The notes under the pieces were generated by a model. That model saw only the letters and a program-made list of their open reading frames with translations, was not told the DNA's origin and did not search any database. Source: Planctomycetota bacterium (GTDB lineage Bacteria > Planctomycetota > UBA1135 > GCA-002686595). Taken from it: 64,000 nt of DNA. The stretch covers positions 22,530 through 86,529 of the forward strand of contig JADLBP010000205.1 of assembly GCA_020847695.1 (NCBI GenBank), in the 5' to 3' direction. This document shows, one piece after another, positions 1 through 64,000 of this stretch. The number at the start of each line of letters is the position of its first letter. The first letter of the stretch is position 1. A program made the position numbers and the translations under genes.

Positions 1-2
1 TC

Positions 3-170
3 GACTTCCAGCTCGGATTCCAAGACGGCCGCCGCGGCGGCGCGCAGGACGGCGACAGCCGTCGTGGCGCGCAGAGCGGCACGCAAGAGCCGACGAACGT
101 GTTCACGCGCGCCGCACGCGAAGTGCGCTCGCTCGTGCGCGGGGTCTGGGGCATCGACACCTACGCCTGA
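3..170 (+). CDS. 3' end of an upstream gene, possibly hook-length control protein FliK (partial)
   Basis: Frame 3 is open from the window edge to TGA at 168-170 ('...RGVWGIDTYA*'). GC3 is high and the tail is Gly/Gln/Arg-rich. It lies immediately upstream of flgD, where fliK sits in many loci. No domain is visible in 55 aa. Confidence 0.3.
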   Translation, partial: DFQLGFQDGRRGGAQDGDSRRGAQSGTQEPTNVFTRAAREVRSLVRGVWGIDTYA

Positions 171-189
171 GAGAAACCAAGAGGAACCC

Positions 190-687
190 ATGACGATCAG
201 CGGCATCAGCGCGAGCGACCCGGTCAGCCTTTCCGCCGGCACGGACGCGACGTCCAAGCTCGACAAGGACTCGTTCATGAAGCTCCTGGTGAACCAGATG
301 AAGAACCAGGACCCGATGCAGCCCGCGGACAACACGCAGATGATCGCGCAGCTCGCTCAGTTCTCGTCGCTCGAGCAGATGCAGTCGCTCAACGACAACA
401 TCGTCGGCCTCGCCGTGCTGCAGCAGCAGAACGCGTTGCTCAATCAGCTGACGAGCTCCAGCGGCTTGATCGGCAAGACCGTCAAGTACATCGATCCGAG
501 CACCGAGACCGAGCAGTGGGGCAACGTCGAGTCCGTCAAGATCGTCGACGGCCTCGCGTCGCTCTCGATCGACGGCAAGGACGTTCCGCTCGCCAACGTC
601 GCCGAGATCGGCACGCCGCCGACCACCGAAGGCGACACGACGTCGGACACCGGATCCGGAAGCGAAGACGACGGCTCGAACGCCTGA
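190..687 (+). CDS. flgD: Flagellar hook assembly/capping protein FlgD
   Basis: ATG at 190 is preceded by AAGAGGAA. 'DKDSFMKLLVNQMKNQDPMQPADNTQMIAQLAQFSSLEQ' is the canonical FlgD N-terminal motif. The 64-189 extension in the ORF track is Arg-rich and overlaps the upstream gene end. Confidence 0.9.
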   Translation: MTISGISASDPVSLSAGTDATSKLDKDSFMKLLVNQMKNQDPMQPADNTQMIAQLAQFSSLEQMQSLNDNIVGLAVLQQQNALLNQLTSSSGLIGKTVKYIDPSTETEQWGNVESVKIVDGLASLSIDGKDVPLANVAEIGTPPTTEGDTTSDTGSGSEDDGSNA

Positions 688-717
688 TCCACACCACCAC
701 CGAGAAACCACCGAGAC

Positions 718-2652
718 ATGTCAAGCGCACTCTTCTCCGCTCTCTCCGGGCTCCAAGCGCACGAGTCCTGGATCACCGTGATCGGCAACAACCTCGCGAA
801 CGCGAGCACGCCCGGCTTCAAGTCGTCGCGCGCGCTGTTCAGCGACCAATTCAGCCAAACGCTGCGCTACGCGTCGTTGCCGTCGGGTTCGCTCGGTGGA
901 CGCAACCCGATGCAGGTCGGTCTCGGCGTGCAGCTCGCCGACATCGGCCGCAACATGGATCAAGGCGTGCTCGCGAGCACCGGCCGCACGTTCGACCTCG
1001 CGCTCAACGGGCGCGGCTTCTTCCAGGTCACCGACGGCATCAACACGCTCTACACGCGCGTCGGTACGTTCGGGCTCGACGCGACCAGCCGACTCGTCGA
1101 CCAACGCACGGGCTTCCGCGTGATCGGTCTCGACGGTCAGCCGATCGACCTCGACACGACCTCGTTGTTCCCGCCCGCCGAGACCGACGCGGTGTCGTTC
1201 GCCGGCAACTTGCCCGCGGTGGTCGAAGGACCGCTCGCGCAGGTGATGACGACGTCGTCGGGCCTGAAGGACGGCACTCCCGCGACGATCTCGAGCGCCG
1301 CCGGCCCGTACGCGGTGCCGGTCGGATCGACGTACACGTTCGAGCTCGTCGTCAACGGCGGCGCGCCGCAGACGGTGAGCGTGACCAACACCGGCGCCGG
1401 CGTCGACGCGACCGACGTCGTCGCGGCGATCAACGCGCTCTCCAACAGCGGCGTCGTCGCATCGGTCACCGGCTCGAACGAAGTGCAGATCGACACGCTG
1501 AAGACCGGCGCGGCGAGCACGATCAAGATCCTGCCCGGCTCGACCGGCAGCGACCTCGCGTCGACGATCGGCATCGCGACTTCGCTGGTCAAGGGCACGG
1601 AAACGGTCGCGACCGCGACGACCGACCTGAACTCGCTGACGTCGAACCAGACCGACTACGTGTCCGGCGACACCATCGACATCTCGGGTCTCGACTCCGA
1701 CGGCACGCCGGTCAGCGCGACGTTCACCTACGGCGCCGGTTCCGACGGCACGACGGTCGCGGACCTGCTCGCGTTCATCGACAACCTGTACCCGAACTCG
1801 ACGGCGACGCTCGACGCGACGACCGGCCAGATCCAGCTCACGTCCGACACCACCGGTCAGACGAGCATGTCGATCACGATCAACGACAACGCGGGCAGCG
1901 GTTCGACCAACTGGTCGACGCACGCGTTCACGGTGACGACACCGGGCACGGGGCCGGACACGGCGACGACGTCGATCGAAGTGTTCGACCAGGCCGGCGT
2001 CGCGCACACGGTCAGCTTCGCCTACCAGCGCCAGGACGACGGCAGTTGGGACGTCACCGCGTCGATCCCGTCGAGCGAAGGCACGGTGCTCTCGGGCACG
2101 GTGTCCGGCCTCGTGTTCAACGACGACGGCTCGATCGCTTCGCTGCCGTCCTCGTCGTCGATCTCGATCCAATTCAACGGCCAGAGCTCGCCGCAATCGC
2201 TGACGCTCGACTTCGGCACGCCCGGTCTGTTCGACGGCGTGACGCAGCTCGGCGGCGCGGCGAGCGTCTTCGCCGACAACCAGGACGGGTTCGGCGTCGG
2301 CGAGCTCTCGAACATGTCGGTCAACTCGAACGGCGACATCCAGGGCTTCTACACCAACGGCCAGATCCGCGTGCTCGGCTCGATCGGCGTCGCGAGCTTC
2401 GTCAACGACTCCGGCTTGCGCGAGATCGGCAACAACCTGTGGGCGGAGACGCCGAACTCCGGCATCCGCACGGTGAGCCAGGGCTCGCAAGGCAAGGCCG
2501 GCGCGGTGGTCGGCGGCGCGCTCGAGAGCTCGAACGTCGCGATCGCCGAGGAGTTCGTGCGCTTGATCGAAGCGCAGCGCGGCTTCCAAGCCAACGCGCG
2601 CGTCATCAGCACGACCAACGACGTGCTCGCCGAGCTGAACAACCTGCTGTAA
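718..2652 (+). CDS. flgE: Flagellar hook protein FlgE
   Basis: N-terminal 'FSALSGLQAHESWITVIGNNLANASTPGFK' and C-terminal 'LESSNVAIAEEFVRLIEAQRGFQANARVISTTNDVL' are rod/hook family motifs. 644 aa with a large central region. Follows flgD. Confidence 0.95.
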   Translation: MSSALFSALSGLQAHESWITVIGNNLANASTPGFKSSRALFSDQFSQTLRYASLPSGSLGGRNPMQVGLGVQLADIGRNMDQGVLASTGRTFDLALNGRGFFQVTDGINTLYTRVGTFGLDATSRLVDQRTGFRVIGLDGQPIDLDTTSLFPPAETDAVSFAGNLPAVVEGPLAQVMTTSSGLKDGTPATISSAAGPYAVPVGSTYTFELVVNGGAPQTVSVTNTGAGVDATDVVAAINALSNSGVVASVTGSNEVQIDTLKTGAASTIKILPGSTGSDLASTIGIATSLVKGTETVATATTDLNSLTSNQTDYVSGDTIDISGLDSDGTPVSATFTYGAGSDGTTVADLLAFIDNLYPNSTATLDATTGQIQLTSDTTGQTSMSITINDNAGSGSTNWSTHAFTVTTPGTGPDTATTSIEVFDQAGVAHTVSFAYQRQDDGSWDVTASIPSSEGTVLSGTVSGLVFNDDGSIASLPSSSSISIQFNGQSSPQSLTLDFGTPGLFDGVTQLGGAASVFADNQDGFGVGELSNMSVNSNGDIQGFYTNGQIRVLGSIGVASFVNDSGLREIGNNLWAETPNSGIRTVSQGSQGKAGAVVGGALESSNVAIAEEFVRLIEAQRGFQANARVISTTNDVLAELNNLL

Positions 2653-2721
2653 GCCCGCGTTCGTTCGCTCCCCGTCCAGCGACCGGTATCAGGGAGCCGA
2701 GCGAGCAACGGATTCCAAGTC

Positions 2722-2750
2722 GGGGCCGAGCGCCGCGCGCGCTCGGCCCC
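2722..2750 (+). terminator. GC-rich hairpin downstream of flgE (terminator or attenuator candidate)
   Basis: Perfect 12-bp inverted repeat GGGGCCGAGCGC / GCGCTCGGCCCC with a 5-nt loop, 70 nt after the flgE stop. It is followed by GGCGTTCGTT, so there is no clean U-tract. Confidence 0.45.
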
Positions 2751-2880
2751 GGCGTTCGTTCGAGGGGCGGGTCGAGCGGCGGCGCGAAAGGACTTCCGGG
2801 GTCGGCAAGCGTTTCGGCGTTCCGTGCCGACCGCGCGCGCGCGGAGCGCCCGCACGGGGTCGCCGAGGCCGATCGCGACT

Positions 2881-2895
2881 TGGCCGAGCGATTGC
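2881..2895 (+). promoter_or_regulatory. Sigma54-type promoter motif upstream of flgF
   Basis: TGGCCG-AGCGA-TTGC matches TGGCAC-N5-TTGC in the GG/GC dinucleotides and their spacing. It lies in the 258-bp flgE-flgF gap in the correct orientation. The motif ends only 15 nt before the flgF ATG, implying a near-leaderless mRNA. Confidence 0.35.
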
Positions 2896-2910
2896 TCCAC
2901 GGCGGGCGAC

Positions 2911-3612
2911 ATGGACCGCGGACTCTACTGGGGAATCAACTCGATGACGGCGTCCGAGCACGGGCTCGACACGATCGCATCGAACCTCGCGAACCTCTCG
3001 GTGACCGGCTACAAGCGCCAGGGCTCGGCGACGCAGTCCTTCGACGTCGTCATGCGCCATCACCTCGAGCGCCAAGTCTCGTCGCAGACCACGACCGACT
3101 TCGCGCAGGGCGAGCTGGTGCCGACCGGCAACCCGTACGACCTCGCGATGAGCGGGCCGGGCTTCTTCGCGATCGAGACCGACAACGGCGAGCGCTACAC
3201 GCGCAACGGTCGGTTCCGCGTCGACGAGAGCGGCACGTTGCAGACGCTCGACGGCCGCGCGGTCGCGTGGATGGACGCGCGCGGCACGATCGACCTCGCC
3301 GGCCCCGAAGCCAAGGTCGACCGCGAAGGCGTCGTGTGGCAGGGCACCAACCGCGTCGGACAGCTCAAGGTCGTCGACTTCGGGGACGCGTCGCGTCTCG
3401 TCGCCGACGGCGCCAGCAGCTATCGCCCGATCGGCAACGCTCGTCCTTCCGCGCGTCGCGGCGAGGTCGTGCAAGCCACGCTCGAGAGCTCCAACGTCTC
3501 CGCCGTCGACGAGATGGTCGCGATGGTCGCGCTCCAACGCGGCTACGAGTCCTCGTCGCGGCTGCTGAGCGCGATCGACGCCACGTACCGCCGTCTCACC
3601 TCTCCTCGCTGA
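2911..3612 (+). CDS. flgF: Flagellar proximal rod protein FlgF
   Basis: 'MDRGLYWGINSMTASEHGLDTIASNLANLSVTGYKRQ' matches the enteric FlgF N-terminus with the same spacing to 'ASNLAN'. C-terminal 'LESSNVSAVDEMVAMVALQRGYESSSRLL'. ATG 2911 is preferred over the track start at 2824. Confidence 0.85.
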   Translation: MDRGLYWGINSMTASEHGLDTIASNLANLSVTGYKRQGSATQSFDVVMRHHLERQVSSQTTTDFAQGELVPTGNPYDLAMSGPGFFAIETDNGERYTRNGRFRVDESGTLQTLDGRAVAWMDARGTIDLAGPEAKVDREGVVWQGTNRVGQLKVVDFGDASRLVADGASSYRPIGNARPSARRGEVVQATLESSNVSAVDEMVAMVALQRGYESSSRLLSAIDATYRRLTSPR

Positions 3613-3633
3613 ACCTAGAGAGCAACTGAACCG

Positions 3634-4422
3634 ATGATCCGAGCACTGATGACCGCCGCGTCGGGCATGAAAGCCCAGCAGATGCAGGTCGACACGATCG
3701 CGAACAACATCGCGAACGTGAACACCGTCGCGTTCAAGAAGAACGAGCTCGCCTTCCGCGACATGTTCTATCAGACGTATCGCGAGCCGGGCGCGCCGAC
3801 GGGCCAGCAGCGGATGTCGCCGACCGGTCTGCAGATCGGTTCGGGCGCGGAGATCGCGAGCTCGCTGAAGATCTTCCACCAAGGCGAGATCCAACCGACC
3901 GCCGCGCCGTTCGACATGGCGATCGTCGGCCAGGGCTTCTTCCGCGTGCTGCAGAACTCGGGCGAGACGCGCTACACGCGCGACGGCTCGTTCCGGCCCG
4001 ACGGCAACGGCACGTTGGTGACCGCGGAGGGCTATCAGCTCGATCCCCCGGTGCGCATCCCGACCGACGCGATCGAAGTGACGATCAGCGACGACGGCAC
4101 GGTCTCCGTGCGCAAGACCGAAGGCGGATCCGCGGAGACGATCTCGAACATCTCGCTCTACCGCTTCGCGAACCCGACCGGCCTGAAGGCGATCGGCGGC
4201 AACCTCTACTCGGAAACCGAGAGCTCGGGCAAGGCGCAACAACAGTCGCCCGGCACCACCGGCACCGGAACGATCAAGCAGAACGCGATCGAGCGCTCGA
4301 ACGTGACCGTCGTCGACGAGCTCGTCGGGCTGATCATGGCGCAGCGCAACTACGAAGTGAACAGCCGCGCCATCCGCGTGTCGGACGAGATGCTGCAGCA
4401 AGTCAACAACCTGATCCGCTGA
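3634..4422 (+). CDS. flgG: Flagellar distal rod protein FlgG
   Basis: 'MIRALMTAASGMKAQQMQVDTIANNIANVNTVAFKK' and 'IERSNVTVVDELVGLIMAQRNYEVNSRAIRVSDEMLQ'. The 262 aa length is typical of FlgG. Confidence 0.95.
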   Translation: MIRALMTAASGMKAQQMQVDTIANNIANVNTVAFKKNELAFRDMFYQTYREPGAPTGQQRMSPTGLQIGSGAEIASSLKIFHQGEIQPTAAPFDMAIVGQGFFRVLQNSGETRYTRDGSFRPDGNGTLVTAEGYQLDPPVRIPTDAIEVTISDDGTVSVRKTEGGSAETISNISLYRFANPTGLKAIGGNLYSETESSGKAQQQSPGTTGTGTIKQNAIERSNVTVVDELVGLIMAQRNYEVNSRAIRVSDEMLQQVNNLIR

Positions 4423-4432
4423 GGCCCAACTG

Positions 4433-5362
4433 ATGTTCCTCGCTTCGATGCTCCTCGCGGCCGGCGTGACGATCGCCTTGCCGACCGACGTGCGGGTGCG
4501 CGGCACCGAGCTCCGGCTCGGCGACGTGCTCACCGTGCAGTGCGAAGACGCGGCGCTGCTCGAGCGCGTCAAGGGTTACTCGCTCGGCTACGCGCCGGCG
4601 CCGGGCTACAGCCGATTGCTGATGGCGGCCAACATCGAGCGAGAGCTCGAGAGCTTCCTCGGACAGGACGTCGTCGTCCGCGGCGAGCAGGCGTGCCGAG
4701 TGTTCCCGGAGATCGAGCGCATCCCCGGCGCGACGATCGAGCAAGCGGCGCGCAAGGAGCTCGAGCAGACGCTGCTCGGCCGCGACGCGAAGGTGACGCT
4801 GGTCGAGTCGGTCGGCGGCATCGACGTGCCTGCGGGCAGCGCGCCCGCGACGTTCGCCCCGCGCATCACCGCCGACGCTCTGCGCTCGGGCGCGTTCTCG
4901 GTGCCGGTCGAGGTGCGCGTCGACGGCAGCGCGTATCGCACCGTCTGGACGAACTGGCGCCTCGACCTGTGGGAGCTGCGTCCGGTGCTCGTCCGCCCGG
5001 TGAAGACCGGCGACACGATCACGGGCGACATGCTCGTCGAGAAGCGCGTCGCGCTCGACGGCTCGAACGCGAAGCGTCTCGACGCTCGTCAGATCATCGG
5101 TGCGGTCGCGTCGCGCAACCTCGCCGCGCAGTCGGCGGTGGTCGAGGCCGACCTGATCCGCCCCTCGGTCGTGCGCAAGGGCGACGCGCTCTTCCTCTCG
5201 ATCCGCAAGGGAGCGATCAACGCGCGCGTCGCGGCGATCGCCCAGGAGAACGGCGCGCTCGGGGACCGCATCCGACTCGAGCTCGTCGACACGAAACGCG
5301 TTCTGACCGCCGTCGTGATGGCGCGCGACACGGCCGAGATCGATCTCGCACCCAAGCTCTGA
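4433..5362 (+). CDS. flgA: Flagellar P-ring assembly chaperone FlgA
   Basis: Sits between flgG and flgH. Has a hydrophobic N-terminal signal-like segment. The C-terminal region 'VVRKGDALFLSIRKGAINARVAAIAQENGALGDRIRL' is SAF/FlgA-like. Confidence 0.75.
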   Translation: MFLASMLLAAGVTIALPTDVRVRGTELRLGDVLTVQCEDAALLERVKGYSLGYAPAPGYSRLLMAANIERELESFLGQDVVVRGEQACRVFPEIERIPGATIEQAARKELEQTLLGRDAKVTLVESVGGIDVPAGSAPATFAPRITADALRSGAFSVPVEVRVDGSAYRTVWTNWRLDLWELRPVLVRPVKTGDTITGDMLVEKRVALDGSNAKRLDARQIIGAVASRNLAAQSAVVEADLIRPSVVRKGDALFLSIRKGAINARVAAIAQENGALGDRIRLELVDTKRVLTAVVMARDTAEIDLAPKL

Positions 5363-5372
5363 GGAACGACCC

Positions 5373-5978
5373 ATGCTCCACCACCTGCCGTTCGTCTTCC
5401 TGATGCTCTGCGCGCCGCAAGATCGCCCGGGCTCGATCTACAAGCCCGATCGCGGACCCGCCTCGATGATCCAGGACAAGATCGCGACGCGCCCCGGCGA
5501 CATCGTCACCGTCGTGATCAACGAGTCGCAAGCGCTGAAGAACGAGGAATCGACCGACCTCTCGCGCGCGACGAACCTCAACTACAAGCTCAACCTCTTC
5601 GACATCAAGCCGAACGCGTTCACGACCCTTCCGAAGGTCGACGCGGACTCCACCGACGGTTTCGTCGGCAGCGGCAGCTATCAGAAGACCGGCGAATTCA
5701 CCGCGCGGCTCGCCGCGGTCGTCGTCGACGTGCTGCCGAACGGGAACATGGTCCTCTCGGGCCGTCGCGAGATCCACATCGAGGACGACACCAAGCTGAT
5801 CGAGTTCACCGGCATCGTCCGTCGCTACGACATCCGCGCGGACAACACGGTGGCGAGCGAGCTCGTCGCGAACGCGCAGGTCACGTACCGCGGTTCGGGC
5901 CCGTTGACCGAGCACACCAAGCGCTACGGCGTCGGCGGGATGATCCACCGCGCGATCGGCTGGCTGTGGCCGTTCTGA
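5373..5978 (+). CDS. flgH: Flagellar L-ring lipoprotein FlgH
   Basis: Lipobox-like 'FLMLCAP'. 'PGDIVTVVINESQALKNEE' and 'NGNMVLSGRREIHIEDDTKLIEFTGIVRRYDI' are FlgH-type motifs. Confidence 0.9.
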   Translation: MLHHLPFVFLMLCAPQDRPGSIYKPDRGPASMIQDKIATRPGDIVTVVINESQALKNEESTDLSRATNLNYKLNLFDIKPNAFTTLPKVDADSTDGFVGSGSYQKTGEFTARLAAVVVDVLPNGNMVLSGRREIHIEDDTKLIEFTGIVRRYDIRADNTVASELVANAQVTYRGSGPLTEHTKRYGVGGMIHRAIGWLWPF

Positions 5979-6000
5979 TCGGAACACGGGAAAGCACCTC

Positions 6001-7236
6001 ATGATCCTCGCCCTCCTGCTCGCCCTCGCCGTCCAAGCGCCGGTGCCCCAGACTCCGCCGAAGAGCGACGTGCTCGTCGCTCCGCGCGGCGGGATCGAAG
6101 CTCCGACGCAACCGCGCCGCAAGTCTGGCGCGTCGGTCACGACGCTTCCGCGCGTCGAGCGCACGCCCGGTCGCGGCGCGGCGGGTCGCGTGCTCGCGAC
6201 CGTCGAGAGCCTGGTCGAAGTGCGCGGTCAGGAAGACAACGCGCTGGTCGGGCTCGGGCTCGTCACCGGCCTCGCCGGCACCGGCGACTCGGCGAACATG
6301 GTCCGCGGCGTGCTCGACAACATGCTGCGCACGCACAACATCAAGATCGACGTCCAGCAGCTCTCGCCGAAGAACGTCGCACTGGTGCGCGTCGAAGCGG
6401 TGCTGCCGCCGGGGATCAAGCCGGGTCAGCGCATCGACGTCCGCGTCTCGACGCTCGGCGACGCGAAGAGCATCGAGAACGGCACGCTCGCGCTGACCGA
6501 GCTCACCGACATCACCGGTCAGATCGTCTTCGCGACCGCGCAGGGTCCGGTGACCGTCGGCGGCTTCTCCGTGCAAGGCGAAGGCGCGAGCGCGCAGAAG
6601 AACTCGGTCACCGTCGGCGTCCTGCCGCTCGGGGGAAAGGTCGAACGCGCGGTCGAGTCGCAGCTCGTCAGCGAGAACGGCTTCATCTACCTCGACGCGC
6701 GCGCCGCGCACGGCTCGTTCGGCAACATGGTGCGCATCACGGAGACGGTCAACGCGCTCTTCCCCGGCGCCGCGACGCCGGAGGCCGACGGGCGCGCGGT
6801 GCGCATCGAAGTTCCGAGCGATCTGCCGGAGTCCGAGCACGTCGCCTACCTCGCCGCGATCCTGAAGCGCGAGATCGAGGCCGACAGCGTTCCGCGCGTC
6901 GTCATCAACGAGCGCACCGGCGTGATTGTGATGGGTGAGGGCGTCCGGCTGCGTCCGGGCGCGGTGACGCACGGCGCGCTGACGGTCACCGTCGCGGAAT
7001 CGCCCGAGGTCAGCCAGCCGGGCCCGCTCTCGGCCGGTCAGACCAAGGAAACGCCGCGCACCGACCTCAACGTCACCGAGGAGAACAACGGGCTGACGCT
7101 GATCAACGGCGCGGTGACGCTGCAGGAAGTCGTCGAGGTGCTCAACGTGCTCGGCACGACGCCGCGCGACCTGATCAGCATCCTCGAAGCGATGTCCCAA
7201 GCGGGCCTGCTGCTCGCGAACGTGGAGCGCATGTGA
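6001..7236 (+). CDS. flgI: Flagellar P-ring protein FlgI
   Basis: Signal peptide, then 'NALVGLGLVTGLAGTGDS', 'VVINERTGVIVMGEGVRL' and 'LQEVVEVLNVLGTTPRDLISILEAMSQAGLL'. Confidence 0.95.
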   Translation: MILALLLALAVQAPVPQTPPKSDVLVAPRGGIEAPTQPRRKSGASVTTLPRVERTPGRGAAGRVLATVESLVEVRGQEDNALVGLGLVTGLAGTGDSANMVRGVLDNMLRTHNIKIDVQQLSPKNVALVRVEAVLPPGIKPGQRIDVRVSTLGDAKSIENGTLALTELTDITGQIVFATAQGPVTVGGFSVQGEGASAQKNSVTVGVLPLGGKVERAVESQLVSENGFIYLDARAAHGSFGNMVRITETVNALFPGAATPEADGRAVRIEVPSDLPESEHVAYLAAILKREIEADSVPRVVINERTGVIVMGEGVRLRPGAVTHGALTVTVAESPEVSQPGPLSAGQTKETPRTDLNVTEENNGLTLINGAVTLQEVVEVLNVLGTTPRDLISILEAMSQAGLLLANVERM

Positions 7237-7562
7237 TGCAAGACGTCGGCAATCTCCAGACCGCGCACGTGCTCGATCTCTTCTCGCCGCAGAAGCTGCG
7301 CGCGGCGGAAGCGCTGGAGCACGACGGCGCGGAGACCGCGGCGAAGCGCTTCGAGTCGTTGCTCGCGACGCAGCTCGTCAAGGAGATGCGCCGTTCGCTC
7401 GACGAGGGCTTCTTCGGCAGCGGTCCGGGCTCGGAAGTGTTCGACGGCTGGCTCGACGAGCATCTCGGCGAAGCCCTGGCGAAGGGCCGCGGGCTCGGTC
7501 TGCGCGACTCGATCGCGCACAACCTCGGCGAACTCGCCGCGGGCGAGGAGAAGAAGCCGTGA
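7236..7562 (+). CDS. flgJ: Rod-binding protein (FlgJ N-terminal domain only, no muramidase domain)
   Basis: 108 aa. 'RFESLLATQLVKEMRRS...FGSGPGSEVFDGWLDEHLGEALAKGRGLGL' fits the rod-binding motif. TGATG overlap with flgI (alternative GTG at 7233). No glycoside hydrolase part. Confidence 0.75.
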   Translation: MQDVGNLQTAHVLDLFSPQKLRAAEALEHDGAETAAKRFESLLATQLVKEMRRSLDEGFFGSGPGSEVFDGWLDEHLGEALAKGRGLGLRDSIAHNLGELAAGEEKKP

Positions 7563-8035
7563 AGGAGCTCAAGACGCTGCTTCGACACCTCGAAGCGCAC
7601 TTGCAGGACGAGATCGCGGCGCAGGAGCGCACGCTCGCGTTGCTCGCCGACGAGGAGACCGCGTTGCGCGGCCGCGATCCGGCGCTCGTCCTCGAACGGA
7701 CGACGGCGCTCGAGCGCGAGCTCCAGGGCGGCGTCGCGCGCGCGCGGCGCCGCGACGAGCTGCTGACGGCGCTCGGGAACCTCTGGGGCGTGCCGGCGGC
7801 GACGCTGACGCTGACGAGCATCGCGGAACGCGCGGGCTCGGAAGGCGAGCGCGTGCTCCGGATGCGCGGTGAGCTGCGCGAACGCAGCGCGAAGAGCGTC
7901 AAGCTCGCGCGTCGCGTCGGAGCGCTCGCTCGCACGCACCAACGCTTCTTCTCGGACGTGCTTCAGACGCTCTTCGGTGAGCTCGGTGCGACCGACGCGC
8001 GCGTCGGCGGCCGTTTGGTGGACGCGGAGGCCTGA
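7559..8035 (+). CDS. flgN: Probable FlgK/FlgL export chaperone FlgN
   Basis: GTGA overlap with flgJ and directly precedes flgK. 158 aa all-helical protein with 'LLRHLEAHLQDEIAAQERTLALL'. Assigned mainly by position and composition. Confidence 0.55.
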   Translation: MKELKTLLRHLEAHLQDEIAAQERTLALLADEETALRGRDPALVLERTTALERELQGGVARARRRDELLTALGNLWGVPAATLTLTSIAERAGSEGERVLRMRGELRERSAKSVKLARRVGALARTHQRFFSDVLQTLFGELGATDARVGGRLVDAEA

Positions 8036-8037
8036 CC

Positions 8038-10377
8038 ATGTCGAACATCGGACTCAACATCGGCCTCCAAGGCCTGCTCTCGTCGCAGGCGTCGTTGGAC
8101 ACGATCGGTCACAACATCACCAACGCGAACACGCCGGGCTACTCCAGGCAGTCGCTCGAGATCGGCACCGCGACGACGGTGCGCGTTCGCAACCTGCTGA
8201 TGGGCAACGGGGTGCAGGCGTCGGTCGTGCGTCGCACGGTCGATCAGCTCCTGAACGCGCGCCTGGTGGTCCAGCAATCGGGCGTTTCGCGCCTCGACGC
8301 GCGGCTGTCGGTGCTCGGCGAAGCGGAAGGCTTGCTCGGCAACACCAGCGAGAGCGGTCTCGGCAAGTCGATGCAGTCGTTCTTCACGGCGCTCTCGAAC
8401 CTCTCGGCGACGCCTGAAGACCCGGTGCTGCGCAGCGGCGCGGTGCAGAGCGCGTCGCAGCTCACTTCGCAGTTCAACCAGCTCGCGACCAACGTCGACG
8501 TGCTGCGCGACGACACGATCGAGCGCCTGCAGGCCCACGTCGACGCCGTCAACGAGCTCGCCGAGCAGATCTCCGGCCTCAACAAGCAGATCTCCGCGAC
8601 CGAGAGCTCCGGCGTGACGGCGAACGACCTGCGCGACCGTCGCGAGAACATGCTGCGCGAGCTCGCGAAGCTCGTCGACGCCAAGGCGATCGAAGACTCG
8701 CGCGGCGCGGTGCGCGTCCTGGTCGGCGGCAGCATGCTCGTCAGCCCGACCACCTTCAACCAGATGCAGCTCTCGGCTGACAGCGACGGGACGCTGGAGC
8801 TCGAGATCGAAGGTCAATCCGGCGTCGTGACGGTCACCAGCGGCGCGATCGGCGGCCTGCTGCAAGTCTACGAGGACACGCTGCCGCAGATCTCCGCGCA
8901 GCTCGACTCGATCGCGCACAACTGGATCCTCGAGCTCAACCGAGTGCACACGACCGGCCTCGGCGGCGACGGTCCGTTCAAGGCGTTGGTCGCGGCGAAC
9001 CCGTTCGAGGACGTCGACGGTGACGGCGCGGTCGACGACGAGCTGCTCGCGAACTCCGGCTTGCCCTTCGACGTCGTCGACGGCGAGCTCGTCGTCAACG
9101 TCACCAACACCGCGACCGGCGCCCTCGACAAGCACGTCGTCTCGATCGACGCGACGCGCGCGACGGTCGCGGACCTCGTCGCCGAGCTCAACACGATCGG
9201 GCACTTGACCGCGAACATCGACGGACAAGGGCGACTGCACGTGTTCGCCGAGCCCGGGTACGGCTTCGACTTCAGCTCGCGGCTCGACACCAACCCGGAC
9301 GCGGTCGGCAGCTTCGGCGGCGGACAAGCTTCGATCACGAGCGCGTCCAATGGACCTTTCGCGCTCGCCGACGGCGACACGCTGCAGCTCACCGGACCCG
9401 CGGGCTCGTTCACGGTCACGTTCGACGCCGCGGACTTCGCGCAGATCGGCGCGGCGACTTCCGAGGAGCTCGCCGCGGCGATCAACGCCGATCCGACCGC
9501 GCAGGCGAACGGTCTCGTCGCGTCGGTGGTCGGCGAGCGCTTGGTGCTGCAGACCGCGGGCAGCGGCGCGACCGAGAGTTTCTCGATCGACGGCGGCACC
9601 GCGCTCGCGTCGTTCGGTTGGAACGCGGCGACGACCGTCACCGGCCACGACAGCGCGGTGTCGGTGACGATCGGCGGCATCTACTCGGGCTCGAACAACG
9701 ACGCGTACCAGTTCGTTCCGAACATGGACGGCGTCATCGGCACGACCGCGGGCTTGAAGGTGCTCGTGTACGACCAAGCCGGCCAGCAGGTCGCGGCGCT
9801 CGACGTCGGTGCGGGCTACAACCCGGGCGACGAGCTCGAGATCCTGAACGGCGTCACGCTGAAGCTCGGCTACGGAACGCTCTCGGCGACCGACAACGAC
9901 ACGTTCCGCCTCGACGTCACCGCGGACTCGGACACGTCGGACATCCTGCCGGCGCTCGGGCTCAACGTGCTGTTCACCGGCGAGGACGCGCGGTCGATCG
10001 GCGTGCGCGCGGATCTCGAGGCGTCGCCAAGCCTGCTCGCGAGCTCGATCAGCGGTGCGCCGGGCGACGGCTCGAATCTGCTCGCGTTGATGGCGTTCGA
10101 CGAGAGCGAGATCTCGGGCCTGTCGAACGTCTCGTTCGCGGCGAGCTGGGCCGACATCGTCTCCAGCGTCGGCCTCGACATCGATTCGTCGCGCAGCGCC
10201 TACGACGCGGAGGAGTTCCTGATGCAGAGCCTCGACGCGCGACGCGACCAGGTCAGCGGCGTCAACGTCGACGAGGAGCTCGTCAACATGATGACCTCCG
10301 AGCAAGCCTACAACGCGGCCGCGCAGTTCATTCGCGTCAGCGCGGACCTCTCCGACGAACTGATGCGACTCCTCTGA
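8038..10377 (+). CDS. flgK: Hook-associated protein 1 FlgK
   Basis: 'MSNIGLNIGLQGLLSSQASLDTIGHNITNANTPGYSRQ' and C-terminal 'VNVDEELVNMMTSEQAYNAAAQFIRVSADLSDELMRLL'. 779 aa. Confidence 0.9.
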   Translation: MSNIGLNIGLQGLLSSQASLDTIGHNITNANTPGYSRQSLEIGTATTVRVRNLLMGNGVQASVVRRTVDQLLNARLVVQQSGVSRLDARLSVLGEAEGLLGNTSESGLGKSMQSFFTALSNLSATPEDPVLRSGAVQSASQLTSQFNQLATNVDVLRDDTIERLQAHVDAVNELAEQISGLNKQISATESSGVTANDLRDRRENMLRELAKLVDAKAIEDSRGAVRVLVGGSMLVSPTTFNQMQLSADSDGTLELEIEGQSGVVTVTSGAIGGLLQVYEDTLPQISAQLDSIAHNWILELNRVHTTGLGGDGPFKALVAANPFEDVDGDGAVDDELLANSGLPFDVVDGELVVNVTNTATGALDKHVVSIDATRATVADLVAELNTIGHLTANIDGQGRLHVFAEPGYGFDFSSRLDTNPDAVGSFGGGQASITSASNGPFALADGDTLQLTGPAGSFTVTFDAADFAQIGAATSEELAAAINADPTAQANGLVASVVGERLVLQTAGSGATESFSIDGGTALASFGWNAATTVTGHDSAVSVTIGGIYSGSNNDAYQFVPNMDGVIGTTAGLKVLVYDQAGQQVAALDVGAGYNPGDELEILNGVTLKLGYGTLSATDNDTFRLDVTADSDTSDILPALGLNVLFTGEDARSIGVRADLEASPSLLASSISGAPGDGSNLLALMAFDESEISGLSNVSFAASWADIVSSVGLDIDSSRSAYDAEEFLMQSLDARRDQVSGVNVDEELVNMMTSEQAYNAAAQFIRVSADLSDELMRLL

Positions 10378-10380
10378 GCC

Positions 10381-11814
10381 ATGTCGATCCGACCCACGCA
10401 ATCCTCGACGTTCGCGATGGTCCGATTGGGCCTGATGAACAACTTCTCCAAGCTCGCGTCGGCGCAGGAGCAAGTCGCGTCGGGCAAGCGCATCCTGCGC
10501 CCGTCCGACGATCCGGTCGGCGCGAGCCAAGCGCTCGGCTACCGCAACCGCCTGTCCGCGCACGAGCGCTTCCTCGCCGCGTCGGAGAACGGACGGACGC
10601 TGCTCGACACCGCGGCGAGCAACCTGCAGGACGCCGGCGGACTGCTGTCGGACGCGCGCGCGACGATGCTGCAGGCGATGAACGGCACGCAGACGCCGAA
10701 CGACCGACAGCTCTACGCGAACGAGCTCCGACTGATCCGCGATCGATTGCTCGCGATCGGCAATGCGAAGACCGGCGACCGCTACTTGTTCGGCGGAACG
10801 GCGACCGGCACCAAGCCGTTCGAGGTATCGAGCACCGGCTCGCGCGAGTCGGTCACGTACCTCGGCAACGACGAGGAACAGCAGCTCCTGGTCGGCTTCG
10901 GCGAGACGATCGGCGTCGGCGTGTCCGGCGGCAGCGTCTTCGATCGCCAGGAGCGCACCGGCACGAACTACGCGGGCCTGACCGGCGCCGCCCGCGGCGC
11001 GAGCGCCGACCAAGGCACCGGCTACGACTTCCTGGTCGTGCGCCACGACGCGACCAACGCGGCGTTCACCAACGGGATCGCGCTCGCCGGCGGCGGCAGC
11101 TCCGACACGATCGTCGGCACGCACACGCTGACGATCGACGCGGTCGCGGGCACGGCGACGCTCGACAACGGCGTCGCGATCGCGTTGCCGGGCGCCGGCG
11201 CGGCCAACCTCTCGGATTTCACCGTCACGAACGAGCACGGCGCGGTGGTGCACCTCGACATGACCGGGTGGGACGGCTCGTCGAGCACCGACACGCTGGT
11301 CGGCGACGGCTCGATCTCGATCGACGGCACCAACTGGACGGCGCTCGACTTCGCGAACACCGATCTCGAGCTCGTCGACTCGCAGACGGGCTCGGTGCTG
11401 CACGTCGACACCACCGGCATCCATCGCGCGGGCGACGAGCTCGTCGTGTTCGGCGGCGCCGTCAACCTCTTCGACGTGATGCAGGGCATCGTCGACGACC
11501 TCGAGAACGTGCACGGCCTCGATGCCGATCAACAGCTCGCGCGCCTCAACATGTGGCTCGACGAGCTCGACCGGCACAGCTCGAACGTGCTCGCCGCGAC
11601 CGGAGACCTCGGCTCGCGCAGCCAGCACCTGCAGGGCGTCGGCACGCGCCTCGAGGACGCGTCCGCCGAAGTGAAGGGCCTGCTCTCGCAAGTCGAGGAC
11701 GCGGACTTCAGCCAGGTCGTGCTCGAGATGTCGCGCGCGGAGCAAACGCTCCAACTGACGCAGGCGACCAGCGTGCGCCTGATCCAGAACACTCTGTTGA
11801 ACTACTTGGGATAG
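10381..11814 (+). CDS. flgL: Hook-associated protein 3 FlgL
   Basis: Flagellin-like N-terminus 'ASGKRILRPSDDPVGASQAL' and C-terminus 'DADFSQVVLEMSRAEQTLQLTQATSVRLIQNTLLNYL'. Follows flgK. Confidence 0.85.
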   Translation: MSIRPTQSSTFAMVRLGLMNNFSKLASAQEQVASGKRILRPSDDPVGASQALGYRNRLSAHERFLAASENGRTLLDTAASNLQDAGGLLSDARATMLQAMNGTQTPNDRQLYANELRLIRDRLLAIGNAKTGDRYLFGGTATGTKPFEVSSTGSRESVTYLGNDEEQQLLVGFGETIGVGVSGGSVFDRQERTGTNYAGLTGAARGASADQGTGYDFLVVRHDATNAAFTNGIALAGGGSSDTIVGTHTLTIDAVAGTATLDNGVAIALPGAGAANLSDFTVTNEHGAVVHLDMTGWDGSSSTDTLVGDGSISIDGTNWTALDFANTDLELVDSQTGSVLHVDTTGIHRAGDELVVFGGAVNLFDVMQGIVDDLENVHGLDADQQLARLNMWLDELDRHSSNVLAATGDLGSRSQHLQGVGTRLEDASAEVKGLLSQVEDADFSQVVLEMSRAEQTLQLTQATSVRLIQNTLLNYLG

Positions 11815-11818
11815 GACG

Positions 11819-12133
11819 ATGGCCAACGAACTCCCGATCCAGGGGCTCCCGAAGACCGGAGCGGTCCAACCGGGCGGCACGACGAACGCGAAGAGCGCGT
11901 CGAGCGACGGCGGCGTCGCGTTCCGCGCGCTGCTCGACGACCTCGAGGCGAAGGCGCGCGACCTGCAAGCGCAGTCCAAGGCGCTGGAAAAGCCCGAGGA
12001 CTTGGCGGGCGCGGTGCAAGGAGCCAAGGCTTCGCTGGACGACGCGCTCTCGATCCGCGATCGTCTGCTCGAGGCCTTCCGGGAGGCGCGGATGCAAGAG
12101 ACCGCGCCGCCGGAGCCCAAGCGCAAGATCTGA
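11819..12133 (+). CDS. Hypothetical 104-aa protein in the flgK-flgL operon
   Basis: High GC3. Begins 4 nt after flgL and ends 4 nt before the next gene. Disordered Gly/Ser/Thr-rich N-half, then helical 'FRALLDDLEAKARDLQAQSKALE'. No family motif recognised. Confidence 0.5.
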   Translation: MANELPIQGLPKTGAVQPGGTTNAKSASSDGGVAFRALLDDLEAKARDLQAQSKALEKPEDLAGAVQGAKASLDDALSIRDRLLEAFREARMQETAPPEPKRKI

Positions 12134-12137
12134 GGAC

Positions 12138-13223
12138 ATGAACACCCGCACCGGCACCACCGACCGACGCGCGTTGCGCCTGATGGAGCGCGTGCTCCGC
12201 GGCGGCGGCGAGCTCGCGGCGGAGTACCCGCTGGTGTTCGCGCCCGACGCGCCGGGTTCGCTGACGACGCTCGGCGCCGACGGCATCGTGCACTCGGCGT
12301 GCGCGACGCTGGTGCGCGACCTGGCGATCGGCTCCGAGCGTCTGCGCGTCGGCTTGATCGGTTCGGTCGCGACCGACCCGTCCGAGCGAGGCCGCGGACT
12401 CGCGACGCGGGTGCTGGAGCTCGCCGAACGCGAGCTCGCGCGCGACGGCGCCGTCATCGCGTTGCTGTGGGCCGACGACGCCGAGTTCTACCGTCGCCGC
12501 GGTTGGCGCGAGTTCGGTTGCGAGCTCGACTTCGCGTTCGACGCGGCCGCGGTCGCGCGCTTGCCGGTGCGAGGCACGATCCGCCGCGCCGCGCCGGACG
12601 ACCTCGGCGCCGTGCATCGGCTCTACCTCCGCCAGAAGAACCGCGTCGAGCGCACCGAGGCCGAGACCCGCGCGTTGCTCGCGGTGCCGGGCATGGAGAC
12701 GCTCGTGTTGCACGAGGATCGCGACGTGCGCGCCTACGCGTGCCTGGGTCGCGGCGCGGACTTCGCGAACACGATCCACGAGTGGTCCGGCGGACCGGAC
12801 GACGTGCTCGCGCTGGTGCGCGCGCACTTCGAGCGCCTCCAAGGCGCGAGCGCCGAGGTCTTCCTGCTCGCGCCCGGCGACGCGAACGAGCTCGCGAGCG
12901 AAGCCCGCGCGTGCGGCGCGCGCGACTGGCGCGGCGTGCTGGCGCTCGGCAAGGTCATCGATCCGGTCGCTGCCGCCGAGCGACTCTCCGACTGGACGCG
13001 CAACGAAGTGCGAGTCGACGTCGATTCGACGAGCGGCGGCGAGCCGCGGATCACGCTCGCGAGCGCCTCCGGTTCCGTCGCGTTGCGCCCGAACGACCTG
13101 CTCGAGCTACTCGCTCCCGCGCGTGGCGAATGCGCGCGCGTCGGCGAGCTCGAGCGCGCGCTCGACGTCTCCTTCGCGCGCCTGCCCTTGACGCCGTTCC
13201 TCTGGGGTCTCGACTCGATCTGA
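12138..13223 (+). CDS. GNAT-family N-acetyltransferase (Eis-like length with C-terminal extension)
   Basis: ATG at 12138. 'IGSVATDPSERGRGLATRVLELAERELARDGAVIALLWAD..FYRRRGW' carries the GNAT acetyl-CoA-binding R-G-x-G-x-A motif. 361 aa. Confidence 0.75.
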   Translation: MNTRTGTTDRRALRLMERVLRGGGELAAEYPLVFAPDAPGSLTTLGADGIVHSACATLVRDLAIGSERLRVGLIGSVATDPSERGRGLATRVLELAERELARDGAVIALLWADDAEFYRRRGWREFGCELDFAFDAAAVARLPVRGTIRRAAPDDLGAVHRLYLRQKNRVERTEAETRALLAVPGMETLVLHEDRDVRAYACLGRGADFANTIHEWSGGPDDVLALVRAHFERLQGASAEVFLLAPGDANELASEARACGARDWRGVLALGKVIDPVAAAERLSDWTRNEVRVDVDSTSGGEPRITLASASGSVALRPNDLLELLAPARGECARVGELERALDVSFARLPLTPFLWGLDSI

Positions 13224-13264
13224 GCGTGCGCCGCGAGCGCGTGCCGCTAGTCTAGCCGGCCGCC

Positions 13265-15358
13265 GTGGAGACCTCTTCGCCCAAGACGCGCTCGCTCGCC
13301 GCGTTGCTCGCGGTCGCGTGCCTGCTCGCCTTCGCGCAGGTCTTCGTCAACGGCTTCGTCGCGTACGACGACGATCTCTACGTCTACGCCAATCCGCAGG
13401 TGCTCGCCGGCTTGAGCGCCGACGGAGTGCGCTGGGCGTTCACCACGCAGCACGCCGCGAACTGGCATCCGCTGACGTGGCTCTCGCACATGCTCGACGT
13501 GCAGCTCTACGGCGTCTCGCCCGCGGGCCACCACGCGACCAGCCTGATCCTGCACGTGCTCGCGACGTGGATCTTGCTCGCGACGCTCGTGCGCGCGGGG
13601 CTCGCGCTCGGCGCGAGCGCGTTCGTCGCCGGCGTCTTCGCGCTGCACCCGACGCGCGTCGAATCGGTCGCGTGGGTCGCCGAGCGCAAGGACGTGCTCT
13701 GCGCGCTGTTCTGGTTCCTAGCGCTGTACGCCTGGGTCGGCTGGAGCCGGCGGCGCAGCGTCGGGTGGTACGCGCTCGCGCTCGGGTGCCAGGCGCTCGC
13801 GCTGCTCTCGAAGCCGATGGCGGTGACGCTGCCGCTGACGCTGCTGCTGTTCGACGTGTGGCCGCTCGGTCGCGCGCGCGAACGCGGTTGGGCCGCCTTG
13901 GTCGTCGAGAAGCTGCCGTTCTTCGCACTGGTCGGGCTGGCGAGCTTCATGACGCTCGACGCGCAACGCGCCGGCGGTGCGGTCAGCGGGCTCGACGTCA
14001 TCCCGCTCGCCGGACGCCTGTCGAATGCGTTCGCGAGCTTCGCGATCTACCTCGGACGCTTCGCGTGGCCGTTCGATCTCGCGGTGCTGTATCCGCTGCC
14101 GCACGGTGGTCGCGAGCCGTTCGAGATCGTCGTCGGCGTAGCGGTGTTCTCGGCGTGCGCGCTCGGTGCGTGGTACTTCCGCGCGCGCCGTCCGGCGATC
14201 ACGATCGGCGTCGTGTGGTTCGCAATCACGCTGGTGCCGGTGATCGGGCTCGTGCAGGTCGGGTTGCAAGCGAATGCGGACCGCTACACCTACGTGCCGT
14301 ACGTCGGGGTCGCGTTGGCGGTCGTCGGGGCGCTCGAGGGCGCGCTTGTGGCCGGGGCGCGGCGCGCGCGGCTCGTGCACGTCGCGTGGACGCTCGTGTG
14401 CGTCGTGTGGGCCGGCCTCTGCTTCGTGCAGACCGCGACGTGGCGCGACTCGACGACGCTCTTCCGCCGCGCGCTCGCGGTGACCGAGGACAATTTCATC
14501 GCGCACCTCAACTACGGGCTCGCGCTGCTCCAGGCGGGCGGGACGCCGGAGGCGATCGCGGAGTTCGAGGCGAGCGTGCGCATCCGTCCCGACTACTACC
14601 TCGCGCAGTCGGCGCTCGCGTCGGCGTACTTCGAGGCCGGGCGCTTCGCCGACGCCGAGCGCACGTATCGCGCGTGGCTCGCCGCGCACGGCGACGACGC
14701 GGCGATGCTCGCGAACCTCGCGACCGTCGAGATGCAGCTCGGCGACTTCGCGGCGGCGCGGCGGACCGCGGAGCGGGCTTCTGAGCTCGACACCGAACGC
14801 CGCACGGCCGCAGTCGCGCGCGCCATCGACCTCGCTCTGCTCGCCGGCGACTACGCGGGCGCCGCGCAGGCGCTCGAGCGCGAGCTCGCGGCCGCGCCGG
14901 GCGATCCCGCGGTCTCCTTGCGGCTCGCGGGGGCGCGCAAGCTCGCGCTCGACCCCGGGTGCGCCGACGCGGATTGTTCGGCGCTGCGCGCGGACCTCGC
15001 CGCGCTCGAGCGCGAGGTCGCCGGCGCGCTCGCGACGCTCGAACGCGGTGCCGCGGCGCTCGAGCACGCGCGCCACGCGACCGAGCTCACGCCCGCCGAC
15101 GCCGACGCGCACGCCGACCTCGGCGTCCACGCGGTCCGCGCGAACGACCTGGCCGTGGCCGAGAGCGCGTTCGAGCGCGCGGTCGAGCTCGCTCCCGCGC
15201 GGGCGGAGCTCCACAACAACCTCGGCTTCGTCCGCTATCGGCGCGGCGAGCTCGAGTCGGCGCGCGACGCGTTCCGCGAAGCGCTGCGGCTCGCGCCCGG
15301 CTACGGCGAGGCGCGCAAGAACCTGGACGCGGTCGAGCAAGAGCTCGCGCGCCGCTGA
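13265..15358 (+). CDS. Multi-pass membrane protein with TMTC/PMT-like (GT-C type) N-domain and C-terminal TPR repeats
   Basis: 'FVAYDDDLYVYANP', 'ANWHPLTWLSHMLD', 'HHATSLILHVL' and 'FALHPTRVESVAWVAERKDVL' resemble the DUF1736/TMTC signature. Many hydrophobic segments, then several TPR-like repeats ('AIAEFEASVRIRPDYYLAQ...'). Confidence 0.8.
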   Translation: METSSPKTRSLAALLAVACLLAFAQVFVNGFVAYDDDLYVYANPQVLAGLSADGVRWAFTTQHAANWHPLTWLSHMLDVQLYGVSPAGHHATSLILHVLATWILLATLVRAGLALGASAFVAGVFALHPTRVESVAWVAERKDVLCALFWFLALYAWVGWSRRRSVGWYALALGCQALALLSKPMAVTLPLTLLLFDVWPLGRARERGWAALVVEKLPFFALVGLASFMTLDAQRAGGAVSGLDVIPLAGRLSNAFASFAIYLGRFAWPFDLAVLYPLPHGGREPFEIVVGVAVFSACALGAWYFRARRPAITIGVVWFAITLVPVIGLVQVGLQANADRYTYVPYVGVALAVVGALEGALVAGARRARLVHVAWTLVCVVWAGLCFVQTATWRDSTTLFRRALAVTEDNFIAHLNYGLALLQAGGTPEAIAEFEASVRIRPDYYLAQSALASAYFEAGRFADAERTYRAWLAAHGDDAAMLANLATVEMQLGDFAAARRTAERASELDTERRTAAVARAIDLALLAGDYAGAAQALERELAAAPGDPAVSLRLAGARKLALDPGCADADCSALRADLAALEREVAGALATLERGAAALEHARHATELTPADADAHADLGVHAVRANDLAVAESAFERAVELAPARAELHNNLGFVRYRRGELESARDAFREALRLAPGYGEARKNLDAVEQELARR

Positions 15359-15361
15359 AGC

Positions 15362-15964
15362 TCAGCCCTTGGCGTAGTTCTCGGGGAAGAGCCGGCGCTC
15401 GACCGCCTCGATCACGATGTGGAGCACCTTGATGTGCACCTCTTGGATGCGGTCGGAGCTCTCCGCGAGCGGCACGACGATCGGGATGTCGACCTCGCTC
15501 TTCAGCTTTCCGCCGCCCTTGCCCAACAAGCCGACCACGGTGATGCCGCGCCGCTTGGCGGCGGCGACCGCCTTCAGCACGTTGGGAGAATTCCCGCTGG
15601 TCGAGATCGCGACCAGCAGATCGCCGGGTTTGCCGAGCGCCTCGACCTGGCGCGCGAAGATCTCGTCGAAGCCGAAGTCGTTGGCGATGCACGTGATCTG
15701 GCTCGGATCGGCGAACGCGACCGCCGGCAGCGCCTTGCGATTGCCGCGGAAGCGCCCGGTCCACTCCTCCGCGAAGTGCATCGCGTCGCACATCGAGCCG
15801 CCGTTGCCGCACGACATCAGCAGGCCGCCCTTCGCGAGCGTCGCCGCGGCGGTATCGGCGAATCGTCGAACCGCCGGCAGTCCGTCCGGCGACTCCATGA
15901 AGGCCTGGAGCACGGCGGCTGCCTCGACGAACGAATGTTGAACCGGATCGGGGTGCTGGGTCAT
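15362..15964 (-). CDS. gmhA: Phosphoheptose (sedoheptulose-7-phosphate) isomerase, SIS domain
   Basis: 'CGNGGSMCDAMHFAEE' and 'DLLVAISTSGNSPNVLKAVAAAKRRG' are SIS/GmhA motifs. ATG at 15964, 200 aa. The rest of the 794-aa track ORF is a frame artefact. Confidence 0.85.
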   Translation of the reverse strand: MTQHPDPVQHSFVEAAAVLQAFMESPDGLPAVRRFADTAAATLAKGGLLMSCGNGGSMCDAMHFAEEWTGRFRGNRKALPAVAFADPSQITCIANDFGFDEIFARQVEALGKPGDLLVAISTSGNSPNVLKAVAAAKRRGITVVGLLGKGGGKLKSEVDIPIVVPLAESSDRIQEVHIKVLHIVIEAVERRLFPENYAKG

Positions 15965-16219
15965 GGCGGGGATTCTGGAGTGAGCGTCGTACCCGCACCA
16001 CTCCGCGCGGGGGTTCGAGGGCTTGCTCGACCGCTTTCCGACCTCGACCTGAGCTCGGACCCGCCCGTCGAAACACCCCGTCCTGGTTCCGCACTCTCCC
16101 GATTGGGCTAGAACTGCGTGAAACGGGCGGCCACAAAGCTCTTTTCTGTAGTGACTTACGTTGGGCCGCTTGATCTGCGCACACTTCCCCAGCGCAATGA
16201 GGTGCAGCTCGGCGGTTAA

Positions 16220-16648
16220 GTGCGTCGACGACGTTTCAGCACTGGAACACCCCGCAGCCGCTTCCCGGCCGCCCAACCGCTTCCCCGAAAGCTCGATCCC
16301 GTGAACCGACTTGGAACCCGACTCAAATCCCTGCGTGGCGCCCGCTCCCTGGTCGCCTTCGCGAAAGCCTTGGGCCTCTCTTACACGTTCGTGCGCGAAA
16401 TGGAGCGCGGCAACCGCCTCCCGTCCGACGACGTGATCGTGCAGCTCGCCGAGCGCCTCGGCGTCGACGCGGGCGAGCTCGCCCTGCTGACCTACTGCGA
16501 TCGTTCGCAGATGCTGGCCGAGCACCTGAGGGCGATCGGCGTCGATACGCACCTCCCCGAGTTGACGTCGGTGCCGGCGGCAGCTCTCCCGACTCGGTCC
16601 GCCGCGCCGGTCAGCGCGTCGCTCGGCAGCGCGACGACCACCGGTTGA
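16220..16648 (+). CDS. XRE/Cro-type helix-turn-helix transcriptional regulator
   Basis: 'RLKSLRGARSLVAFAKALGLSYTFVREMERGNRLPS' is an HTH_3-like motif. The start is uncertain (GTG 16220 or GTG 16301). Confidence 0.6.
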   Translation: MRRRRFSTGTPRSRFPAAQPLPRKLDPVNRLGTRLKSLRGARSLVAFAKALGLSYTFVREMERGNRLPSDDVIVQLAERLGVDAGELALLTYCDRSQMLAEHLRAIGVDTHLPELTSVPAAALPTRSAAPVSASLGSATTTG

Positions 16649-16726
16649 CGCAGCGAATCGCGGACGCGGCTTGCCGAACCCGGTGAGTGCGCGGAACCTC
16701 TGGGCCGGCCCCGGAGACACCTCGCG

Positions 16727-18067
16727 ATGTTCGAAGCACTCTTGGCAGGCGGTGCGCTCTGCGCGCTGATCGCCGTCGTCCTCCTGATCGTGCTCACGAG
16801 GCGCGACACGAAGGTCGACTTCTCGCCGCTCGCCGCCCGATTGGAAGCCCTGGAGCGCGCGAACGAGCGCACCGAGCGCGGACTCAGGGAAGAGCTCGCG
16901 CAGGCGCGCGTCGAGGAGCAAGCGCTCGCCAAGCAGTTGCGCGACGAGCTCGCCGCGCGCGGCAAGGAAGCCAATGACGGGCTGAGCCTGTCGATCGGCC
17001 GTCACTCGGAGGCGCAGAAGCACCAGCTCGAGCTCTTCGGCAAGCGCCTCGACGAGCTCAGCACCTCGAACGAGCGCCGCTTCGAGACGTTGCGAGCCTC
17101 GGTCGAGAAGAAGCTCGGCGACATCCAGCACGACAACACGCAGAAGCTCGAGCAGATGCGCGTCACGGTCGACGAGAAGCTCCAGAGCGTGCTCGACAAG
17201 CGGTTGACCGACAGCTTCAAGTCGGTGCGCGAGATGCTCGAGAACGTGCAGACCGGCGTCGGCGAGATGAAGGCGCTCGCGTCGGGGGTCGGCGACCTCA
17301 AGCGTGTGCTTGCGAACGTCAAGACACGCGGCAACTGGGGCGAGGTGCAGCTCGGGGCGTTGCTCGAGCAGATGCTCACGACCGAGCAATTCGCTCGCAA
17401 CGTCATCACGCGACCCGGCACGAACGAGGTGGTCGAGTTCGCGATCAAGCTGCCCGGCCGCGGGGATGACGCGGAGAAGCCCGTTTGGCTGCCGATCGAC
17501 GCGAAGTTCCCGCAGGAGGACTACCTGCGGCTCGTCGAAGCGAGCGAGCGCGGCGATGTCGAAGCGGTCGAGTACGCGGTCAAGCAGCTCGAACTGCGCA
17601 TCCGCGGCTTCGCGAAGGACATCAGCAAGAAGTACATCGAGCCCCCGTACACGACGGACTTCGCGTTGATGTTCCTGCCGACCGAAGGTCTCTACGCGGA
17701 GATCGTGCGTCGCACCGAGCTCGTCGAGGTCCTGCAGCGGGACCACCGCGTCGTGATCGCCGGCCCGACGACGCTCGCGGCGCTCTTGAACTCACTGCAG
17801 ATGGGCTTCCGCACGCTCGCGATCGAGAAACGCTCCAGCGAGATCGCCAAGGTGCTCGGCGAAGTGAAGACCGAGTTCGGCCGCTTCGGCGAGGTCATCG
17901 CGAAGGTGAAGGACAAGCTCGACCAGGCGTCGCACCAGCTCGAGGACGACGTCGGCGTGCGCACCCGCCAGATCGGCCGCAGGCTCAAGCACATCGAAGC
18001 CCTGCCGATCACCGGCACGCCGCCGTTGTTGGTCGAGCCGGAAGAGGACGAACCCGCCGCGAAGTGA
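16727..18067 (+). CDS. rmuC: DNA recombination protein RmuC
   Basis: N-terminal TM and long coiled coil, then 'NVKTRGNWGEVQLGALLEQ', 'FALMFLPTEGLYAE' and 'VVIAGPTTLAALLNSLQMGFR'. Confidence 0.9.
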   Translation: MFEALLAGGALCALIAVVLLIVLTRRDTKVDFSPLAARLEALERANERTERGLREELAQARVEEQALAKQLRDELAARGKEANDGLSLSIGRHSEAQKHQLELFGKRLDELSTSNERRFETLRASVEKKLGDIQHDNTQKLEQMRVTVDEKLQSVLDKRLTDSFKSVREMLENVQTGVGEMKALASGVGDLKRVLANVKTRGNWGEVQLGALLEQMLTTEQFARNVITRPGTNEVVEFAIKLPGRGDDAEKPVWLPIDAKFPQEDYLRLVEASERGDVEAVEYAVKQLELRIRGFAKDISKKYIEPPYTTDFALMFLPTEGLYAEIVRRTELVEVLQRDHRVVIAGPTTLAALLNSLQMGFRTLAIEKRSSEIAKVLGEVKTEFGRFGEVIAKVKDKLDQASHQLEDDVGVRTRQIGRRLKHIEALPITGTPPLLVEPEEDEPAAK

Positions 18068-18079
18068 CGGGCGCTGCGG

Positions 18080-18658
18080 TCAGTCGCCGACGTCGAGTTT
18101 CTCGGCGAGCTTGGCGAGCGCGCGATGCAGCAGGACGCGCGTCGCGCCCTCGGTCCTGCCCATCGCCTCGGCGATCTCCTTGTGCGGCAGCCCGACCACG
18201 CGCGCGAGCGTGATCACCTCGCGCTCGTCGTCGCCGAGCTCGTCGAACGCCTTCTCGATGCGCGCGAGCTCTTCCTTCGTCATCGCGCGGCGACTGGGCG
18301 ACGACACGTTGCGGTACGCGTCGAGCAGCGCTTGCTCGTCTCCGACGACGCGCGCGGCCTCGCGCTTCTGCGCGCGCCAATGCTCGTCGCGCTTCTGCAG
18401 CTTGCGCAGCGCAGTGGCGTACAGCCAGTGCTTGAACCCTGTCTCGCCGCCGTACTTGAACGTCGAGAGGTTCTGGAGCACTTCGCGGCAGACCGACTGC
18501 GCGATGTCCGAGGCCGATTCGTGCGCGCGCACCGTCGGACCGGCGCGTAGCCGCACGAACGCGCGCAGCCCGGGCAGGTAGCGGCCGAGCAACGCGTCGA
18601 GGGCTGTCGCGTCGCCGCGCTGCGCGGACTCGATCAGGCGGCTGACGTCCTCGGCCAT
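18080..18658 (-). CDS. ECF-type RNA polymerase sigma factor (Ser/Thr-kinase-linked type)
   Basis: 192 aa, ATG at 18658. Region 2 'DIAQSVCREVL...FKHWLYATALRKL'; region 4 'LGDDEREVITLARVVGLPHKEIAEAMGRTEGATRVLLHRALAKL'. N-terminal 'DVSRLIESAQRGDATALDALL'. Confidence 0.85.
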   Translation of the reverse strand: MAEDVSRLIESAQRGDATALDALLGRYLPGLRAFVRLRAGPTVRAHESASDIAQSVCREVLQNLSTFKYGGETGFKHWLYATALRKLQKRDEHWRAQKREAARVVGDEQALLDAYRNVSSPSRRAMTKEELARIEKAFDELGDDEREVITLARVVGLPHKEIAEAMGRTEGATRVLLHRALAKLAEKLDVGD

Positions 18659-18737
18659 CCCTCGAATTCTAGCCCGGTCCCGCGGCGGCTTGCCTTGCCC
18701 CGGTCGGCGCGCGGGCGTGAAATGAACTGCCCGATCG

Positions 18738-21599
18738 ATGACCGACAGCGCGCCCAAGCCCGAAGATGCTCGGCTCAACGAGCTCGTGATGACCGCCTTG
18801 GACGCGCTCGAGCGCGGCGAGCCCGCGGCGGTCGAAGCGCTGTTGCGCGAGCACCCGGCGCACGCGAACGCACTGAAGCGTCGGCTCGCGCTGCTGCAAG
18901 ACATCGGAGTGCTCGACGGAGGCACATCCGCGCGTCCGCCGGAGCGTCTCGGCGATTTCCAGATCCTGGAGCAGCTCGGCGCCGGCGGCATGGGCGTCGT
19001 GTATCGAGCGCGCGAGCTGCGGCTCGATCGCGAGGTCGCGCTGAAGGTCGTGCGGCCGGAGCGGCTGTTCTTCGAGGGCACGCGCGAGCGCTTCAAGCGC
19101 GAGGTCGAGACCGTCGCGCGCCTGCAGCACCCCGGCATCGTGCCCGTCTACAGCGTCGGCGAGGAGCAAGGCGTCCCGTACTTCGCGATGGAACTCGTCG
19201 CGGGGAAGACGGTCGATCAGGTGCTCGCGACGCTGCAAGGTCGCGACGCAGCGACGCTTACCGGCCGCGACCTCGCGCCGGATCCCGCTCGCGCCGGCTA
19301 TCTGTTCGAGGGCTCGTGGGAAGCCGCGTGCGTGCGCGTGATCAAGCAGGTCGCCGAAGCGGTCGAGCACGCGCACCAACGCGGCGTGATCCACCGAGAC
19401 ATCAAGCCATCGAACGTGATGTTGACCGCGGGCGACGTGTCGCGCGCGATGGTGTTCGACTTCGGGCTCGCGGCGGCGAGCGGCAACGCGCTCGGCGGCG
19501 CTCGGTTGACGCACACCGGCGCGCGGCTCGGCACGCTGAGCTACATGGCGCCCGAGCAGGTGCGCGGCGACGTGAATACCATCGACGCGCGCACCGACGT
19601 GTACGCGCTCGGCGTGACGCTCTACCAGATGTTGACGTTGCGACCCGCTTTCGGCGGTCGCTCCGACGCCGACGTGATCGTCGCGATCGAGCGCGGCGAG
19701 ACGCGTGCGGTGCGCAGCGCCAACGCGAGCATCTCCTGGGAAGCCGAGACCGTCTGCGCGACCGCGATGGAGCGCGACTCGGCCCGCCGCTACGCGACCG
19801 CGGCCGACTTCGCGCGCGATCTCGGCAACGTGCTCGAGAAGCGCCCGATCGAGGCGCGCCGCGCCGGTGTCGGCTTGCGCGCGCGGCGGTGGATCGAGCG
19901 CCATCCGGCGCTGACTGCGGCGTACGCGCTCGCGGGTCTGCTGGTGATCGGCGGCCCGACGCTCTGGGCGTGGCAGGAGCGTCAAGCGGGTCTCGCGATC
20001 CGCGCGCAGCGCGACCGCGCCGAGCGCAACTTCGCCCACGCGATGGAGGCGGTCGACCAGATGCTCTCTCGCGTCGGCGAAGTCGACCTGCGCTTCGTGC
20101 CGCAGATGGAGCCCGTGCGCAAGGCGTTGCTCGAGGACGCGGTCGCGCTGCTCCAACGCTTCGTCGAGGAGAACGCCGACGACAGCCGCGCGCGGAACGA
20201 GCTCGCGAAGGGGCAAGCGCGCCTGGCGAGCCTCTTCGAGGAGCTAGGCCGCAACGACGACTCGGCGCGTGCGCGAGCGAGGGAGATCGAGACGTACGAC
20301 GCGCTGCTCGCGGAGACGCCGGACGATCTCGGGCTCGTCGTCGCGCGTGAGCTCGCGCGGGTCGCGCGTGCGACCGCATACGTCAACGCCGAGTCCGTCG
20401 CCGTCGCCGGTCCGTTGCTCGACGACAACGCACGCGAGATCGAGCGATTGCTCGCCGAGCATCCGGCGAACATCGAGCTCGAGCGCGCGTGGATCAACAA
20501 CAACGCGAGCACCGGCAAGGTCCAGCGGATCGCCGACGAGCTCGAGGAAGCGCGCGAAACCTTGCTGCACGGCGTCGAGCGCGTCGAGCGCGTGCTCGCG
20601 GCGCATCCCGACGATCGAAGGATCCTGGAGAGCGCCTACGGAGCCTGGAACGAGTACGGCTACCTCGTCATGGAGCACTTCACCAAGCCGGACGAGCTCA
20701 ACGAGGAAGCCGCGCGAGCGCTGACGCGCGCGGTCGAGCTCACCGAACGCTTGGTGAGCGCCGCGCCGGACGACGGGCAGCGTCGCACGGCGCTCGCCGA
20801 GGCGCGAATCAACCTCGGCGGCGTTTGGCTGCGCGCCGGTGAGTATGCGAAGGCGAGCGAGTTCTACGTCGCGGCGCGCGACGATCTCGTGCCGTTCGTC
20901 GAGCGCTTTCCGAACACGCTGAGCTTCAAGTTCATGCTGGCGACCGCCCACAATCAGATCGGGCTCGCCGCGGACTGGCTGCGCGACCTGCCGGTCGCCG
21001 AGGAGAACTACGCGAGGACGCTCGAGCTGTTGCAGGACATCACGCGCACGGCGAGCGAGCCCAACTTGATCCACCGGCTCGGGCTGGTCGCGTACAACCT
21101 GAGCTCGGTCAAACGCGGACTGCAGAAGCTCGACGAAGCCGAAGCATTGACGCTCGCCGCGATCGAGACGCTGAAGCGCGCGGTGACGCTCGTGCCGGAG
21201 AACCAGGACGTCGCGCGCGACCTGTCCGCGGCGTACTCGGCGCTCTGCACGGTGCGCTGCGACAAAGGCGACTGGCGCGGTACGATCGTGAACGTCGATC
21301 AGATCGTCGCCACGGCGCCGATGGAGCCGCGGAATCTCTGGCGCGCGATGCTCGTGTGGACGCGTTGCGTCGAGCTCGTCCGCGCGGACCCGGCGGTCGC
21401 CGGCGCCGAGCGCGCGACGCGGATCGAGGAGTTCGCCGTCCACGCGGTCGACGCGATGCGCGCGTCGTTCGAGCGCGGCGATCCGCGAGCGGCGCGCGAC
21501 ATCGAGACGCTCAACGATCCGAAGCCGCTGCACGGGACCGCCGCGTGGAAGGCGTTCGTCGAGGAGCGACGCGCGGTACAAGCCGGCGCGTCGAAGTGA
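18738..21599 (+). CDS. Hanks-type Ser/Thr protein kinase with TM segment and large helical-repeat C-terminal domain
   Basis: 'GAGGMGVVY', 'VALKVV', 'HRDIKPSNVML', 'DFGLA' and 'YMAPEQ'. TM 'LTAAYALAGLLVIGGPTLWAW'. About 530 aa of TPR-like repeats follow. Confidence 0.9.
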   Translation: MTDSAPKPEDARLNELVMTALDALERGEPAAVEALLREHPAHANALKRRLALLQDIGVLDGGTSARPPERLGDFQILEQLGAGGMGVVYRARELRLDREVALKVVRPERLFFEGTRERFKREVETVARLQHPGIVPVYSVGEEQGVPYFAMELVAGKTVDQVLATLQGRDAATLTGRDLAPDPARAGYLFEGSWEAACVRVIKQVAEAVEHAHQRGVIHRDIKPSNVMLTAGDVSRAMVFDFGLAAASGNALGGARLTHTGARLGTLSYMAPEQVRGDVNTIDARTDVYALGVTLYQMLTLRPAFGGRSDADVIVAIERGETRAVRSANASISWEAETVCATAMERDSARRYATAADFARDLGNVLEKRPIEARRAGVGLRARRWIERHPALTAAYALAGLLVIGGPTLWAWQERQAGLAIRAQRDRAERNFAHAMEAVDQMLSRVGEVDLRFVPQMEPVRKALLEDAVALLQRFVEENADDSRARNELAKGQARLASLFEELGRNDDSARARAREIETYDALLAETPDDLGLVVARELARVARATAYVNAESVAVAGPLLDDNAREIERLLAEHPANIELERAWINNNASTGKVQRIADELEEARETLLHGVERVERVLAAHPDDRRILESAYGAWNEYGYLVMEHFTKPDELNEEAARALTRAVELTERLVSAAPDDGQRRTALAEARINLGGVWLRAGEYAKASEFYVAARDDLVPFVERFPNTLSFKFMLATAHNQIGLAADWLRDLPVAEENYARTLELLQDITRTASEPNLIHRLGLVAYNLSSVKRGLQKLDEAEALTLAAIETLKRAVTLVPENQDVARDLSAAYSALCTVRCDKGDWRGTIVNVDQIVATAPMEPRNLWRAMLVWTRCVELVRADPAVAGAERATRIEEFAVHAVDAMRASFERGDPRAARDIETLNDPKPLHGTAAWKAFVEERRAVQAGASK

Positions 21600-21745
21600 G
21601 TCCCGCGCGTCAAGGCGGGCGAGTCAGCGACAGGTGTGTCGAGCCGGACGGAGCTCGGCGGTGGCGCGAGCTCGATGCTCCGCAGCTCGCGGGTCGAGCG
21701 GCACGACGAGCGCCGGAGCGAAGCGCCGACCGCTCGCGCGACGGC

Positions 21746-21955
21746 TCAGAACGGATCCCAGCTCGCGCCGTGCGGCGGCGGCGGAACCGAGTCTTCCAGG
21801 CCTTCGCTCGGCACGACGATCTCGTGGTCGAGCGGGGCCTGGATGCGCACGGAGAGCTCGTAGAGGTCGTCGAGGCTCCACAGGTCGCGATCGTCGTCGT
21901 CGAGCAGGTCGCCGCGCGGGAACTCGACACGAGCAAGGCTCTGGGTTTGCTTCAT
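21746..21955 (-). CDS. Hypothetical small acidic protein (69 aa)
   Basis: High GC3 in this frame, ATG at 21955 (alternative at 21982). Sequence 'DLLDDDDRDLWSLDDLYELSVRIQAPLDHEIVVPSEGLEDS...'. Divergent from the ECF-fusion gene. No motif recognised. Confidence 0.4.
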   Translation of the reverse strand: MKQTQSLARVEFPRGDLLDDDDRDLWSLDDLYELSVRIQAPLDHEIVVPSEGLEDSVPPPPHGASWDPF

Positions 21956-22123
21956 GGCCTGGTTCTCGGCCGTCGACGCCAAGGCCGGGTCAACCGGGCG
22001 AGAAGCCGCTGAGGCAGCCGTAACTCCTTGATCGGAGACGTGTTGCGAGAGCTCGTGCTAGCCTCGCTGCACGATTTCGCGCGCGAGCGGTGACGCGAGC
22101 GCGCGCTCCGACGAGTAGCGCCG

Positions 22124-25100
22124 ATGAGAGATCGAACCGTCGACCGCCAGTTCGAGAGGTTCCGCACGCGCGGCGATGTCCGCGCGCTCGGTGACGTCTT
22201 CGACGCGACCTCGGACGAGCTGTTGCGCGTGGCGACCAGCCTGACGCGCGACTTGGTGGAAGCCGAGGACTTGCTGCAGGCGACGTTCGTCACCGCGATC
22301 GAGCGCGCGAAGCACTGGGACAGCGAGCAGCGGCTGGTGCCGTGGCTCTGCGGGATCCTGGTGCGTCACGCGCACGCGCGGCGACGCGAGCGCGCACGCG
22401 TGCTCGACGTCGAGCGCCTGGAGCGAGAGCCCGAGCGCGAGCCGAACGTCGCCGCCGAGCACGTGGAACTCGAGCGTGAGCTCGACCGCGCGCTCGCCGG
22501 CCTGTCGGACGACGACCGCGAGGTGCTGGTGAAGTACCTGCGCGAGGGCAAGGAGCCGATCGAGATCGCGCGAGAAGCGCACATCGCGCCGGGCACGGCG
22601 AGGATGCGCGTGCATCGCGGCCTCGAACGACTGCGCAAGCTCCTTCCCGCGAGCTTCGCGCTCGGCGCGAGCGCGTTGCTCGGCGGCCGTGGCCTCGCGG
22701 CGGTGCGCTCGGAAGTCGTGCGCGAAGCGACCGCAGCTTCCGCGCGCCTCGCGACCGGCGCTTCGATCTCTTCGACACCCATTCTCGGAGGGATCCTCGT
22801 GGCCAAGAAACTCGTTGCAGCGCTCGTCGTCTTCGCTCTCTTGCTTGTGGTCGTGTGGTGGCGCGGTTCGTCGCCCGCGGAACCGCACTCCGTCCCCGGT
22901 GCCGAGACACTCGCGGCGGCGAGCACGGTCGAGCCCGATCGAACGCCGATCGAGGCGCCGAGCGTCGCCGCGGAGACGCGGGAGCCGACGGAACGGCGAA
23001 CCGAGGACGACGGCGACGCCGCGTATCGTCGAGCGCTCTCCGGGCTCCGCGGCCGCGTGCTGGGCGACGATCGCACTCCGCGCGCGGGCGTCGAGGTCGC
23101 GTTGCTCGAAACGCGCGCCGTCGATTGGTTCCGCGACGAGTTCGGCGACTCGTCGCTGTCGCAGGCGGCCGACGCGCCGCGGCCCGAGCTCGCTCGCACG
23201 CACACCGACGCCGAGGGCCGCTTCTCGTTCGCGGGCGCTCGGCCCGAGGCGTTCCACGCGCTCGGCATCGCGCTCGGCCGCGGCAATGGAGCGGTGCATC
23301 TGCTTCGCGATGCGCTTCGGTCGGGCGAGACGCTCGACCTCGGCGACTTCGTGTTGCCGGCGGGCGGGACGGTGCGCGGACGGATCGTCGACGACGAAGG
23401 CAAGCCGCTTGCCGGCGTGCGCGTGCGCGCCGGCGAGATCGCGCAGCCGTTCGTCGAGCTCGGCGCGGCCTACCTGCGCGAGGGCTCGCTCGTCCTCGTG
23501 CGCTCGGAGCAGGGGCCCAAGGCGGTCGAGTTGCCGGCGTGGGTCGCGGCGTACTCCGACCGTCTTCCGCTGGCGACCGCGCGCACCGACGAGCGCGGCG
23601 AGTTCCGCCTCGACGACGTCGTGCTCGGTCCGGTGACGTTGCTCGCGGACGCGCCGTCTCGGGTAGCGACGGTCGTCGACAACGTCTCGGTGTCGGGCGC
23701 CGGCGACACCGATGCGGGCGAGCTCGTGCTCTCGCGCGGCGATCGGATCGCGACTCGCGTGCTCGATGCCGCAGGCGCGCCGGTTCTCGGCGCCGATGTG
23801 CGCATCGGCGTCCTGCACGAGTCGATGTTCGGACGGTTGGGGATCCTGGAGACGGCGCGCGCGGCGAGCGACGGGGCCTACGAGGCCGAGGGGCTCGACC
23901 GCACGGGCGAGGTTTGGATCGCGGCGCGGCGCGACGATCAGGAACCCTGGACGTTGCGCGCCGTCGAGCGCGACGACGCGAGTTCCTCGGTGACGCTTCC
24001 CGCGCTCCGCGCTCGCGAGTTCGTCGTCCGCGATGCGACCGGCGTCGGCGTCCGCGGAGCCGAGCTCGCGCTCGTGCCGACGGTCAGCGCGCTCGATCCG
24101 GAGCTGCGGTGGCTCGTCGTCGCGGGCCCGAAGCGCGCGTCGACCGACCAGGACGGCCGAGCGACCTTCGCCGCGGTCCCCGACGGCGCGTTCACGCTCG
24201 CGATCACCGCGCCGAGCGGTGTGCGCACGCGCCAAGAGCTCGTGTTCGACGCCGAGCTCGCGCCGCGGATCGTGACTCTGGCCGACGGCAGAGCGCTCGA
24301 GTTCGTCGTCACCGACGCGACGACCGGGGCGCCGGTCGCCAAGGCCGAGGTCTCCGTCGCGAGCTCGGACCGCAAGCAGCCGTTCCCGCAGCGTGCGACG
24401 ACCGATGGCGCGGGCCGGGCGAGCCTCGCGGGCGTCGATCACGGCGACCCGAAGCTCGCATGGAGCGCTCGGATCGACCACCCGGCGTACGGGACGACGT
24501 TCGTGGCGCTCGACTTCGAACGCGACGTGCAAGAGTGCCGACTCGACCCGTCGGGCACCGTCGTCGCGCGGCTGGTGAGCGAAGCACGCGGTCTCGCCGA
24601 TGCGGTGCTCGTGCTGGCGCCGCAACCGCGACCGCGCGCGAACCCCGCGCTCGGCACCGACTTCCGCATCGTGCGTTTCGACGGCGAAGGCGTCGCGCGT
24701 TGCGACGGGCTCGCTCCCGGCGCGTACCGCTACGAGCTCGTCGAAGGCTTGCCGTCGGAGATCGGAGCCAGTGTCCTCGCGCGCATCGAGCTCCCGGTGG
24801 ACACGCTCGCAGCCGGTGGGTTCGCCGTCGAATCGGGTCGCGAGGTCGAGCTCGAGATCACACCCCGCGGCGAGGTGCGTCCGGCGGTGCAGCCTCGCGG
24901 CGCGACGTTGACGGGAACCGTGACCCTCGACGGACGCCCCGGCGTCGGACTCGAGGTCGTCGTGTACTCGCAGGGCGCCGATCCGAGCAGCACGACGACC
25001 GACGGCAACGGGCGCTTTCGGGTCGACGGGCTCGCGGGCGCTCGCGTCGGTGTGATGGTGTCGCGCCCCAACCGGCTGCGCGAGCCCGAGACCATCGGTG

Positions 25101-25708
25101 CCAAGGAGTTCGATCTCTCTCGCGAAGGCGTGACCGACGTCGAGTTGAAGTGGCAGACGCGGGTGCTCGTGGTGACCGTTCGCGACGACGTCACGAACGA
25201 GCCCGTCGGCGACGCGGAAGTCATCTGCGTCGGCGAAGGCGAAGCCGGCTTCGCTCGGCAGACGACGAATCGCGATGGACGTGCGACCTTCCGTGTCATC
25301 CCGTCGGGAGCCGCGCGCCTGCGGTGCACGAAATCGGGCGTCGGAACGGCGCTCGGGATCGTCGCGCTCGAGCCGATCGCGAGCGCTTACGAAGCCGAGC
25401 TTCGACTCGAGTTCGCTCCGCGTTTCGCGTTCCGCATCTCGTTTCCCGCGGGTGTCGCGATCCCGGAGTCGCTGTGGTTCTGGATCGTCGATGCGAGCGG
25501 CGTCTCCCGCGAGAATCTGTCGTACGACCCCCCGCGCTCCCGCGAGGGCAAGTTCGCCTTCGAGACGCTTCCGCCGGGCCGCTACGAGCTGCGTGCGAGA
25601 GGCACGCACGGCGAGTTCGAGCCGATCCCGTTCGACCTGCCGGCCACGGGGGCGACCGACTTCGAGTTCGTCCTGCAACCGAGCGTCACACCCGCCGCGC
25701 AGCGATGA
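22124..25708 (+). CDS. ECF sigma factor domain fused to a TM helix and a large extracytoplasmic domain of CarboxypepD_reg-like repeats
   Basis: Residues about 1-190 hold sigma regions 2 and 4 ('[16 protein letters not shown]', '[44 protein letters not shown]'). Then TM '[17 protein letters not shown]', then repeated 'G.V.D..G.P.AG..V' units (for example '[22 protein letters not shown]'). Single uninterrupted 1194-codon frame with high GC3. Confidence 0.75.
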
Positions 25709-26819
25709 GCGTGTCGAGCTCCTGCTTCAGCCGCGGCAGGATCGCGTCGTAGGGGAAGGCGCCGAGCTCTTCCTCGCCGCGCTTCAGGTTGACGAAGTTC
25801 GGGCCGCACCAGAGGCCGAGGTCGGCGTCGTCGGTTTCGCCCGGGCCGTTCACGCGGCAGCCCATCACCGCGATAGTCAGCTTGTGCGCGCGTGCGTACT
25901 CGGACATGCGCTTCACGTCCTCGGCGAGCTCGATGAACTTCTCGTTCTCGACGCGCGAGCACGACGGGCACGCGATGATGTTGAGGCCGTCGAAGAAGTT
26001 CGGCGGCACCGAGCGGAAGCGGCCCGCTTCGATGTCGCGCACGAGCTCGCGACCGACCGCGATCTCGCGGCCTTTGTCGTCGAACGGGAGCGTCAGCGAG
26101 ACGCGCAACGTGTCGCCGATGCCGCGCGAAAGGAGCTGCTCGAACGCGATGCGCGTCTTGATGATGCCCTCGGGCGGCATGCCGGCTTCGGTGACGCCGA
26201 GGTGGATCGGCACGTCCGGGCGCACGGCGACGAAGCGTTGGTTCGCGTCGATCACGAAGCGCGGATCGGAGTCCTTGATCGACACGCAGTAGTCGACGAA
26301 GCCGAGCTCGTCGACCAGCGCGCAGTGCTCGATCGCACACTGCGCGATCGCGCCGACGTGATCGTCGCCGAAGCGCAGGTCGTACTCGGGCGCGATCGAG
26401 CCCGCGTTGACGCCGATGCGGAGCGCGAGCCCGTGCTGCTTCGCCACGCCGACCAGGTACGCGACCTTCTCGCGGACCGGCTTCTCCTTCTCGTGGTGGT
26501 GGAGGTGGCCGGGGTTGTACCGGAGCTTGTCGACGAACGGCGCGACCTTCTCGGCGAGCCGGTAGTTCTCTTGCAGGTCGACCGAGAGGCGAGCCTTGGT
26601 CTGGCGGCGGATCTCGGAGAGCGCGTCGACGTCCGCCTGGCTGTCGACCGCGATCCGGACCAGGTCGGCGCCGGCGTCCTCGAGGATCCGCACCTGGCGC
26701 AGGGTCGCGGGGATGTCGCGGGTGCGGGTCGCGGCCATGCTCTGGACAGCGATCGGGGCGGAACCGCCGATCGCGAGGTCGCGGACGCGGATCGTGCGGG
26801 TCTTGCGCTCGGGGATCAT
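25686..26819 (-). CDS. ispG: 4-hydroxy-3-methylbut-2-en-1-yl diphosphate synthase (MEP pathway)
   Basis: '[11 protein letters not shown]', 'LRYNPGH', 'RIGVNAGS', 'IACPSCSR' and '[11 protein letters not shown]' are GcpE/IspG motifs. ATG at 26819, 377 aa. 23-nt convergent overlap with the preceding gene. Confidence 0.95.
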
Positions 26820-26918
26820 GGTGCCGAAGGGGGGCGAGAGGGCCGCGCATCCTAATCCACCGGCGTCGGCCGACGGCTCCACCGCGATCGCTCCGGGAGC
26901 GCGGTCGGCGGGGAGCTC

Positions 26919-26953
26919 AAAAAAACTCCAGGTTTCCTGCCCCGCTCCGGGGC
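26919..26953 (-). terminator. Intrinsic-terminator-like element on the minus strand
   Basis: The minus strand reads GCCCCGGAGCGGGGC (5-6 bp GC stem), then CAGGAAACCUG, then GAG and a run of 7 U. Such a U-run is rare in this GC-rich sequence. It lies between the TPR-membrane gene and ispG. Confidence 0.35.
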
Positions 26954-27066
26954 GGGCTTGCGGACTCGCACAGGGAGAATCTTTGGGGCCTATCGCCCGA
27001 TCCGGACACGCCGATCCCCTCGCGTGATCCAGGCTCTCGGGCGGAGAGTGCCTTGTACCTTCCGTG

Positions 27067-27110
27067 GGCCGCCCCAACCGTGCGCGAGAACGGCTGGGGT
27101 GGCCCCTTTT
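27067..27110 (+). terminator. Strong intrinsic-terminator-like hairpin on the plus strand with no annotated upstream plus-strand gene
   Basis: GGCCGCCCCAACCG-(10 nt loop)-CGGCTGGGGTGGCC forms a 14-bp stem with one mismatch and one G-U pair. It is followed by CCTTTT. Confidence 0.4.
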
Positions 27111-27359
27111 CATGCCCGAGGCGCGTTCGGGGCCCTTCAGGCGCCCTTTGCTCGGCCTTCGGGGTGCCTTTGCCGGCCACGGCGATCTGACGAGCGCGGG
27201 GCAGACCGGTCGCCGCGGCGTGCGCCCGGTGGCGGGAACGGGTCGTTCGCGGGCCCGGACCGCCGGCGCTCCGGGACGCGGACCGGGAAGCCCGGTGCGG
27301 CGGGCCGCCGGAGTCGGGCGGCGCACCGCCCGCACCCTTATAGAAGGAGCACGCCGTCC

Positions 27360-29336
27360 CTACGGCACCGCGTCGCGCATCGGTTGGCCGGAGCGGTAGA
27401 GCTCGCGCTCGCGCTCGAGCTCGGCGACCAGCGGCGGCGGGCCGTTCGGACCGACCAGGCGCAGCGCGCGCTCGACCTCGGCGATCGCCTCGTCGAACCG
27501 GCCGCACTCGGCGAGCGCCGCGCCGCGCAGGCGTGCGGTCGCGGTCTGGAAGCTGGTCAACGCCGGCCCGGCGGCGTCGACCAAGCGCAGCGCCTCCGCT
27601 CCGTCGCGGACCGACGCGTCGGACGAAGTCGCGCGCAGCATCACCAGGCATTCGAACACGCCCGGATCGTCCGGCGCGGCGGCGTGCGCGCGGGTGAAGG
27701 CGTCGAGCGCTTCGCCCGAGCGGCCGAGGCGGACCAACGCGCGCCCGCGGCCGAGCTGGAACACCGCGGAGGTCGGGTCGACGGCGACCAGGCGCTCGTA
27801 GTGCTCGAGCGCGCCGGCGAAATCGCCGCGCATCGCGAGGGCGCGCGCGAGGTTGTCGCGTTCGAGCGTCGCGCCGGGCAGGAGCTCGACCGCGCGCTTC
27901 CAGTGCGCGACCGCGTCGTCGAGGCGGCCGAGCTGGGCTTCGAAGCGCGCGAGGTTGTTGTACCAGAGCGGATACTCGGGGTGCAGGTCGACCGCGCGTT
28001 GGTAGGCGGCGCGTGCGTCCTCGATCTGTTGGCGAGCTTCGAGCGCGTCGCCGAGGTGCGCCCACGCGCGATCGTTGTCGGGCAAGTGCTCGAGCGTCGC
28101 GCGCCACATGCGCTCTTCGCTCGCGAAGTTCGCGTTGGCGCGCTGCGTCATCCAACCGCTCGCGAGCGCTGCGACGACGAGCACGCCGAGCGCGAGCGCG
28201 CGACGTTCGCCGCTCGCGCGCAGCAGCGCCGCGACGAGCAGTCCAGTGATGCACGCGAGCGGCAGGTACATCCGGTGCAGCGCGTAGAGCTCGAACGGGA
28301 TCGGCACCAGGCTCGAAGCGGGCGCGAGCAGCAAGAAGAAGCTCGCCGCGAGCACGCCGACGCGCGGGAAGCGCACGCAAGCCCACGCGGTCGCGCCGAG
28401 CAACGCGGCGAGCACGCCGGCGTGCGGCAACCACGCGCCGAGCGACCGGGGGATCGGCCAGCCGTAGTCGACCAGGATCGGCGTCGGCACGAACACCAAG
28501 CGCAGGTACTCGAGGATCGCCGGCGGTTGCGCGGTGATCCAGACCCACCACGTGACCTCCTGCACGACGCCTTCGCCGGTGACGCGGTGGATGCCTCCGA
28601 ACACGACCGACAGCGCGACCAACGGGAAGACCAGCGCGAGCGCGAGGTAGAGGCCGCGGTGCGCGCGCCACGCGGCGCCGGGCGAGCCGCTCGCGAACGC
28701 CCAGTCGAGCACGAACGCGACGATCGGCAGCATCGCGATCGATTCCTTGGTGCCCGCGCCGAGCGCCGCGCACGCGACGGCGAACGCGATCCAACCGCGC
28801 GAGCTCGTCGCGCGCAAGCTCCTCAGCGCCGCCCACAGGCCGGCGAGGAAGAAGAGGCCCATCAGCGACTCGCAGCGCTGGATCACGAGCGTCACCGCGC
28901 TGACTTGCAGCGGATGCACGGCCCACAGCAGCGCGGTGCCGAACGCGAGCACGTCGCGACGCTCGCGCATCCACGCTGTCGCGCGCGGCAGGTCGCAGAG
29001 CGCGCGCACCGACGCGAACAAGAACAGCGTCGCCGCGGCGTGGATTGCGAGGTTGGTCGCGTGGTAGCTCCACGTGCCGAGCTCGGAGACCGCGTAGTTC
29101 AGCGCGAAGCTGAACGCGACGACCGGCCTGCCGGTCAGGCCGCAGCCCGGCACGGCCCAGAGATCCGAAGTGGGGGGCCAGAGCTGGCGCAGCGCGGGAT
29201 TGAGGACGATGTCGGGGACGTCGTCGAACAGCAGCACGCCGGCGAACGAGTTCGCGAACGCGACGCAGACCGCGACGAGCAACGCGAACGCGTAGAGCTT
29301 GCTGCGAGCGCTCGAACCGTCGGTCATGGCGCTCAT
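27360..29336 (-). CDS. Second TMTC/PMT-like (GT-C type) multi-pass membrane protein with C-terminal TPR repeats (paralog of 13265-15358)
   Basis: 'LLFDDVPDIVLNP', 'SYHATNLAIHAAATL' and 'LLWAVHPLQVSAVTLVIQRCESL' match the motifs of the first copy. Many TM segments, then TPR repeats ('DARAAYQRAVDLHPEYPLWYNNLA...'). Begins 42 nt downstream of fliN. Confidence 0.8.
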   Translation of the reverse strand: MSAMTDGSSARSKLYAFALLVAVCVAFANSFAGVLLFDDVPDIVLNPALRQLWPPTSDLWAVPGCGLTGRPVVAFSFALNYAVSELGTWSYHATNLAIHAAATLFLFASVRALCDLPRATAWMRERRDVLAFGTALLWAVHPLQVSAVTLVIQRCESLMGLFFLAGLWAALRSLRATSSRGWIAFAVACAALGAGTKESIAMLPIVAFVLDWAFASGSPGAAWRAHRGLYLALALVFPLVALSVVFGGIHRVTGEGVVQEVTWWVWITAQPPAILEYLRLVFVPTPILVDYGWPIPRSLGAWLPHAGVLAALLGATAWACVRFPRVGVLAASFFLLLAPASSLVPIPFELYALHRMYLPLACITGLLVAALLRASGERRALALGVLVVAALASGWMTQRANANFASEERMWRATLEHLPDNDRAWAHLGDALEARQQIEDARAAYQRAVDLHPEYPLWYNNLARFEAQLGRLDDAVAHWKRAVELLPGATLERDNLARALAMRGDFAGALEHYERLVAVDPTSAVFQLGRGRALVRLGRSGEALDAFTRAHAAAPDDPGVFECLVMLRATSSDASVRDGAEALRLVDAAGPALTSFQTATARLRGAALAECGRFDEAIAEVERALRLVGPNGPPPLVAELERERELYRSGQPMRDAVP

Positions 29337-29378
29337 CCTCCGGCGCCGACGGATGCGGTCAAGCGGGAAGCGAAGAGC

Positions 29379-29720
29379 TCAGTCCTGGTTCTTCACGCTC
29401 GTGATGCGCACGCCGTACGTCTTGTCGATCGTGACGACCTCGCCGCGCGCGACGACCTTGCCGTTGACCAGGATGTCGGCGGGCTCGTGCGCTTCGCGAT
29501 CGAGCGTCACCAGCGATCCGGGCGTCAGTTGGATCAGCTCGGCGAGCGTCATGCGCGTGCGGCCGACCTCGACGGTCAGGCGCACCGGGACGTCGAGGAT
29601 CTGCGCGAGGCCGAGCGGATCACCGCTCTTCGGCGAAGGCTGGAGCTCCGGGAGCTCGTTCGTCTGCACCGACACACCGCCGGCGGATTGAGTGGGCTCT
29701 TGGTTGGCTTCGTTCGGCAT
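29379..29720 (-). CDS. fliN: Flagellar motor switch protein FliN
   Basis: 'LDVPVRLTVEVGRTRMTLAELIQLTPGSLVTLDREAHEPADILVNGKVVARGEVVTIDKTYGVRI' is a SpoA/FliN domain. Confidence 0.9.
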   Translation of the reverse strand: MPNEANQEPTQSAGGVSVQTNELPELQPSPKSGDPLGLAQILDVPVRLTVEVGRTRMTLAELIQLTPGSLVTLDREAHEPADILVNGKVVARGEVVTIDKTYGVRITSVKNQD

Positions 29721-29735
29721 GGCTGGTGCTCTCGT

Positions 29736-30668
29736 TCATTCCTCGCGTCCACGCGGACGCGCTCGTTCGACTTTGGCGGCCAGGTTCCCGTCGCGCGTTC
29801 CGAGGCGCACGTCGGCGCACACGCGGTCTTCGACGATCAGCCGCAGGGGCTCGTCGGTGCGCGAGCCCAACGGGATCACGTCGCCGATCTCGAGATGGAG
29901 GAGGTCGGCGAGCACGATCTCCGCCGCGCCGAGGCGCACGGAGACGTCGAAGGGCACGCCGGACAGGTGTTCGGGCGTCTGCACCGCCGCTTGCGGCTTC
30001 TTCGCCGCGGGCGCCGGCTGAGGCGCGACGCTGACGCCCGGCAGGAAGATGCGCAGGTTGCTCGCGCCGCCGGGACCCTTGAAGCCGAAGTGCACCGCGA
30101 TGCGTTGCGCGTCCGCGGTCGGACCGGCGTCGCGCCACGAGCCGAGCTCTTCGGGGATGTCGACGACGCGGAGGTCCTTGACGTCGAGCTTCCACAGCTT
30201 GGCGAGCCGCTGCAGCGGATACGCGATCAGCCGCTTCAGCATCGTCTTCTCGACCGAAGCGAGCTTGCGCGGCTTGCCTTCCTTGACCTCGGGCATGCCG
30301 AGCGACGTCTCGATCGCCGCGACCGCGCCCGGCAGGTCCCACGTCGCCCAACCGAGCTCGCCCTTGACCTCGAAGCGGACGATCGCGAACGGCGGTTGGA
30401 GGTCGGCGAAGAGGCCTTCGGAGTTGATCTCGTCGAGATCGGCGAGGTCGAACGCCAACGGGCCGCGCAGCGCGCCTTGGAGCTCGCGCTCGAGCTCCGG
30501 TGCGATGCGGGCGACTTGCTCGACGAGCGCGGCACGGTGCTCCGCGCTCAGCCGTTTGGGACGGTGGAAGTCGCGCGACGACACCTCGCCCGACGGCGCA
30601 TGGTCTGCGCCTTTCGGCAGGAGCTCCAGGATCGCCTGGATCTCTTCGGGGAGGAGGTTGGAGGCCAC
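29736..30668 (-). CDS. fliM: Flagellar motor switch protein FliM
   Basis: N-terminal 'LLPEEIQAILELL' resembles the LSQxEIDALL CheY-P binding motif. C-terminal SpoA-like 'VRLGAAEIVLADLLHLEIGDVIPL'. Precedes fliN. Confidence 0.85.
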   Translation of the reverse strand: MASNLLPEEIQAILELLPKGADHAPSGEVSSRDFHRPKRLSAEHRAALVEQVARIAPELERELQGALRGPLAFDLADLDEINSEGLFADLQPPFAIVRFEVKGELGWATWDLPGAVAAIETSLGMPEVKEGKPRKLASVEKTMLKRLIAYPLQRLAKLWKLDVKDLRVVDIPEELGSWRDAGPTADAQRIAVHFGFKGPGGASNLRIFLPGVSVAPQPAPAAKKPQAAVQTPEHLSGVPFDVSVRLGAAEIVLADLLHLEIGDVIPLGSRTDEPLRLIVEDRVCADVRLGTRDGNLAAKVERARPRGREE

Positions 30669-30679
30669 GCGGATTCAGT

Positions 30680-31492
30680 TCACTGGACGAGGAAGGAGTC
30701 GCGGAAGATGCGCTTGACGCGTCCGGGCACGCCGACGGGCACCTTGCCGACGAAGCCCTCGAGGAGCTTGGTCGTGTCGAGGAATACGAACTCGCCCTTC
30801 TTGTTCACGACCTGGAGGTCGCGCGACTTCTCCAGTTTCATCGGTGGGCCGTCGTCGAGCGAGATCAGCTTCTTGACGTTGTCGATCTCGACGAAGTGCT
30901 CATGCAGCAGGCCGCGCATCGTGCCGGAGCCGTTCGACTCGCCGACGCGCAGGCCGGACTTCGTGTCCGGCGTCGCGGGCGCGAGCGAATCGCCGACGTA
31001 GATCGGGAAGAGCACCGGATCGACGACCTCGCGGAGCTCGTCGAGGAACGAATCGACCAGCACCGGATCGGTGACCTGATTGATCGTCTTGGTCGCGGCG
31101 AGCTCGATCATCGCGTCCTTGAGCTGCACGAGATAGAGCGGATCCTCGGTCGCGGGACCGTGGCCGCCGCCCGCGCCTCCGCCGAGCCGGCTGGTGACGT
31201 AGTGCTCCTCGTACGCGAAGTACTCCGCTTGCAGCGACAGCACGACGTAGCGCTTGCCGTCGGCGCCGGCGAGGTTCGCTTGGATGTCGCTCTTCGAGAG
31301 CTTGGCGACGAACGGTCCTTCGAGCTCGGGCTCCGGAACGTGCTTCGGCACCGCCATCAGCGAGGCGACGAACGCGAGCGCGAGCACCGCCACCGTTCCG
31401 CCGCCGAGGATCAGCGGCAGCTTGTTCTTCTTCGGCGCTTCGCCCTCGCCGGGCTTCTGTCCGTCTTGCGCGGGTTTCTTTTCGTCAGCCAT
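30680..31492 (-). CDS. fliL: FliL-like flagellar basal-body-associated protein (extended)
   Basis: Lys-rich tail and TM 'LPLILGGGTVAVLALAFVASL', then a 'GKRYVVLSLQAEYF' FliL-type core. Sits between motB and fliM. About 100 aa longer than a typical FliL. Confidence 0.65.
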   Translation of the reverse strand: MADEKKPAQDGQKPGEGEAPKKNKLPLILGGGTVAVLALAFVASLMAVPKHVPEPELEGPFVAKLSKSDIQANLAGADGKRYVVLSLQAEYFAYEEHYVTSRLGGGAGGGHGPATEDPLYLVQLKDAMIELAATKTINQVTDPVLVDSFLDELREVVDPVLFPIYVGDSLAPATPDTKSGLRVGESNGSGTMRGLLHEHFVEIDNVKKLISLDDGPPMKLEKSRDLQVVNKKGEFVFLDTTKLLEGFVGKVPVGVPGRVKRIFRDSFLVQ

Positions 31493-31503
31493 GGCGGTTC
31501 ACG

Positions 31504-32313
31504 TCAGTTGACGTCCTTGGGGATGGGTTGGATCAAGCGCGCGTCGACCGCCGCCGGGACGTCTCCCGAGAAGCTCGGCTCGCGCGCCCAGGCGCGGGCT
31601 TCGACGCGTTGGTTCACGAACGTGTGCGTGCCGATCAAGTAATCGCGGACCGCGGCAGCGCGGCGGAACGCGAGCTCCGGATCGTTCGCGTGCCCTTCGA
31701 GGATCAGCAGCTGCCCGAAACCCGGGCGCAGGCTCTCGGCGATCAGGTCGAGGTACTTGCGCGCCTTCTCGTCGAGCTCGGCGGCGTCGGCGGCGAAGCG
31801 CGCGATCGACGGCTGCGGCAGCGCGGAGTAGGGACGCAGCGAGGATTCGAGGACCCGTCGCACCTCGTCGATGTTGCGCGCGTCGGCCTTGCCTTCGAGT
31901 AGCTCTTCCTCGGAGATCTCGTCGAGCCCGAAGTTCTTGCGGAACGTGTTGACCGCGTTGAGGTACTGCGCGCCTGACAGCGGCGCGCCCATGCCCTTGC
32001 TCTCGAGCGCGACGACGAACGTGCCGAGTCCGCGGGCGACCAGACCCGCGTCCTGCTTCTTCGCCATCGTCACGAGGATGATGAAGAAGCAGAGGAACAG
32101 GGTCATCATGTCGCCGAACGAGATCAGCCACGGCGGAGGTCCGTGGTGCGAGTGTTCGTGGTGGCCCTTGTGACCGCCATGGCCGCCGTGACCGTGCGCA
32201 CCGCCGCCGTGGCCGCCGCCGTGTTCTCCGTGCTCGCCATGCTCGCCCTGCGCGCCGTGTTCGGCGTGCTCGGCATGTTCGGCGTGGGCTGTGGCGGCGT
32301 GGGAGTCGGACAT
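31504..32313 (-). CDS. MotB-like stator protein paralog with His-rich N-terminal tail
   Basis: TM with the conserved Asp, 'WLISFGDMMTLFLCFFIILV'. OmpA-like C-terminus 'LLILEGHANDPELAFRRAAAVRDYL'. N-terminal about 55 aa: 'HAEHAEHAEHGAQGEHGEHGEHGGGHGGGAHGHGGHGGHKGHHEHSHHG'. Confidence 0.7.
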   Translation of the reverse strand: MSDSHAATAHAEHAEHAEHGAQGEHGEHGEHGGGHGGGAHGHGGHGGHKGHHEHSHHGPPPWLISFGDMMTLFLCFFIILVTMAKKQDAGLVARGLGTFVVALESKGMGAPLSGAQYLNAVNTFRKNFGLDEISEEELLEGKADARNIDEVRRVLESSLRPYSALPQPSIARFAADAAELDEKARKYLDLIAESLRPGFGQLLILEGHANDPELAFRRAAAVRDYLIGTHTFVNQRVEARAWAREPSFSGDVPAAVDARLIQPIPKDVN

Positions 32314-32320
32314 CGCGACC

Positions 32321-33025
32321 TCAGCGCTTCTTCTCGCCGGCGCCGGCCCAGCCGACGGCGTTGGTGCGCGTGACCGCGAGCACTCGCAGTCCGACGCGAC
32401 GGTTGAGCTTGCGGCCGAGCGCCGTGCCTTCGACGGCGCGCAGCTTGTTGGCGCCGAGGCTCGCGATCTGGACTTGATCGGCGGCGAGGTTGCCGGCGTC
32501 GAGCAACGCGCTCGCCGCGGCGCGCGCGCGTTCGAGGCCGAGGCGTTCGGCGTCGTGCGACTCGGCTTCCTTCGTGTCGACGTGACCCTCGACGAGGATC
32601 AGTTGGTCGTGTTTGCCGAGGATCGGCGCGAGCTTCGCGATCTCGCCCTTCAACGCGTCGTTCAGGTCGAACGAGCCCGGCGAGAACGAGCACTCCGAGC
32701 CGAACTCGATCGCAAGCCCGTCGAGCGCCGCGTCGAGCACCATGCGACCGGCCTGGTCTTCCGAGCGGTGCGCGTCGAGGTCCTTCGAGAGGCCGGCGAC
32801 CATCGAGCGGTCGATGTCGATCGGCGGCCCGTAGCCGGTGAGGTTCGGGAACACGCCGCCGCGGCCCTTCAAGAGACCGACGCCGACGGTCTTGATGTCG
32901 CCGGAGTTGGACGTCGAGAACGTCATCATCATCAAGAAGAACGTCACGAGCAGCGAGATCATGTCGCAGTAGCTGACGAGCCAGCCTTCTCCGCCGCCTT
33001 CGGGTTCCGGTGCCTTCTTGACCAC
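32321..33025 (-). CDS. motB: Flagellar stator protein MotB (OmpA-like C-terminal domain)
   Basis: 'GWLVSYCDMISLLVTFFLMMM' is the plug/TM segment with the Asp. 'LILVEGHVDTKEAE...LGLERARAAASALL' and 'NRRVGLRVL' are OmpA-like. Directly follows motA. Confidence 0.85.
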   Translation of the reverse strand: MVKKAPEPEGGGEGWLVSYCDMISLLVTFFLMMMTFSTSNSGDIKTVGVGLLKGRGGVFPNLTGYGPPIDIDRSMVAGLSKDLDAHRSEDQAGRMVLDAALDGLAIEFGSECSFSPGSFDLNDALKGEIAKLAPILGKHDQLILVEGHVDTKEAESHDAERLGLERARAAASALLDAGNLAADQVQIASLGANKLRAVEGTALGRKLNRRVGLRVLAVTRTNAVGWAGAGEKKR

Positions 33026-33031
33026 GGCGAC

Positions 33032-33805
33032 TCAGCTCTTGATCGACTCGCGATCCGCGGGGGCCAGGAAACCCTTGAGCTTCTCCTTGATCAGCTGCGG
33101 CTTCTCGCCGGACTGGATCGCGACGATGCCGGCGATCATCAGCTCGCGCAGCTGCGACTCCTGCTTGTTCCGTTGGTCGAGCTTGCCGGCCATCGGCAGG
33201 AAGAGCATGTTCGCCGCGAACGCGCCGTAGAACGTACCGACGAGCGCACCGGCCATGCCCGCGCCGATCTTCGACGGGTCGGACAAGTTGGAGAGCATCT
33301 GCACGAGACCGATCAGCGTCTCGACCATTCCGAACGCCGGCGCGAACGTACCGAACTGCTCGAGCATCTTCTTGCCGGTCGCGTGGCGCTGCTTGGCGAT
33401 CTCGGCTTCGACTTCGAGGATGTCGCGCACCGTGTCGGCGGAGAAGCCGTCGATCACGAGCTGCATCCCCTTCGCCATGAACTTGTCGTCGACCTGCTTC
33501 AGCTTGCTCTCGAGCGCGAGCAGACCTTCCTTCCGCGCGAGCGTCGCGTAGTCGATGATCCGATCGATTTCCTCGCTCGGCGACGGCAGCTTGTAGAGGA
33601 ACGTGCGCAGGATCACCTTCGCGAGGTGCTTCACCTCTTCGATGCGGAAGTGGATCATCACCGCCGCGAGCGCACCGCCGAACACGACGGCGAACGCGGG
33701 CGGGTGCACGAAGAGCACGAGGCCCGAGAGGCCGCCGCCGTGCATCATCGACCACGTGATCAGACCGAGGCCGAGTGCGAAGCCGAGTACTGTGGAGAGG
33801 TCCAT
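33032..33805 (-). CDS. motA: Flagellar stator protein MotA
   Basis: 257 aa with four TM segments. 'PSKIGAGMAGALVGTFYGAFAANMLFLPMAGKL' is the MotA/TolQ/ExbB channel motif. Confidence 0.9.
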   Translation of the reverse strand: MDLSTVLGFALGLGLITWSMMHGGGLSGLVLFVHPPAFAVVFGGALAAVMIHFRIEEVKHLAKVILRTFLYKLPSPSEEIDRIIDYATLARKEGLLALESKLKQVDDKFMAKGMQLVIDGFSADTVRDILEVEAEIAKQRHATGKKMLEQFGTFAPAFGMVETLIGLVQMLSNLSDPSKIGAGMAGALVGTFYGAFAANMLFLPMAGKLDQRNKQESQLRELMIAGIVAIQSGEKPQLIKEKLKGFLAPADRESIKS

Positions 33806-33852
33806 TGGGTGCGCGAAGGGGTGCCCGGGAAGGGACTTCCCGAGGTCAGGTC

Positions 33853-33880
33853 TTATCGACGGGACCGGGGGAGTGCTTGA
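33853..33880 (-). promoter_or_regulatory. Sigma28 (FliA)-type promoter upstream of motA
   Basis: The minus strand reads TCAA-N16-GTCGATAA (consensus TAAA-N15-GCCGATAA), 48 nt upstream of the motA ATG. A GGGGCG/CGCCCC hairpin lies just upstream at 33912-33929. Confidence 0.5.
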
Positions 33881-33934
33881 CCGATGCGGCGTCGGTCGAG
33901 TCGCGCTTTCGGGGCGCCGGGACGCCCCGCCGGC

Positions 33935-34768
33935 TCACTTCGTCTTCAGCGCGGCGACGGTCTTCGTGTAGGCCTCGGCGAACTCGCGCCATTTGGCCTG
34001 CGGCAGCGCGTCGAGGAGCTCCTTGGCTCGCTCGGGTGACAACGTCGCGAGGATCTTCGACGCTTCCTTCGGCCCGTAGCCGATCAAGCGCGAGGCGAGC
34101 GCATCCGCTTCGCCTTCCTCGAACAAGGCGCCGAGCGCCTTGACGGTCTTCTGCTCTTCGTCGGACTTCTTCTGTCCGTCGCGTTGCACCTCTTCGGCGC
34201 GCGCGGCGAGCTCGGCCTGGAGCTCCTCGAGCTCCGACTTCATCGCGTCGAGCGCCTTCTGGCGATCCTCGATCGCTTCGAGGCGGTCGTCGACGAGCTC
34301 TTCCTTGGTCGAGAGCTCCGCCATCCGGCGATCGAGCTCCTTGTTCTTGCGTTCTACGGTCTCGACGAGCTCGCGCAGCTCGTCGGCGCTGTACGGCGAC
34401 TCGAACTGGAACATGCCGAGCAAGTCGGCTTTCGACTCGCCGTGGCTCGCGCCCTTCGTCGCCGCGTGACCCTTCGGCTCGGCGCCGTGCTCCGGCGTCG
34501 CGTGCGGATCCGCGGTCGCGACCTCGCCGTGCTCGTCCTTCGGAGTGTCGGTCGAATGCTCGTCGCCGGACTCGCTCGCGTGCTCGTCGCCGGCCTGCGG
34601 CTCACCGTGCTCGTCGGTCGCCTCTTCCGGCGGCTTCGGGAAGAGCGAGCCGAACACCGGCAGCGTGTGCAGCGGCACGTGATTCATCTTCGCGAAGCCG
34701 ATGTAGGCGACGGAGAAGAGCAACAGTCCGCCGGCACCGGCGAGCGAGAGCGTGGCGACCTTGTTCAT
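33935..34768 (-). CDS. MotE/FlbB(YlxF)-like flagellar protein (MgtE_N-like C-terminus) with acidic His-containing repeats
   Basis: N-terminal TM, four 'DEH' repeats, a long coiled coil, and C-terminal 'GYGPKEASKILATLSPERAKELLDALP'. Occupies the ylxF slot immediately after fliJ. Confidence 0.55.
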   Translation of the reverse strand: MNKVATLSLAGAGGLLLFSVAYIGFAKMNHVPLHTLPVFGSLFPKPPEEATDEHGEPQAGDEHASESGDEHSTDTPKDEHGEVATADPHATPEHGAEPKGHAATKGASHGESKADLLGMFQFESPYSADELRELVETVERKNKELDRRMAELSTKEELVDDRLEAIEDRQKALDAMKSELEELQAELAARAEEVQRDGQKKSDEEQKTVKALGALFEEGEADALASRLIGYGPKEASKILATLSPERAKELLDALPQAKWREFAEAYTKTVAALKTK

Positions 34769-34775
34769 GGATGTG

Positions 34776-35282
34776 TCACGGTCCGATCAGTGGGTCGGAA
34801 GGCTTTTCGGCCCTTCGGCCCGAAAGGTTGTGGAGGGAGCGTGCGCGTCCGGCCCGAATCAGGGCCTGCTCGTCGAGCCGCAGGTTGTCGACGCGCGCTT
34901 CCTCGGCCTGGTGGGCCGTCCGGGCCCGCTCCCGCAGGTTCTCGAGGCTCTTCAGGGCCTGTTTGCGGGCTTCCCAGGCCCGGCGCTCGCGCTCGGCGGC
35001 GTCGCGGGCGAGACGGGCGCGCTCGGCCGCGGGCGGGACCCGCAGCGAGGTCTGGTCGACCGTGAACTGCTCGAGCAGCACCGCGTCGGCATCGAGCTCG
35101 CGCGCCTCGACGACGCGCAACAGTTGGGCGAGGCTCGTCCTGACGTCCTCGCGCGCGCGATCGCGCGACGACTCCGCCTGCTTCGCGCGCGTCTCGCCTT
35201 CCATGAACGCGGCGCGAGCGATCTCCTCCTCGAGCCGGCGAATGCCGAGCACGCGCTGCAGACGGAAACGAAATCGACTCAC
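34776..35282 (-). CDS. fliJ: Flagellar export apparatus stalk/chaperone protein FliJ
   Basis: 168-aa coiled coil opening with 'RFRFRLQRVLGIRRLEEE'. GTGA overlap with fliI. Position is fliI-fliJ. Confidence 0.7.
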   Translation of the reverse strand: MSRFRFRLQRVLGIRRLEEEIARAAFMEGETRAKQAESSRDRAREDVRTSLAQLLRVVEARELDADAVLLEQFTVDQTSLRVPPAAERARLARDAAERERRAWEARKQALKSLENLRERARTAHQAEEARVDNLRLDEQALIRAGRARSLHNLSGRRAEKPSDPLIGP

Positions 35283-36604
35283 GCGCCGCCTCCGGCCTTC
35301 TCGGCGATCGCGCCGAGCAGCGCGACGGTCTCGTCGAGCGACGACGGCTCGCGCTGACCTTGGCGCAGGAAGATCTGCAGCGCGGGCATCAGTCGCAGCG
35401 CCATGTCGAGCCGCGGGTTGGTGCCGGGCTTGTACGCGCCGATTTCCACCAGGTCGCGGCCTTCGCGGTACGCGGCGAGCAGCTCGCGCACCTTGCCCGC
35501 AGCGCGCCGGTGCTTGTCGGAGGTCAGCGCCGGCATCAGACGCGACAAGCTCGAGAGCACGTCGATCGCCGGGAAGTGACCTTGGTGCGCGAGGTCGCGC
35601 GAGAGGTAGACGTGACCGTCGAGCAAGCCGCGCAACGTGTCCGACACCGGGTCGTTCGGATCGTCCTGGTCGAGCAGGACCGTCAGGATTCCGGTGATCG
35701 AGCCCGCGTGGGTCCGGCCCATGCGCTCGACGATCTTCGGAACGGTCGCGAAGAAGCTCGGCGGATAGCCGCGGACGGTCGGCGGCTCGCCGGCGGCGAG
35801 ACCGATCTCGCGCGACGCCGCCGCGAAGCGCGTCACCGAGTCCATCACGAGCAGCACGTCGAGCCCGCGATCGCGGAAGTACTCGGCGGCGGTGACCGCG
35901 ACGAACGGCGCGAGGAAGCGCTCGATCGGCGGGCGGTCGCTGGTCGCGACGACGACGACCGACTTCTTGCGGCCTTCGGGGCCGAGGACCTCGTCGACGA
36001 AGCTCTTCACCTCGCGTCCGCGCTCGCCGATCAGCCCGACGACGATCACGTCGGCGTCGGTGCCGCGGGTGATCTGCGAGAGCAGCGTCGACTTGCCGAC
36101 GCCCGAGCCCGCGAAGATGCCGATGCGCTGGCCGCGGCCGAGCGTGTTGAGCCCGTCGATCGCGCGCACGCCGGTTTGCAGCGGCTCGACGATCTCCGCG
36201 CGACCGAACGGATCGGGCGCCGACGAGCGCACGTTGCGCAGATCGCCTTGCTCGAGCTCTCCGCCGCCGTCGAGCGGTCGCCCGAAGCCGTCGAGCATCC
36301 GTCCGAGCAGCATGTCGCCGACCGGGACGCAGAACGGGCGGCCGAGCGCGACCACGGGCTGCATCGGCGCGACGCCGGCGAGGTCGCCGTGCGGCATCAA
36401 CAACGTGCTGGAGCCGCGGAAGCCGACGACCTCGGCGTCGACCGAGCCCGCGCGACCGCGATCGATGCGACAGACTTCGCCGATCGCCGCCGGCACGCCG
36501 ATCGCCTCGACCATGACGCCCGAGACGATGTCGACGCGGCCGCGGAAGATCGGTCGCGCGCCGGTCTGGATGCGCTCCTTCGCCTTCTCGAGGTCGAGCT
36601 TCAC
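35279..36604 (-). CDS. fliI: Flagellum-specific ATPase FliI
   Basis: Walker A 'GSGVGKSTLL', Walker B 'VLLVMDSVTRFA', and 'GSITGILTVL'. 441 aa. Confidence 0.95.
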   Translation of the reverse strand: MKLDLEKAKERIQTGARPIFRGRVDIVSGVMVEAIGVPAAIGEVCRIDRGRAGSVDAEVVGFRGSSTLLMPHGDLAGVAPMQPVVALGRPFCVPVGDMLLGRMLDGFGRPLDGGGELEQGDLRNVRSSAPDPFGRAEIVEPLQTGVRAIDGLNTLGRGQRIGIFAGSGVGKSTLLSQITRGTDADVIVVGLIGERGREVKSFVDEVLGPEGRKKSVVVVATSDRPPIERFLAPFVAVTAAEYFRDRGLDVLLVMDSVTRFAAASREIGLAAGEPPTVRGYPPSFFATVPKIVERMGRTHAGSITGILTVLLDQDDPNDPVSDTLRGLLDGHVYLSRDLAHQGHFPAIDVLSSLSRLMPALTSDKHRRAAGKVRELLAAYREGRDLVEIGAYKPGTNPRLDMALRLMPALQIFLRQGQREPSSLDETVALLGAIAEKAGGGA

Positions 36605-37119
36605 GCGGTCTCTCCGCGCAGCTCGCCGCCGATCGCGTCGAGCGCCTGCTCGAACTCGCGCACGAGCAGGCCGCGCGGCGTCGAGACCTGGACGTTGCCG
36701 CGCGCGACCGAGATGTCGGGCTCGATCACCGTGCCGTTGCGGAACGGCACCGACTCCAGAGCCTTCGCGTCGTCCGGGTTGAGGTGCACGACGCAGCGGC
36801 CGCGATCGACACCGGAGACCGCGAGCGTCTCGCGCACGATCTTCTCGAGGTCGTAGTTGCCCGCTTGCGCCTCGCGACGCAGCAGGACGCGAGCGATCTC
36901 GAGCGCCATCTCGACGGCGAGCTTCGCGGCGCGCGCGTGCTCGAGCTCGAGCGCCTCGGCCGCGCGATCGAGCGCGCCGGCGGCCTGCGCGATCGCTTCG
37001 GAACGGCCTTGAGCGAGCCCGCGCGCGAGCGCGCGACGTTCGCGCAGGTCGCCGAGGTCGCCGGGGACGATGCGCGCCGCGGTCGGCGGCGCGTGGAGTC
37101 GGGTGCGTTCAGGTGACAA
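36601..37119 (-). CDS. fliH: Flagellar export protein FliH
   Basis: 172 aa between fliG and fliI, with GTGA overlap with fliI. 'LEKIVRETLAVS...CVVHLNPDDAKAL' is a FliH-like C-terminus. The only start available is TTG at 37119. Confidence 0.65.
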   Translation of the reverse strand: MSPERTRLHAPPTAARIVPGDLGDLRERRALARGLAQGRSEAIAQAAGALDRAAEALELEHARAAKLAVEMALEIARVLLRREAQAGNYDLEKIVRETLAVSGVDRGRCVVHLNPDDAKALESVPFRNGTVIEPDISVARGNVQVSTPRGLLVREFEQALDAIGGELRGETA

Positions 37120-38128
37120 GGTCTTGTCCAGCGCGTGCCGGGCGGAACTCGCCCGATTCCATCAGGGTTCGGACGGCCTTCATGATCTCGTTGCGCGCGC
37201 CCTGCACTTCCTGCATCGGCATGGCGCCGGCGAGCTCGCGCTCTTCCGACACCATCACGCGCACGCGCTCCGAGAGGTTGGCCATGATGTTGCCTTCGAC
37301 CTTCGCGGAGCACGCCTTGAGCGCGATCGCGAGCGTCTTGGTGTCCACCGACGCGAGGATCTTCTGCATCGGTCGCTTCTCGACCTTGGCGAGGTCCTCC
37401 CACGTGAACATGAACTCGCGCACTTCCTTGGCCATGTCGGCGTCGTCCTTGGCCATGGACTCGAGCACGTTCTTCTCCACCTCGGCGGGCGAGAAGTTGA
37501 GCATGTCGGCGATCGACTTCTTGCGCATCGTCGGTTCGGTGACCACCGGGCCGGTCGCGATCTCCTTCAAGCGAGCGGAGAGGTCCTCGGAGATCGAGAC
37601 CAGCACGTCGATCGACGGCGGCGTCACGCCGGCCATGCGGCGCACGACATCGTACGCGCGCTTCGGATCGAGCGAGCGGAGCACTTCCGCGGACAGCGAC
37701 GGATCGAGGTGCGCGAGCACCAGCGCGATCACCGCCTCGCTCTGCTCGCCCAGCGCGATCGCGATGTTCTTCGCCGGCTCCTTCTCGATCGAGAGGAAGG
37801 GGCGCTCCTGCTGCAGACGGTGCTGGATCTTGTCGAACAGCTCGGCGGCCTGTTGCTTGCCCAGCGTCGACTCGATCAGCGCGTAGAGCTCGGCCTCGCT
37901 CTTGCGCCGCACGCCGCGCGGGCCGGCGAGCGACTTGATCATGTCCTTGTAGAGCTCGCGCACGCCGTCGGTGTTGGTCAGCTCGGCGGGCAGTTCGCCC
38001 ATCGCTTCGACGACCTCGACGATCACCTCGGGGTCGATGTGGCGCAGGACGGTGCCCGCGTGCTCCTTCTCGAGCGCGAGCAGGAACGCGGCGGCGCGTT
38101 GCGCGCCGCTGACTTCGTCGCGGGCCAT
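37109..38128 (-). CDS. fliG: Flagellar motor switch protein FliG
   Basis: 'GAQRAAAFLLAL', 'EFMFTWEDL' and 'LSERVRVMVSEERE'. 339 aa. Confidence 0.95.
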   Translation of the reverse strand: MARDEVSGAQRAAAFLLALEKEHAGTVLRHIDPEVIVEVVEAMGELPAELTNTDGVRELYKDMIKSLAGPRGVRRKSEAELYALIESTLGKQQAAELFDKIQHRLQQERPFLSIEKEPAKNIAIALGEQSEAVIALVLAHLDPSLSAEVLRSLDPKRAYDVVRRMAGVTPPSIDVLVSISEDLSARLKEIATGPVVTEPTMRKKSIADMLNFSPAEVEKNVLESMAKDDADMAKEVREFMFTWEDLAKVEKRPMQKILASVDTKTLAIALKACSAKVEGNIMANLSERVRVMVSEERELAGAMPMQEVQGARNEIMKAVRTLMESGEFRPARAGQDLVT

Positions 38129-39726
38129 TACTTGCCGTTCCTCGCCGCCGCGCGGCTCTCACCGGCCCAGCGCGAGAGGATCTCGCCGACGCGGCGCGGA
38201 TCGGTGCGCACGAGCTCGTCGATGCGCGCGCGGGCGAGCATCTCGGGGTCGGGCTCGGCTGCGCCGCCCGAACCGCCGTCGCCGCCGACGCTACTGCCTC
38301 CGCCGACGGCGCCCGCGCCCGCAGCGACCGGCAACGCGCCCGGCTTGACGCCCTTGAGCGTCTTGAAGAGCACGAAGAGGAACACGATCGCGGCGGCGAT
38401 CTCGATGCCGCGCTCGAGCAGCATGCGCAGCATCGGCGACGGGCCGCTGCTCTCCTCGACCGGCGTGTTCGTGTCGACGGCGACGGCGGTCTCGGTCGTG
38501 AACGCGGTCGTGCCGACCTGGATGACGTCCTCACGCTCGCTGTCGAATCCGACCGCGGCCTGCACGATCGATTGGATCTCGGTCTTCTTCGCCGCGAGCG
38601 ACTCGTCGAGCAGCAGCGAGACCGACAAGCGCTTCAGCGTCGGCGTCGAGTGCACCGTCTGAGTCTTCGAGCGCGAGACCTCGTAGCTCTTCTCGGTCTC
38701 GTTCGACGTCGACATCTGCGACGAGCCGGTCGACGACGGATTCGCGGCGATCGCCGCGCCATCGGCGCCGAAGGAGGTCTCGGACGGCACGTTCGAGGCC
38801 GTCCCCGCGGGCCCGCCGTTGGTCGGCACGGCGCCGGCGGGCGTTTCGCTCTTGATCGACTTCTCGGAGACCAGCGTGCCCTTCGGCGGGAGCGTTTCGC
38901 TGACCGTCGTGCGTTGGTCGTGATCCCATTCGGAGGTGACGGTGACCAGCGCCTTCTTCGTTCCGTAGGCGAGCGCGAGCTGCGAGTTGACCTTCTCCGC
39001 GATCTCGCGGTCGTAGCTGTGCGCGTAGTCGAGCAGGCTCGCCGGATCACCGCCGAGCCCCTGCGAGCGTGCGGGGTCGTAGAGCGCGCGACCGCTCTGG
39101 TCGGAGACGATCACGTTGTCCGACGGCACGCCGAAGCGGAAGCGGACGAGCTTGGCGACGTTCTCGGCTTGCTCGCGCGAGAGCTCGACCAGGTTCTTGA
39201 GCGTCAGCGTCACCGAAACCGTCAGCGGCTTGCGGTCGCGGATCGGCGAGTTGTCGGGCATCGAGCTCGTCACCGTCGCGTTCGCGACGAAGTCGAGCGT
39301 CTCGAGCTGACTCTCCATCTCCTGCCAGTCGCGCTTGAGCATCGACTGCGCGCGCTCGGCCGACGAGAGGAAGATCGCAGCGGCGCCGCCCGCGGTGGAA
39401 TCGACGCCGCGCGGCATCTCCTTCAGCGCGCCGGAGAGCGCGACCAGGTTCTGCGCTTCGTATTGCTGCGGCTCGTCGACGTAGATGTTGTACGGGCCGG
39501 GCGGTTGGCTGACCTTGTAGCGGATCGAGCCGCCGGCGAGCGCCTTCTCGATCCCGCCGCGCGACGAGTCGTCGATGCCCGAGTACAGCATCACGAAGTT
39601 GGGTCGATCCGCGAGCATCGTGCTGATCGTCACCGCGACCGTGATCGCGACGATCGCCAGCAGCATCACCAGCTTGGTGCGCGGGTGAGCGTTCTTGAGC
39701 GAGTCGAGAAGTGTCTTGAGATCCAA
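38128..39726 (-). CDS. fliF: Flagellar MS-ring protein FliF
   Basis: N-terminal TM, 'YKVSQPPGPYNIYVDEPQQYEAQNLVALSG' (YscJ/FliF ring motif), and C-terminal TM 'IEIAAAIVFLFVLF'. TTG start with AGGAG 9 nt upstream. Confidence 0.9.
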   Translation of the reverse strand: MDLKTLLDSLKNAHPRTKLVMLLAIVAITVAVTISTMLADRPNFVMLYSGIDDSSRGGIEKALAGGSIRYKVSQPPGPYNIYVDEPQQYEAQNLVALSGALKEMPRGVDSTAGGAAAIFLSSAERAQSMLKRDWQEMESQLETLDFVANATVTSSMPDNSPIRDRKPLTVSVTLTLKNLVELSREQAENVAKLVRFRFGVPSDNVIVSDQSGRALYDPARSQGLGGDPASLLDYAHSYDREIAEKVNSQLALAYGTKKALVTVTSEWDHDQRTTVSETLPPKGTLVSEKSIKSETPAGAVPTNGGPAGTASNVPSETSFGADGAAIAANPSSTGSSQMSTSNETEKSYEVSRSKTQTVHSTPTLKRLSVSLLLDESLAAKKTEIQSIVQAAVGFDSEREDVIQVGTTAFTTETAVAVDTNTPVEESSGPSPMLRMLLERGIEIAAAIVFLFVLFKTLKGVKPGALPVAAGAGAVGGGSSVGGDGGSGGAAEPDPEMLARARIDELVRTDPRRVGEILSRWAGESRAAARNGK

Positions 39727-39743
39727 GGGATGTGGCTCCTAGC

Positions 39744-40112
39744 TCAGACGCTCATGCGCATGGTCTCGCGGTAGGCGTCGATCAGCTTGTTGCGGACCTC
39801 CATCGCGAACTTGAAGGAGAGTTCCGCCTGCTTGATCTGCACCGCGAGCTCGTGGAAGTCGCCGACCTTGCCCGCGACCATGTCCGCGGGCAGCTCGTCG
39901 ACGCGATTGATCGAGCCGTTCACCTCTCGCAGGCCCTGCGAGAGGCTGTCGCCGAACGAAGTCGACTTCGGAGCTTGACCGACCTCGAGCCCGCCGGACG
40001 CGAGCGAGTTCGCGACCTCCGAGTCGATGCGCTTCGCGCTTTCGGTCTGCGTGCGCAGCGCCGCCTCGATGGCGGCGCGGGCGAACGAGCTGGATCCGAT
40101 TCCGTCGACCAT
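39744..40112 (-). CDS. fliE: Flagellar hook-basal body protein FliE
   Basis: C-terminal 'DFHELAVQIKQAELSFKFAMEVRNKLIDAYRETMRM' is the FliE signature. Confidence 0.85.
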   Translation of the reverse strand: MVDGIGSSSFARAAIEAALRTQTESAKRIDSEVANSLASGGLEVGQAPKSTSFGDSLSQGLREVNGSINRVDELPADMVAGKVGDFHELAVQIKQAELSFKFAMEVRNKLIDAYRETMRMSV

Positions 40113-40135
40113 GGTTCACCTCGTGGAGAGGACGA

Positions 40136-40573
40136 TCACTGCACCAGGCGCAGCGCGCGCTCGGCCATCGCGACGAAGGACTCCTGCGCGGTCAGGTTGG
40201 CCTCGTACGCGCGTGAGGCCGAGATCAAGTCGACCATCTCGTGCGTCGTGTTGACGTTCGGCATGGTCACGTAGCCCGCGCCGTCCGCGTCCGGGTGGCC
40301 GGGGTTCAGGATGCGTTCCATCGGAGACGCGTAGTCGGGCGTGACGCCGCCGACCTTGACGCCGGTGACCTCGAGCTTGCCGCCTTCGGCGCGCTGGAGC
40401 ATCGGTTCGAACCACACCGACAGCCGGCGGTACGGGACGCCTTCCGGCGTGCGCGTGGTCTCCGCGTTGGCGAGGTTCTTCGCGATGACGTCGAGGCGCG
40501 CGCGTTCCGCGGCGAGGCCGCTGGACGACGCGCGCATTCCGGAGAAGAGATGGGAGATGCCACTCATGATCAA
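40136..40573 (-). CDS. flgC: Flagellar proximal rod protein FlgC
   Basis: 'GLAAERARLDVIAKNLANAETT' and 'PGHPDADGAGYVTMPNVNTTHEMVDLISASRAYEAN'. Confidence 0.9.
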   Translation of the reverse strand: MIMSGISHLFSGMRASSSGLAAERARLDVIAKNLANAETTRTPEGVPYRRLSVWFEPMLQRAEGGKLEVTGVKVGGVTPDYASPMERILNPGHPDADGAGYVTMPNVNTTHEMVDLISASRAYEANLTAQESFVAMAERALRLVQ

Positions 40574-40926
40574 CGAGAGCCTTCCACCGAGCTGCGGATC
40601 AGCTCGAACTTCGCAGCGAGGATCGCCGCGTAGGATTCGTACAGGAGCTTGTTCTCGCGCAGAGCGTTCATCTCGAGCTCGAGGCTCGTGTTGTTGCCGT
40701 CCGCGCGAGCGGGTGTGACGAGGTCGAGCTCGACCTCGGGCGCGACCGTGGAGGGGTCGCGCCCGGATTCGAGCGCGCTCTTCATCGAGTCCTCGAAGCG
40801 CAACATCCTGCGCGTGTACCCCGGCGTGTTGACGTTCGCGATGTTGCCCATGATGACCTCCTGTCGTTGGACGGAGGCCGAGAGCAGCCGCGAGAGCAAG
40901 TCGCCGTTGTCGATGCGCAGGTCCAT
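40570..40926 (-). CDS. flgB: Flagellar proximal rod protein FlgB
   Basis: ATG at 40926, 118 aa. 'RQEVIMGNIANVNTPGY' and 'NNTSLELEMNALRENKLLYE'. The remainder of the 1148-aa track ORF is a frame artefact. Confidence 0.85.
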   Translation of the reverse strand: MDLRIDNGDLLSRLLSASVQRQEVIMGNIANVNTPGYTRRMLRFEDSMKSALESGRDPSTVAPEVELDLVTPARADGNNTSLELEMNALRENKLLYESYAAILAAKFELIRSSVEGSR

Positions 40927-40928
40927 GG

Positions 40929-42311
<1,383 letters not shown>

Positions 42312-42314
42312 CTT

Positions 42315-43481
42315 CTAGCTCTTGGATTGGAAGGGGATGGAGATGCAGAAATCGGCGCCGCCCAGCGGGGCCGGTTGGGGGGAGAGTTCGACGCGACCGC
42401 CGTGCAGCACGGCGATCGTGTTGACCAGTGCGAGGCCGAGGCCGGTGCCGTCGGCGCGCGAGGTGAAGAACGGCTCGAGCACGCGAGCGGCGTGCTCCTT
42501 CGGCACACCCGGGCCGGCATCGGTGACGCGCAAGCAGACTTCGCCGACGCCGACGGTCGCGTCGACGTGGACGGCGCCGCCGTCGGGTTGGGCTTGGATC
42601 GCGTTCGCGATCAGGTTGCGCAGCGCTTGGCGCAGCTTGACGTAGTCGGCGTCGAAGCTCGGCGCCGCGGCGTCGACCGACTGCGTCACGCGCCAACGCT
42701 CGGGCCGTTCGAGGCCGAGCGTCGCTTCGCGGATCGCGTCGGCGACGAGCTCGCAGGCGCCGACGCGCTCGCGGCGGACCGCATCGGTGCGGGCGAGCGT
42801 CAACATGCTCCCGAGCACGCGATCGGCGCGCTGCACGCCTTCGACGATGCGGGCGGCGAGCTCGCGCTCGCGCGAACCCTCGCCGAGGCGCTTCTCGAGC
42901 AACGCCGCGAAGCCTTGGATCGCGTTCATCGGGTTGCGCAGCTCGTGCGCGATCCCGCTGGCGACGTTGCCGAGCGCCGCGAGCTTCTCCTGCGCGTGCA
43001 GCTTCGCGGAGAGGCGCGCGAACTCGGTGCGGTCGTCGACGATCGCGACGGTGCCGACGCGCGCGCCGTGGGATTCGATCGGCGAGCGCTTGCAGGCGAC
43101 GACGCGCGTGCTGCCGTCGGCGCATGCGAGCTCGAGCCCGTCGCCGGCCGCTTCGATTGCGGCGAGTCGCGCCGCGGAGCCGTCGCCGAGCCCGTTCGAG
43201 CCGTCGAGACCGACCAGCTCGCACGCCGCGCGGTTGATCCGGGCGACGCGCCCGTCGCGGTCGCGGACGATAACGCCGCTCGGCAGGGCCTGCAGGATCG
43301 CTTCGAGGTGCCGCGAGAGCTCGTCGAGCTCCGCGACCTTCGACGCGAGCTCGTTCTCGACGCGCTGCGCGCGCCGCTCGATCGCCTGGTAGCTCTCGAT
43401 CAGCCCCGCGCTCACCTCGGCGAAGGAGCGCATGGCCGCCTCGAGCTCGGCGGGCGACATCGGAGCGGTTTCGGCGCGCAT
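42315..43481 (-). CDS. Cytoplasmic PAS-containing sensor histidine kinase (FlrB/FleS-like by context)
   Basis: H-box 'IAHELRNPMNAIQGF', N-box 'ALRNLIANAIQA', 'VTDAGPGVP' and 'GTGLGLALV'. No TM segment. ATG 43481 avoids overlap with the upstream gene (alternative GTG at 43538). Confidence 0.85.
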   Translation of the reverse strand: MRAETAPMSPAELEAAMRSFAEVSAGLIESYQAIERRAQRVENELASKVAELDELSRHLEAILQALPSGVIVRDRDGRVARINRAACELVGLDGSNGLGDGSAARLAAIEAAGDGLELACADGSTRVVACKRSPIESHGARVGTVAIVDDRTEFARLSAKLHAQEKLAALGNVASGIAHELRNPMNAIQGFAALLEKRLGEGSRERELAARIVEGVQRADRVLGSMLTLARTDAVRRERVGACELVADAIREATLGLERPERWRVTQSVDAAAPSFDADYVKLRQALRNLIANAIQAQPDGGAVHVDATVGVGEVCLRVTDAGPGVPKEHAARVLEPFFTSRADGTGLGLALVNTIAVLHGGRVELSPQPAPLGGADFCISIPFQSKS

Positions 43482-43489
43482 GGTGGAGC

Positions 43490-44236
43490 TCACGGCTTCG
43501 CGACCTCCGTGCGGCGCGCTTGGAACTTGGTCTGCCACTCGAGGAAAGACGCGGCTTCCTTCGCGCGCTCGGCGTCCGGTCCGCCTTGCTTGGACTCGCT
43601 CGCTGCGCGATACGCGGCGAGAGCCTCGTCGCGCTTGCCGAGCTTCTCCAGGCAGCGGCCCTTCCAGTAGTTCGAGCTCGGATCCGCCGCCGCGTCGCCG
43701 ATCGCGGCGAGCGCTTCGGCGAAACGATCCTGCTTGTAGTAGGCGCGCACCAGCCGCGCGGTGTCGGCGACGTAGCCGTGCGTCTCGAACGACGCGGGCG
43801 CGTGGCGAGCTTGCGTGTCGCGTGCCGCGGGCTTGTCGCGCTTGGCGGGCGCCGTTTCGTGGCGCGCGTCCGCGACGCCCTGCGGGTCGTCGTCGACGTG
43901 GATCGGCGTCGGCCGAGCGCTCGGCGTCGTGCCGGGGCTCTGGAGGCCGTCGAACTTCGCTTGCAGCGCGTTGAGCTGGTCGCGCAGCTCGTCGCGGCGC
44001 AGATCGCGCTCGACATCGGTGCCGCTCGGCGTCTCGGTGAGGCGCAGCAGGTCCTTCAGCGCGCTCGGGTCCTTCGCCGCGAGACGCTTCTCGACGCCGG
44101 CGAGCTCGTCGATCGCCGCGACGGTCGCGCGCAGCGATTCGTCGAGCGACTTCGCGCCGTCGCCTTGCAGCGCGACGGCGGGCACGAGCAGCACGATCGC
44201 CGCTCCGACGTTGATCGCGAACGAGTGCTTCATCAT
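43490..44236 (-). CDS. Hypothetical secreted protein with coiled coil and C-terminal TPR-like repeats
   Basis: Signal-like 'MMKHSFAINVGAAIVLLVPAVALQ', then a coiled coil, then 'ARLVRAYYKQDRFAEALAAIG...YWKGRCLEKLGKRDEALAAYRAA'. ATGA overlap with the upstream gene. Confidence 0.55.
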   Translation of the reverse strand: MMKHSFAINVGAAIVLLVPAVALQGDGAKSLDESLRATVAAIDELAGVEKRLAAKDPSALKDLLRLTETPSGTDVERDLRRDELRDQLNALQAKFDGLQSPGTTPSARPTPIHVDDDPQGVADARHETAPAKRDKPAARDTQARHAPASFETHGYVADTARLVRAYYKQDRFAEALAAIGDAAADPSSNYWKGRCLEKLGKRDEALAAYRAASESKQGGPDAERAKEAASFLEWQTKFQARRTEVAKP

Positions 44237-45714
44237 CACAGTCGCCCCTGGTAGGCCTCGACGGCGGCGTCGAGACGGTCGTTGGCTTCGTACAGCTCGC
44301 CGGCGAGCACGTAGATCGCGCGACGGGCTTCGGGAGCGTGGAGGTCGGGGATCACGGAGCGCAGCGCGTCGATCGCGGCGTCGACGCCCTTCGCTTCGGC
44401 GAGCGCGCGGGCGTAGAGGCTCGCGACTTCGAGCAGCGCGGGCTCGTCGAGCTCGCGGCGCAGCTCGAAGATCGGCTTGATTACGCCGAGCGCGTCGATC
44501 GGCAGGCCGCCGGCGAGCAGACGGCGCGCGCGGGCGAGCCGCTCGTCGCGCTCTTCGGTCGGGCGGACGAGGTCGTCGAGGCCGAGCGCGGACGCGGCGC
44601 GTTGACGGATCGCGAGCGCGGTGTCGTCGGCGCCGTCGGCGTCCGCGAGACGGCTGATGAACATCGCGCCGAGCTCGTCGCCGGCATCCAGCGCGAGGCG
44701 AGCGGCTTGCGTGAACGCGTTCGCGCGCTCGTGGCCCTCCGTGGCGCGGCCGTAGCGCAGCCAAGCGAGCGAAGCCTGCGCGGGATCCTCGAGCGCCTCG
44801 ACGGTGCGGGCGCGCAGCTCGAGCAGCTCGACTTCGAACTCCTCGCGACGGCCGAGCCTCTCGAGGTAGTCGAGCGTCGCGCGCGCTTCCGGCGCACGAT
44901 CGGCGGCCAGCATCGCGCGCGCCCGGATCAGCTGACGGCGCTGGATCTCGACGGGCTCGGCGGCCGGCTCGTACGTGTCGACGACGTCGAGCATGTAGAA
45001 CGCGTGCTCGTGATCGCCTAGCAGCGCGTGGGCGCGAGCGAGCAGCAACCGCGCGCGGATCTCGTACGGGTGACGGCGATCGAGCCGCAGCAGGTCGGTC
45101 AGGCGCTGCACGACGCTCGCCCACTCGTGTTCGGCGGCGAGCAGCTCGGCCGAGCGCCACAGCGCGTCCGGGAGCTGGTCGGAATCGCGATGGCGCTGGA
45201 TCAGCGTCTCGTAGTGCGCGATCGCGGCCGGCAGGTTGCCGCGCGCTTCCTCGATCCGTGCTTGCGCGAGCTTCGCGGAGACCGCGCCCGGGTGATCCGG
45301 CCAGCGGCGTTGCGCGTTGAGGTACGTCGCGACCGCGAGGTTGCGCAGTTGCTCGACGTCCTCGTGGCGATCCTCGGTCGACACGACGCGCAGCGCGTTC
45401 GTGCGGAGCTCGGCTTGGCAACCGACCGAACCGAGGATGCGCGTCATCACGTCGCGCAGCTCGCGGTCCTCGAGGACGACCGTGACTTCCTGGTCCGCGT
45501 CGATCGCGTCGAGGCCCTCGACGTGCACGCCGAGCTGGATCGCGAGCGAACGCAAGAGCTCGCGCAGGTTCGAGCGCTGCGCGTGCACCGAGCACCACCA
45601 CTCGCCGTCGCGGCGTTCGACGTGGACTTCGTAGCCTTCGGCGGCGACAGGCGCGCCGGGGGCGACCGGCGTGAACGTCGCGGCGAACGCGAGGCAGAGA
45701 GCGAGCAGCTTCAC
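44236..45714 (-). CDS. Hypothetical secreted protein: STN/secretin-N-like small domain plus long TPR-like region
   Basis: GTG start with signal-like 'VKLLALCLAFAATFTPVAPGAPVAA'. 'SNLRELLRSLAIQLGVHVEGL...VTVVLEDRELRDVMTRILGSVG' resembles an STN-type fold. About 380 aa of helical repeats follow. GTGA overlap upstream. Confidence 0.55.
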   Translation of the reverse strand: MKLLALCLAFAATFTPVAPGAPVAAEGYEVHVERRDGEWWCSVHAQRSNLRELLRSLAIQLGVHVEGLDAIDADQEVTVVLEDRELRDVMTRILGSVGCQAELRTNALRVVSTEDRHEDVEQLRNLAVATYLNAQRRWPDHPGAVSAKLAQARIEEARGNLPAAIAHYETLIQRHRDSDQLPDALWRSAELLAAEHEWASVVQRLTDLLRLDRRHPYEIRARLLLARAHALLGDHEHAFYMLDVVDTYEPAAEPVEIQRRQLIRARAMLAADRAPEARATLDYLERLGRREEFEVELLELRARTVEALEDPAQASLAWLRYGRATEGHERANAFTQAARLALDAGDELGAMFISRLADADGADDTALAIRQRAASALGLDDLVRPTEERDERLARARRLLAGGLPIDALGVIKPIFELRRELDEPALLEVASLYARALAEAKGVDAAIDALRSVIPDLHAPEARRAIYVLAGELYEANDRLDAAVEAYQGRL

Positions 45715-46598
45715 TCGTGGCCTCCGCGGTCTTGGGTCTTCGTCTCGGCGGCGTGCACCGCGGCGCCGTCGTGCTCGCTCGGCGCCTTGGCCGCGCCGGA
45801 AGCGACCTGCGCCTCGGCTTGGAGACGGAACGAATCGGCGATCGTGAACGTCGCGCGCGCTTCGAGGTCGTCGCGCCGCGTCGGCTCCCAACGATCCGCG
45901 ACCGCGAGCAGGCCGTAGAGCAAGCGACGCGCGCGCTCGAAGTCGCCGCGCTCGATCGCCTCGTGCGCCGCTTCGAGCGTCTCCTCGCCTTCCGGTCGCA
46001 CGTCGAGTTGCGCGGGGATCCGCGGGTACTCGACGGCCGCCGCGTGGGTCGAGGGGGAGTTCCGATGACCGTTCGGCGCGTCGGGCTCGCCGCCCTCGTC
46101 GATCGCGACCGATCCGCCCGTGCGGGTGCCGAGCGATTGCTGCAGCGTGCTCATCGACTTCCACGTCAGGCCGATCAACGCGAGGTTCGCGATCGCGAAC
46201 AGCGCGAGTGCGGCGACCAAGAGCGGCGAGCTCTTGAGGTCGAACTTGACGCGCGGCGCGGCTTGCGCGGCCGGCGCCGGGGCTTGCGTCGTCGCGGCCG
46301 CGGCGGTCTTGTCGGCGGCGGGCGCGTTCGCCGCGGGCGTCGCGGGAGACGCATCGCCGGCGACGATCGGCGCGGCGGCGGGCGGCGCGACCGTGGTGCC
46401 GGGCGCGGGCCCGAGCACGGCGCTCATCGCTTCTTCGTTGAGGTTGGTGAAGACCTGCGTCGGCGCGGCGGCGGGCGCGATCGTCGCGGAGTCGCCGACG
46501 GCGACCTTGGGCTCGCTCAGCTCGTCGAAGCTGAAGAGGTCTTCCTCTTCGTCGATCGTCGGCTTGTGCGGCGCGGAGCCTTCGTGCGGGTTCGTCAC
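45711..46598 (-). CDS. Hypothetical single-pass membrane protein (acidic N-terminus, Ala/Pro-rich linker, TM, TPR-like C-terminus)
   Basis: 'DEEEDLFSFDELSE', an Ala/Pro-rich tract, TM 'LLVAALALFAIANLALIGL', and C-terminal 'LEAAHEAIERGDFERARRLLYGLL'. High GC3. Confidence 0.5.
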   Translation of the reverse strand: MTNPHEGSAPHKPTIDEEEDLFSFDELSEPKVAVGDSATIAPAAAPTQVFTNLNEEAMSAVLGPAPGTTVAPPAAAPIVAGDASPATPAANAPAADKTAAAATTQAPAPAAQAAPRVKFDLKSSPLLVAALALFAIANLALIGLTWKSMSTLQQSLGTRTGGSVAIDEGGEPDAPNGHRNSPSTHAAAVEYPRIPAQLDVRPEGEETLEAAHEAIERGDFERARRLLYGLLAVADRWEPTRRDDLEARATFTIADSFRLQAEAQVASGAAKAPSEHDGAAVHAAETKTQDRGGHE

Positions 46599-46601
46599 GA
46601 C

Positions 46602-47591
46602 TCAGCTCCAGAGAGCCACTTGAAGGCTCTTCTTGACCGTCGGGCCCGCGAGCATCCGACCGACGCTCACGGCGAGCGCGGGCGAGAGGTTGTAGCTCGG
46701 CTCGTCTTCGCCGCGCAGACCGGCGAGCACTCGCGCGGACATCTCGGGCGTCAGGTAGTCGAGCTCGGAGAGATCGATCGCCTCTTCCTCGTCGAACTGC
46801 ACGCGATACGCGGCGAAGCGCAGCGTGACGCGCGTGCCGCGACCGAGCGCGGCTTCGATGCGCAGGTCCTCGGCGAGCGCCGCGACGCGGGCGAGCCCGC
46901 TGTGCGCGCCGTCGTGGACGTCGGCGAGGCTGCCGACGGCGATGCCGATCGGATCGAGCCCCGAGCCTTGATCGGTGACCGTGACGACGAGCTCGCGCCC
47001 GTCGAGCTCCGCGCGCAGGTCGTACGAGCCCTCGCGCTTCGGGTAGGCGTGACGGAGGACGTTGTCGACGAGTTCGTGCGTCGCGCCGGCGATGCGAGCG
47101 CGCGTCGACGGCCCGAACGACCAGCGCACGAGCTGGGCGAGCAGCTCGCGCATCCCCGCGTCGAGGCCGTCCGCGTTCGCTCCGTAGCGGCGCGTGAACA
47201 CCGCGGCGGACTCGCGCGACGGCAGCGCGGCCTTCGGCGCGGCGCGTTCGACCGAAGCGACGACTTCGTCGAGGCCGCAGGGCTTGGACAGCACGTCGCG
47301 CAAGCCGACGTGCAGCGCAGCGCGGCAATCGTCGAAGCTCGGCGAGTCGGCGAGCAGCACCAACGCGGCGCGCGAGCCGCGGCGCTGGAGCTCGAGCGCG
47401 AGCTCGAGGCCCGGACGGTCGGCGAGCGCCGCGTCGATCACGATCACGTCGTGACCCGCGACCTGGAGCGCGTCGGCGCCGCTCGAGACCGTGGTCACTT
47501 GGTGACCGCGACGGCGCAACGCGGCGCCGACGGCGAGACCGATCGCGGGTTCGGCGAGCGCGAGCAGGACGCGCAACGTGACGGCGCTCAT
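46602..47591 (-). CDS. Receiver domain fused to an RsbW/SpoIIAB-type (anti-sigma Ser kinase-like) GHKL ATPase domain
   Basis: REC-like N-terminus ('VIVID', 'LSKP'). 'THELVDNVLRHAY', 'VTVTDQGSGLD' and 'GTRVTLRF' form a GHKL ATPase without a DHp/H-box. ATGA overlap with the upstream gene. Confidence 0.65.
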   Translation of the reverse strand: MSAVTLRVLLALAEPAIGLAVGAALRRRGHQVTTVSSGADALQVAGHDVIVIDAALADRPGLELALELQRRGSRAALVLLADSPSFDDCRAALHVGLRDVLSKPCGLDEVVASVERAAPKAALPSRESAAVFTRRYGANADGLDAGMRELLAQLVRWSFGPSTRARIAGATHELVDNVLRHAYPKREGSYDLRAELDGRELVVTVTDQGSGLDPIGIAVGSLADVHDGAHSGLARVAALAEDLRIEAALGRGTRVTLRFAAYRVQFDEEEAIDLSELDYLTPEMSARVLAGLRGEDEPSYNLSPALAVSVGRMLAGPTVKKSLQVALWS

Positions 47592-48286
47592 GCAGCCCTC
47601 CCTCGGGCCTGGCAAGCGATGCGGATGCGGACGCAGACCGAGTCGGTCGATGCGACCTCGAATGTTCCTTGCATGCGCAGGACCTCGCGTCGCGCGAGCT
47701 CGAAGCCGAGGCCGAGGCTCGCGTCGTTGTGCGAGCGCGGCGAACGCAGCGCGGCGAGGCGCGAACGGTCGCCGCCGCTGATCACGGAGAACGCCGCCGA
47801 ACCCGCTTCGACGCGCGCTTCGAGCAGCACGTCCTCGGCAGAGCCTTCCAGCGCGACGCGGACGACGTGGGCGAGCGCGGTCGACAGCAGCGCGCCGTCG
47901 ACCAGCAATTGCGGCGCAGCCGCCGGACGCGCGAGCGTGACGCGGACCGCGTCGTGTCGCGCGAGCTTGGCGACCGTGCTCTGCAGGATCTCCTCGAGCG
48001 AGCACTCGAGCGGCATCAACGGACGCGGCGCGGCGTACGCGGCGAGCGCTTCGACGTCGCGCGAGAGCCGCAGCACCTCGGCGAGCGCGCCCGAGAGCGT
48101 CTCGCGGCGCGGATCGTCGGCGCCGAGGTTCTTGGCCAGCGACTCCATCGACGCGCGCAACGCCGCGAGCGGCGTCTTGAAGATGCGCGTGACGGCGAGC
48201 CCGAGCTCCGCCGCTTGCGGAGTCGCTCGTGCCGCGACGGACGAACTTTCGTTCTCGTGCGCGCGTTCGTTCGGGGTGTCGACCAT
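47588..48286 (-). CDS. Histidine-kinase-like protein lacking the phospho-acceptor His (pseudo-HK)
   Basis: The H-box position reads 'AVTRIFKTPLAAL' (Arg in place of His). The N-box region 'LAHVVRVALEGS' lacks Asn. G2-like 'SLGLGFELARREV' is retained. ATG at 48286, 232 aa. Confidence 0.6.
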   Translation of the reverse strand: MVDTPNERAHENESSSVAARATPQAAELGLAVTRIFKTPLAALRASMESLAKNLGADDPRRETLSGALAEVLRLSRDVEALAAYAAPRPLMPLECSLEEILQSTVAKLARHDAVRVTLARPAAAPQLLVDGALLSTALAHVVRVALEGSAEDVLLEARVEAGSAAFSVISGGDRSRLAALRSPRSHNDASLGLGFELARREVLRMQGTFEVASTDSVCVRIRIACQARGRAA

Positions 48287-48312
48287 TCGTTCCGGCGGAC
48301 GGGGGTTCTGGG

Positions 48313-48327
48313 GCAAACCCGTTGCCA
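48313..48327 (-). promoter_or_regulatory. Sigma54-type promoter at the head of the minus-strand flagellar super-operon
   Basis: The minus strand reads TGGCAA-CGGGT-TTGC, with the exact GG-N10-GC spacing of TGGCAC-N5-TTGC. It lies 27 nt upstream of the ATG at 48286, inside a 176-bp intergenic gap. Confidence 0.5.
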
Positions 48328-48462
48328 GGCGCGTGGATCGGCCGGGCGCGGGAATCGCTTGATCGGACGGGACTTCACGGGGGAAGAAACTTCCCAAGTC
48401 CGACTCTCGTTCCGACGTCAGGGCAAAGCGTTCCACTCTCGTCCTCGCGGCTGCGTCGGCGC

Positions 48463-49761
48463 TCAAGCGCCGAGCGAGAGGGCCTGGAGCTTGTTGTAGA
48501 GCGTCGCTCGGTTGATCCCGAGCAGCTCCGCCGCGCGGCTCTTGTTGCCGCCGACCTCGGCGAGCACGCGGCGGATCAACGCTTCCTCGAGCGCGCGCAG
48601 CGAACGATCGCCGAGCGGCAGGAACTCGCCCGCGGGCGCCGCGTCGCTCGCGGTGCGCAGCGCGAGGTCGGGCACGTCGACGAGCTCGTTGCGCGCGAAC
48701 AGCACCGCGCGTTCGACGACGTTCTCGAGCTCGAGCAAGTTGCCCGGCCAACGATGCGTCGCGAGCGCGTCGAGCGCGGCGGGCGTGAACGCGCGCACCG
48801 GCCGGCCGCACGCCGCGGCCTTGCGGCGCAGGACGTCCTGCGCGAGCTCGAGCACGTCCTCGCCGCGCTCGCGCAACGCGGGGACGGGCAGGCTGAGCAC
48901 GTTCAGGCGGTAGAAGAGGTCCTCGCGGAACGCGCCGCGGCCGACTTGCTCCTCGAGTCTGCCGCCGGTCGCCGCGATCACGCGCACGTCGGCGCGGAGC
49001 TCGTCCGTCGCGCCGTTTTGGCGATACGTGCGGTCCTGCAGCAGCCGCAGCAACCGCGCCTGCACCGCGAGCGGCAGGTGATCGACGTCGTCGAGGTAGA
49101 GCGTGCCGCCTTCGGCCGCCGCGAGCAGGCCCGCGCGGGCCCCGAAGAGCGTCTCTTCGAGCGCGGCGGGGTCCGCGGCGGCGACGCGGCAGACGACGAA
49201 CGGAGCAGAGGCTCGCGCCGAGCGTATATGGATCGCGCGCGCGACCCGTTCCTTCTCGACGCCGGTCTCGCCGCGCAGCAGCACCGTGGTGCGCGGCGTG
49301 CGCGCGACGCGTTCGACTTGTTCCAGCACGCGACGCAGCGCGGGCGAGCGACCGATCAGCGCGGTGCCGGCAACGTTTTCTAGCTCGTGGGCGAGCCGCG
49401 CACGCTCGCGCTCGAGGCGGAGCACGCGTTCGGCGCGCTCGGCAGCCGCGAGCACGCGCTCGCGCGAGCAAGGCGTCTCGAGGACGTCGCACGCGCCGCG
49501 TCCGAGCGCCGCGAGCGCGCGTTCGAGCTCCCCGGCGCCGGCGAGCACGACGGTGGCGGTCCCGGTCGCGAGCGCGACGTCCGCGAGCTCGACCGCGGCG
49601 AGCACGAGCTCGGCCCCGTCCTCGGCGAGGCCGCGACGGAGCTCGTTCGCATCGGCGACCGCGCGCACCGAGTGCCCGGGGCGGGCTGCGTCCGCCAGCG
49701 CGCCGAGCAGCCCCTCGCGCACGACGGGGTCGCCGTCGGCGATCAGCACGCGGAAGGTCAT
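48463..49761 (-). CDS. FleQ/FlrA-like NtrC-family regulator with degenerate receiver and degenerate AAA+ domain (no GAFTGA)
   Basis: The pseudo-receiver has 'LVLAAVEL' at the phospho-Asp position. The P-loop is 'GETGVEKE'. 'LFGARAGLLAAAEGGTLYLDD' lacks the GAFTGA loop. 'VRVIAATGG' is retained, as is the Fis HTH 'GGNKSRAAELLGINRATL'. ATG at 49761. Confidence 0.8.
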   Translation of the reverse strand: MTFRVLIADGDPVVREGLLGALADAARPGHSVRAVADANELRRGLAEDGAELVLAAVELADVALATGTATVVLAGAGELERALAALGRGACDVLETPCSRERVLAAAERAERVLRLERERARLAHELENVAGTALIGRSPALRRVLEQVERVARTPRTTVLLRGETGVEKERVARAIHIRSARASAPFVVCRVAAADPAALEETLFGARAGLLAAAEGGTLYLDDVDHLPLAVQARLLRLLQDRTYRQNGATDELRADVRVIAATGGRLEEQVGRGAFREDLFYRLNVLSLPVPALRERGEDVLELAQDVLRRKAAACGRPVRAFTPAALDALATHRWPGNLLELENVVERAVLFARNELVDVPDLALRTASDAAPAGEFLPLGDRSLRALEEALIRRVLAEVGGNKSRAAELLGINRATLYNKLQALSLGA

Positions 49762-49907
49762 GGCCGACTTGTCGACGCGATCGCGCGGAACCCGAAGTTC
49801 TTGCCGACTCGGCCCGGAAGCGCGGACCGCGCCGCGGAAAAAGAGTCCGGAAGACGCCCCGGACGGCCCCGCCGACGCGCTCTCGCCCCGAAAAGCGCGC
49901 GCTTCCC

Positions 49908-49934
49908 TCAAGCGCCCCCGGGGTGCTCCGAGAA
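49908..49934 (+). promoter_or_regulatory. Sigma28-like promoter candidate upstream of the first flagellin gene
   Basis: TCAA-N15-TCCGAGAA (6/8 in the -10 element), 87 nt upstream of the ATG. It shares the 'TCAAGC' -35 context with the motA candidate. Confidence 0.3.
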
Positions 49935-50020
49935 CCCGGCGTGCTCGAGCGAGCCGCAAGGCAAGCCAAGAGCACGTTCAGCTCAGCGACCCCTCAGAAC
50001 CCACCACCCAGGAGCCATCC

Positions 50021-50842
50021 ATGGGACTTCGCGTAAACACGAACATCGCCTCGCTGACCGCCCAGCGCAACCTGGGCCAAGTCAGCACCCGACTGCAGGG
50101 CAACTTCAGTCGACTGTCCTCCGGCCTGCGCATCGCTCGCGCGGCGGACGACGCCGCCGGCCTCGGCATCTCGGAGCGCATGCGCGCTCAGATCCGCTCC
50201 TACACGAGCGCGGAACGCAACGCGCAGGACGGCATCAGTCTCGTTCAGACCGCCGAAGGCGCGCTCAACGAGGTCAACAACATCCTCAGCCGGATGCGCG
50301 AGCTCGCGATCCAAGCCGCCAACGGCACGCTGTCGACGACCGACCGCACGACGATCGACACCGAGTTCCAAGAGCTCTCGAGCGAGATCAGCCGCATCGC
50401 GTCGACCGCCTCGTTCAACGGCGTGACCTTGCTCGACGGCGGAACGACGTCGCTCGACATCCAAGCCGGCATCAACTCGGGCGAGATCATCACGATCACG
50501 CTGCAGGACACGACGACCACGAGCCTCGGGATCAACGGTCTCGACGTCACGTCGGCGACCAACGCGGTCGCGACGCTCTCGACGCTCGACACCGCGATCG
50601 ACTCGGTCGTCTCGGCGCGCGGCGGGCTCGGCTCGGCGCAGAACCGCCTGCTGTCCTCGATCGCGAGCATCACCAACACACGCGAGAACCTGTCTGCCGC
50701 CGAGAGCCGCATCCGCGACGTGGACGTCGCGACGGAGACGGCGGACCTGACGCGGAACTCGATCCTGCAGCAAGCCGCAGTCGCGGTGCTCGGCCAAGCC
50801 AACGTGCAGCCGCAGCTCGCTCTGCAGCTCCTGCAGGGATGA
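50021..50842 (+). CDS. fliC: Flagellin (short, D0/D1-only type), copy 1
   Basis: '[18 protein letters not shown]', '[17 protein letters not shown]' and C-terminal '[47 protein letters not shown]'. 273 aa. Confidence 0.95.
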   Translation: MGLRVNTNIASLTAQRNLGQVSTRLQGNFSRLSSGLRIARAADDAAGLGISERMRAQIRSYTSAERNAQDGISLVQTAEGALNEVNNILSRMRELAIQAANGTLSTTDRTTIDTEFQELSSEISRIASTASFNGVTLLDGGTTSLDIQAGINSGEIITITLQDTTTTSLGINGLDVTSATNAVATLSTLDTAIDSVVSARGGLGSAQNRLLSSIASITNTRENLSAAESRIRDVDVATETADLTRNSILQQAAVAVLGQANVQPQLALQLLQG

Positions 50843-50880
50843 CAACTGGAGAAAACGGCTCCTGAAGCCGGTCGCTGAAC

Positions 50881-50907
50881 GGGGGGACCGTCAAGGGACG
50901 GCCCCCC
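50881..50907 (+). terminator. Hairpin downstream of flagellin copy 1
   Basis: GGGGGG(A)CCG-tcaaggga-CGGCCCCCC forms a 9-bp GC stem with one bulge, 39 nt after the stop. No U-tract. Confidence 0.4.
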
Positions 50908-51249
50908 ACTAGACCGCTCGGAGCCAGGAGCGCCTCGCGCTCTCGATCTTTCTAAACCCGCTTCGCCCTTCGAACGTCAACCGGACGACGTGCCCACTCG
51001 TCCGCGCACGCACGCTCGATCGGGCGATCCCGCCGCGCCTTCGCGTGGTCTCGCATCTCGTGCCAACGATGCGTGACCGACTCCGCGAGCGCGGCGGTCT
51101 CGACGAACGTCCGGACTCGTCCGCGCGTCCGCTCGCGTGATCCCAGCGACTTCTCTTCCGCCAGGGTTACGTGACGAGCGCGCAACGCGGGACCGGATGG
51201 ACTCTGTCACTTTCCCTTTCCCTTCGAATCCAACCAAGGAACGCAAGTC

Positions 51250-52071
51250 ATGGGACTTCGAGTAAACACCAACATCGCCGCGTTGACGGCCCAACGGAAC
51301 TTGGGTGCCGTCTCCTCCCGCTTGTCGGGCAACTACGCCCGACTGTCTTCCGGTCTGCGCATCGCGACCGCGGCTGACGACGCCGCGGGACTCGGCATTT
51401 CCGAGCGCATGCGTGCACAGATCCGTTCGTTCGGCGCCGCCGGACGGAACGCGCAAGACGGAGTGTCGCTGGCGCAAACCGCGGAAGGCTCCCTCCAAGA
51501 GGTGAGCAACATCCTCACCCGCATGCGCGAGCTGGCCGTGCAAGCCGCCAACGGCACGCTGACCAGCACCGACCGGACCACGCTGGACACCGAGTTCCAA
51601 GCGCTGATCCAGGAAGTCGACCGCATCGCGACGACCGCGTCGTTCAACGGCGTGAGCCTGCTCGACGGAGCATCGACCGGTCTGTCGATCCAAGTCGGCG
51701 TCAACGCGAGCGAGACGATCACGATCGCGCTCTCCGACGCTACGGCCTCGACGCTCGGCATCGGGACGATCGACGTCACCAGCGTCACCAACTCGAACAC
51801 CGCGTTGACGACCATCGACGCGGCGATCGACAGCGTCACCACGGCGCGCGGCAACCTGGGCGCAGCCCAGAACCGCATGACGTCGGCGATCGCGAGCATC
51901 ACCAACACGCGCGAGAACCTCTCGGCCGCCGAGAGTCGGATTCGCGACGTCGACGTGGCGCTCGAGACCGCGGACTTGACCAGGAACTCGATCCTGCAAC
52001 AGGCCGCCGTCTCGGTCCTCTCGCAAGCGAACACGCAGCCTCAGCTTGCGCTGACTCTGCTGCAAGGTTGA
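51250..52071 (+). CDS. fliC: Flagellin, copy 2
   Basis: '[48 protein letters not shown]' and C-terminal '[31 protein letters not shown]'. 273 aa. Confidence 0.95.
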   Translation: MGLRVNTNIAALTAQRNLGAVSSRLSGNYARLSSGLRIATAADDAAGLGISERMRAQIRSFGAAGRNAQDGVSLAQTAEGSLQEVSNILTRMRELAVQAANGTLTSTDRTTLDTEFQALIQEVDRIATTASFNGVSLLDGASTGLSIQVGVNASETITIALSDATASTLGIGTIDVTSVTNSNTALTTIDAAIDSVTTARGNLGAAQNRMTSAIASITNTRENLSAAESRIRDVDVALETADLTRNSILQQAAVSVLSQANTQPQLALTLLQG

Positions 52072-52509
52072 GCGCGCGCGGCGCCGAGGTGCGCCGTCCG
52101 CGTAGCGCGAGCGCCGAACACGCGCGCACGCTCCGCGAGACGACCGCTCCCTCGAACGCCCGCAAAGCGACCGCTCTTTGACACCACCGATCACCGCTCC
52201 GACGTGGAGGGCACGCGTGCCCGTGAACTCCGCCTACGTCGGAAGCAGTGAACACCATGCGGGTTCGTTCGTGCTTCACGTGCCGTGTCGCACGGCCTCG
52301 CTCGCATGGAGCCACGGGCAAGCACTCCGCGAGTCGCTCACGGAGAGCGACGTCCTCTTCGTGGAGGCGATCCGTGGCGAAGGACCAACCGGCAGCACGG
52401 TGTCCGGGCGACGGGAGACCGTCGACCAGGCATCCCGGTCCGAACCGGGCCGTCGGCGTCCTTTCTGGCTCTCTTACTACTTCCGTTTCCAAACCAAGGA
52501 ACTTCAACC

Positions 52510-53328
52510 ATGGGACTTCGTGTAAACACGAACGTCGCCGCGATGACCGCCCAACGCAACTTGGGCGCAGTCACCGGGCGACTGCAAGGCAACTTCGCTC
52601 GTCTGTCCTCCGGCCTTCGCATCGCGACGGCCGCGGACGACGCCGCAGGCCTCGGCATCTCCGAGCGCATGCGGGCGCAGATCCGCTCCTTCACGGTCGC
52701 GGGTCGCAACGCGCAAGACGGCGTCTCGCTCGCGCAGACCGCTGAAGGCGCGCTGCAAGAGACGGGCAACATCCTCACGCGTATGCGTGAACTCTCGGTG
52801 CAAGCGGCCAACGGGACGCTCACCTCGACCGACCGCGCGACTCTGGACACCGAGTTCCAGGCGCTCGTTTCGGAAATCGACCGCATCTCCAGCCAGACGA
52901 CCTTCAACGGCGTCGCGCTGCTCGATGGGTCGTCGACCGGTCTGTCGATCCAGGTCGGTGTCAACGCGTCGGAGACGATCAACGTCGCTCTGCAGGACTC
53001 GAGCGCGAGCACGCTCTCGATCAGCACGCTCGACGTGACGAACGTCACCAACGCGAACTCGGCGATCTCCGCGATCGACGCCGCGATCGACACCGTGTCT
53101 CAGTTCCGTGGTGACCTCGGTGCGGCGCAGAACCGCCTCACCAGCACCATCGCGAGCATCACCAACACGCGCGAAAACCTCTCGGCCGCCGAGAGCCGGA
53201 TCCGCGACGTCGACGTGGCGCTCGAGACGAGCGACCTGACCCGCAACTCGATCCTGCAGCAAGCTGCGGTGTCGGTGTTGTCTCAGGCCAACGTGCAGCC
53301 TCAGCTCGCGTTGTCGCTCCTGGGTTGA
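52510..53328 (+). CDS. fliC: Flagellin, copy 3
   Basis: ATG at 52510 inside track ORF 52285-53328. '[48 protein letters not shown]'. 272 aa. Confidence 0.95.
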
Positions 53329-53339
53329 TGCACTCGATC

Positions 53340-53361
53340 GGGGCGGGCGACCGCTCGCCCC
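53340..53361 (+). terminator. Hairpin downstream of flagellin copy 3
   Basis: GGGGCGGGC-gacc-GCTCGCCCC forms a stem of about 9 bp (one G-U pair) with a tetraloop, 12 nt after the stop. No U-tract. Confidence 0.4.
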
Positions 53362-53568
53362 GCTAGAGTGAGTCGGTGCCGAGAGCACCGGCTCACCCCG
53401 AGACTGGGTCGGGTTCCGAATCTGGCAGGCCATCGCGCACGGCGCGCGTTCCTGCCTGGCGCGAGAAACCGGCCAGCCCGGAGCCAATCGGCCCACTCGG
53501 GGCGCAAAGAAGAGAGTCCCGCTCGCTGTGCATCGCACAACGAGCGGGATCCTTCTGTTTTCAGGCGC

Positions 53569-54912
53569 TCACCAGCGCCAACCGTTCGGTCCGTCCGCGT
53601 CGGCGGGATCGAACCAGCTGTCGAGCAGCTCGAACCAGTTCTGCACGACGCCGTCGCCGAACTCCGCGCCGTCGGCGCACCACGCGAGCCGCCCGAAGCC
53701 GCGCTTGCTCGCCGGTTGCACCGCGCTGTACCACGCGAGGCGCTGCCAGTCGGTCGATCCGTCGGACTCGCGCGCGCCGTCGGGCAACACGATCGAAGCT
53801 CCGGACGAATCGCGGACGAAGCTCTCGGGTGACTGCACCGCGAACGACGCCGTCACCAGCCCGTCGACCGCCGCGGCGAGCGCGCGAGCGCGTTGACGCG
53901 TCGTCTCGCTGAACAGCGGCTCGGCGGCGATGCGTCGCGCGAGATCGTGGGCGTCGAAGTACGGCATCGAGCCCCACGCGTCCTCGCCGGCGGGGAAGTA
54001 GTCGAGCACGCCGCGTCGGTCGTCGCTGCCGCGCAGCGCTTCGAGCGGCGCTCGCTCGCGCTCGTTCGCGATCGACACCGCGAGTGCGTCGGTCGCGGAC
54101 TTGACCTCGCCGGCGCGCGTGAGATCGAAACACGCCCAGGCCTCGAAGCCGAGGTCGACGCCGCGCTCGGCCCATTGCTTGCGCCCGGCGGCGATCGACT
54201 CGAGCGCGAGCCCGCCGAACGCGAGCGCGTCGACGTCACCCGAGCCGAGCGCTCGCCCGAGCGCGCCGAAGAGCAGGTCGTAGCGCCACGGCGCGGAGAC
54301 CGACGCCGAAGCGACCATCGCGTGCGCGCCGAAGCGTTCGGGACCGGGCCTCAACTCGTACGCGAGCTCGACCGAGCCCATCGAGCACACGTCGAAGCCG
54401 ATGAAGTCGACCGATTCCTCCGGACCGAGCTCTGCGGTGAGCTCGCCGGGGAACAGCGGATCGCCGAAGCTGGATTCGTCGAACGCGAACGCGCGACCGT
54501 CGCCGTGGCTGTAGAAGACGAGCGCGGTGTGTCGCGCCGGGCAGAGTGCCTTGCCGAAGCGCACGAAGTCGCGCACGAGCTTCGGATCGCCGGTGTTCGC
54601 CTCCCAACGTCCGCGTAGGGTCGCGGGGAGCGCGTCGCCGCCTTCGAGACGCTCGAAGCGCTCGCGACCGAGTCGGAAGAGGCGGGTGTCGGCGAAATCC
54701 TCGCCCAGCGCGCTCTCGCCCTTCGCCCAGCGCGGGCTGCGATCGACCAGCGCCACGAGCTCGATCCCCGCGGTGCCCGCGAGCCCGACTTGCATCGCGG
54801 CGAGGTCGCCGATCAGCGTCTCCTCGCTCGAGTTGTCGCCCGCGCCGTAGACGAGCACGGTCCATTCGGCGGGCGCGGGCGGCGGAGAAACGGGAGCTTG
54901 CAACGGGATCAT
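53569..54912 (-). CDS. Clostripain-family (peptidase C11) cysteine protease homolog
   Basis: 'WTVLVYGAGDNSSEE', 'LVFYSHGDG' (catalytic His context) and 'DFIGFDVCSMGSVELAYEL' (catalytic Cys context). 447 aa. No N-terminal signal peptide evident. Confidence 0.8.
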   Translation of the reverse strand: MIPLQAPVSPPPAPAEWTVLVYGAGDNSSEETLIGDLAAMQVGLAGTAGIELVALVDRSPRWAKGESALGEDFADTRLFRLGRERFERLEGGDALPATLRGRWEANTGDPKLVRDFVRFGKALCPARHTALVFYSHGDGRAFAFDESSFGDPLFPGELTAELGPEESVDFIGFDVCSMGSVELAYELRPGPERFGAHAMVASASVSAPWRYDLLFGALGRALGSGDVDALAFGGLALESIAAGRKQWAERGVDLGFEAWACFDLTRAGEVKSATDALAVSIANERERAPLEALRGSDDRRGVLDYFPAGEDAWGSMPYFDAHDLARRIAAEPLFSETTRQRARALAAAVDGLVTASFAVQSPESFVRDSSGASIVLPDGARESDGSTDWQRLAWYSAVQPASKRGFGRLAWCADGAEFGDGVVQNWFELLDSWFDPADADGPNGWRW

Positions 54913-55487
54913 CGGGGCCCCTCGAGTCTCGCAGAGGCGCTGTGGAGCGCCTTGGGACCATCGGAAAAGCGTGCGCGACCGGCCTGGCGGCCCCGGGAAG
55001 GCCCATCCCGCTCGGGCGAGAGCTCGCCCGCCCGAAAAGCGGCGAGCGCTTCAAGATCCCGTCATCCGGCTGCCGAACCACAGCCCTGCTTAGGAATGCC
55101 CAAATCGCTCGGGCGCTCGCGTGTGTGGGGAGCGGGTGAGGTGGGATGCGGTCTTTCAAAGATCTCGACGGACGACGGCGCGCCCTCGGGCGGCCGTCGG
55201 ACGGGGGATGAGGGGAGCGGGGGCTTCCGACGACCGACGCTGCGCGCGAGCGCGGCGTTCGGGCGCGCGGGGTTTCGGTTCCTCCCGGCGGTTCGAGGAC
55301 GGACCGTCGCAAGGTCGCCCGTGGGAGAGCCTGCTCGGCTCCGTACCCGCGTGCGAGCGCGTCGCGCGACCACGTGCCAAGGGTCGCGCGGAGAGCTCGC
55401 AGCGCGGATTGAGCGGCTCGAACGTCCCCACCGGTTTCCAGAAGCCATCGACTGACAAGCTCACCACCAAGGACGAACGAAAACCCC

Positions 55488-56306
55488 ATGGGACTTCGAG
55501 TCAACACCAACGTCGCTGCGATGACCGCGCAGCGCAACCTCGGCGCCGTCACCGGCCGACTGCAAGGCAACTTCGCGCGCTTGTCCTCCGGTCTGCGGAT
55601 CGCGACCGCGGCCGACGACGCGGCCGGCCTCGGCATCTCCGAGCGCATGCGCGCTCAGATCCGCTCCTACTCCACCGCCGGCCGCAACGCGCAGGACGGA
55701 GTCTCGCTCGCGCAGACCGCCGAAGGCGCGATGCAGGAGACCAGCAACATCTTGACCCGCATGCGCGAGCTCGCGGTGCAAGCCGCGAACGGCACGCTGA
55801 CGTCGACCGACCGCGCGACGCTGGACACCGAGTTCCAGGCGCTGCTCTCCGAGGTCGACCGGATCTCCAGCCAGACGACGTTCAACGGCGTGCAGCTGCT
55901 CGACGGCTCCGCCACCGGTGTCTCGGTCCAGGTCGGGATCAACGCGAGCGAGACGATCTCGGTCGCGCTGCAGGATGCGAGCTCGAGCACGCTCGGCATC
56001 TCCAGCGAGGACGTCACCAGCGTCACCAACGCCAACGCGGCGATCGCGGCGATCGACACGGCGATCGACACGGTCACCGGCGCGCGCGGCGACCTCGGCG
56101 CGGCGCAGAACCGCCTGACCAGCACGATCGCGAGCATCACCAACACGCGCGAGAACCTGTCGGCCGCCGAAAGCCGCATCCGCGACGTGGACGTGGCGCT
56201 CGAGACCAGCGACCTGACCCGCAACTCGATCCTGCAGCAAGCCGCCGTCTCGATCCTGTCGCAGGCGAACGTGCAGCCGCAGCTCGCGCTCTCGCTGCTC
56301 CAGTAG
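55488..56306 (+). CDS. fliC: Flagellin, copy 4
   Basis: The N-terminal 60 aa are identical to copy 3. C-terminal '[30 protein letters not shown]'. 272 aa. Confidence 0.95.
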   Translation: MGLRVNTNVAAMTAQRNLGAVTGRLQGNFARLSSGLRIATAADDAAGLGISERMRAQIRSYSTAGRNAQDGVSLAQTAEGAMQETSNILTRMRELAVQAANGTLTSTDRATLDTEFQALLSEVDRISSQTTFNGVQLLDGSATGVSVQVGINASETISVALQDASSSTLGISSEDVTSVTNANAAIAAIDTAIDTVTGARGDLGAAQNRLTSTIASITNTRENLSAAESRIRDVDVALETSDLTRNSILQQAAVSILSQANVQPQLALSLLQ

Positions 56307-56333
56307 CAACGCGTTCGCGCAGTTCCTGACACG

Positions 56334-56361
56334 CGCAGGCCTCGCTCCGGCGGGGCCTGCG
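56334..56361 (+). terminator. Terminator-like hairpin downstream of flagellin copy 4
   Basis: CGCAGGCC-(12 nt)-GGCCTGCG forms an 8-bp stem. It is followed by TCGTTTCC, a partial U-tract. Confidence 0.45.
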
Positions 56362-56469
56362 TCGTTTCCGGAAAGACCTTCCGGCAGCCGCTTCTCGCGC
56401 GAAGTCCTTGCGCGCACTTCGTTCGCGCGCCGCGGCGTGGAAAGAGCGCGGAGAAAGACGAGCTCGCGC

Positions 56470-56497
56470 TCACGCGCTCCCGGGACCGCTCCGATAA
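56470..56497 (+). promoter_or_regulatory. Sigma28 (FliA)-type promoter upstream of fliD
   Basis: TCAC-N16-TCCGATAA (7/8 in the -10 element), 42 nt upstream of the fliD ATG and after the fliC4 hairpin. Confidence 0.45.
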
Positions 56498-56538
56498 CTG
56501 CCCCGGCGATCCGTCTGCGGACGGAGCCGAGCACAACC

Positions 56539-58014
56539 ATGGCAAGCCCGATCACGATTGGCGGACTAGGCAGCGGCCTCGACACGAAGGCGATCATCGA
56601 CGCGCTGATGGCCGTCGAATCGATCCCGATCCAGCAGCTCGAGGACCGCAAGGAACTCGAGCAGAAGAAGCTGACGTTGATCGGGACGCTGAAGGGGCTC
56701 GTCAACACGCTGCGCGACAAGGCGAAGGCGTTGTCGACCACCGGCGAGTTCCTGAGCTACAGCGCGACGATCAGCGATCAGGCCGCCGCCAAGGTCAGCG
56801 CGTCCTCGACCGCGGTCGCCGGCGCGCACACGTTGGTGGTGCAGAGCCTCGCCGCGTCCGACCGCTGGGCGTTCGATCCGGTGACCGACGCCGACGCCGA
56901 CCTCGCGACGGTCGACGGGCAGACGCTGTCGTTCGACTACGACGGGCAGAGCTACTCGATCAGCGTGAACGCGGCGACCTCGAGCCTGACCGAGATCGCG
57001 TCGGCGATCAACAACGCGACCGGCGGCGAGGTCGACGCGAGCGTCGTGCAGACCAGCGACATCGGCACCGGCACGTTCGAGCTCGTCATGGCCGGCGGCC
57101 AAGCTGGCACCGCGTACCGCATCTCGAACATCACGAGCAACATCGCGGGCCTGACGATCGACGGAACCGGCCCGACGGGCCAGACCGCCGGCAGCTCGAA
57201 CAACATCATCGTCGGCACCAACGCGATCGCGGTGATCGACGGTCAGACGATCTCGCGGGCGACCAACGACTTCGCGAACGTGATCCCGGGCGTCAGCATC
57301 ACCGCGCTCGAAGCCGATCCGCTGACGACGCACTCGATCACGGTCGAGGGCGACAAGACGGCGATCAAGGCGAAGATCAAGGGCTTCGTCGACACCTTCA
57401 ACGAGCTCGCGAAGTTCGTCAACAAGCAGAACACGTACGACGAGGAAGCGGGCCCCGGCGGCGAGCTGTTCGGTGATCCGATCATGCGGACCGTGACCTC
57501 GACGGTGCGCAGCGCGTTGTTCAGCCAGTCGGCGAGCCAGGTCGCGAGCGACACCGCCGGCTTCGGCACGCTGCGCTTGCTCGGCATCGAGTTGCAGAGC
57601 GACGGCACGCTGAAGATCAACGACACCAAGCTCGACGACAAGCTCGAGGAAGACCCGAACGCGTTCGCCGACCTGTTCGTCGACACCGACGGATTCGACA
57701 ACGGCGGCGCCGCGGTCGGAACGCCGGCCTACTACGTCGACCAGAGCGCGGACTCGGGCCTGATGGACGACCTCGTTCGCGAGATCGACCGCGTCGTCAA
57801 GAGCTACCAGAGCTCCAGCGGCAGCTTCTCGAAGGGCATCTTCGACGCTCGCACCGACGCGTTGAACGCGAACATGAAGCTCTACACCGATCAGATCGAG
57901 GCGAAGGAGCGTCGATTGACGGTCTTCGAGCAACAGCTCACGTCCAAGTTCGCCGCCTTGGAGAGCGCGATGGCGCAGCTCCAGAGCCAACAGGCCTATC
58001 TCGGCGCTCTCTGA
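56539..58014 (+). CDS. fliD: Flagellar filament cap protein FliD
   Basis: ATG at 56539. 'IGGLGSGLDTKAIIDALMAVESIPI' and C-terminal 'FAALESAMAQLQSQQAYL' are FliD motifs. 491 aa. Confidence 0.9.
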   Translation: MASPITIGGLGSGLDTKAIIDALMAVESIPIQQLEDRKELEQKKLTLIGTLKGLVNTLRDKAKALSTTGEFLSYSATISDQAAAKVSASSTAVAGAHTLVVQSLAASDRWAFDPVTDADADLATVDGQTLSFDYDGQSYSISVNAATSSLTEIASAINNATGGEVDASVVQTSDIGTGTFELVMAGGQAGTAYRISNITSNIAGLTIDGTGPTGQTAGSSNNIIVGTNAIAVIDGQTISRATNDFANVIPGVSITALEADPLTTHSITVEGDKTAIKAKIKGFVDTFNELAKFVNKQNTYDEEAGPGGELFGDPIMRTVTSTVRSALFSQSASQVASDTAGFGTLRLLGIELQSDGTLKINDTKLDDKLEEDPNAFADLFVDTDGFDNGGAAVGTPAYYVDQSADSGLMDDLVREIDRVVKSYQSSSGSFSKGIFDARTDALNANMKLYTDQIEAKERRLTVFEQQLTSKFAALESAMAQLQSQQAYLGAL

Positions 58015-58025
58015 ACCACCACACC

Positions 58026-58412
58026 ATGAACCCCCAATCCGCACTCGACACGTATCGTCGCGACTCGATCGAGAACGCGCCGCCGCTCAAGCTCGTGCGC
58101 ATGCTCTACCAAGGCGCGATCCGGTTCCTCGATCGCGCCATGGCGTGCGAAGCGAAGGACCCGCGCTCGCAGTTCGTGCACTGGCTCGATCGCGCGGACG
58201 CGATCGTCACCGAGCTGCGCGTCTCGCTCGAGAAGAGCCACGCGCCGGAGGTCTCCGACAACCTCGAGCAGCTCTACCTCTTCTGCGAGAGCGAGATGCA
58301 GCGCGCGATGAACGATCGCGATCCGTCGACGCTGCCCGCGGTGCGCAAGGTGCTGTCGCAACTGCTCGAGGCGTGGACGTCGATCGAGGTCCGCCAGAGC
58401 AAGGGCGAGTGA
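58026..58412 (+). CDS. fliS: Flagellin-specific export chaperone FliS
   Basis: 128 aa. 'YRRDSIENAPPLKLVRMLYQGAIRFL' and 'LEQLYLFCESEM'. Confidence 0.9.
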   Translation: MNPQSALDTYRRDSIENAPPLKLVRMLYQGAIRFLDRAMACEAKDPRSQFVHWLDRADAIVTELRVSLEKSHAPEVSDNLEQLYLFCESEMQRAMNDRDPSTLPAVRKVLSQLLEAWTSIEVRQSKGE

Positions 58413-58422
58413 CGAGGCGCGC

Positions 58423-58782
58423 GTGAGCGACTCGCTGCGAGGCTTCGACGGGCTGCAGAAGCGCCTGACCGAGCTCGTGACCGCGCTCGAGCGCGGTGAC
58501 GTCGACCCGCGGGCGCTCGAAGGCGTGCTGTACTCGGTGCGGATCGAGTTCGAGCGGCTCCAGTCGAACGCTTTCGGCCTCCACGCGCGCACGTCGGGCG
58601 AGAGCGAAAGCCGTGAAGGCGCCGCGCGCGAGGTGCAGCGCTTGGTCGCGGTCGCTCTCCAGCTCGCCGCGAAGCGACGCGACGAGGTCGCGTTCGAGCT
58701 CGATCGCACGCGCGAAGCGAAGAAGCGCCTCGGGTTCTACCGGGACGCGACGACCGGCGACTCCTGCGACATCGCGGGTTGA
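58423..58782 (+). CDS. Hypothetical helical protein in the FliT position after fliS
   Basis: GTG start 11 nt after fliS. High GC3. 119 aa, predicted helical ('LQKRLTELVTALERGD', 'VQRLVAVALQLAAKRRDEVAFELDRTREAKK'). No motif recognised. Confidence 0.45.
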   Translation: MSDSLRGFDGLQKRLTELVTALERGDVDPRALEGVLYSVRIEFERLQSNAFGLHARTSGESESREGAAREVQRLVAVALQLAAKRRDEVAFELDRTREAKKRLGFYRDATTGDSCDIAG

Positions 58783-58935
58783 CGCCGTCGATGCCGAGGC
58801 CGCGGGACGAGCCGCGCCGGCCCGGCGACGCGCCGGTTCGCGTCCGACCACGCAGGGCGACGACGCCACGCCGTCGAGCCGCGGAACGCGTCGCCGCGCC
58901 GCGTCCGAAGTCGACGCGGACTCGTCGACGGCCTC

Positions 58936-60111
58936 TCAGCCGCGCGCCGCGTCGTCCGGCGTCCAGCGGCGCCCGACGATCACGCGCACGGGCTCGATCA
59001 CGTCCGTGTAGCGGTTCGCGCGCACGTTGTCGAAGAACGTCGAGTTGATCTCGTGACCCTTGCGGGCGATCAACGCGCCGCTCTTGGTGCGCAGGTCCTC
59101 GACCAGCACCATGCCGGGCCGCAACGCGAGCAGCGGCAGCTCCTCGAGGATCTCGTTGGTCTCGCGCACCGCGAGCGTCGCGCGGAACAGCTCGACGAGC
59201 GCTTGCGCGTAACCGCGCGGCTTCGTGCGCAGGAGCTCGAAGATCTCCGGTTGCTTCATGCCGCGCCATTCCAGGCGCTCGAAGTCGTTGGCGATCCGCA
59301 ACACGCCGGCGCCGAGCACGAAACGATCGGCGGGGAGGTCGACGGTGCCCGGTGGGACGAGCTCGCGAGCGTGCTCGTAGTCGTCGACCAACCGCTTGAC
59401 GCCGTCGAGGCGCGGCACGGCACGGAAGAGCTCCGCGACCAGCCGCGGACCGCGTGCGAGCGACTGGACCTCGGCTTCGTTGAGCGGCTCGCCGGCGTAG
59501 AGCTTGTCGATCGTCGTCGGCGTCAGGAGCACCGCGCCGAGCTGCAGCAGCATCGACGCGACCTCGAGCTCCCACGGATCAGGGAACTTCAGCGCGGCCG
59601 CGAGCATCGTCACGTGGCGACGCACCTGGTTCGCGTGGCCGAACGCCGCCGGGTTCGTCAGCGCGAGGATGTCCATCAAGAGCCCGATCGTGCCGACGAG
59701 CGTGCGCTCGCGCAGCTCGCGCTCGGCGATCAGGTGCTCGTGCTGCTCGACGCCGTCGCGCAGGGCTTCGAGCAGCGTCGGGTGATCGCACGGCTTGCGC
59801 AGGATGCGGAAGACGCCCGCGCGGTTGACGGCGAGCATCGCGGACTCGAGGTCGGCCTGGCCGGAGAGCAGGATGCGCGTCGTGTTCGGAGCGAGCTCGC
59901 GCGCGCGGTGGAGGAGCTCGGTGCCGCTCATCCCGGGCATGCGCATGTCGGAGACGACGACCGCGAACTCCGGCGGCCGGCCGAGCGCGTCGAGCGCTTT
60001 CTCCGGCAGCTCCGCGGTGACCACGTCGAACTCGCGTCGCAACAGCACCGAGAGCCCGATCAGGACGCGCGCTTCGTCGTCGACGCAGAGGATGCGCGGC
60101 TTCTCGGTCAC
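58936..60111 (-). CDS. Response regulator with HD-GYP-like output domain lacking the HD dyad
   Basis: REC 'ILCVDDE', 'VVVSDMRMPGMSG', 'LRKP'. Output domain 'FGHANQVRRHVTMLAAAL' followed by 'ASMLLQLGAVLL' where HD-GYP domains have '..LLHDIGK'. GTG at 60111 (GTGA overlap upstream). Confidence 0.75.
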   Translation of the reverse strand: MTEKPRILCVDDEARVLIGLSVLLRREFDVVTAELPEKALDALGRPPEFAVVVSDMRMPGMSGTELLHRARELAPNTTRILLSGQADLESAMLAVNRAGVFRILRKPCDHPTLLEALRDGVEQHEHLIAERELRERTLVGTIGLLMDILALTNPAAFGHANQVRRHVTMLAAALKFPDPWELEVASMLLQLGAVLLTPTTIDKLYAGEPLNEAEVQSLARGPRLVAELFRAVPRLDGVKRLVDDYEHARELVPPGTVDLPADRFVLGAGVLRIANDFERLEWRGMKQPEIFELLRTKPRGYAQALVELFRATLAVRETNEILEELPLLALRPGMVLVEDLRTKSGALIARKGHEINSTFFDNVRANRYTDVIEPVRVIVGRRWTPDDAARG

Positions 60112-61310
60112 GCGAGCTCCCCGCTGAGCGTTGCGATCACGGGCGCGACCGCGCTGCGCCACGCGGCGGCGTCCGGCGCAGCGCCGAGGATCTCGAAGGC
60201 GAGCGGTGAGACGCCGTGGAAGACGTCACGGCCGTCGTCGCGCAGCAGCGTGTTCTCCGCCGCCTGCGTGGCGACGTGGGTCCACGCGCACGCGGGCGTC
60301 GCCGATTCGCCGACGAGCTCGCCGTGGTGGCCCGCGACCGCGTGCGCGATCGACCGAGGGAGCCCCCACGTCTCGATCAGCGCGGTGCCGGCGTCGATGT
60401 GGGTGAAGCCGAACGCCGCGGTTTCGAGACTGCGCCAGTCACCGCGCCCGGTGGCGAGCGCGGTCTCGACCTCGGAGAGCTTGCGCGGCTCGCGCAGCGC
60501 GATCAGCAGCTTGCCCAAGTCGTGCAGCATGCACGCGGTCGCGATCGATTCGCGCAGCGCCGGCTGGGGCACCAACGCGCGCGCGATCGCGGCGGCGGCG
60601 AGCCCGTCGTGCTGGATCGCATCGACGGTGGCGGCGGCCTCCGGGCCGGCGCCGCCGAACACCTCCGCGGCGAGCACGAGGTCGGAGATCGTCGACGCGC
60701 CGAGGTACGTGCACGCGGAGTGGATGCTCGAGATATGGCGCGGCAGGCCGAAGAACGCCGAGTTCACCACCTGCAGGATCTTCGCGACCATCGCGGGGTC
60801 CTGGCCGACGAGCTCGGCGATCTCGGTGATGCCCGCGGAACCGTCGCGCGTCAGTCGCTCGAGCTCCAAGTAGAGAGCGGGGGCCGACGGCAAGTGATCG
60901 ATCCCACCGACGAACACGTGGGCGCGCGCCTTGGAGTCGACGGTCAGGCTCGCGAGCGAGGCCTCGATGATCGCCACGAGCCCCTCGGAGTCGAACGGCT
61001 TGTTCAAGAAGCGGTGCGCGACCTTGACCGCGCGCACGGAGGCGTCGCGGTTGGTGTGGCCGGAGAGCACGATGCGCACGGTGTGCGGTTGGAGCTCCAT
61101 CGCGCGCGTGAGGACCTCCGCGCCGTCGATGTGAGGCATGCGCATGTCGCTGACGACGATGTCGACGTGTTCCCGCTTGAGCATGGCGATCGCAGCCTGA
61201 CCGGTGGGGCAGAACGTCATGTCCCAACGGTCGCGGTGCTTGCGCAGCATATCGCGGATCGAGACGAGGACCATCGGCTCGTCATCGACGAAGAGGATGC
61301 GCGGCTTCAC
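60108..61310 (-). CDS. Response regulator with HDOD output domain
   Basis: REC 'ILFVDDE', 'IVVSDMRMPHIDG', 'LNKP'. HDOD 'PAMVAKILQVVNSAFFGLPRHISSIHSACTYLG' and 'MLHDLGKLL'. GTG at 61310 (GTGA overlap upstream). Confidence 0.85.
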   Translation of the reverse strand: MKPRILFVDDEPMVLVSIRDMLRKHRDRWDMTFCPTGQAAIAMLKREHVDIVVSDMRMPHIDGAEVLTRAMELQPHTVRIVLSGHTNRDASVRAVKVAHRFLNKPFDSEGLVAIIEASLASLTVDSKARAHVFVGGIDHLPSAPALYLELERLTRDGSAGITEIAELVGQDPAMVAKILQVVNSAFFGLPRHISSIHSACTYLGASTISDLVLAAEVFGGAGPEAAATVDAIQHDGLAAAAIARALVPQPALRESIATACMLHDLGKLLIALREPRKLSEVETALATGRGDWRSLETAAFGFTHIDAGTALIETWGLPRSIAHAVAGHHGELVGESATPACAWTHVATQAAENTLLRDDGRDVFHGVSPLAFEILGAAPDAAAWRSAVAPVIATLSGELA

Positions 61311-62368
61311 GCTGCGACCGCGGGTTCGGGTTGCGCGAACGGGAGCCAGACTCGAAACGTCGTGCCGACGTCGACCTGGGACTCGAAGCCGATCTTGCCG
61401 TGGTGTCGGTCGACGACGATCGCGCGGGACAACGCGAGCCCTTGTCCGGTCCCGCGCCCGACCTCCTTGGTCGTGAAGAACGGATCGAACACACGCGCGC
61501 GCACGGACTCCGGGATCCCGCAGCCGTCGTCCCGGACCTCGATCCAGACGCCGTCGTCGCTTTCGCGCGTAGTGACTACGATGTGGCCGCGCTTGCCTTG
61601 CGGAGTCCACCGGTCTTCGATCGCGTGCGCCGCGTTGACGACGAGGTTCAGGATCACCTGATTGACCTCGCCGGGGTGGCAGAGGATCTCGCGCAGCGGC
61701 GCGAGCTCGGTGGCGACGTCCGCGCAGTACTTGTACTCGTTGGTCGCGACCACCAGCGTGCTCTTGACGCCGTGGTTGACGTCCGCGGCGACCATCTCGG
61801 TCTGGTCGGGATGCGCGAAGTCCCGCATCGCGCGGACGATCACCGAAACGCGAGAGATGCCGTCCTGCACCCGCGCGAACGCCGCGGGGACCTGCTCGCG
61901 GACGTAGGCGAGGTCGGCGGCGACGCGCGCGGCGTCGAGCCGACCGACGAGCTCGTCGAGCTCCGGCTTCCTCGCGAGCTCCTCCGCGAGCCCATCGACG
62001 ACGCTCAGGAACGTCGCGACGTCCTCGAACGCGGTGCGCAGGAACGTGACGCTGTCGCCGACGTACTGGATCGGCGTGTTGATCTCGTGCGCGATGCCGG
62101 ACGCGAGCTGGCCGACCGATTCGAGCTTCTGCGCGAGCCGGAGCTCGGATTCGACGCGCTCGCGATCGTGGATCTCCTTGGTCAGGCGCGCGTTGCGCTC
62201 CAGCAGCTCGCGCGACGCGAGTTCCATCGAGCGTTCGAGCAACTGACGGTCCTGCGCCGCTTGTTCGTAGGCCTCGCCGACCGCGGCGAGGAAGCGTTGC
62301 CAATCCGCCGGCGGCCGTTCGACCGACGCGTCGAAGCGCCGCAACTGACGCTCGAGGAGCCGGTTCAT
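61307..62368 (-). CDS. Soluble sensor histidine kinase
   Basis: Coiled coil, then H-box 'GIAHEINTPIQYV', N-box 'NLVVNAAHAI', 'VRDDGCGIP' and 'GTGQGLALS'. No TM segment. ATG at 62368 (ATGA overlap with the FIST gene). Confidence 0.85.
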   Translation of the reverse strand: MNRLLERQLRRFDASVERPPADWQRFLAAVGEAYEQAAQDRQLLERSMELASRELLERNARLTKEIHDRERVESELRLAQKLESVGQLASGIAHEINTPIQYVGDSVTFLRTAFEDVATFLSVVDGLAEELARKPELDELVGRLDAARVAADLAYVREQVPAAFARVQDGISRVSVIVRAMRDFAHPDQTEMVAADVNHGVKSTLVVATNEYKYCADVATELAPLREILCHPGEVNQVILNLVVNAAHAIEDRWTPQGKRGHIVVTTRESDDGVWIEVRDDGCGIPESVRARVFDPFFTTKEVGRGTGQGLALSRAIVVDRHHGKIGFESQVDVGTTFRVWLPFAQPEPAVAA

Positions 62369-63510
62369 ACGGTCTCCTCCCACAGCGTCGTGATCGTCAT
62401 CGTCTGGTTGTGGAGCTCGCAGCGCACCGCGCCCATCTGCGGACAGATCTCGCCGTACGAGTAGAAGCCGGCGAGCACCGGACCCGGCCCGAGCACTTCG
62501 CGAACGCCTTCGACCTCTTCCTCGATGCGCTGGCCGAGCAGGAGCTTGCGGCCGACGCACGAGACCAGCAGCGCGAGCGTCGTGACGTCCGGATCGGTCG
62601 GTCGCGCCGCTTCGCGCGCCGCGCCGACCGCGCCTTCGATCAGGCGATCGAAGTTCGCGCGCATCAGCCGGGCGCGCGAATGCTGCGGGATGTCGCCGGC
62701 GTACGTGATGCTCTCGTGCTCGTCGTCGACGGCGAGCAACGTGCGCACGAGCGACGTCGCGGAGTCCGGCGCGCGCACGGCGAGCGGGAACAGCAGACCC
62801 GACGAAGGCAGTTGCTCGGCGTGCTCGCCGAGGTATTCACGATAGAGCTGCAGCGCGGACTTCCCGTCGAGCTCGTACAGCACGTTGCCCTTCGAGCGCG
62901 TGATCTCGCGTTCCGGTCCGAACGGATCCCAACCGCCGAGCGAGCAGAAGCCGACGTGTAGCGCGTCGCCGTAGAAGCCGATCGCGACGACTTGGCCCGG
63001 CTTCGGCGGCGCGTCGCAGCCGACGCACGTGGTCGCCATGCGCGCGCCGTCGCCGGCGAGTCCGCCGGTGACCGCGACGGTCTCCGGCAGTCGTTTGCGC
63101 ATGCCTTCGGCGAGCGCGCTGCCGTTGATCGACAAGCCCTCGCAGAGCACGACGACGTGCCGCAGAGAGGGTGCGGAAAGCGCGGCGGCCACCTCGGACC
63201 CCACCGCCGCGCTTTCCGCGGGATCGCGGAGCTCGCGCGCCACCACGCGCAGCGAGCTCCGCTCGAGCTCCAACTCCGTCGCCACCAACGAATCGTCGGT
63301 GACTTCCTCCTGCGAGATCTCGCCGGCGGTCGAGCAGCAAACGAGTGTGCCGATCGGGAAGCGCTCGCGCAGCCGACGGAAGACCGTCGCGTCGGAGAGC
63401 AACTGCTGCGCGCCGAAGACCAACACCAACTGCGGCTCCTTCGGAACCGAACCATTCGAGCGAACCTTCCAATCGCCTTCGCTCGTCCATCGATGCTGTG
63501 CAACGCGCAT
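62365..63510 (-). CDS. FIST (FIST_N + FIST_C) sensory domain protein
   Basis: 'LVLVFG', 'VCCSTAGEI', 'GGLAGDG' and 'GFYSYGEI' are FIST hallmarks. ATG at 63510 with GGAGAGG 7 nt upstream (alternative start at 63597). Confidence 0.8.
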   Translation of the reverse strand: MRVAQHRWTSEGDWKVRSNGSVPKEPQLVLVFGAQQLLSDATVFRRLRERFPIGTLVCCSTAGEISQEEVTDDSLVATELELERSSLRVVARELRDPAESAAVGSEVAAALSAPSLRHVVVLCEGLSINGSALAEGMRKRLPETVAVTGGLAGDGARMATTCVGCDAPPKPGQVVAIGFYGDALHVGFCSLGGWDPFGPEREITRSKGNVLYELDGKSALQLYREYLGEHAEQLPSSGLLFPLAVRAPDSATSLVRTLLAVDDEHESITYAGDIPQHSRARLMRANFDRLIEGAVGAAREAARPTDPDVTTLALLVSCVGRKLLLGQRIEEEVEGVREVLGPGPVLAGFYSYGEICPQMGAVRCELHNQTMTITTLWEETV

Positions 63511-63819
63511 GAATCGCCTCTCCAGAGGACGTGGGAGTCGGACCCGCGCCTTGTCGAGTGCGTGCGACGCGCCGCTTGATGAGGATTCAATCACCATCGA
63601 ACGGATGATCGCTCGCAGGTGGGTGAGCGCTTCGCCGGGCGAGCACCGCGCGGAGCGTCGCTCTGGTCGGAGCGTGATGACAACTTCGTACGCGACCGGC
63701 GCCGCGCGACGGTCGATGCAGGTTCACGACGTTCATGCCCGACCGAGACGTCGAGCCGCGGTGCTCGCCGTCGCTCGGTCGCGCACGTCGTCACGACGAT
63801 CCACTCCGAGAGCATCCGC

Positions 63820-64000
63820 ATGGAAAACGCGAAGGTCCTGTTGGTCGACGACGAGCCGTTGGCGCTGCACTCACTGCAGGTCGCGCTGCGTCGCGAGCCG
63901 TTCGACTTCGAGACCGCCTGCTCGGCGGAGCACGCGCTCGAGCTCCTGTCGCGTCGCGCGTTCGACGTCGTCGTTTCCGACGAGTGCATGCCGGGCATGC
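63820..64000 (+). CDS. Response regulator receiver domain (5' partial, runs off the window)
   Basis: ATG at 63820. 'MENAKVLLVDDEPLALHSLQVALRREPFDFETACSAEHALELLSRRAFDVVVSDECMPGM' is a canonical REC N-half. Not in the ORF track because no stop codon lies inside the window. Confidence 0.7.
   Translation, partial: MENAKVLLVDDEPLALHSLQVALRREPFDFETACSAEHALELLSRRAFDVVVSDECMPGM

Follow-up and report, generated by a model that had tools for sequence, protein, structure and literature searches.

A flagellum-linked N0/STN-TPR gene trio of Planctomycetota as a candidate trans-envelope coupling module

Periplasmic or membrane-anchored TPR proteins are encoded with flagellar genes in several bacteria, among them PflA and PflB of Campylobacter jejuni, which form the spokes and the rim of the stator scaffold, FlcA of Borrelia and CC_2058 of Caulobacter. 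TPR proteins near flagellar genes have been proposed in a preprint to be widespread equivalents of PflA (PMC11870540), and the PflA and PflB families are themselves not conserved in sequence (PMC11870540). Cell-surface signaling by the TonB-dependent transducers FecA, PupA and FpvA together with FecR is arranged differently: the transducer brings a periplasmic STN fold, and its single-pass, N-in partner acts through a cytoplasmic N-terminus on a transcription-control protein. In the contexts known, STN and N0 domains belong to an outer component joined to a single-pass inner-membrane partner, FecA to FecR for instance, or a secretin N0 domain to PilP, GspC or PrgH. The three genes described here, g1, g2 and g3, invite comparison with both arrangements. 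They lie in a 64,000-nucleotide stretch of a Planctomycetota contig, which we call the window. Like PflA, g2 starts with a signal peptide and a small domain (derived in PflA from PilQ, the secretin of type IV pili) and continues as a long TPR array, and g1 and g3 resemble PflB in that their TPRs lie on the periplasmic side, behind a TM segment in the N-terminal part. As with FecA and FecR, the genes adjoin the regulators that they would control.

The gene block and its regulatory neighbors

The three consecutive open reading frames recognized in the first-pass annotation are all present on the minus strand: g1 (45711..46598, 295 aa, GC3 0.91, 15 homologs), g2 (44236..45714, 492 aa, GC3 0.90) and g3 (43490..44236, 248 aa, GC3 0.90, 14 homologs), with a coding-type composition throughout (GC3 0.90-0.91, GC2 0.46-0.56). 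Both g1 and g2 begin with GTG, the start of g2 lying over the g1 stop in a GTGA overlap. The g2/g3 junction is TGATG, a 1-nt overlap with an ATG start, or GTGA if an upstream GTG is the start, and the g3/FlrB junction is again GTGA. The overlaps that had been reported thus exist, and GTGA is right for g1/g2, but the ATGA given alongside it is wrong. Upstream of g1, the gene that we call RH (46602..47591, minus strand) ends 3 nt ahead of the g1 start and encodes a REC domain, an HATPase_c_2 domain of the RsbW-type kinase fold and a conserved C-terminal extension of about 65 aa, as identified by Pfam and alignment. It is preceded by X (47588..48286, minus strand), a pseudo-histidine kinase with weak HisKA and HATPase_c matches, in which the H-box histidine is replaced by arginine. 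Downstream of g3 are genes for an FlrB-like soluble PAS-HisKA-HATPase_c kinase (42315..43493, minus strand; Pfam), with a GTG start over the g3 stop, and an FlrC-like REC and sigma-54 activator protein (40929..42311, minus strand), followed by flgB, flgC and fliE-J, as recognized from translation and from Pfam searches of homologous loci. No membrane segments were found in FlrB, RH or X.

From X through flgC, neighboring genes overlap or abut at their stop and start codons, which suggests coupled and roughly stoichiometric synthesis of the encoded proteins. A sequence scan detected no terminator and no sigma-70 promoter inside the block, and a sigma-54-type -24/-12 element, TGGCAACGGGTTTGCC (48312..48327, minus strand), lies 26 nt upstream of X. 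Equivalent elements are carried by two related loci (L001 and L003); none was found in more distant loci, and the window-wide count of such elements is not above chance. Because the genes overlap or abut, because the internal signals are absent from the scan and because a sigma-54-type element stands upstream, the trio probably shares a transcript with flrBC and flgB, in agreement with what had been proposed.

Architecture of the three proteins

The description of g1 as a single-pass membrane protein with an acidic cytoplasmic N-terminus, an Ala/Pro linker and a TPR-like C-terminus is borne out by sequence and alignment. Near its N-terminus g1 carries an acidic-aromatic motif, IDEEEDLFSFDEL (residues 15-27; 46518..46556, minus strand), with the consensus (D/E)(D/E)DLFxF, in which E17, D20, L21, F22 and F24 are invariant in the alignment of g1 homologs. 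The motif is conserved across clades in one to three copies per protein, being duplicated or triplicated in L015, L028, L030, L032 and L036. An Ala/Pro-rich linker of about 80 aa separates it from the TM segment (residues 124-146; 46161..46229, minus strand), which is conserved as ANLALIGLTWKSMSTLQ and was called from Kyte-Doolittle windows of 19 residues scoring above 1.6. Positive charges are commoner N-terminal of this segment, and by the positive-inside rule g1 is predicted to be a bitopic inner-membrane protein with its N-terminus in the cytoplasm. The only region conserved in every clade, including L011, is the predicted periplasmic TPR-like helical hairpin (residues 201-260; 45819..45998, minus strand), which has no Pfam match. 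An invariant, multi-copy motif on an Ala/Pro tether has the look typical of a recruitment motif.

The g2 protein is composed of a signal peptide, an N-terminal beta/alpha domain (residues 26-112; 45379..45639, minus strand) and a series of TPR-like hairpins. The AF2 model of the whole protein has a mean pLDDT of 85.7 and that of the N-terminal domain alone 90.6. DSSP analysis of the model gives about 13 hairpins and about 26 helices for the superhelix (residues 120-488; 44251..45357, minus strand), matching the roughly 380 aa of TPR-like repeats first described; its PDB matches are generic TPRs only, and its Pfam TPR matches fall below threshold. The N-terminal domain is folded in the model as a beta-hairpin followed by beta-alpha-beta-beta-alpha-beta-beta, and Foldseek matches it to the N0 domains of PilQ, InvG, GspD and LspD and to the signaling domains of PupA and FpvA with a probability of about 1.0, a TM score of about 0.55 and an rmsd of 2.7-2.9 A over 72-74 residues. 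The g2 family profile matches the PilQ N0 domain in PDB at E=2e-3, and Pfam STN (PF07660) is found in 23 of 49 family members (best E=1.4e-4), the window's own g2 being below Pfam significance; FecR_C gave a weak match in one of the 49 N-terminal domains. The secretin-N0/STN-like nature of the predicted domain, suspected in the first-pass annotation, is confirmed at the level of structural models and sequence profiles.

Secretin N0 domains (PilQ, GspD, InvG) are the top structural and profile matches of the g2 N-terminal domain, and the TPR is also the fold of the secretin pilotins PilF and PilW. However, g2 has neither a secretin core nor N1-N3 domains; the remainder of the protein is all-alpha TPR, with no Secretin match in Pfam and no pore. 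The cysteine in its signal peptide is not conserved, so that there is no conserved lipobox, and a single soluble periplasmic protein combines N0 with TPR. This shared secretin-pilotin domain vocabulary allows for an assembly or placement factor, either a pilotin- or chaperone-like TPR complex aiding rod, P-ring or L-ring proteins, or stators, in periplasmic crossing or insertion, comparable to PilF/PilW for secretins, or a polar landmark of the FimV/HubP/SflA type setting the place and number of flagella. Weak NCBIfam similarity in the trio to the TPR regions of PorW/SprE, BamD and CpoB is compatible with such a role, as are the acidic cytoplasmic tether of g1, which resembles hub proteins, and the absence of flhF and flhG from the window. 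We nevertheless consider it improbable: any resemblance to pilotins, BamD or CpoB is that of generic TPRs and lies far below family cut-offs, neither LysM nor AMIN nor another domain that binds peptidoglycan was found, the genes for FlgH, FlgI and FlgA are on the opposite strand about 37 kb from the trio and show no link to it, and the constant slot between RH and FlrB described below would be left unexplained.

The g3 protein runs from a hydrophobic N-terminus through two helical segments and a Pro-rich linker to a C-terminal TPR domain (residues 150-238), a TPR assignment upheld by a profile match to a consensus TPR in PDB at E=1e-11 and by a Pfam TPR_2 score of 25.1 bits, slightly under the cut-off. 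Since the hydrophobic segment is the best-conserved part of the g3 alignment, it may be an uncleaved membrane anchor and not a signal peptide. Membrane or export signal, long helix and small alpha-helical repeat domain are also features of FlgY, MotE and FlbB of the E-ring or collar base, in which the domain behind the long helix is an ARM domain of the MgtE_N type and the gene adjoins fliJ or fliK; the repeats of g3 score as TPR with no MgtE_N match at E<=1, and the operon has a separate FlgY-like gene (33935-34768). With its export signal, helical region, C-terminal TPR and length of about 250 aa, g3 likewise has the layout of CpoB/YbgF, and CpoB is the top PDB sequence match of g2 (E=1.6e-4), as would be expected if these were general envelope proteins, Tol-Pal/CpoB-like or involved in cell-wall maintenance, merely riding in a flagellar operon. 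Against this, the NCBIfam scores are far below the family cut-offs (12.1 bits against 383 for g3 with CpoB, 24.3 against 90.1 for g2 with YbgF), the hydrophobic N-terminus of g3 suggests a membrane anchor, and the context is flagellar, with no tol or pal genes nearby. Given the synteny census that follows, this explanation is close to refuted and we regard it as very improbable.

Synteny and co-variation in related loci

The g2 family comprises at least 141 clusters at 50% identity (E<=1e-30); its matches in named genomes are all from Planctomycetota MAGs, and the remainder are from untyped metagenome contigs. The order (FleQ)-(X)-(RH)-g1-g2-g3-FlrB-FlrC-flgBC-fliEFG was found in all 40 loci with a g2 homolog, is kept down to a g2 identity of 21-27%, and has FlrB directly after g3 in each of the 26 loci with sufficient downstream DNA. 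The trio thus lies as a block within the otherwise widespread fleQ-fleS/flrB-fleR/flrC cassette. None of the 40 loci is outside a flagellar cluster, so the flagellar linkage originally claimed for the trio holds, with no homologs detected elsewhere. It is possible that the fixed gene order could result from inertia in a very stable 23-gene operon.

Every clade but L019 has RH directly upstream of g1, and the presence of X is optional: L011, L012 and L019 do without it. The g1 motif and the C-terminal extension of RH occur together in at least 25 distinct loci from at least three major clades. The motif is missing or degenerate only in L011, where RH has no extension, and in L019, which has no RH gene; no mixed case, a motif without the extension or the reverse, was seen among the loci compared, a co-variation that is founded on two loss lineages only. 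L019 retains the trio without RH, and tethering of RH cannot therefore be the only function of the trio.

Scaffold or coupling device

The first-pass annotation proposed a lineage-specific periplasmic motor scaffold. In the fullest form of this explanation, g2 would supply PflA-like spokes or a ring, and g1 and g3 a PflB-like rim or pillar, positioning MotA/MotB stators, possibly on a FlgY-type E-ring. The restriction of the trio to flagellar loci and the loose architectural parallel with PflA and PflB (PMC11870540) stand in its favor. The same operon also encodes, after fliJ, the FlgY/MotE/FlbB-like protein (sub-threshold MgtE_N, E=5e-3), which recalls the partner in the Campylobacter scaffold, together with one MotA, two MotB paralogs and a FliL-like protein. 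Among the flagellar genes of the window, TPRs were otherwise found only in two multi-TM proteins, neither of them PflA-like. With a FlgY-like gene in the operon and no other PflA-like TPR protein found among these flagellar genes, g2 could simply be the spoke.

The homology and the details of architecture are less accommodating. As originally claimed, no known flagellar family was recognized in the trio by Pfam, NCBIfam, PDB-profile or Foldseek searches, and the comparison with PflA, PflB, FlgP, FlgT and MotX/Y that had been suggested produced no match. For PflA and PflB, the Pfam, NCBIfam and PDB-profile searches and the top 50 Foldseek matches returned generic TPRs only, from a copy of PDB that may lack PflA and PflB chains; the FlgT, FlgP, MotX and MotY families of the Vibrio H- and T-rings gave no match at E<=1 to any of the three proteins in Pfam or NCBIfam. 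The N-terminal domain of g2 is N0/STN with no AMIN match, whereas PflA has an AMIN-like beta-sandwich there, with a loop behind it that wraps PflB; on this trait g2 was rejected as a PflA. A periplasmic protein with a long C-terminal TPR array is what g2 shares with PflA, but this trait is generic and not PflA-specific, and PflA has 17 TPRs and, in the homolog table of PMC11870540, a length of 747-774 aa, as against about 13 TPRs in the 492 aa of g2. Next to PflB (820 aa), in which an antiparallel beta-pair locks the large TPR domain behind the TM segment, the predicted TPR portions of g1 and g3 are very small, one or two TPR-like units with a TM segment or anchor. The trio is fixed among regulators and does not adjoin motAB, fliL or flgY, whereas pfl genes have no conserved gene order across taxa. 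A conserved cytoplasmic motif is a further difference of g1 from PflA and PflB, and a passive role leaves both its multiple copies and its co-variation with RH unexplained. A purely structural scaffold is consequently a possible but somewhat doubtful explanation, in which the flagellar linkage and the architectural parallel stand and the homology does not.

The trio is always found between a HATPase_c_2 protein upstream and FlrB downstream, and the g1 motif co-varies with RH; signaling or regulator tethering is thereby indicated at least as strongly as a passive scaffold. With the observed protein architectures, N0/STN homology, strict synteny, translational coupling and co-variation of g1 motif and RH extension in hand, we tentatively favor a trans-envelope module that tethers RH and couples a periplasmic state to FlrBC. 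The three proteins would form one inner-membrane and periplasmic complex in the flagellar system of this Planctomycetota clade, serving as a coupling module for the sigma-54 flagellar hierarchy. In the periplasm g2 would use its TPR superhelix to bind a ligand, with a component of the basal body or of the cell wall as the most plausible candidate, and its N0/STN domain would touch the periplasmic TPR parts of the membrane-anchored g1 and g3. The long, disordered cytoplasmic arm of g1, with its one to three (D/E)DLFxF motifs, would tether RH, probably via the C-terminal extension of RH, and the periplasmic state may in this way modulate the soluble FlrB-FlrC system encoded directly downstream.

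The parallel with FecA and FecR does not extend to the components. No TonB-dependent beta-barrel, plug, FecR/anti-sigma domain or ECF sigma factor is encoded by g1-g3 or the adjacent genes, and signaling of the FecA/FecR type was rejected; the output would instead be the REC-HATPase_c_2 protein and the sigma-54 two-component system, and g2 adds a TPR superhelix. The TPR proteins of flagellar loci with a known role (PflA, PflB, FlcA and MotX) are structural scaffolds, which speaks against coupling. PflA likewise joins a PilQ-derived domain to TPRs (PMC11870540), and the characterized kinases FlgS, FlrB and FleS detect FliF, FliG and the export apparatus from the cytoplasmic side, with no need of a periplasmic sensor (PMC7064773). 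In favor of coupling stand the known role of STN and N0 domains as links to single-pass inner-membrane partners and the absence of membrane segments from FlrB, RH and X; the activity of FlrB-type kinases is moreover tied to basal-body formation (PMC7064773), and their signal is still called unknown (PMC12607845). Overall, a coupling device is slightly more likely than a motor-associated scaffold, which is a close rival. The more specific proposal that the trio, RH and X are a dedicated input module for FlrBC, in which a periplasmic N0/STN-TPR receptor would signal the condition of the basal body or envelope across the membrane, and the single-pass protein would use its (D/E)DLFxF motifs to capture a cytoplasmic kinase-like regulator, is likewise possible but somewhat doubtful; if true, no periplasmic sensor for kinases of the FlrB/FleS/FlgS type would have been described before it, and it would be a new use of the STN signaling domain beyond TonB-dependent transducers and secretins.

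Flagellar motors beyond those of the model enterics carry lineage-specific periplasmic additions, the origin of which is an active question. The trio is a conserved, flagellum-exclusive envelope module made of N0 and TPR, parts familiar from type IV pili and secretins, and wired into a regulatory cassette, and it bears both on these motor additions and on what FlrB, FleS and FlgS sense. If it is a scaffold, it would be a third independent solution beside the rings of Campylobacter and of Vibrio, arising in a phylum for which we found no motor description in the literature. If it is a sensor, it would offer a handle on how periplasmic assembly reaches the sigma-54 regulators, and the short cytoplasmic motif, its partner domain and the defined gene block provide testable predictions.

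Extent and transcription of the gene block

The ~70% G+C content of the window, determined from its composition, gives rise to many long spurious ORFs. Third-position G+C was ~0.90 in each of g1 (45711-46598, minus strand, 295 aa), g2 (44236-45714, minus strand, 492 aa) and g3 (43490-44236, minus strand, 248 aa), which identifies all three as real minus-strand genes with exactly the coordinates assigned in the first-pass annotation. The g1/g2 and g3/FlrB junctions are both GTGA, the g2/g3 junction is TGATG, and 3 nt separate the stop codon of RH, the gene upstream of g1, from the g1 start. The block is part of a run of 23 minus-strand genes from X (48286), the gene upstream of RH, to fliN (29379) and the multi-TM TPR gene that comes next (27360-29336), with intergenic gaps of -11 to +129 nt. 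In the stretch 40000-50200 we found neither a minus-strand terminator-like site inside the block nor a sigma-70-like promoter. A -24/-12 element, TGGCAACGGGTTTGCC, is located 26 nt upstream of X, within the 177-nt gap downstream of the FleQ-like activator gene. Equivalents are present in L001 and L003, two of the related loci that carry the trio, and were not found with the same search pattern in more distant loci; by pattern search a plausible sigma-54 element is confined to the window's own clade, and sigma-54-type patterns across the whole window do not exceed chance. Judged from the sequence, it is likely that the trio is cotranscribed within a sigma-54 hierarchy. Another sigma-54-type element, TGGCCGAGCGATTGCT (2881-2896, plus strand), lies 30 nt upstream of flgF and is a candidate FlrC-dependent promoter of the flgF-G-A-H-I-J block.

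The flagellar set of the window is near-complete and comprises flgD, E, F, G, A, H, I, J, N, K and L, fliE-J, motA, two motB genes, a fliL-like gene, fliM and fliN, together with four flagellin genes, fliD and fliS. The motor genes on the minus strand at 31504-33805 encode one MotA, then two MotB paralogs and then a 270-aa FliL-like protein; in the second MotB (31504-32313) the N-terminus is extended by a His/Gly-rich stretch of ~45 aa. Directly after fliJ, a minus-strand gene (33935-34768) encodes a 277-aa protein in which an N-terminal TM segment leads through an acidic/His-rich linker and a coiled coil to a C-terminal MgtE_N-like ARM domain (sub-threshold in Pfam, E=5e-3); this protein probably represents the organism's FlgY/MotE/FlbB (E-ring) homolog. 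Two large proteins, encoded by genes that flank the flagellar operons, combine a multi-TM N-domain with C-terminal canonical TPRs: a 697-aa protein (13265-15358, plus strand), encoded after a GNAT gene, and a 658-aa protein (27360-29336, minus strand), encoded after fliN. Both were rejected as PflA because of the multi-TM N-domain, which in the 697-aa protein matches PMT_2; both are possible glycosyltransferases with flagellar or envelope proteins as substrates. A gene of the clostripain family (peptidase C11; 53569-54858, minus strand) lies between flagellin genes, on the strand opposite to them, and fliS is followed by four minus-strand signalling genes (58936-63429), encoding REC-HD_5, REC-HDOD, a histidine kinase and a FIST-domain protein, which may be further motility regulators.

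Architecture of the three proteins

The first-pass annotation recognized no known flagellar family in the trio, and the Pfam and NCBIfam searches agree, returning only sub-threshold TPR matches for g1, g2 and g3. PflA, PflB, FlgT, FlgP and MotX/Y were absent from these results and from the PDB and Foldseek matches of full-length g2. Profile comparison with hhalign gave no paralogy among the three proteins past TPR-level similarity.

At the N-terminal end of g1 lie a conserved acidic-aromatic motif, IDEEEDLFSFDEL, and a second small motif, EEAMxAVLGPAP, after which an Ala/Pro-rich low-complexity linker leads to a single TM helix at residues 124-146. The N-terminus is assigned to the cytoplasm because positive charge is greater on the N-side of the helix. 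Beyond the membrane, a variable linker precedes a conserved helical hairpin (ERGDFxxARRLLYGLLAVADRW...EARAxFxIAD). Several loci encode a g1 with two or three copies of (D/E)(D/E)DLFxF, among them L030 (9019-9400), L036 (5332-5510) and L032 (2070-2340), and this repetition supports a predicted short linear binding motif.

The g2 protein has a Sec-type signal peptide, whose Cys is not conserved, so that a lipoprotein assignment was rejected. In the AF2 model (mean pLDDT 85.7) the signal peptide is followed by a compact N-domain and a TPR superhelix of ~26 helices. Full-length matches by Foldseek and PDB profiles were generic TPR proteins only (OGT, APC subunits, designed CTPRs, CpoB and BamD) and are uninformative about function. 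The N-domain alone (pLDDT 90.6) matches the secretin N0 domains of PilQ, InvG, GspD, LspD, EscC and MxiD, the signalling domains of the TonB-dependent transducers PupA and FpvA, and one FecR-like anti-sigma protein, with TM ~0.55 and rmsd ~2.8 A over 74 residues. A 49-sequence N-domain profile detected PilQ N0 in the PDB (E=2e-3), where a 10-sequence profile had no match, and 23 of the 49 family members individually match Pfam STN. It is on these three lines of evidence that we assign the domain as STN/secretin-N-like, as had been proposed from the sequence alone. The final nine residues of g2, AVEAYQGRL (44239-44265, minus strand), belong to its best-conserved positions, with G490 unchanged across 111 sequences. 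The g3 ribosome-binding site, AGGGG, falls in the Q-G-R codons of the AYQGRL end, and the conservation of this end may therefore be partly at the nucleotide level.

The best-conserved part of g3 is its hydrophobic N-terminus, in which K3, N9 and the run A13-L23 stay unchanged even where overall identity falls to 36%; from its sequence, this segment would remain in the membrane as an anchor instead of being cleaved off as a signal. It is followed by two helical segments, a Pro-rich linker and a two-repeat TPR domain. As a FlgY homolog g3 was rejected, since it is without an MgtE_N signal and the protein encoded after fliJ is a better candidate.

Distribution and position of the trio

A word-index search returned 11-15 relatives per trio protein, the named ones all from MAGs labelled Planctomycetes bacterium. 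The impression of a tiny family was misleading, because an exhaustive HMM search gave 141 g2 clusters at 50% identity (E<=1e-30), nearly all full length (470-545 aa) and distributed over four large clades and several small ones. A pattern scan of GTDB found the family in four species-level genomes. All carriers are uncultured, and their taxonomy is taken from MAG names. We examined loci from every major g2 clade and 29 more reached via the upstream RH protein. HMM and BLAST annotation placed a g2 homolog in 40 loci (~30 distinct proteins by our own count, without duplicate contigs), a census biased to lineages reachable via the RH motif. The order (FleQ)-(X)-(RH)-g1-g2-g3-FlrB-FlrC-flgB-flgC-fliE-fliF-fliG was found in all 40, and FlrB follows g3 in each of the 26 loci with enough downstream DNA. 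Homologs outside flagellar loci were sought as a refutation of the proposed flagellar link, and in none of the 40 loci did g2 lie outside a flagellar cluster. That the trio is a hitch-hiking envelope function is very improbable.

Regulatory neighbors and the role of the trio

RH (46602-47591, minus strand) combines a REC domain, with AE instead of DD in the acidic pocket, with HATPase_c_2, an RsbW-type kinase fold. It ends in a conserved extension of ~65 aa (IDLSELDYLTPE...LSPALAVSVGRMLAG...ALWS) that has no Pfam match, and all 29 of its metagenomic relatives share the same flagellar context. X (47588-48286, minus strand), the first gene past the sigma-54-type element, encodes a 232-aa histidine-kinase-like protein, a pseudo-kinase judged by its degenerate ATPase domain and by an Arg in place of the H-box His (TRIFKTPL). 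X is absent from L011, L012 and L019, the REC domain from L012 and the entire RH gene from L019. One to three copies of (D/E)(D/E)DLFxF occur in g1 at every locus whose RH has the extension (at least 25 distinct loci). In L011 the g1 motif is absent and RH is without the extension, and L019, which has no RH gene, has a degenerate form of the motif (AIDDLLDVEV) on a short arm. None of the loci compared showed a mixed pattern. This co-variation, with only two independent losses, hints that the g1 motif and the RH extension may interact directly.

We tentatively favor the trio as a coupling or sensor module for the flagellar regulators. It is inserted exactly in the fleQ/flrB-flrC regulatory cassette and retained over deep divergence, translational coupling ties it to the regulators on either side, and the long disordered cytoplasmic arm of g1 carries multi-copy motifs that co-vary with the adjacent regulator. 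The solubility of FlrB, RH and X also favors coupling. STN/N0 domains connect outer components to single-pass inner-membrane partners, and this known role points the same way. The first-pass annotation instead proposed a periplasmic motor scaffold like PflA and PflB. The exclusive association with flagellar loci, an architecture resembling those two proteins, a FlgY-like gene in the same operon and the recurrence of type IV pilus parts in flagellar scaffolds (PMC11870540) all speak for it, as does the fact that, apart from the trio, the flagellar genes of the window encode no TPR proteins but the two multi-TM ones, which are not PflA-like. A pure scaffold seems to us slightly less likely than coupling, and an assembly or placement factor is clearly less probable again. 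The coupling and scaffold models are compatible, as a complex docked at the motor could recruit a regulator as well.

The proposal that TPR proteins encoded close to flagellar genes are PflA equivalents has already been published, and the 493-aa and 196-aa TPR proteins of Phycisphaera mikurensis in Table S5 of that study (PMC11870540) may be relatives of g2 and g1. In the literature searched we found no description of the trio family, the N0/STN-TPR fusion of g2, the g1 motif or the fixed place of the trio between an HATPase_c_2 protein and FlrB. The signal of FlrB-type kinases has been described as unknown (PMC12607845), and their activity has been tied to basal-body formation (PMC7064773). 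It is possible, if somewhat doubtful, that the trio provides flagellar two-component systems with an input module of a new type.

Follow-up and report, generated by a model that had tools for sequence, protein, structure and literature searches.

A degenerate histidine kinase-receiver pair with an RsbW/SpoIIAB-type module heads a flagellar operon in Planctomycetota and may act on sigma28

We found that a flagellar operon of a Planctomycetota bacterium opens with two overlapping genes, of which gene A is a pseudo-histidine kinase that keeps the DHp and CA fold and has lost its catalytic residues, and gene B is a receiver fused to a GHKL domain of the RsbW/SpoIIAB type, with no classical histidine kinase catalytic domain. 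We propose, at a rough probability of 40%, that this fossil two-component pair has been turned into a switch that works on an anti-sigma module by protein-protein contact, with sigma28 as its most likely target. The cassette is conserved lineage-wide and starts a flagellar operon with an ATPase of the anti-sigma class that would be driven by a fossil two-component pair; literature searches returned no description of it. The timing of flagellar gene expression is a textbook morphogenetic checkpoint, for which few solutions are known to us besides FlgM secretion. If B controls sigma28, the pair would represent a second, export-independent way of coupling assembly to late gene expression.

The window, meaning the whole stretch of DNA analysed here, comprises 64 kb of contig JADLBP010000205.1 with approximately 55 called genes (Table 1). 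A preliminary description of this DNA had placed A and B at the positions in Table 1 with an ATGA overlap, which was borne out on the minus strand by GC3 values of 0.87 (A) and 0.90 (B) and by the junction GCTGCATGAGCG, in which the TGA stop of A overlaps the ATG of B and the two genes share 4 nt. This overlap was kept in 7/7 loci with listed gene calls. The description also held in making the pair the head of a sigma54-driven flagellar operon: the gene order runs from an EBP (EBP1) across the sigma54 promoter to A, B, a membrane protein (gene C), two TPR proteins, a PAS-containing histidine kinase (PAS-HK) and an NtrC-type EBP, and then from flgB onward. The promoter element, TGGCAACGGGTTTGC, is the sole exact TGGCA-N6-TTGC match in the 64 kb, and the motif also precedes gene A homologs of at least five other loci (L003, L005, L007, L009, and L015). 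In over-long gene models of A homologs, it is conserved as the pseudo-translation 'RLATxLP'.

Table 1. Coordinates of the features discussed, numbered from the first nucleotide of the window.
Feature	Position	Strand	Remarks
FlrB/FlrC-like pair	40929..43460	-	bona fide; directly upstream of flgB
FlrC-like activator	40929-42311	-	REC-sigma54 AAA+-HTH
FlrB-like kinase	42315-43460	-	PAS-HisKA-HATPase_c
Two TPR-like proteins	44236-45588 + 43490-44236 (span 43490..45588)	-	conserved cassette members
Gene C	45711..46598	-	bitopic membrane protein; always after B
Gene B	46602-47591	-	329 aa; receiver + GHKL + C-terminal tail
Gene B, C-terminal module	46605..46805	-	residues 263-329 (~65 aa); conserved, limited to the B family
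Gene B, GHKL (Bergerat) domain	46806..47207	-	residues 129-262; N-box E173/N177/H181, G1 D207-G209-G211, G232/R235
Gene B, receiver domain	47238..47576	-	residues 6-118; Pfam Response_reg 40.1 bits (cut-off 30.2); AlphaFold2 pLDDT ~90
Gene A	47588..48286	-	232-aa soluble pseudo-histidine kinase; no sensor domain
Gene A, degenerate CA domain	47615-48010	-	residues 93-224
Gene A, DHp	48032-48214	-	residues 25-85
sigma54-type -24/-12 element	48313..48327	-	~27 nt before the start codon of gene A
EBP1	48463..49761	-	NtrC family; upstream of the sigma54 promoter; GAFTGA loop deleted here, Walker A GETGVEKE, weak receiver
sigma28-like promoter of flagellin-1	49907..49935	+	upstream of flagellin-1 (ATG 50021)
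sigma28-like promoter of fliD	56469..56498	+	upstream of fliD (56608)

Gene A scored below threshold in Pfam for both HisKA (17.2 bits; cut-off 26.9) and HATPase_c (13.1 bits; cut-off 26.4). Its AlphaFold2 model (pLDDT 84, pTM 0.75) consists of a DHp hairpin (residues 25-53 and 60-85) followed by an alpha/beta CA domain, and its Foldseek matches were histidine kinase cores with E values from 1e-11 to 1e-8, led by ZraS (E 2.5e-11) and followed by RetS, DivL, and CpxA. The operon's own PAS-HK, with the H-box GIAHELRNPMNAIQG, served as the residue reference in BLASTP, where FKTPLAALRA of A aligned with LRNPMNAIQG of the kinase. In these columns, the His is replaced by Arg34, the N-box Asn by Val, and the G1 Asp by Ser, with 'ISGGD' standing in place of G1 DxGxG. 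The His column held R, Q, or E in 32/33 A homologs, the N-box Asn was kept in 7/33, and a complete G1 box in none of the 33. The earlier reading of A as a pseudo-kinase with Arg at the phospho-His position and a missing N-box Asn is thus upheld by alignment, homologs, and structure, and A is no ordinary histidine kinase. A family wholly without His was ruled out by a single homolog (L004), which has His at that column. With neither the His nor an N-box Asn or G1 box, A cannot autophosphorylate. The stretch 'PLAALRASMES' of DHp alpha1 is invariant across the family; P39-A45, E48, and S49 make up 9 of its 20 invariant columns, and these columns cover His+7, +8, +11, and +15, the canonical receiver-specificity positions in histidine kinase-response regulator pairs.

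The motifs reported for B (VIVID, LSKP, ALAEP, THELVDNVLRHAY, VTDQGSGLD, and GTRVTLRF) were all present, and its proposed composition of a receiver and an RsbW/SpoIIAB-type GHKL domain was confirmed by Pfam, a profile search of the PDB, and Foldseek. HATPase_c_2 (42.3 bits; cut-off 27.4) outscored HATPase_c (33.5 bits), and SpoIIAB (E 4e-8, full length), RsbW (E 1e-7), and Rv1364c ranked above any histidine kinase CA domain in the PDB, with a likeness to the anti-sigma class that spans the full length of the domain, N-terminal beta1-alpha1 included. Structural comparison gave TM scores of 0.79-0.83 to SpoIIAB, while the best overall match was LvrC (E 7e-13). A split histidine kinase, in which the GHKL domain of B phosphorylates the DHp of A, was therefore rejected, given that A has no His and the GHKL domain is of the anti-sigma class throughout. 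SpoIIAB acts on sigmaF and RsbW on sigmaB in Bacillus; both share with B the HATPase_c_2 subclass and the N-box and G1 motifs, but they are stand-alone proteins of ~145 aa with genes beside a sigma factor and a STAS antagonist, whereas B has a receiver, a tail, and neither neighbor, and its G2 box reads G-L-A instead of G-x-G. Given this degenerate G2 and the very short ATP lid of some family members, kinase activity is uncertain.

Conservation within the B family is uneven. The GHKL motif residues were conserved in 111-116 of 117 members (E173, N177, D207, G209, and G211 in 111-115; H181 in 109), whereas the phospho-Asp of the receiver was kept in 62, with Glu in 17 and Ala in 16, indicating that it is the GHKL module, rather than phosphotransfer, that is under selection. 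The receiver of the B protein studied here keeps D53, K103, and E14, with Ala at the first acidic-pocket Asp (A13) and the beta4 Thr (A81); its best-scoring receiver models were of the NtrC/GlrR type.

What had been described as an acidic tail of B does exist, but its acidity is only part of the picture: conserved and specific to the family, it forms a module in which an acidic motif, D-L-S/T-E/D-L-D-Y/W-L-x-P, lies in a linker of low model confidence and precedes three AlphaFold2-predicted helices with an invariant G311-R312, ending mostly in ...ALWS. Position 275 carries a hydroxyl residue in 105 of the 117 members (84 Ser, 21 Thr). A tail-only profile run against 1.84 billion representatives gave 159 matches, which, bar three repetitive proteins, were C-terminal in proteins of ~310-350 aa or their fragments. 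A domain common to other architectures was rejected because this search places the module C-terminally in the B architecture alone. A truncated STAS domain, considered for the likeness of 'DLSELDYL' to 'DLSxVxfiDS', was likewise rejected: the model has three helices and no strand, and neither Pfam nor the PDB gave a meaningful sequence match. We also considered a mimic of sigma region 4 or of an HTH for this tail.

Relatives share the linkage to flagellar genes, the cassette being syntenic with them at 12 distinct loci of Planctomycetota MAGs, with identities as low as 29%. The one exception (L013) has a B homolog without A and with no flagellar genes nearby, adjoining a degenerate FlrC-like NtrC-type EBP; this EBP, the sole conserved neighbor of B there, may be a deletion remnant. 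EBP1 has no receiver in several lineages, and in some its GAFTGA and Walker A motifs are lost. The product of gene C begins with an invariant N-terminal 'EDLFxFD', from which a disordered linker leads to a single TM helix and, in the periplasm, a conserved domain of helices, with no Pfam or NCBIfam family match; its EDLFxFD resembles the tail motif of B. The TPR-like proteins have N-terminal hydrophobic leaders, which by eye resemble signal peptides.

Late genes in the window carry promoters of another type. A sigma28-like promoter, CTCAAG-N15-TCCGAGAAC, lies upstream of flagellin-1 and is conserved 5' of the orthologous flagellin in nine further distinct loci, and a second, CTCACG-N16-TCCGATAAC, precedes fliD, with equivalent CCGATAAC motifs upstream of fliD in L001, L003, and L004. 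The strict consensus TAAA-N14-16-GCCGATA had no match in the window; it was this relaxed motif that recurred across loci. Similar motifs were seen in L009 and L014. Profile searches detected no FliA, FlgM, or STAS protein among the called genes of the window, as the preliminary description had noted. The weight it gave to the missing fliA did not stand: fliOPQR-flhB-flhA-flhF-flhG is absent from the window too, and in two related contigs that share the cassette, the gene after flhG encodes a FliA/WhiG sigma factor (TIGR02479, 231 bits), so that the absence of fliA here is uninformative. This lineage FliA also matches the SigB/F/G model weakly, below cut-off. Given fliA by flhG in relatives and sigma28-like promoters in the window, sigma28 is very likely present in this genome and a plausible target of the pair. 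The same genomes thus combine sigma54 and sigma28 promoters with no detected FlgM: A, B, every other called gene of the window, and the surroundings of fliA gave no FlgM match in the visible part of the genome, for a protein so small and poorly conserved that profiles could miss it. Matches to STAS and PP2C were likewise lacking, both across the 64-kb window and within 20 kb around fliA of the two relatives.

Taken as a reading of these data, A and B would form a translationally coupled, degenerated kinase-regulator pair that acts mainly by protein-protein contact instead of phosphotransfer. B would be the effector, an ATP-binding anti-sigma or Ser-kinase module of the RsbW/SpoIIAB class whose activity is governed by the (pseudo)receiver at its N terminus and by its family-specific C-terminal module, and the invariant DHp alpha1 face of A, at the receiver-selecting positions, most likely docks on the receiver of B, much as DivL does on DivK, and thereby controls the state of B. 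Both proteins would be made from the sigma54 promoter along with early basal-body genes. Given that flagellin-1 and fliD have sigma28-type promoters and that no FlgM is detectable, flagellar sigma28 (FliA), encoded elsewhere, would be the most likely target. B may hold sigma28 early and release it on a signal, which could be phosphorylation by the operon PAS kinase where the Asp is retained, or else an input from membrane protein C. B would then share with FlgM the role of holding sigma28 until early assembly advances, as well as an early expression like that of flgM in some hierarchies. However, the two have no sequence or structural relation, FlgM being small, disordered, and secreted and B a folded, ATP-binding protein of 329 aa whose export is implausible. 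An elaboration that strikes us as unlikely is that a cytoplasmic, self-contained switch has replaced the secreted FlgM checkpoint altogether, with B as an ATP-dependent RsbW-type anti-sigma28, its tail DLS/TELD motif serving in cis as pseudo-substrate or antagonist, the pseudo-receiver being locked or unlocked by the dead kinase A, and C relaying the periplasmic state of flagellar assembly. A point against a sigma28 target is L013, where the degenerate NtrC-type EBP beside B hints at a link to sigma54 activators.

In Vibrio fischeri, SypE/SypA provides a case in which a receiver-containing RsbW-like kinase ties two-component signalling to partner switching. B could similarly be mainly a Ser/Thr kinase whose substrate, either an unlinked STAS antagonist or its own tail Ser/Thr275, in turn acts on an anti-sigma factor, for instance a divergent FlgM, with A and the receiver only tuning the kinase. 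Near-invariant N-box and G1 residues are as expected of an enzyme, the hydroxyl at position 275 sits between acidic residues directly behind the kinase domain, in a linker predicted to be flexible, and the GHKL profile matches include Rv1364c, a fused multi-domain Rsb-type protein. A flagellar precedent is the Pseudomonas HptB-HsbR-HsbA-FlgM pathway, in which a receiver-containing RsbW-like kinase reportedly feeds into flagellar sigma28 control through partner switching and the genes are tied to flagellar control (PMC5085249, PMC6482189). Nevertheless, HsbR and SypE add a PP2C domain and an adjacent STAS partner, with FlgM present, and none of the three is detectable here in the intervals searched; Pfam gave no PP2C or SpoIIE match in B itself (E<=1), which sets it apart from three-domain regulators of the HsbR/SypE/CrsR type. 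With a helical tail that is not STAS-like, no encoded phosphatase to reset the switch, and a degenerate G2, such a cascade seems rather improbable.

Equally doubtful is a role in sigma54 control, in which A and/or B would bind EBP1, the FlrC-like protein, or sigma54 itself as anti- or co-activators, tuning class II/III flagellar transcription rather than sigma28. NifL, a non-phosphorylating histidine kinase-like protein with a GHKL domain, inhibits an EBP (NifA) in this way. Two EBPs flank the pair in every locus, the only conserved neighbor of B in L013 is an EBP, the EBP1 losses in some lineages suggest regulated or unconventional action, and the receiver of B scores best against NtrC/GlrR-type receivers. 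On the other hand, the GHKL domain of B belongs to the anti-sigma class over its full length, and the EBP of L013 is degenerate and possibly left by a deletion. NifL combines PAS sensors with a nucleotide-binding GHKL domain, whereas PAS is missing from A, whose ATP site is degenerate; in addition, the DHp face of A is invariant even though EBP1 lacks a receiver in several lineages.

A phosphate sink or phosphatase is a poor candidate. Here, the PAS kinase would phosphorylate both the FlrC-like activator and the receiver of B, and the His-less A would drain or block the B branch, shaping FlrBC signalling and leaving the GHKL domain and tail secondary. The acceptor residues retained by the B protein of this window fit this, as does Thr or Asn at His+4 in 21/33 A homologs; in HisKA proteins this is the position tied to phosphatase activity, which some kinases retain without the His. 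However, acidic-14, D53, and K103 are all kept in 33 of the 117 B family members while the GHKL domain and tail are almost invariant, indicating that the conserved function is not phosphate handling. Finally, decaying remnants without current function, suggested by the loss of catalytic residues from A and from the receivers of many B proteins, are contradicted by full-length frames, 4-nt overlap, and operon order kept from 96% to 29% identity in many MAGs, by invariant blocks in the A DHp, B GHKL, and B tail, and by confident AlphaFold2 models of both proteins, and we give this explanation very little credence.

The A-B pair belongs among known kinds of proteins (LvrC, HsbR, and DivL) as a variant. 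LvrC from Leptospira interrogans (PDB 9qih), described as a putative anti-sigma factor under Rec control, likewise has a receiver fused directly to an RsbW-like Bergerat domain, but its receiver is canonical and phosphorylated by a real kinase, LvrB (PMC13269768), whereas the partner kinase of B is catalytically dead and most B family receivers lack the phospho-acceptor set. LvrC was also not reported as flagellar, no counterpart of the 65-aa tail of B was described in it, and the sequence similarity of the two GHKL domains is weak (E 0.04). The operon PAS kinase is a possible phosphodonor for the receiver of B. If B controls sigma28, this newly described Rec-Bergerat (LvrC-type) class would acquire a function in the cell and a sigma factor to act on. 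Gene A, in turn, resembles DivL and RetS, which have a DHp and CA fold without a usable phospho-His and were both among its Foldseek matches, and DivL of Caulobacter reads out a receiver protein by DHp binding (PMC4211667). In contrast to these large multi-domain sensors, A is a bare DHp-CA protein with an ATP site that is also degenerate, translationally coupled to a presumed receiver partner. The A-B family may offer a natural example of a kinase/receiver pair in which the docking interface was kept and the phospho-chemistry lost.

The histidine-kinase core of gene A, described earlier as lacking its phospho-acceptor, is indeed degenerate. Against Pfam, A reached only sub-threshold scores, for HisKA and HATPase_c; the AlphaFold2 model is confident (pLDDT 84), a DHp helical hairpin leading into a CA-type alpha/beta domain, and a Foldseek search with it returned histidine-kinase cores, the atypical RetS and DivL among them. 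As internal control for the alignment we used the true kinase of the operon (H-box GIAHELRNPMNAIQG): BLASTP paired FKTPLAALRA of A with LRNPMNAIQG, placing Arg34 in the His column; the N-box Asn is replaced by Val ('RVALE' versus 'ANAIQ' in the true kinase), and the G1 Asp aligns with Ser. Among 33 non-identical A homologs, the His column holds R, Q or E in 32, the N-box Asn is kept in 7, and a complete G1 box occurs in none. A stretch of DHp helix 1 (P39-A45, E48, S49) holds 9 of the 20 invariant columns of A, including +7, +8, +11 and +15 counted from the His column, which by established kinase-regulator specificity work are the positions contacting and selecting the cognate receiver. The single homolog with His in this column (related locus L004, 9288-10004; H-box 'ALAHGLDLPLAALRAS') also has the N-box Asn and F-box/G2, its G1 is broken (DNSPR), and its B partner has neither the acidic pocket nor the Lys. 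The ancestral A-B pair probably consisted of a functional kinase and a functional regulator.

All sequence features quoted in the preliminary description are present in A and B, and the assignment of B's GHKL domain to the anti-sigma Ser-kinase type was borne out. B was above threshold in Pfam for both Response_reg and HATPase_c_2, with HATPase_c_2 ahead of HATPase_c, and the best solved relatives of a GHKL-only profile were SpoIIAB, RsbW and Rv1364c, with matches spanning the entire domain, N-terminal strand and helix included; classical kinase CA domains lay far below SpoIIAB and RsbW. The AlphaFold2 model of B (pLDDT 80) matched SpoIIAB in Foldseek with a TM of ~0.8, and its best overall structural match was LvrC of Leptospira. 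Across 117 full-length representatives the GHKL domain is near-invariant (E173 kept in 114, N177 in 113, D207 in 113, G209 in 115, G211 in 111, G232 in 115, R235 in 116), and constraint on the C-terminal tail equals it (D273 in 107, Ser/Thr275 in 105, acidic276 in 114, D278 in 112, P282 in 109, G311 in 115, R312 in 117). An exhaustive search with a tail-only profile yielded 159 representatives (50% identity level); since the tail is always the C-terminus of 310-350-aa proteins or their fragments, bar three repetitive proteins, it is specific to the B architecture. The phospho-acceptor Asp of the receiver is found in 62/117 (Glu in 17, Ala in 16), the Lys in 58/117, and the minimal set of acidic-14, Asp and Lys, checked by eye, in 33/117, a minority that includes the window's B (E14, D53, K103; first acidic residue and beta4 Thr missing). 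Taken together, these sequence patterns suggest that phospho-chemistry was lost on both sides of the pair, while the docking face of the kinase, the ATP-binding domain of anti-sigma type and a novel tail were retained.

Genes in the window (G+C ~70%) were called by GC3 bias and annotated with Pfam, and the ATGA overlap of A and B was confirmed.

Features of the window, by strand and position
Feature	Position (nt)	Strand	Remarks
flgD to flgL		plus	left end
ECF sigma factor and 936-aa Ser/Thr protein kinase	18080-21599		divergent; sigma factor at 18080-18658
ECF sigma region	22124-25708		opens 1194-aa reading frame with many CarboxypepD_reg repeats
Minus-strand run	49761 down to 29379	minus	opens with EBP1
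EBP1	48463-49761	minus	NtrC-family protein
sigma54 promoter	48313-48327	minus	between EBP1 and A
Gene A	47588-48286	minus	
Gene B	46602-47591	minus	
C	45711-46598	minus	membrane protein without known family
Two TPR-like proteins		minus	after C; N-terminal hydrophobic leaders judged by eye
PAS-HisKA-HATPase_c kinase, REC-sigma54-HTH activator		minus	after TPR pair
flgB, flgC, fliE, fliF, fliG, fliH, fliI		minus	in this order after activator
FliJ-like ORF		minus	after fliI; weak, under Pfam cut-off
motA, two OmpA-domain (MotB-like) genes		minus	after FliJ-like ORF
FliL-like gene, two FliM/FliN C-terminal-domain genes		minus	after MotB-like genes; FliL-like sub-threshold
Four flagellins, fliD, fliS		plus	right end
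sigma28-like promoter	49907-49935	plus	CTCAAG-N15-TCCGAGAAC, before flagellin-1
Inverted repeats	51059 and 55373	plus	loop CGTGCCAA
Clostripain-family (peptidase C11) gene	53569-54858	minus	between third and fourth flagellins, opposite strand
sigma28-like promoter	56469-56498	plus	CTCACG-N16-TCCGATAAC, before fliD
119-aa protein	58423-58782	plus	after fliS; no family match
REC-HD_5 protein, REC-HDOD protein, histidine kinase	58936-62368	minus	operon-like, after fliS region

Word-indexed searches returned 20 B and 28 A homologs, from Planctomycetes or Planctomycetota wherever an organism is given and otherwise from metagenomes. The flagellar association extends to related loci: order and orientation (flagellin, EBP1, A, B, C, TPR, TPR, PAS-HK, NtrC-type EBP, flgB-flgC-fliE-fliF) are kept in 12 distinct loci, the window and 11 others, with B identities from 96% down to 29%, the 4-nt A/B overlap recurs in every locus with listed gene calls, and the sigma54 motif was found again upstream of A homologs. 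The one exception, L013, a MAG of 59% G+C, carries a B homolog (5851-8370 region) with a fully canonical receiver, directly followed by a degenerate FlrC-like activator (GAFTGA lost, Walker B EE); it lacks an A homolog, and flagellar genes are absent from the 6 kb around it. Its GcpE and SIS neighbours are those of the flagellar-cluster edge in the window; the locus is possibly a remnant after flagellar gene loss.

EBP1 has a deleted GAFTGA sigma54-contact loop and GETGVEKE as Walker A; its orthologs in L001 and L004 show the same changes, and in L003, L005 and L006 the orthologs retain GESGxGKE and GAFTGG. By these motifs EBP1 is predicted to be a pseudo-EBP in some lineages, and the sigma54 promoter of the operon then probably depends on the FlrC-like activator that the operon itself encodes. 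Near the N-terminus of the membrane protein C (alignment A6), an acidic run is followed by an invariant 'EDLFxFD', which shares a D-L-x-x-[F/L]-D pattern with 'DLSELD' in the tail of B; this likeness might be due to chance, or the motifs might be rivals for a single binding site.

The preliminary description had also remarked on missing fliA, flgM and STAS genes, and models for FliA-type sigma, FlgM and STAS indeed found no match among the called genes of the window, whose sole sigma factors are two ECF types. However, it does not follow that the organism is without sigma28. The window also has no fliOPQR, flhB, flhA, flhF or flhG, and in two related cassette-bearing contigs a fliOPQR-flhB-flhA-flhF-flhG block follows fliS and ends in a sigma-factor gene, whose 243-aa product passes the NCBIfam models FliA/WhiG (231 bits, cut-off 190) and FliA (205 bits, cut-off 201). 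The sigma28 consensus is TAAA-N15-GCCGATAA, which the motifs before flagellin-1 and fliD resemble (general form CTCAnG, 15-16 nt, CCGA[G/T]AAC); equivalents were found before the orthologous flagellin at nine further distinct loci and before fliD at three, and the other three flagellin genes of the window have no such motif. Given FliA in the related contigs and these promoters, sigma28 is almost certainly in use in this lineage. Recognisable FlgM is apparently absent, with no match among the small genes around fliA in the two related contigs or near flgN in the window. A TGGCA-N6-TTGC sigma54-type motif just upstream of fliO in L017 (9438-9452, plus strand) suggests that the export-gate operon ending in fliA is also sigma54-dependent in the lineage. 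The reading frame with the second ECF region of the window may consist of two separate genes or encode a sigma/anti-sigma-like fusion.

As the most economical reading, we tentatively propose (probability about 0.4) that A binds the receiver of B the way a kinase docks on its regulator, that this docking would act as a binding switch, and that its output would be B's anti-sigma-type domain, with sigma28 as the most likely target. The switch is modelled on DivL-DivK, a precedent for docking used in this way (PMC4211667). Sigma28 would be favoured by three observations: early-gene co-expression from the sigma54 promoter, late promoters of the sigma28 type and the lack of a recognisable FlgM. We consider it unlikely that B instead works in an HsbR-like kinase cascade or that its tail is phosphorylated in cis. 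Action of B on NtrC-family activators is likewise doubtful; its main hint is L013, where B adjoins the degenerate activator without A. A phosphate sink or phosphatase role is quite improbable and fits poorly, since the family does not conserve the phospho-acceptor set. The conservation pattern contradicts the idea that the pair has no function.

Receiver-fused RsbW-like proteins are already known in HsbR, SypE and LvrC, as are pseudo-histidine kinases in DivL and RetS. HsbR and SypE differ from B in their added PP2C domain and STAS partners, whereas LvrC shares the two-domain core of B, and its description in 2026 assigns no sigma target to it (PMC13269768). What is new here is the obligate, translationally coupled pair of a bare dead kinase and a Rec-Bergerat protein, the family-specific tail of B, the fixed place of the pair at the head of the flagellar operon and the apparent FlgM absence alongside it.

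Around the late flagellar genes, two flagellins are preceded at ~115-190 nt by the short inverted repeats, and flagellins in L001 and L003 have similar elements upstream. Such repeats could terminate the preceding gene, serve as regulator sites or act as RNA elements. In L001 and L004, fliOPQR genes stand in place of the window's REC-HD_5/REC-HDOD/histidine-kinase run. The 119-aa protein also follows fliS in all four fliS-bearing related loci checked (L001, L003, L004 and L018) and, by position, may be a FliT-like chaperone.
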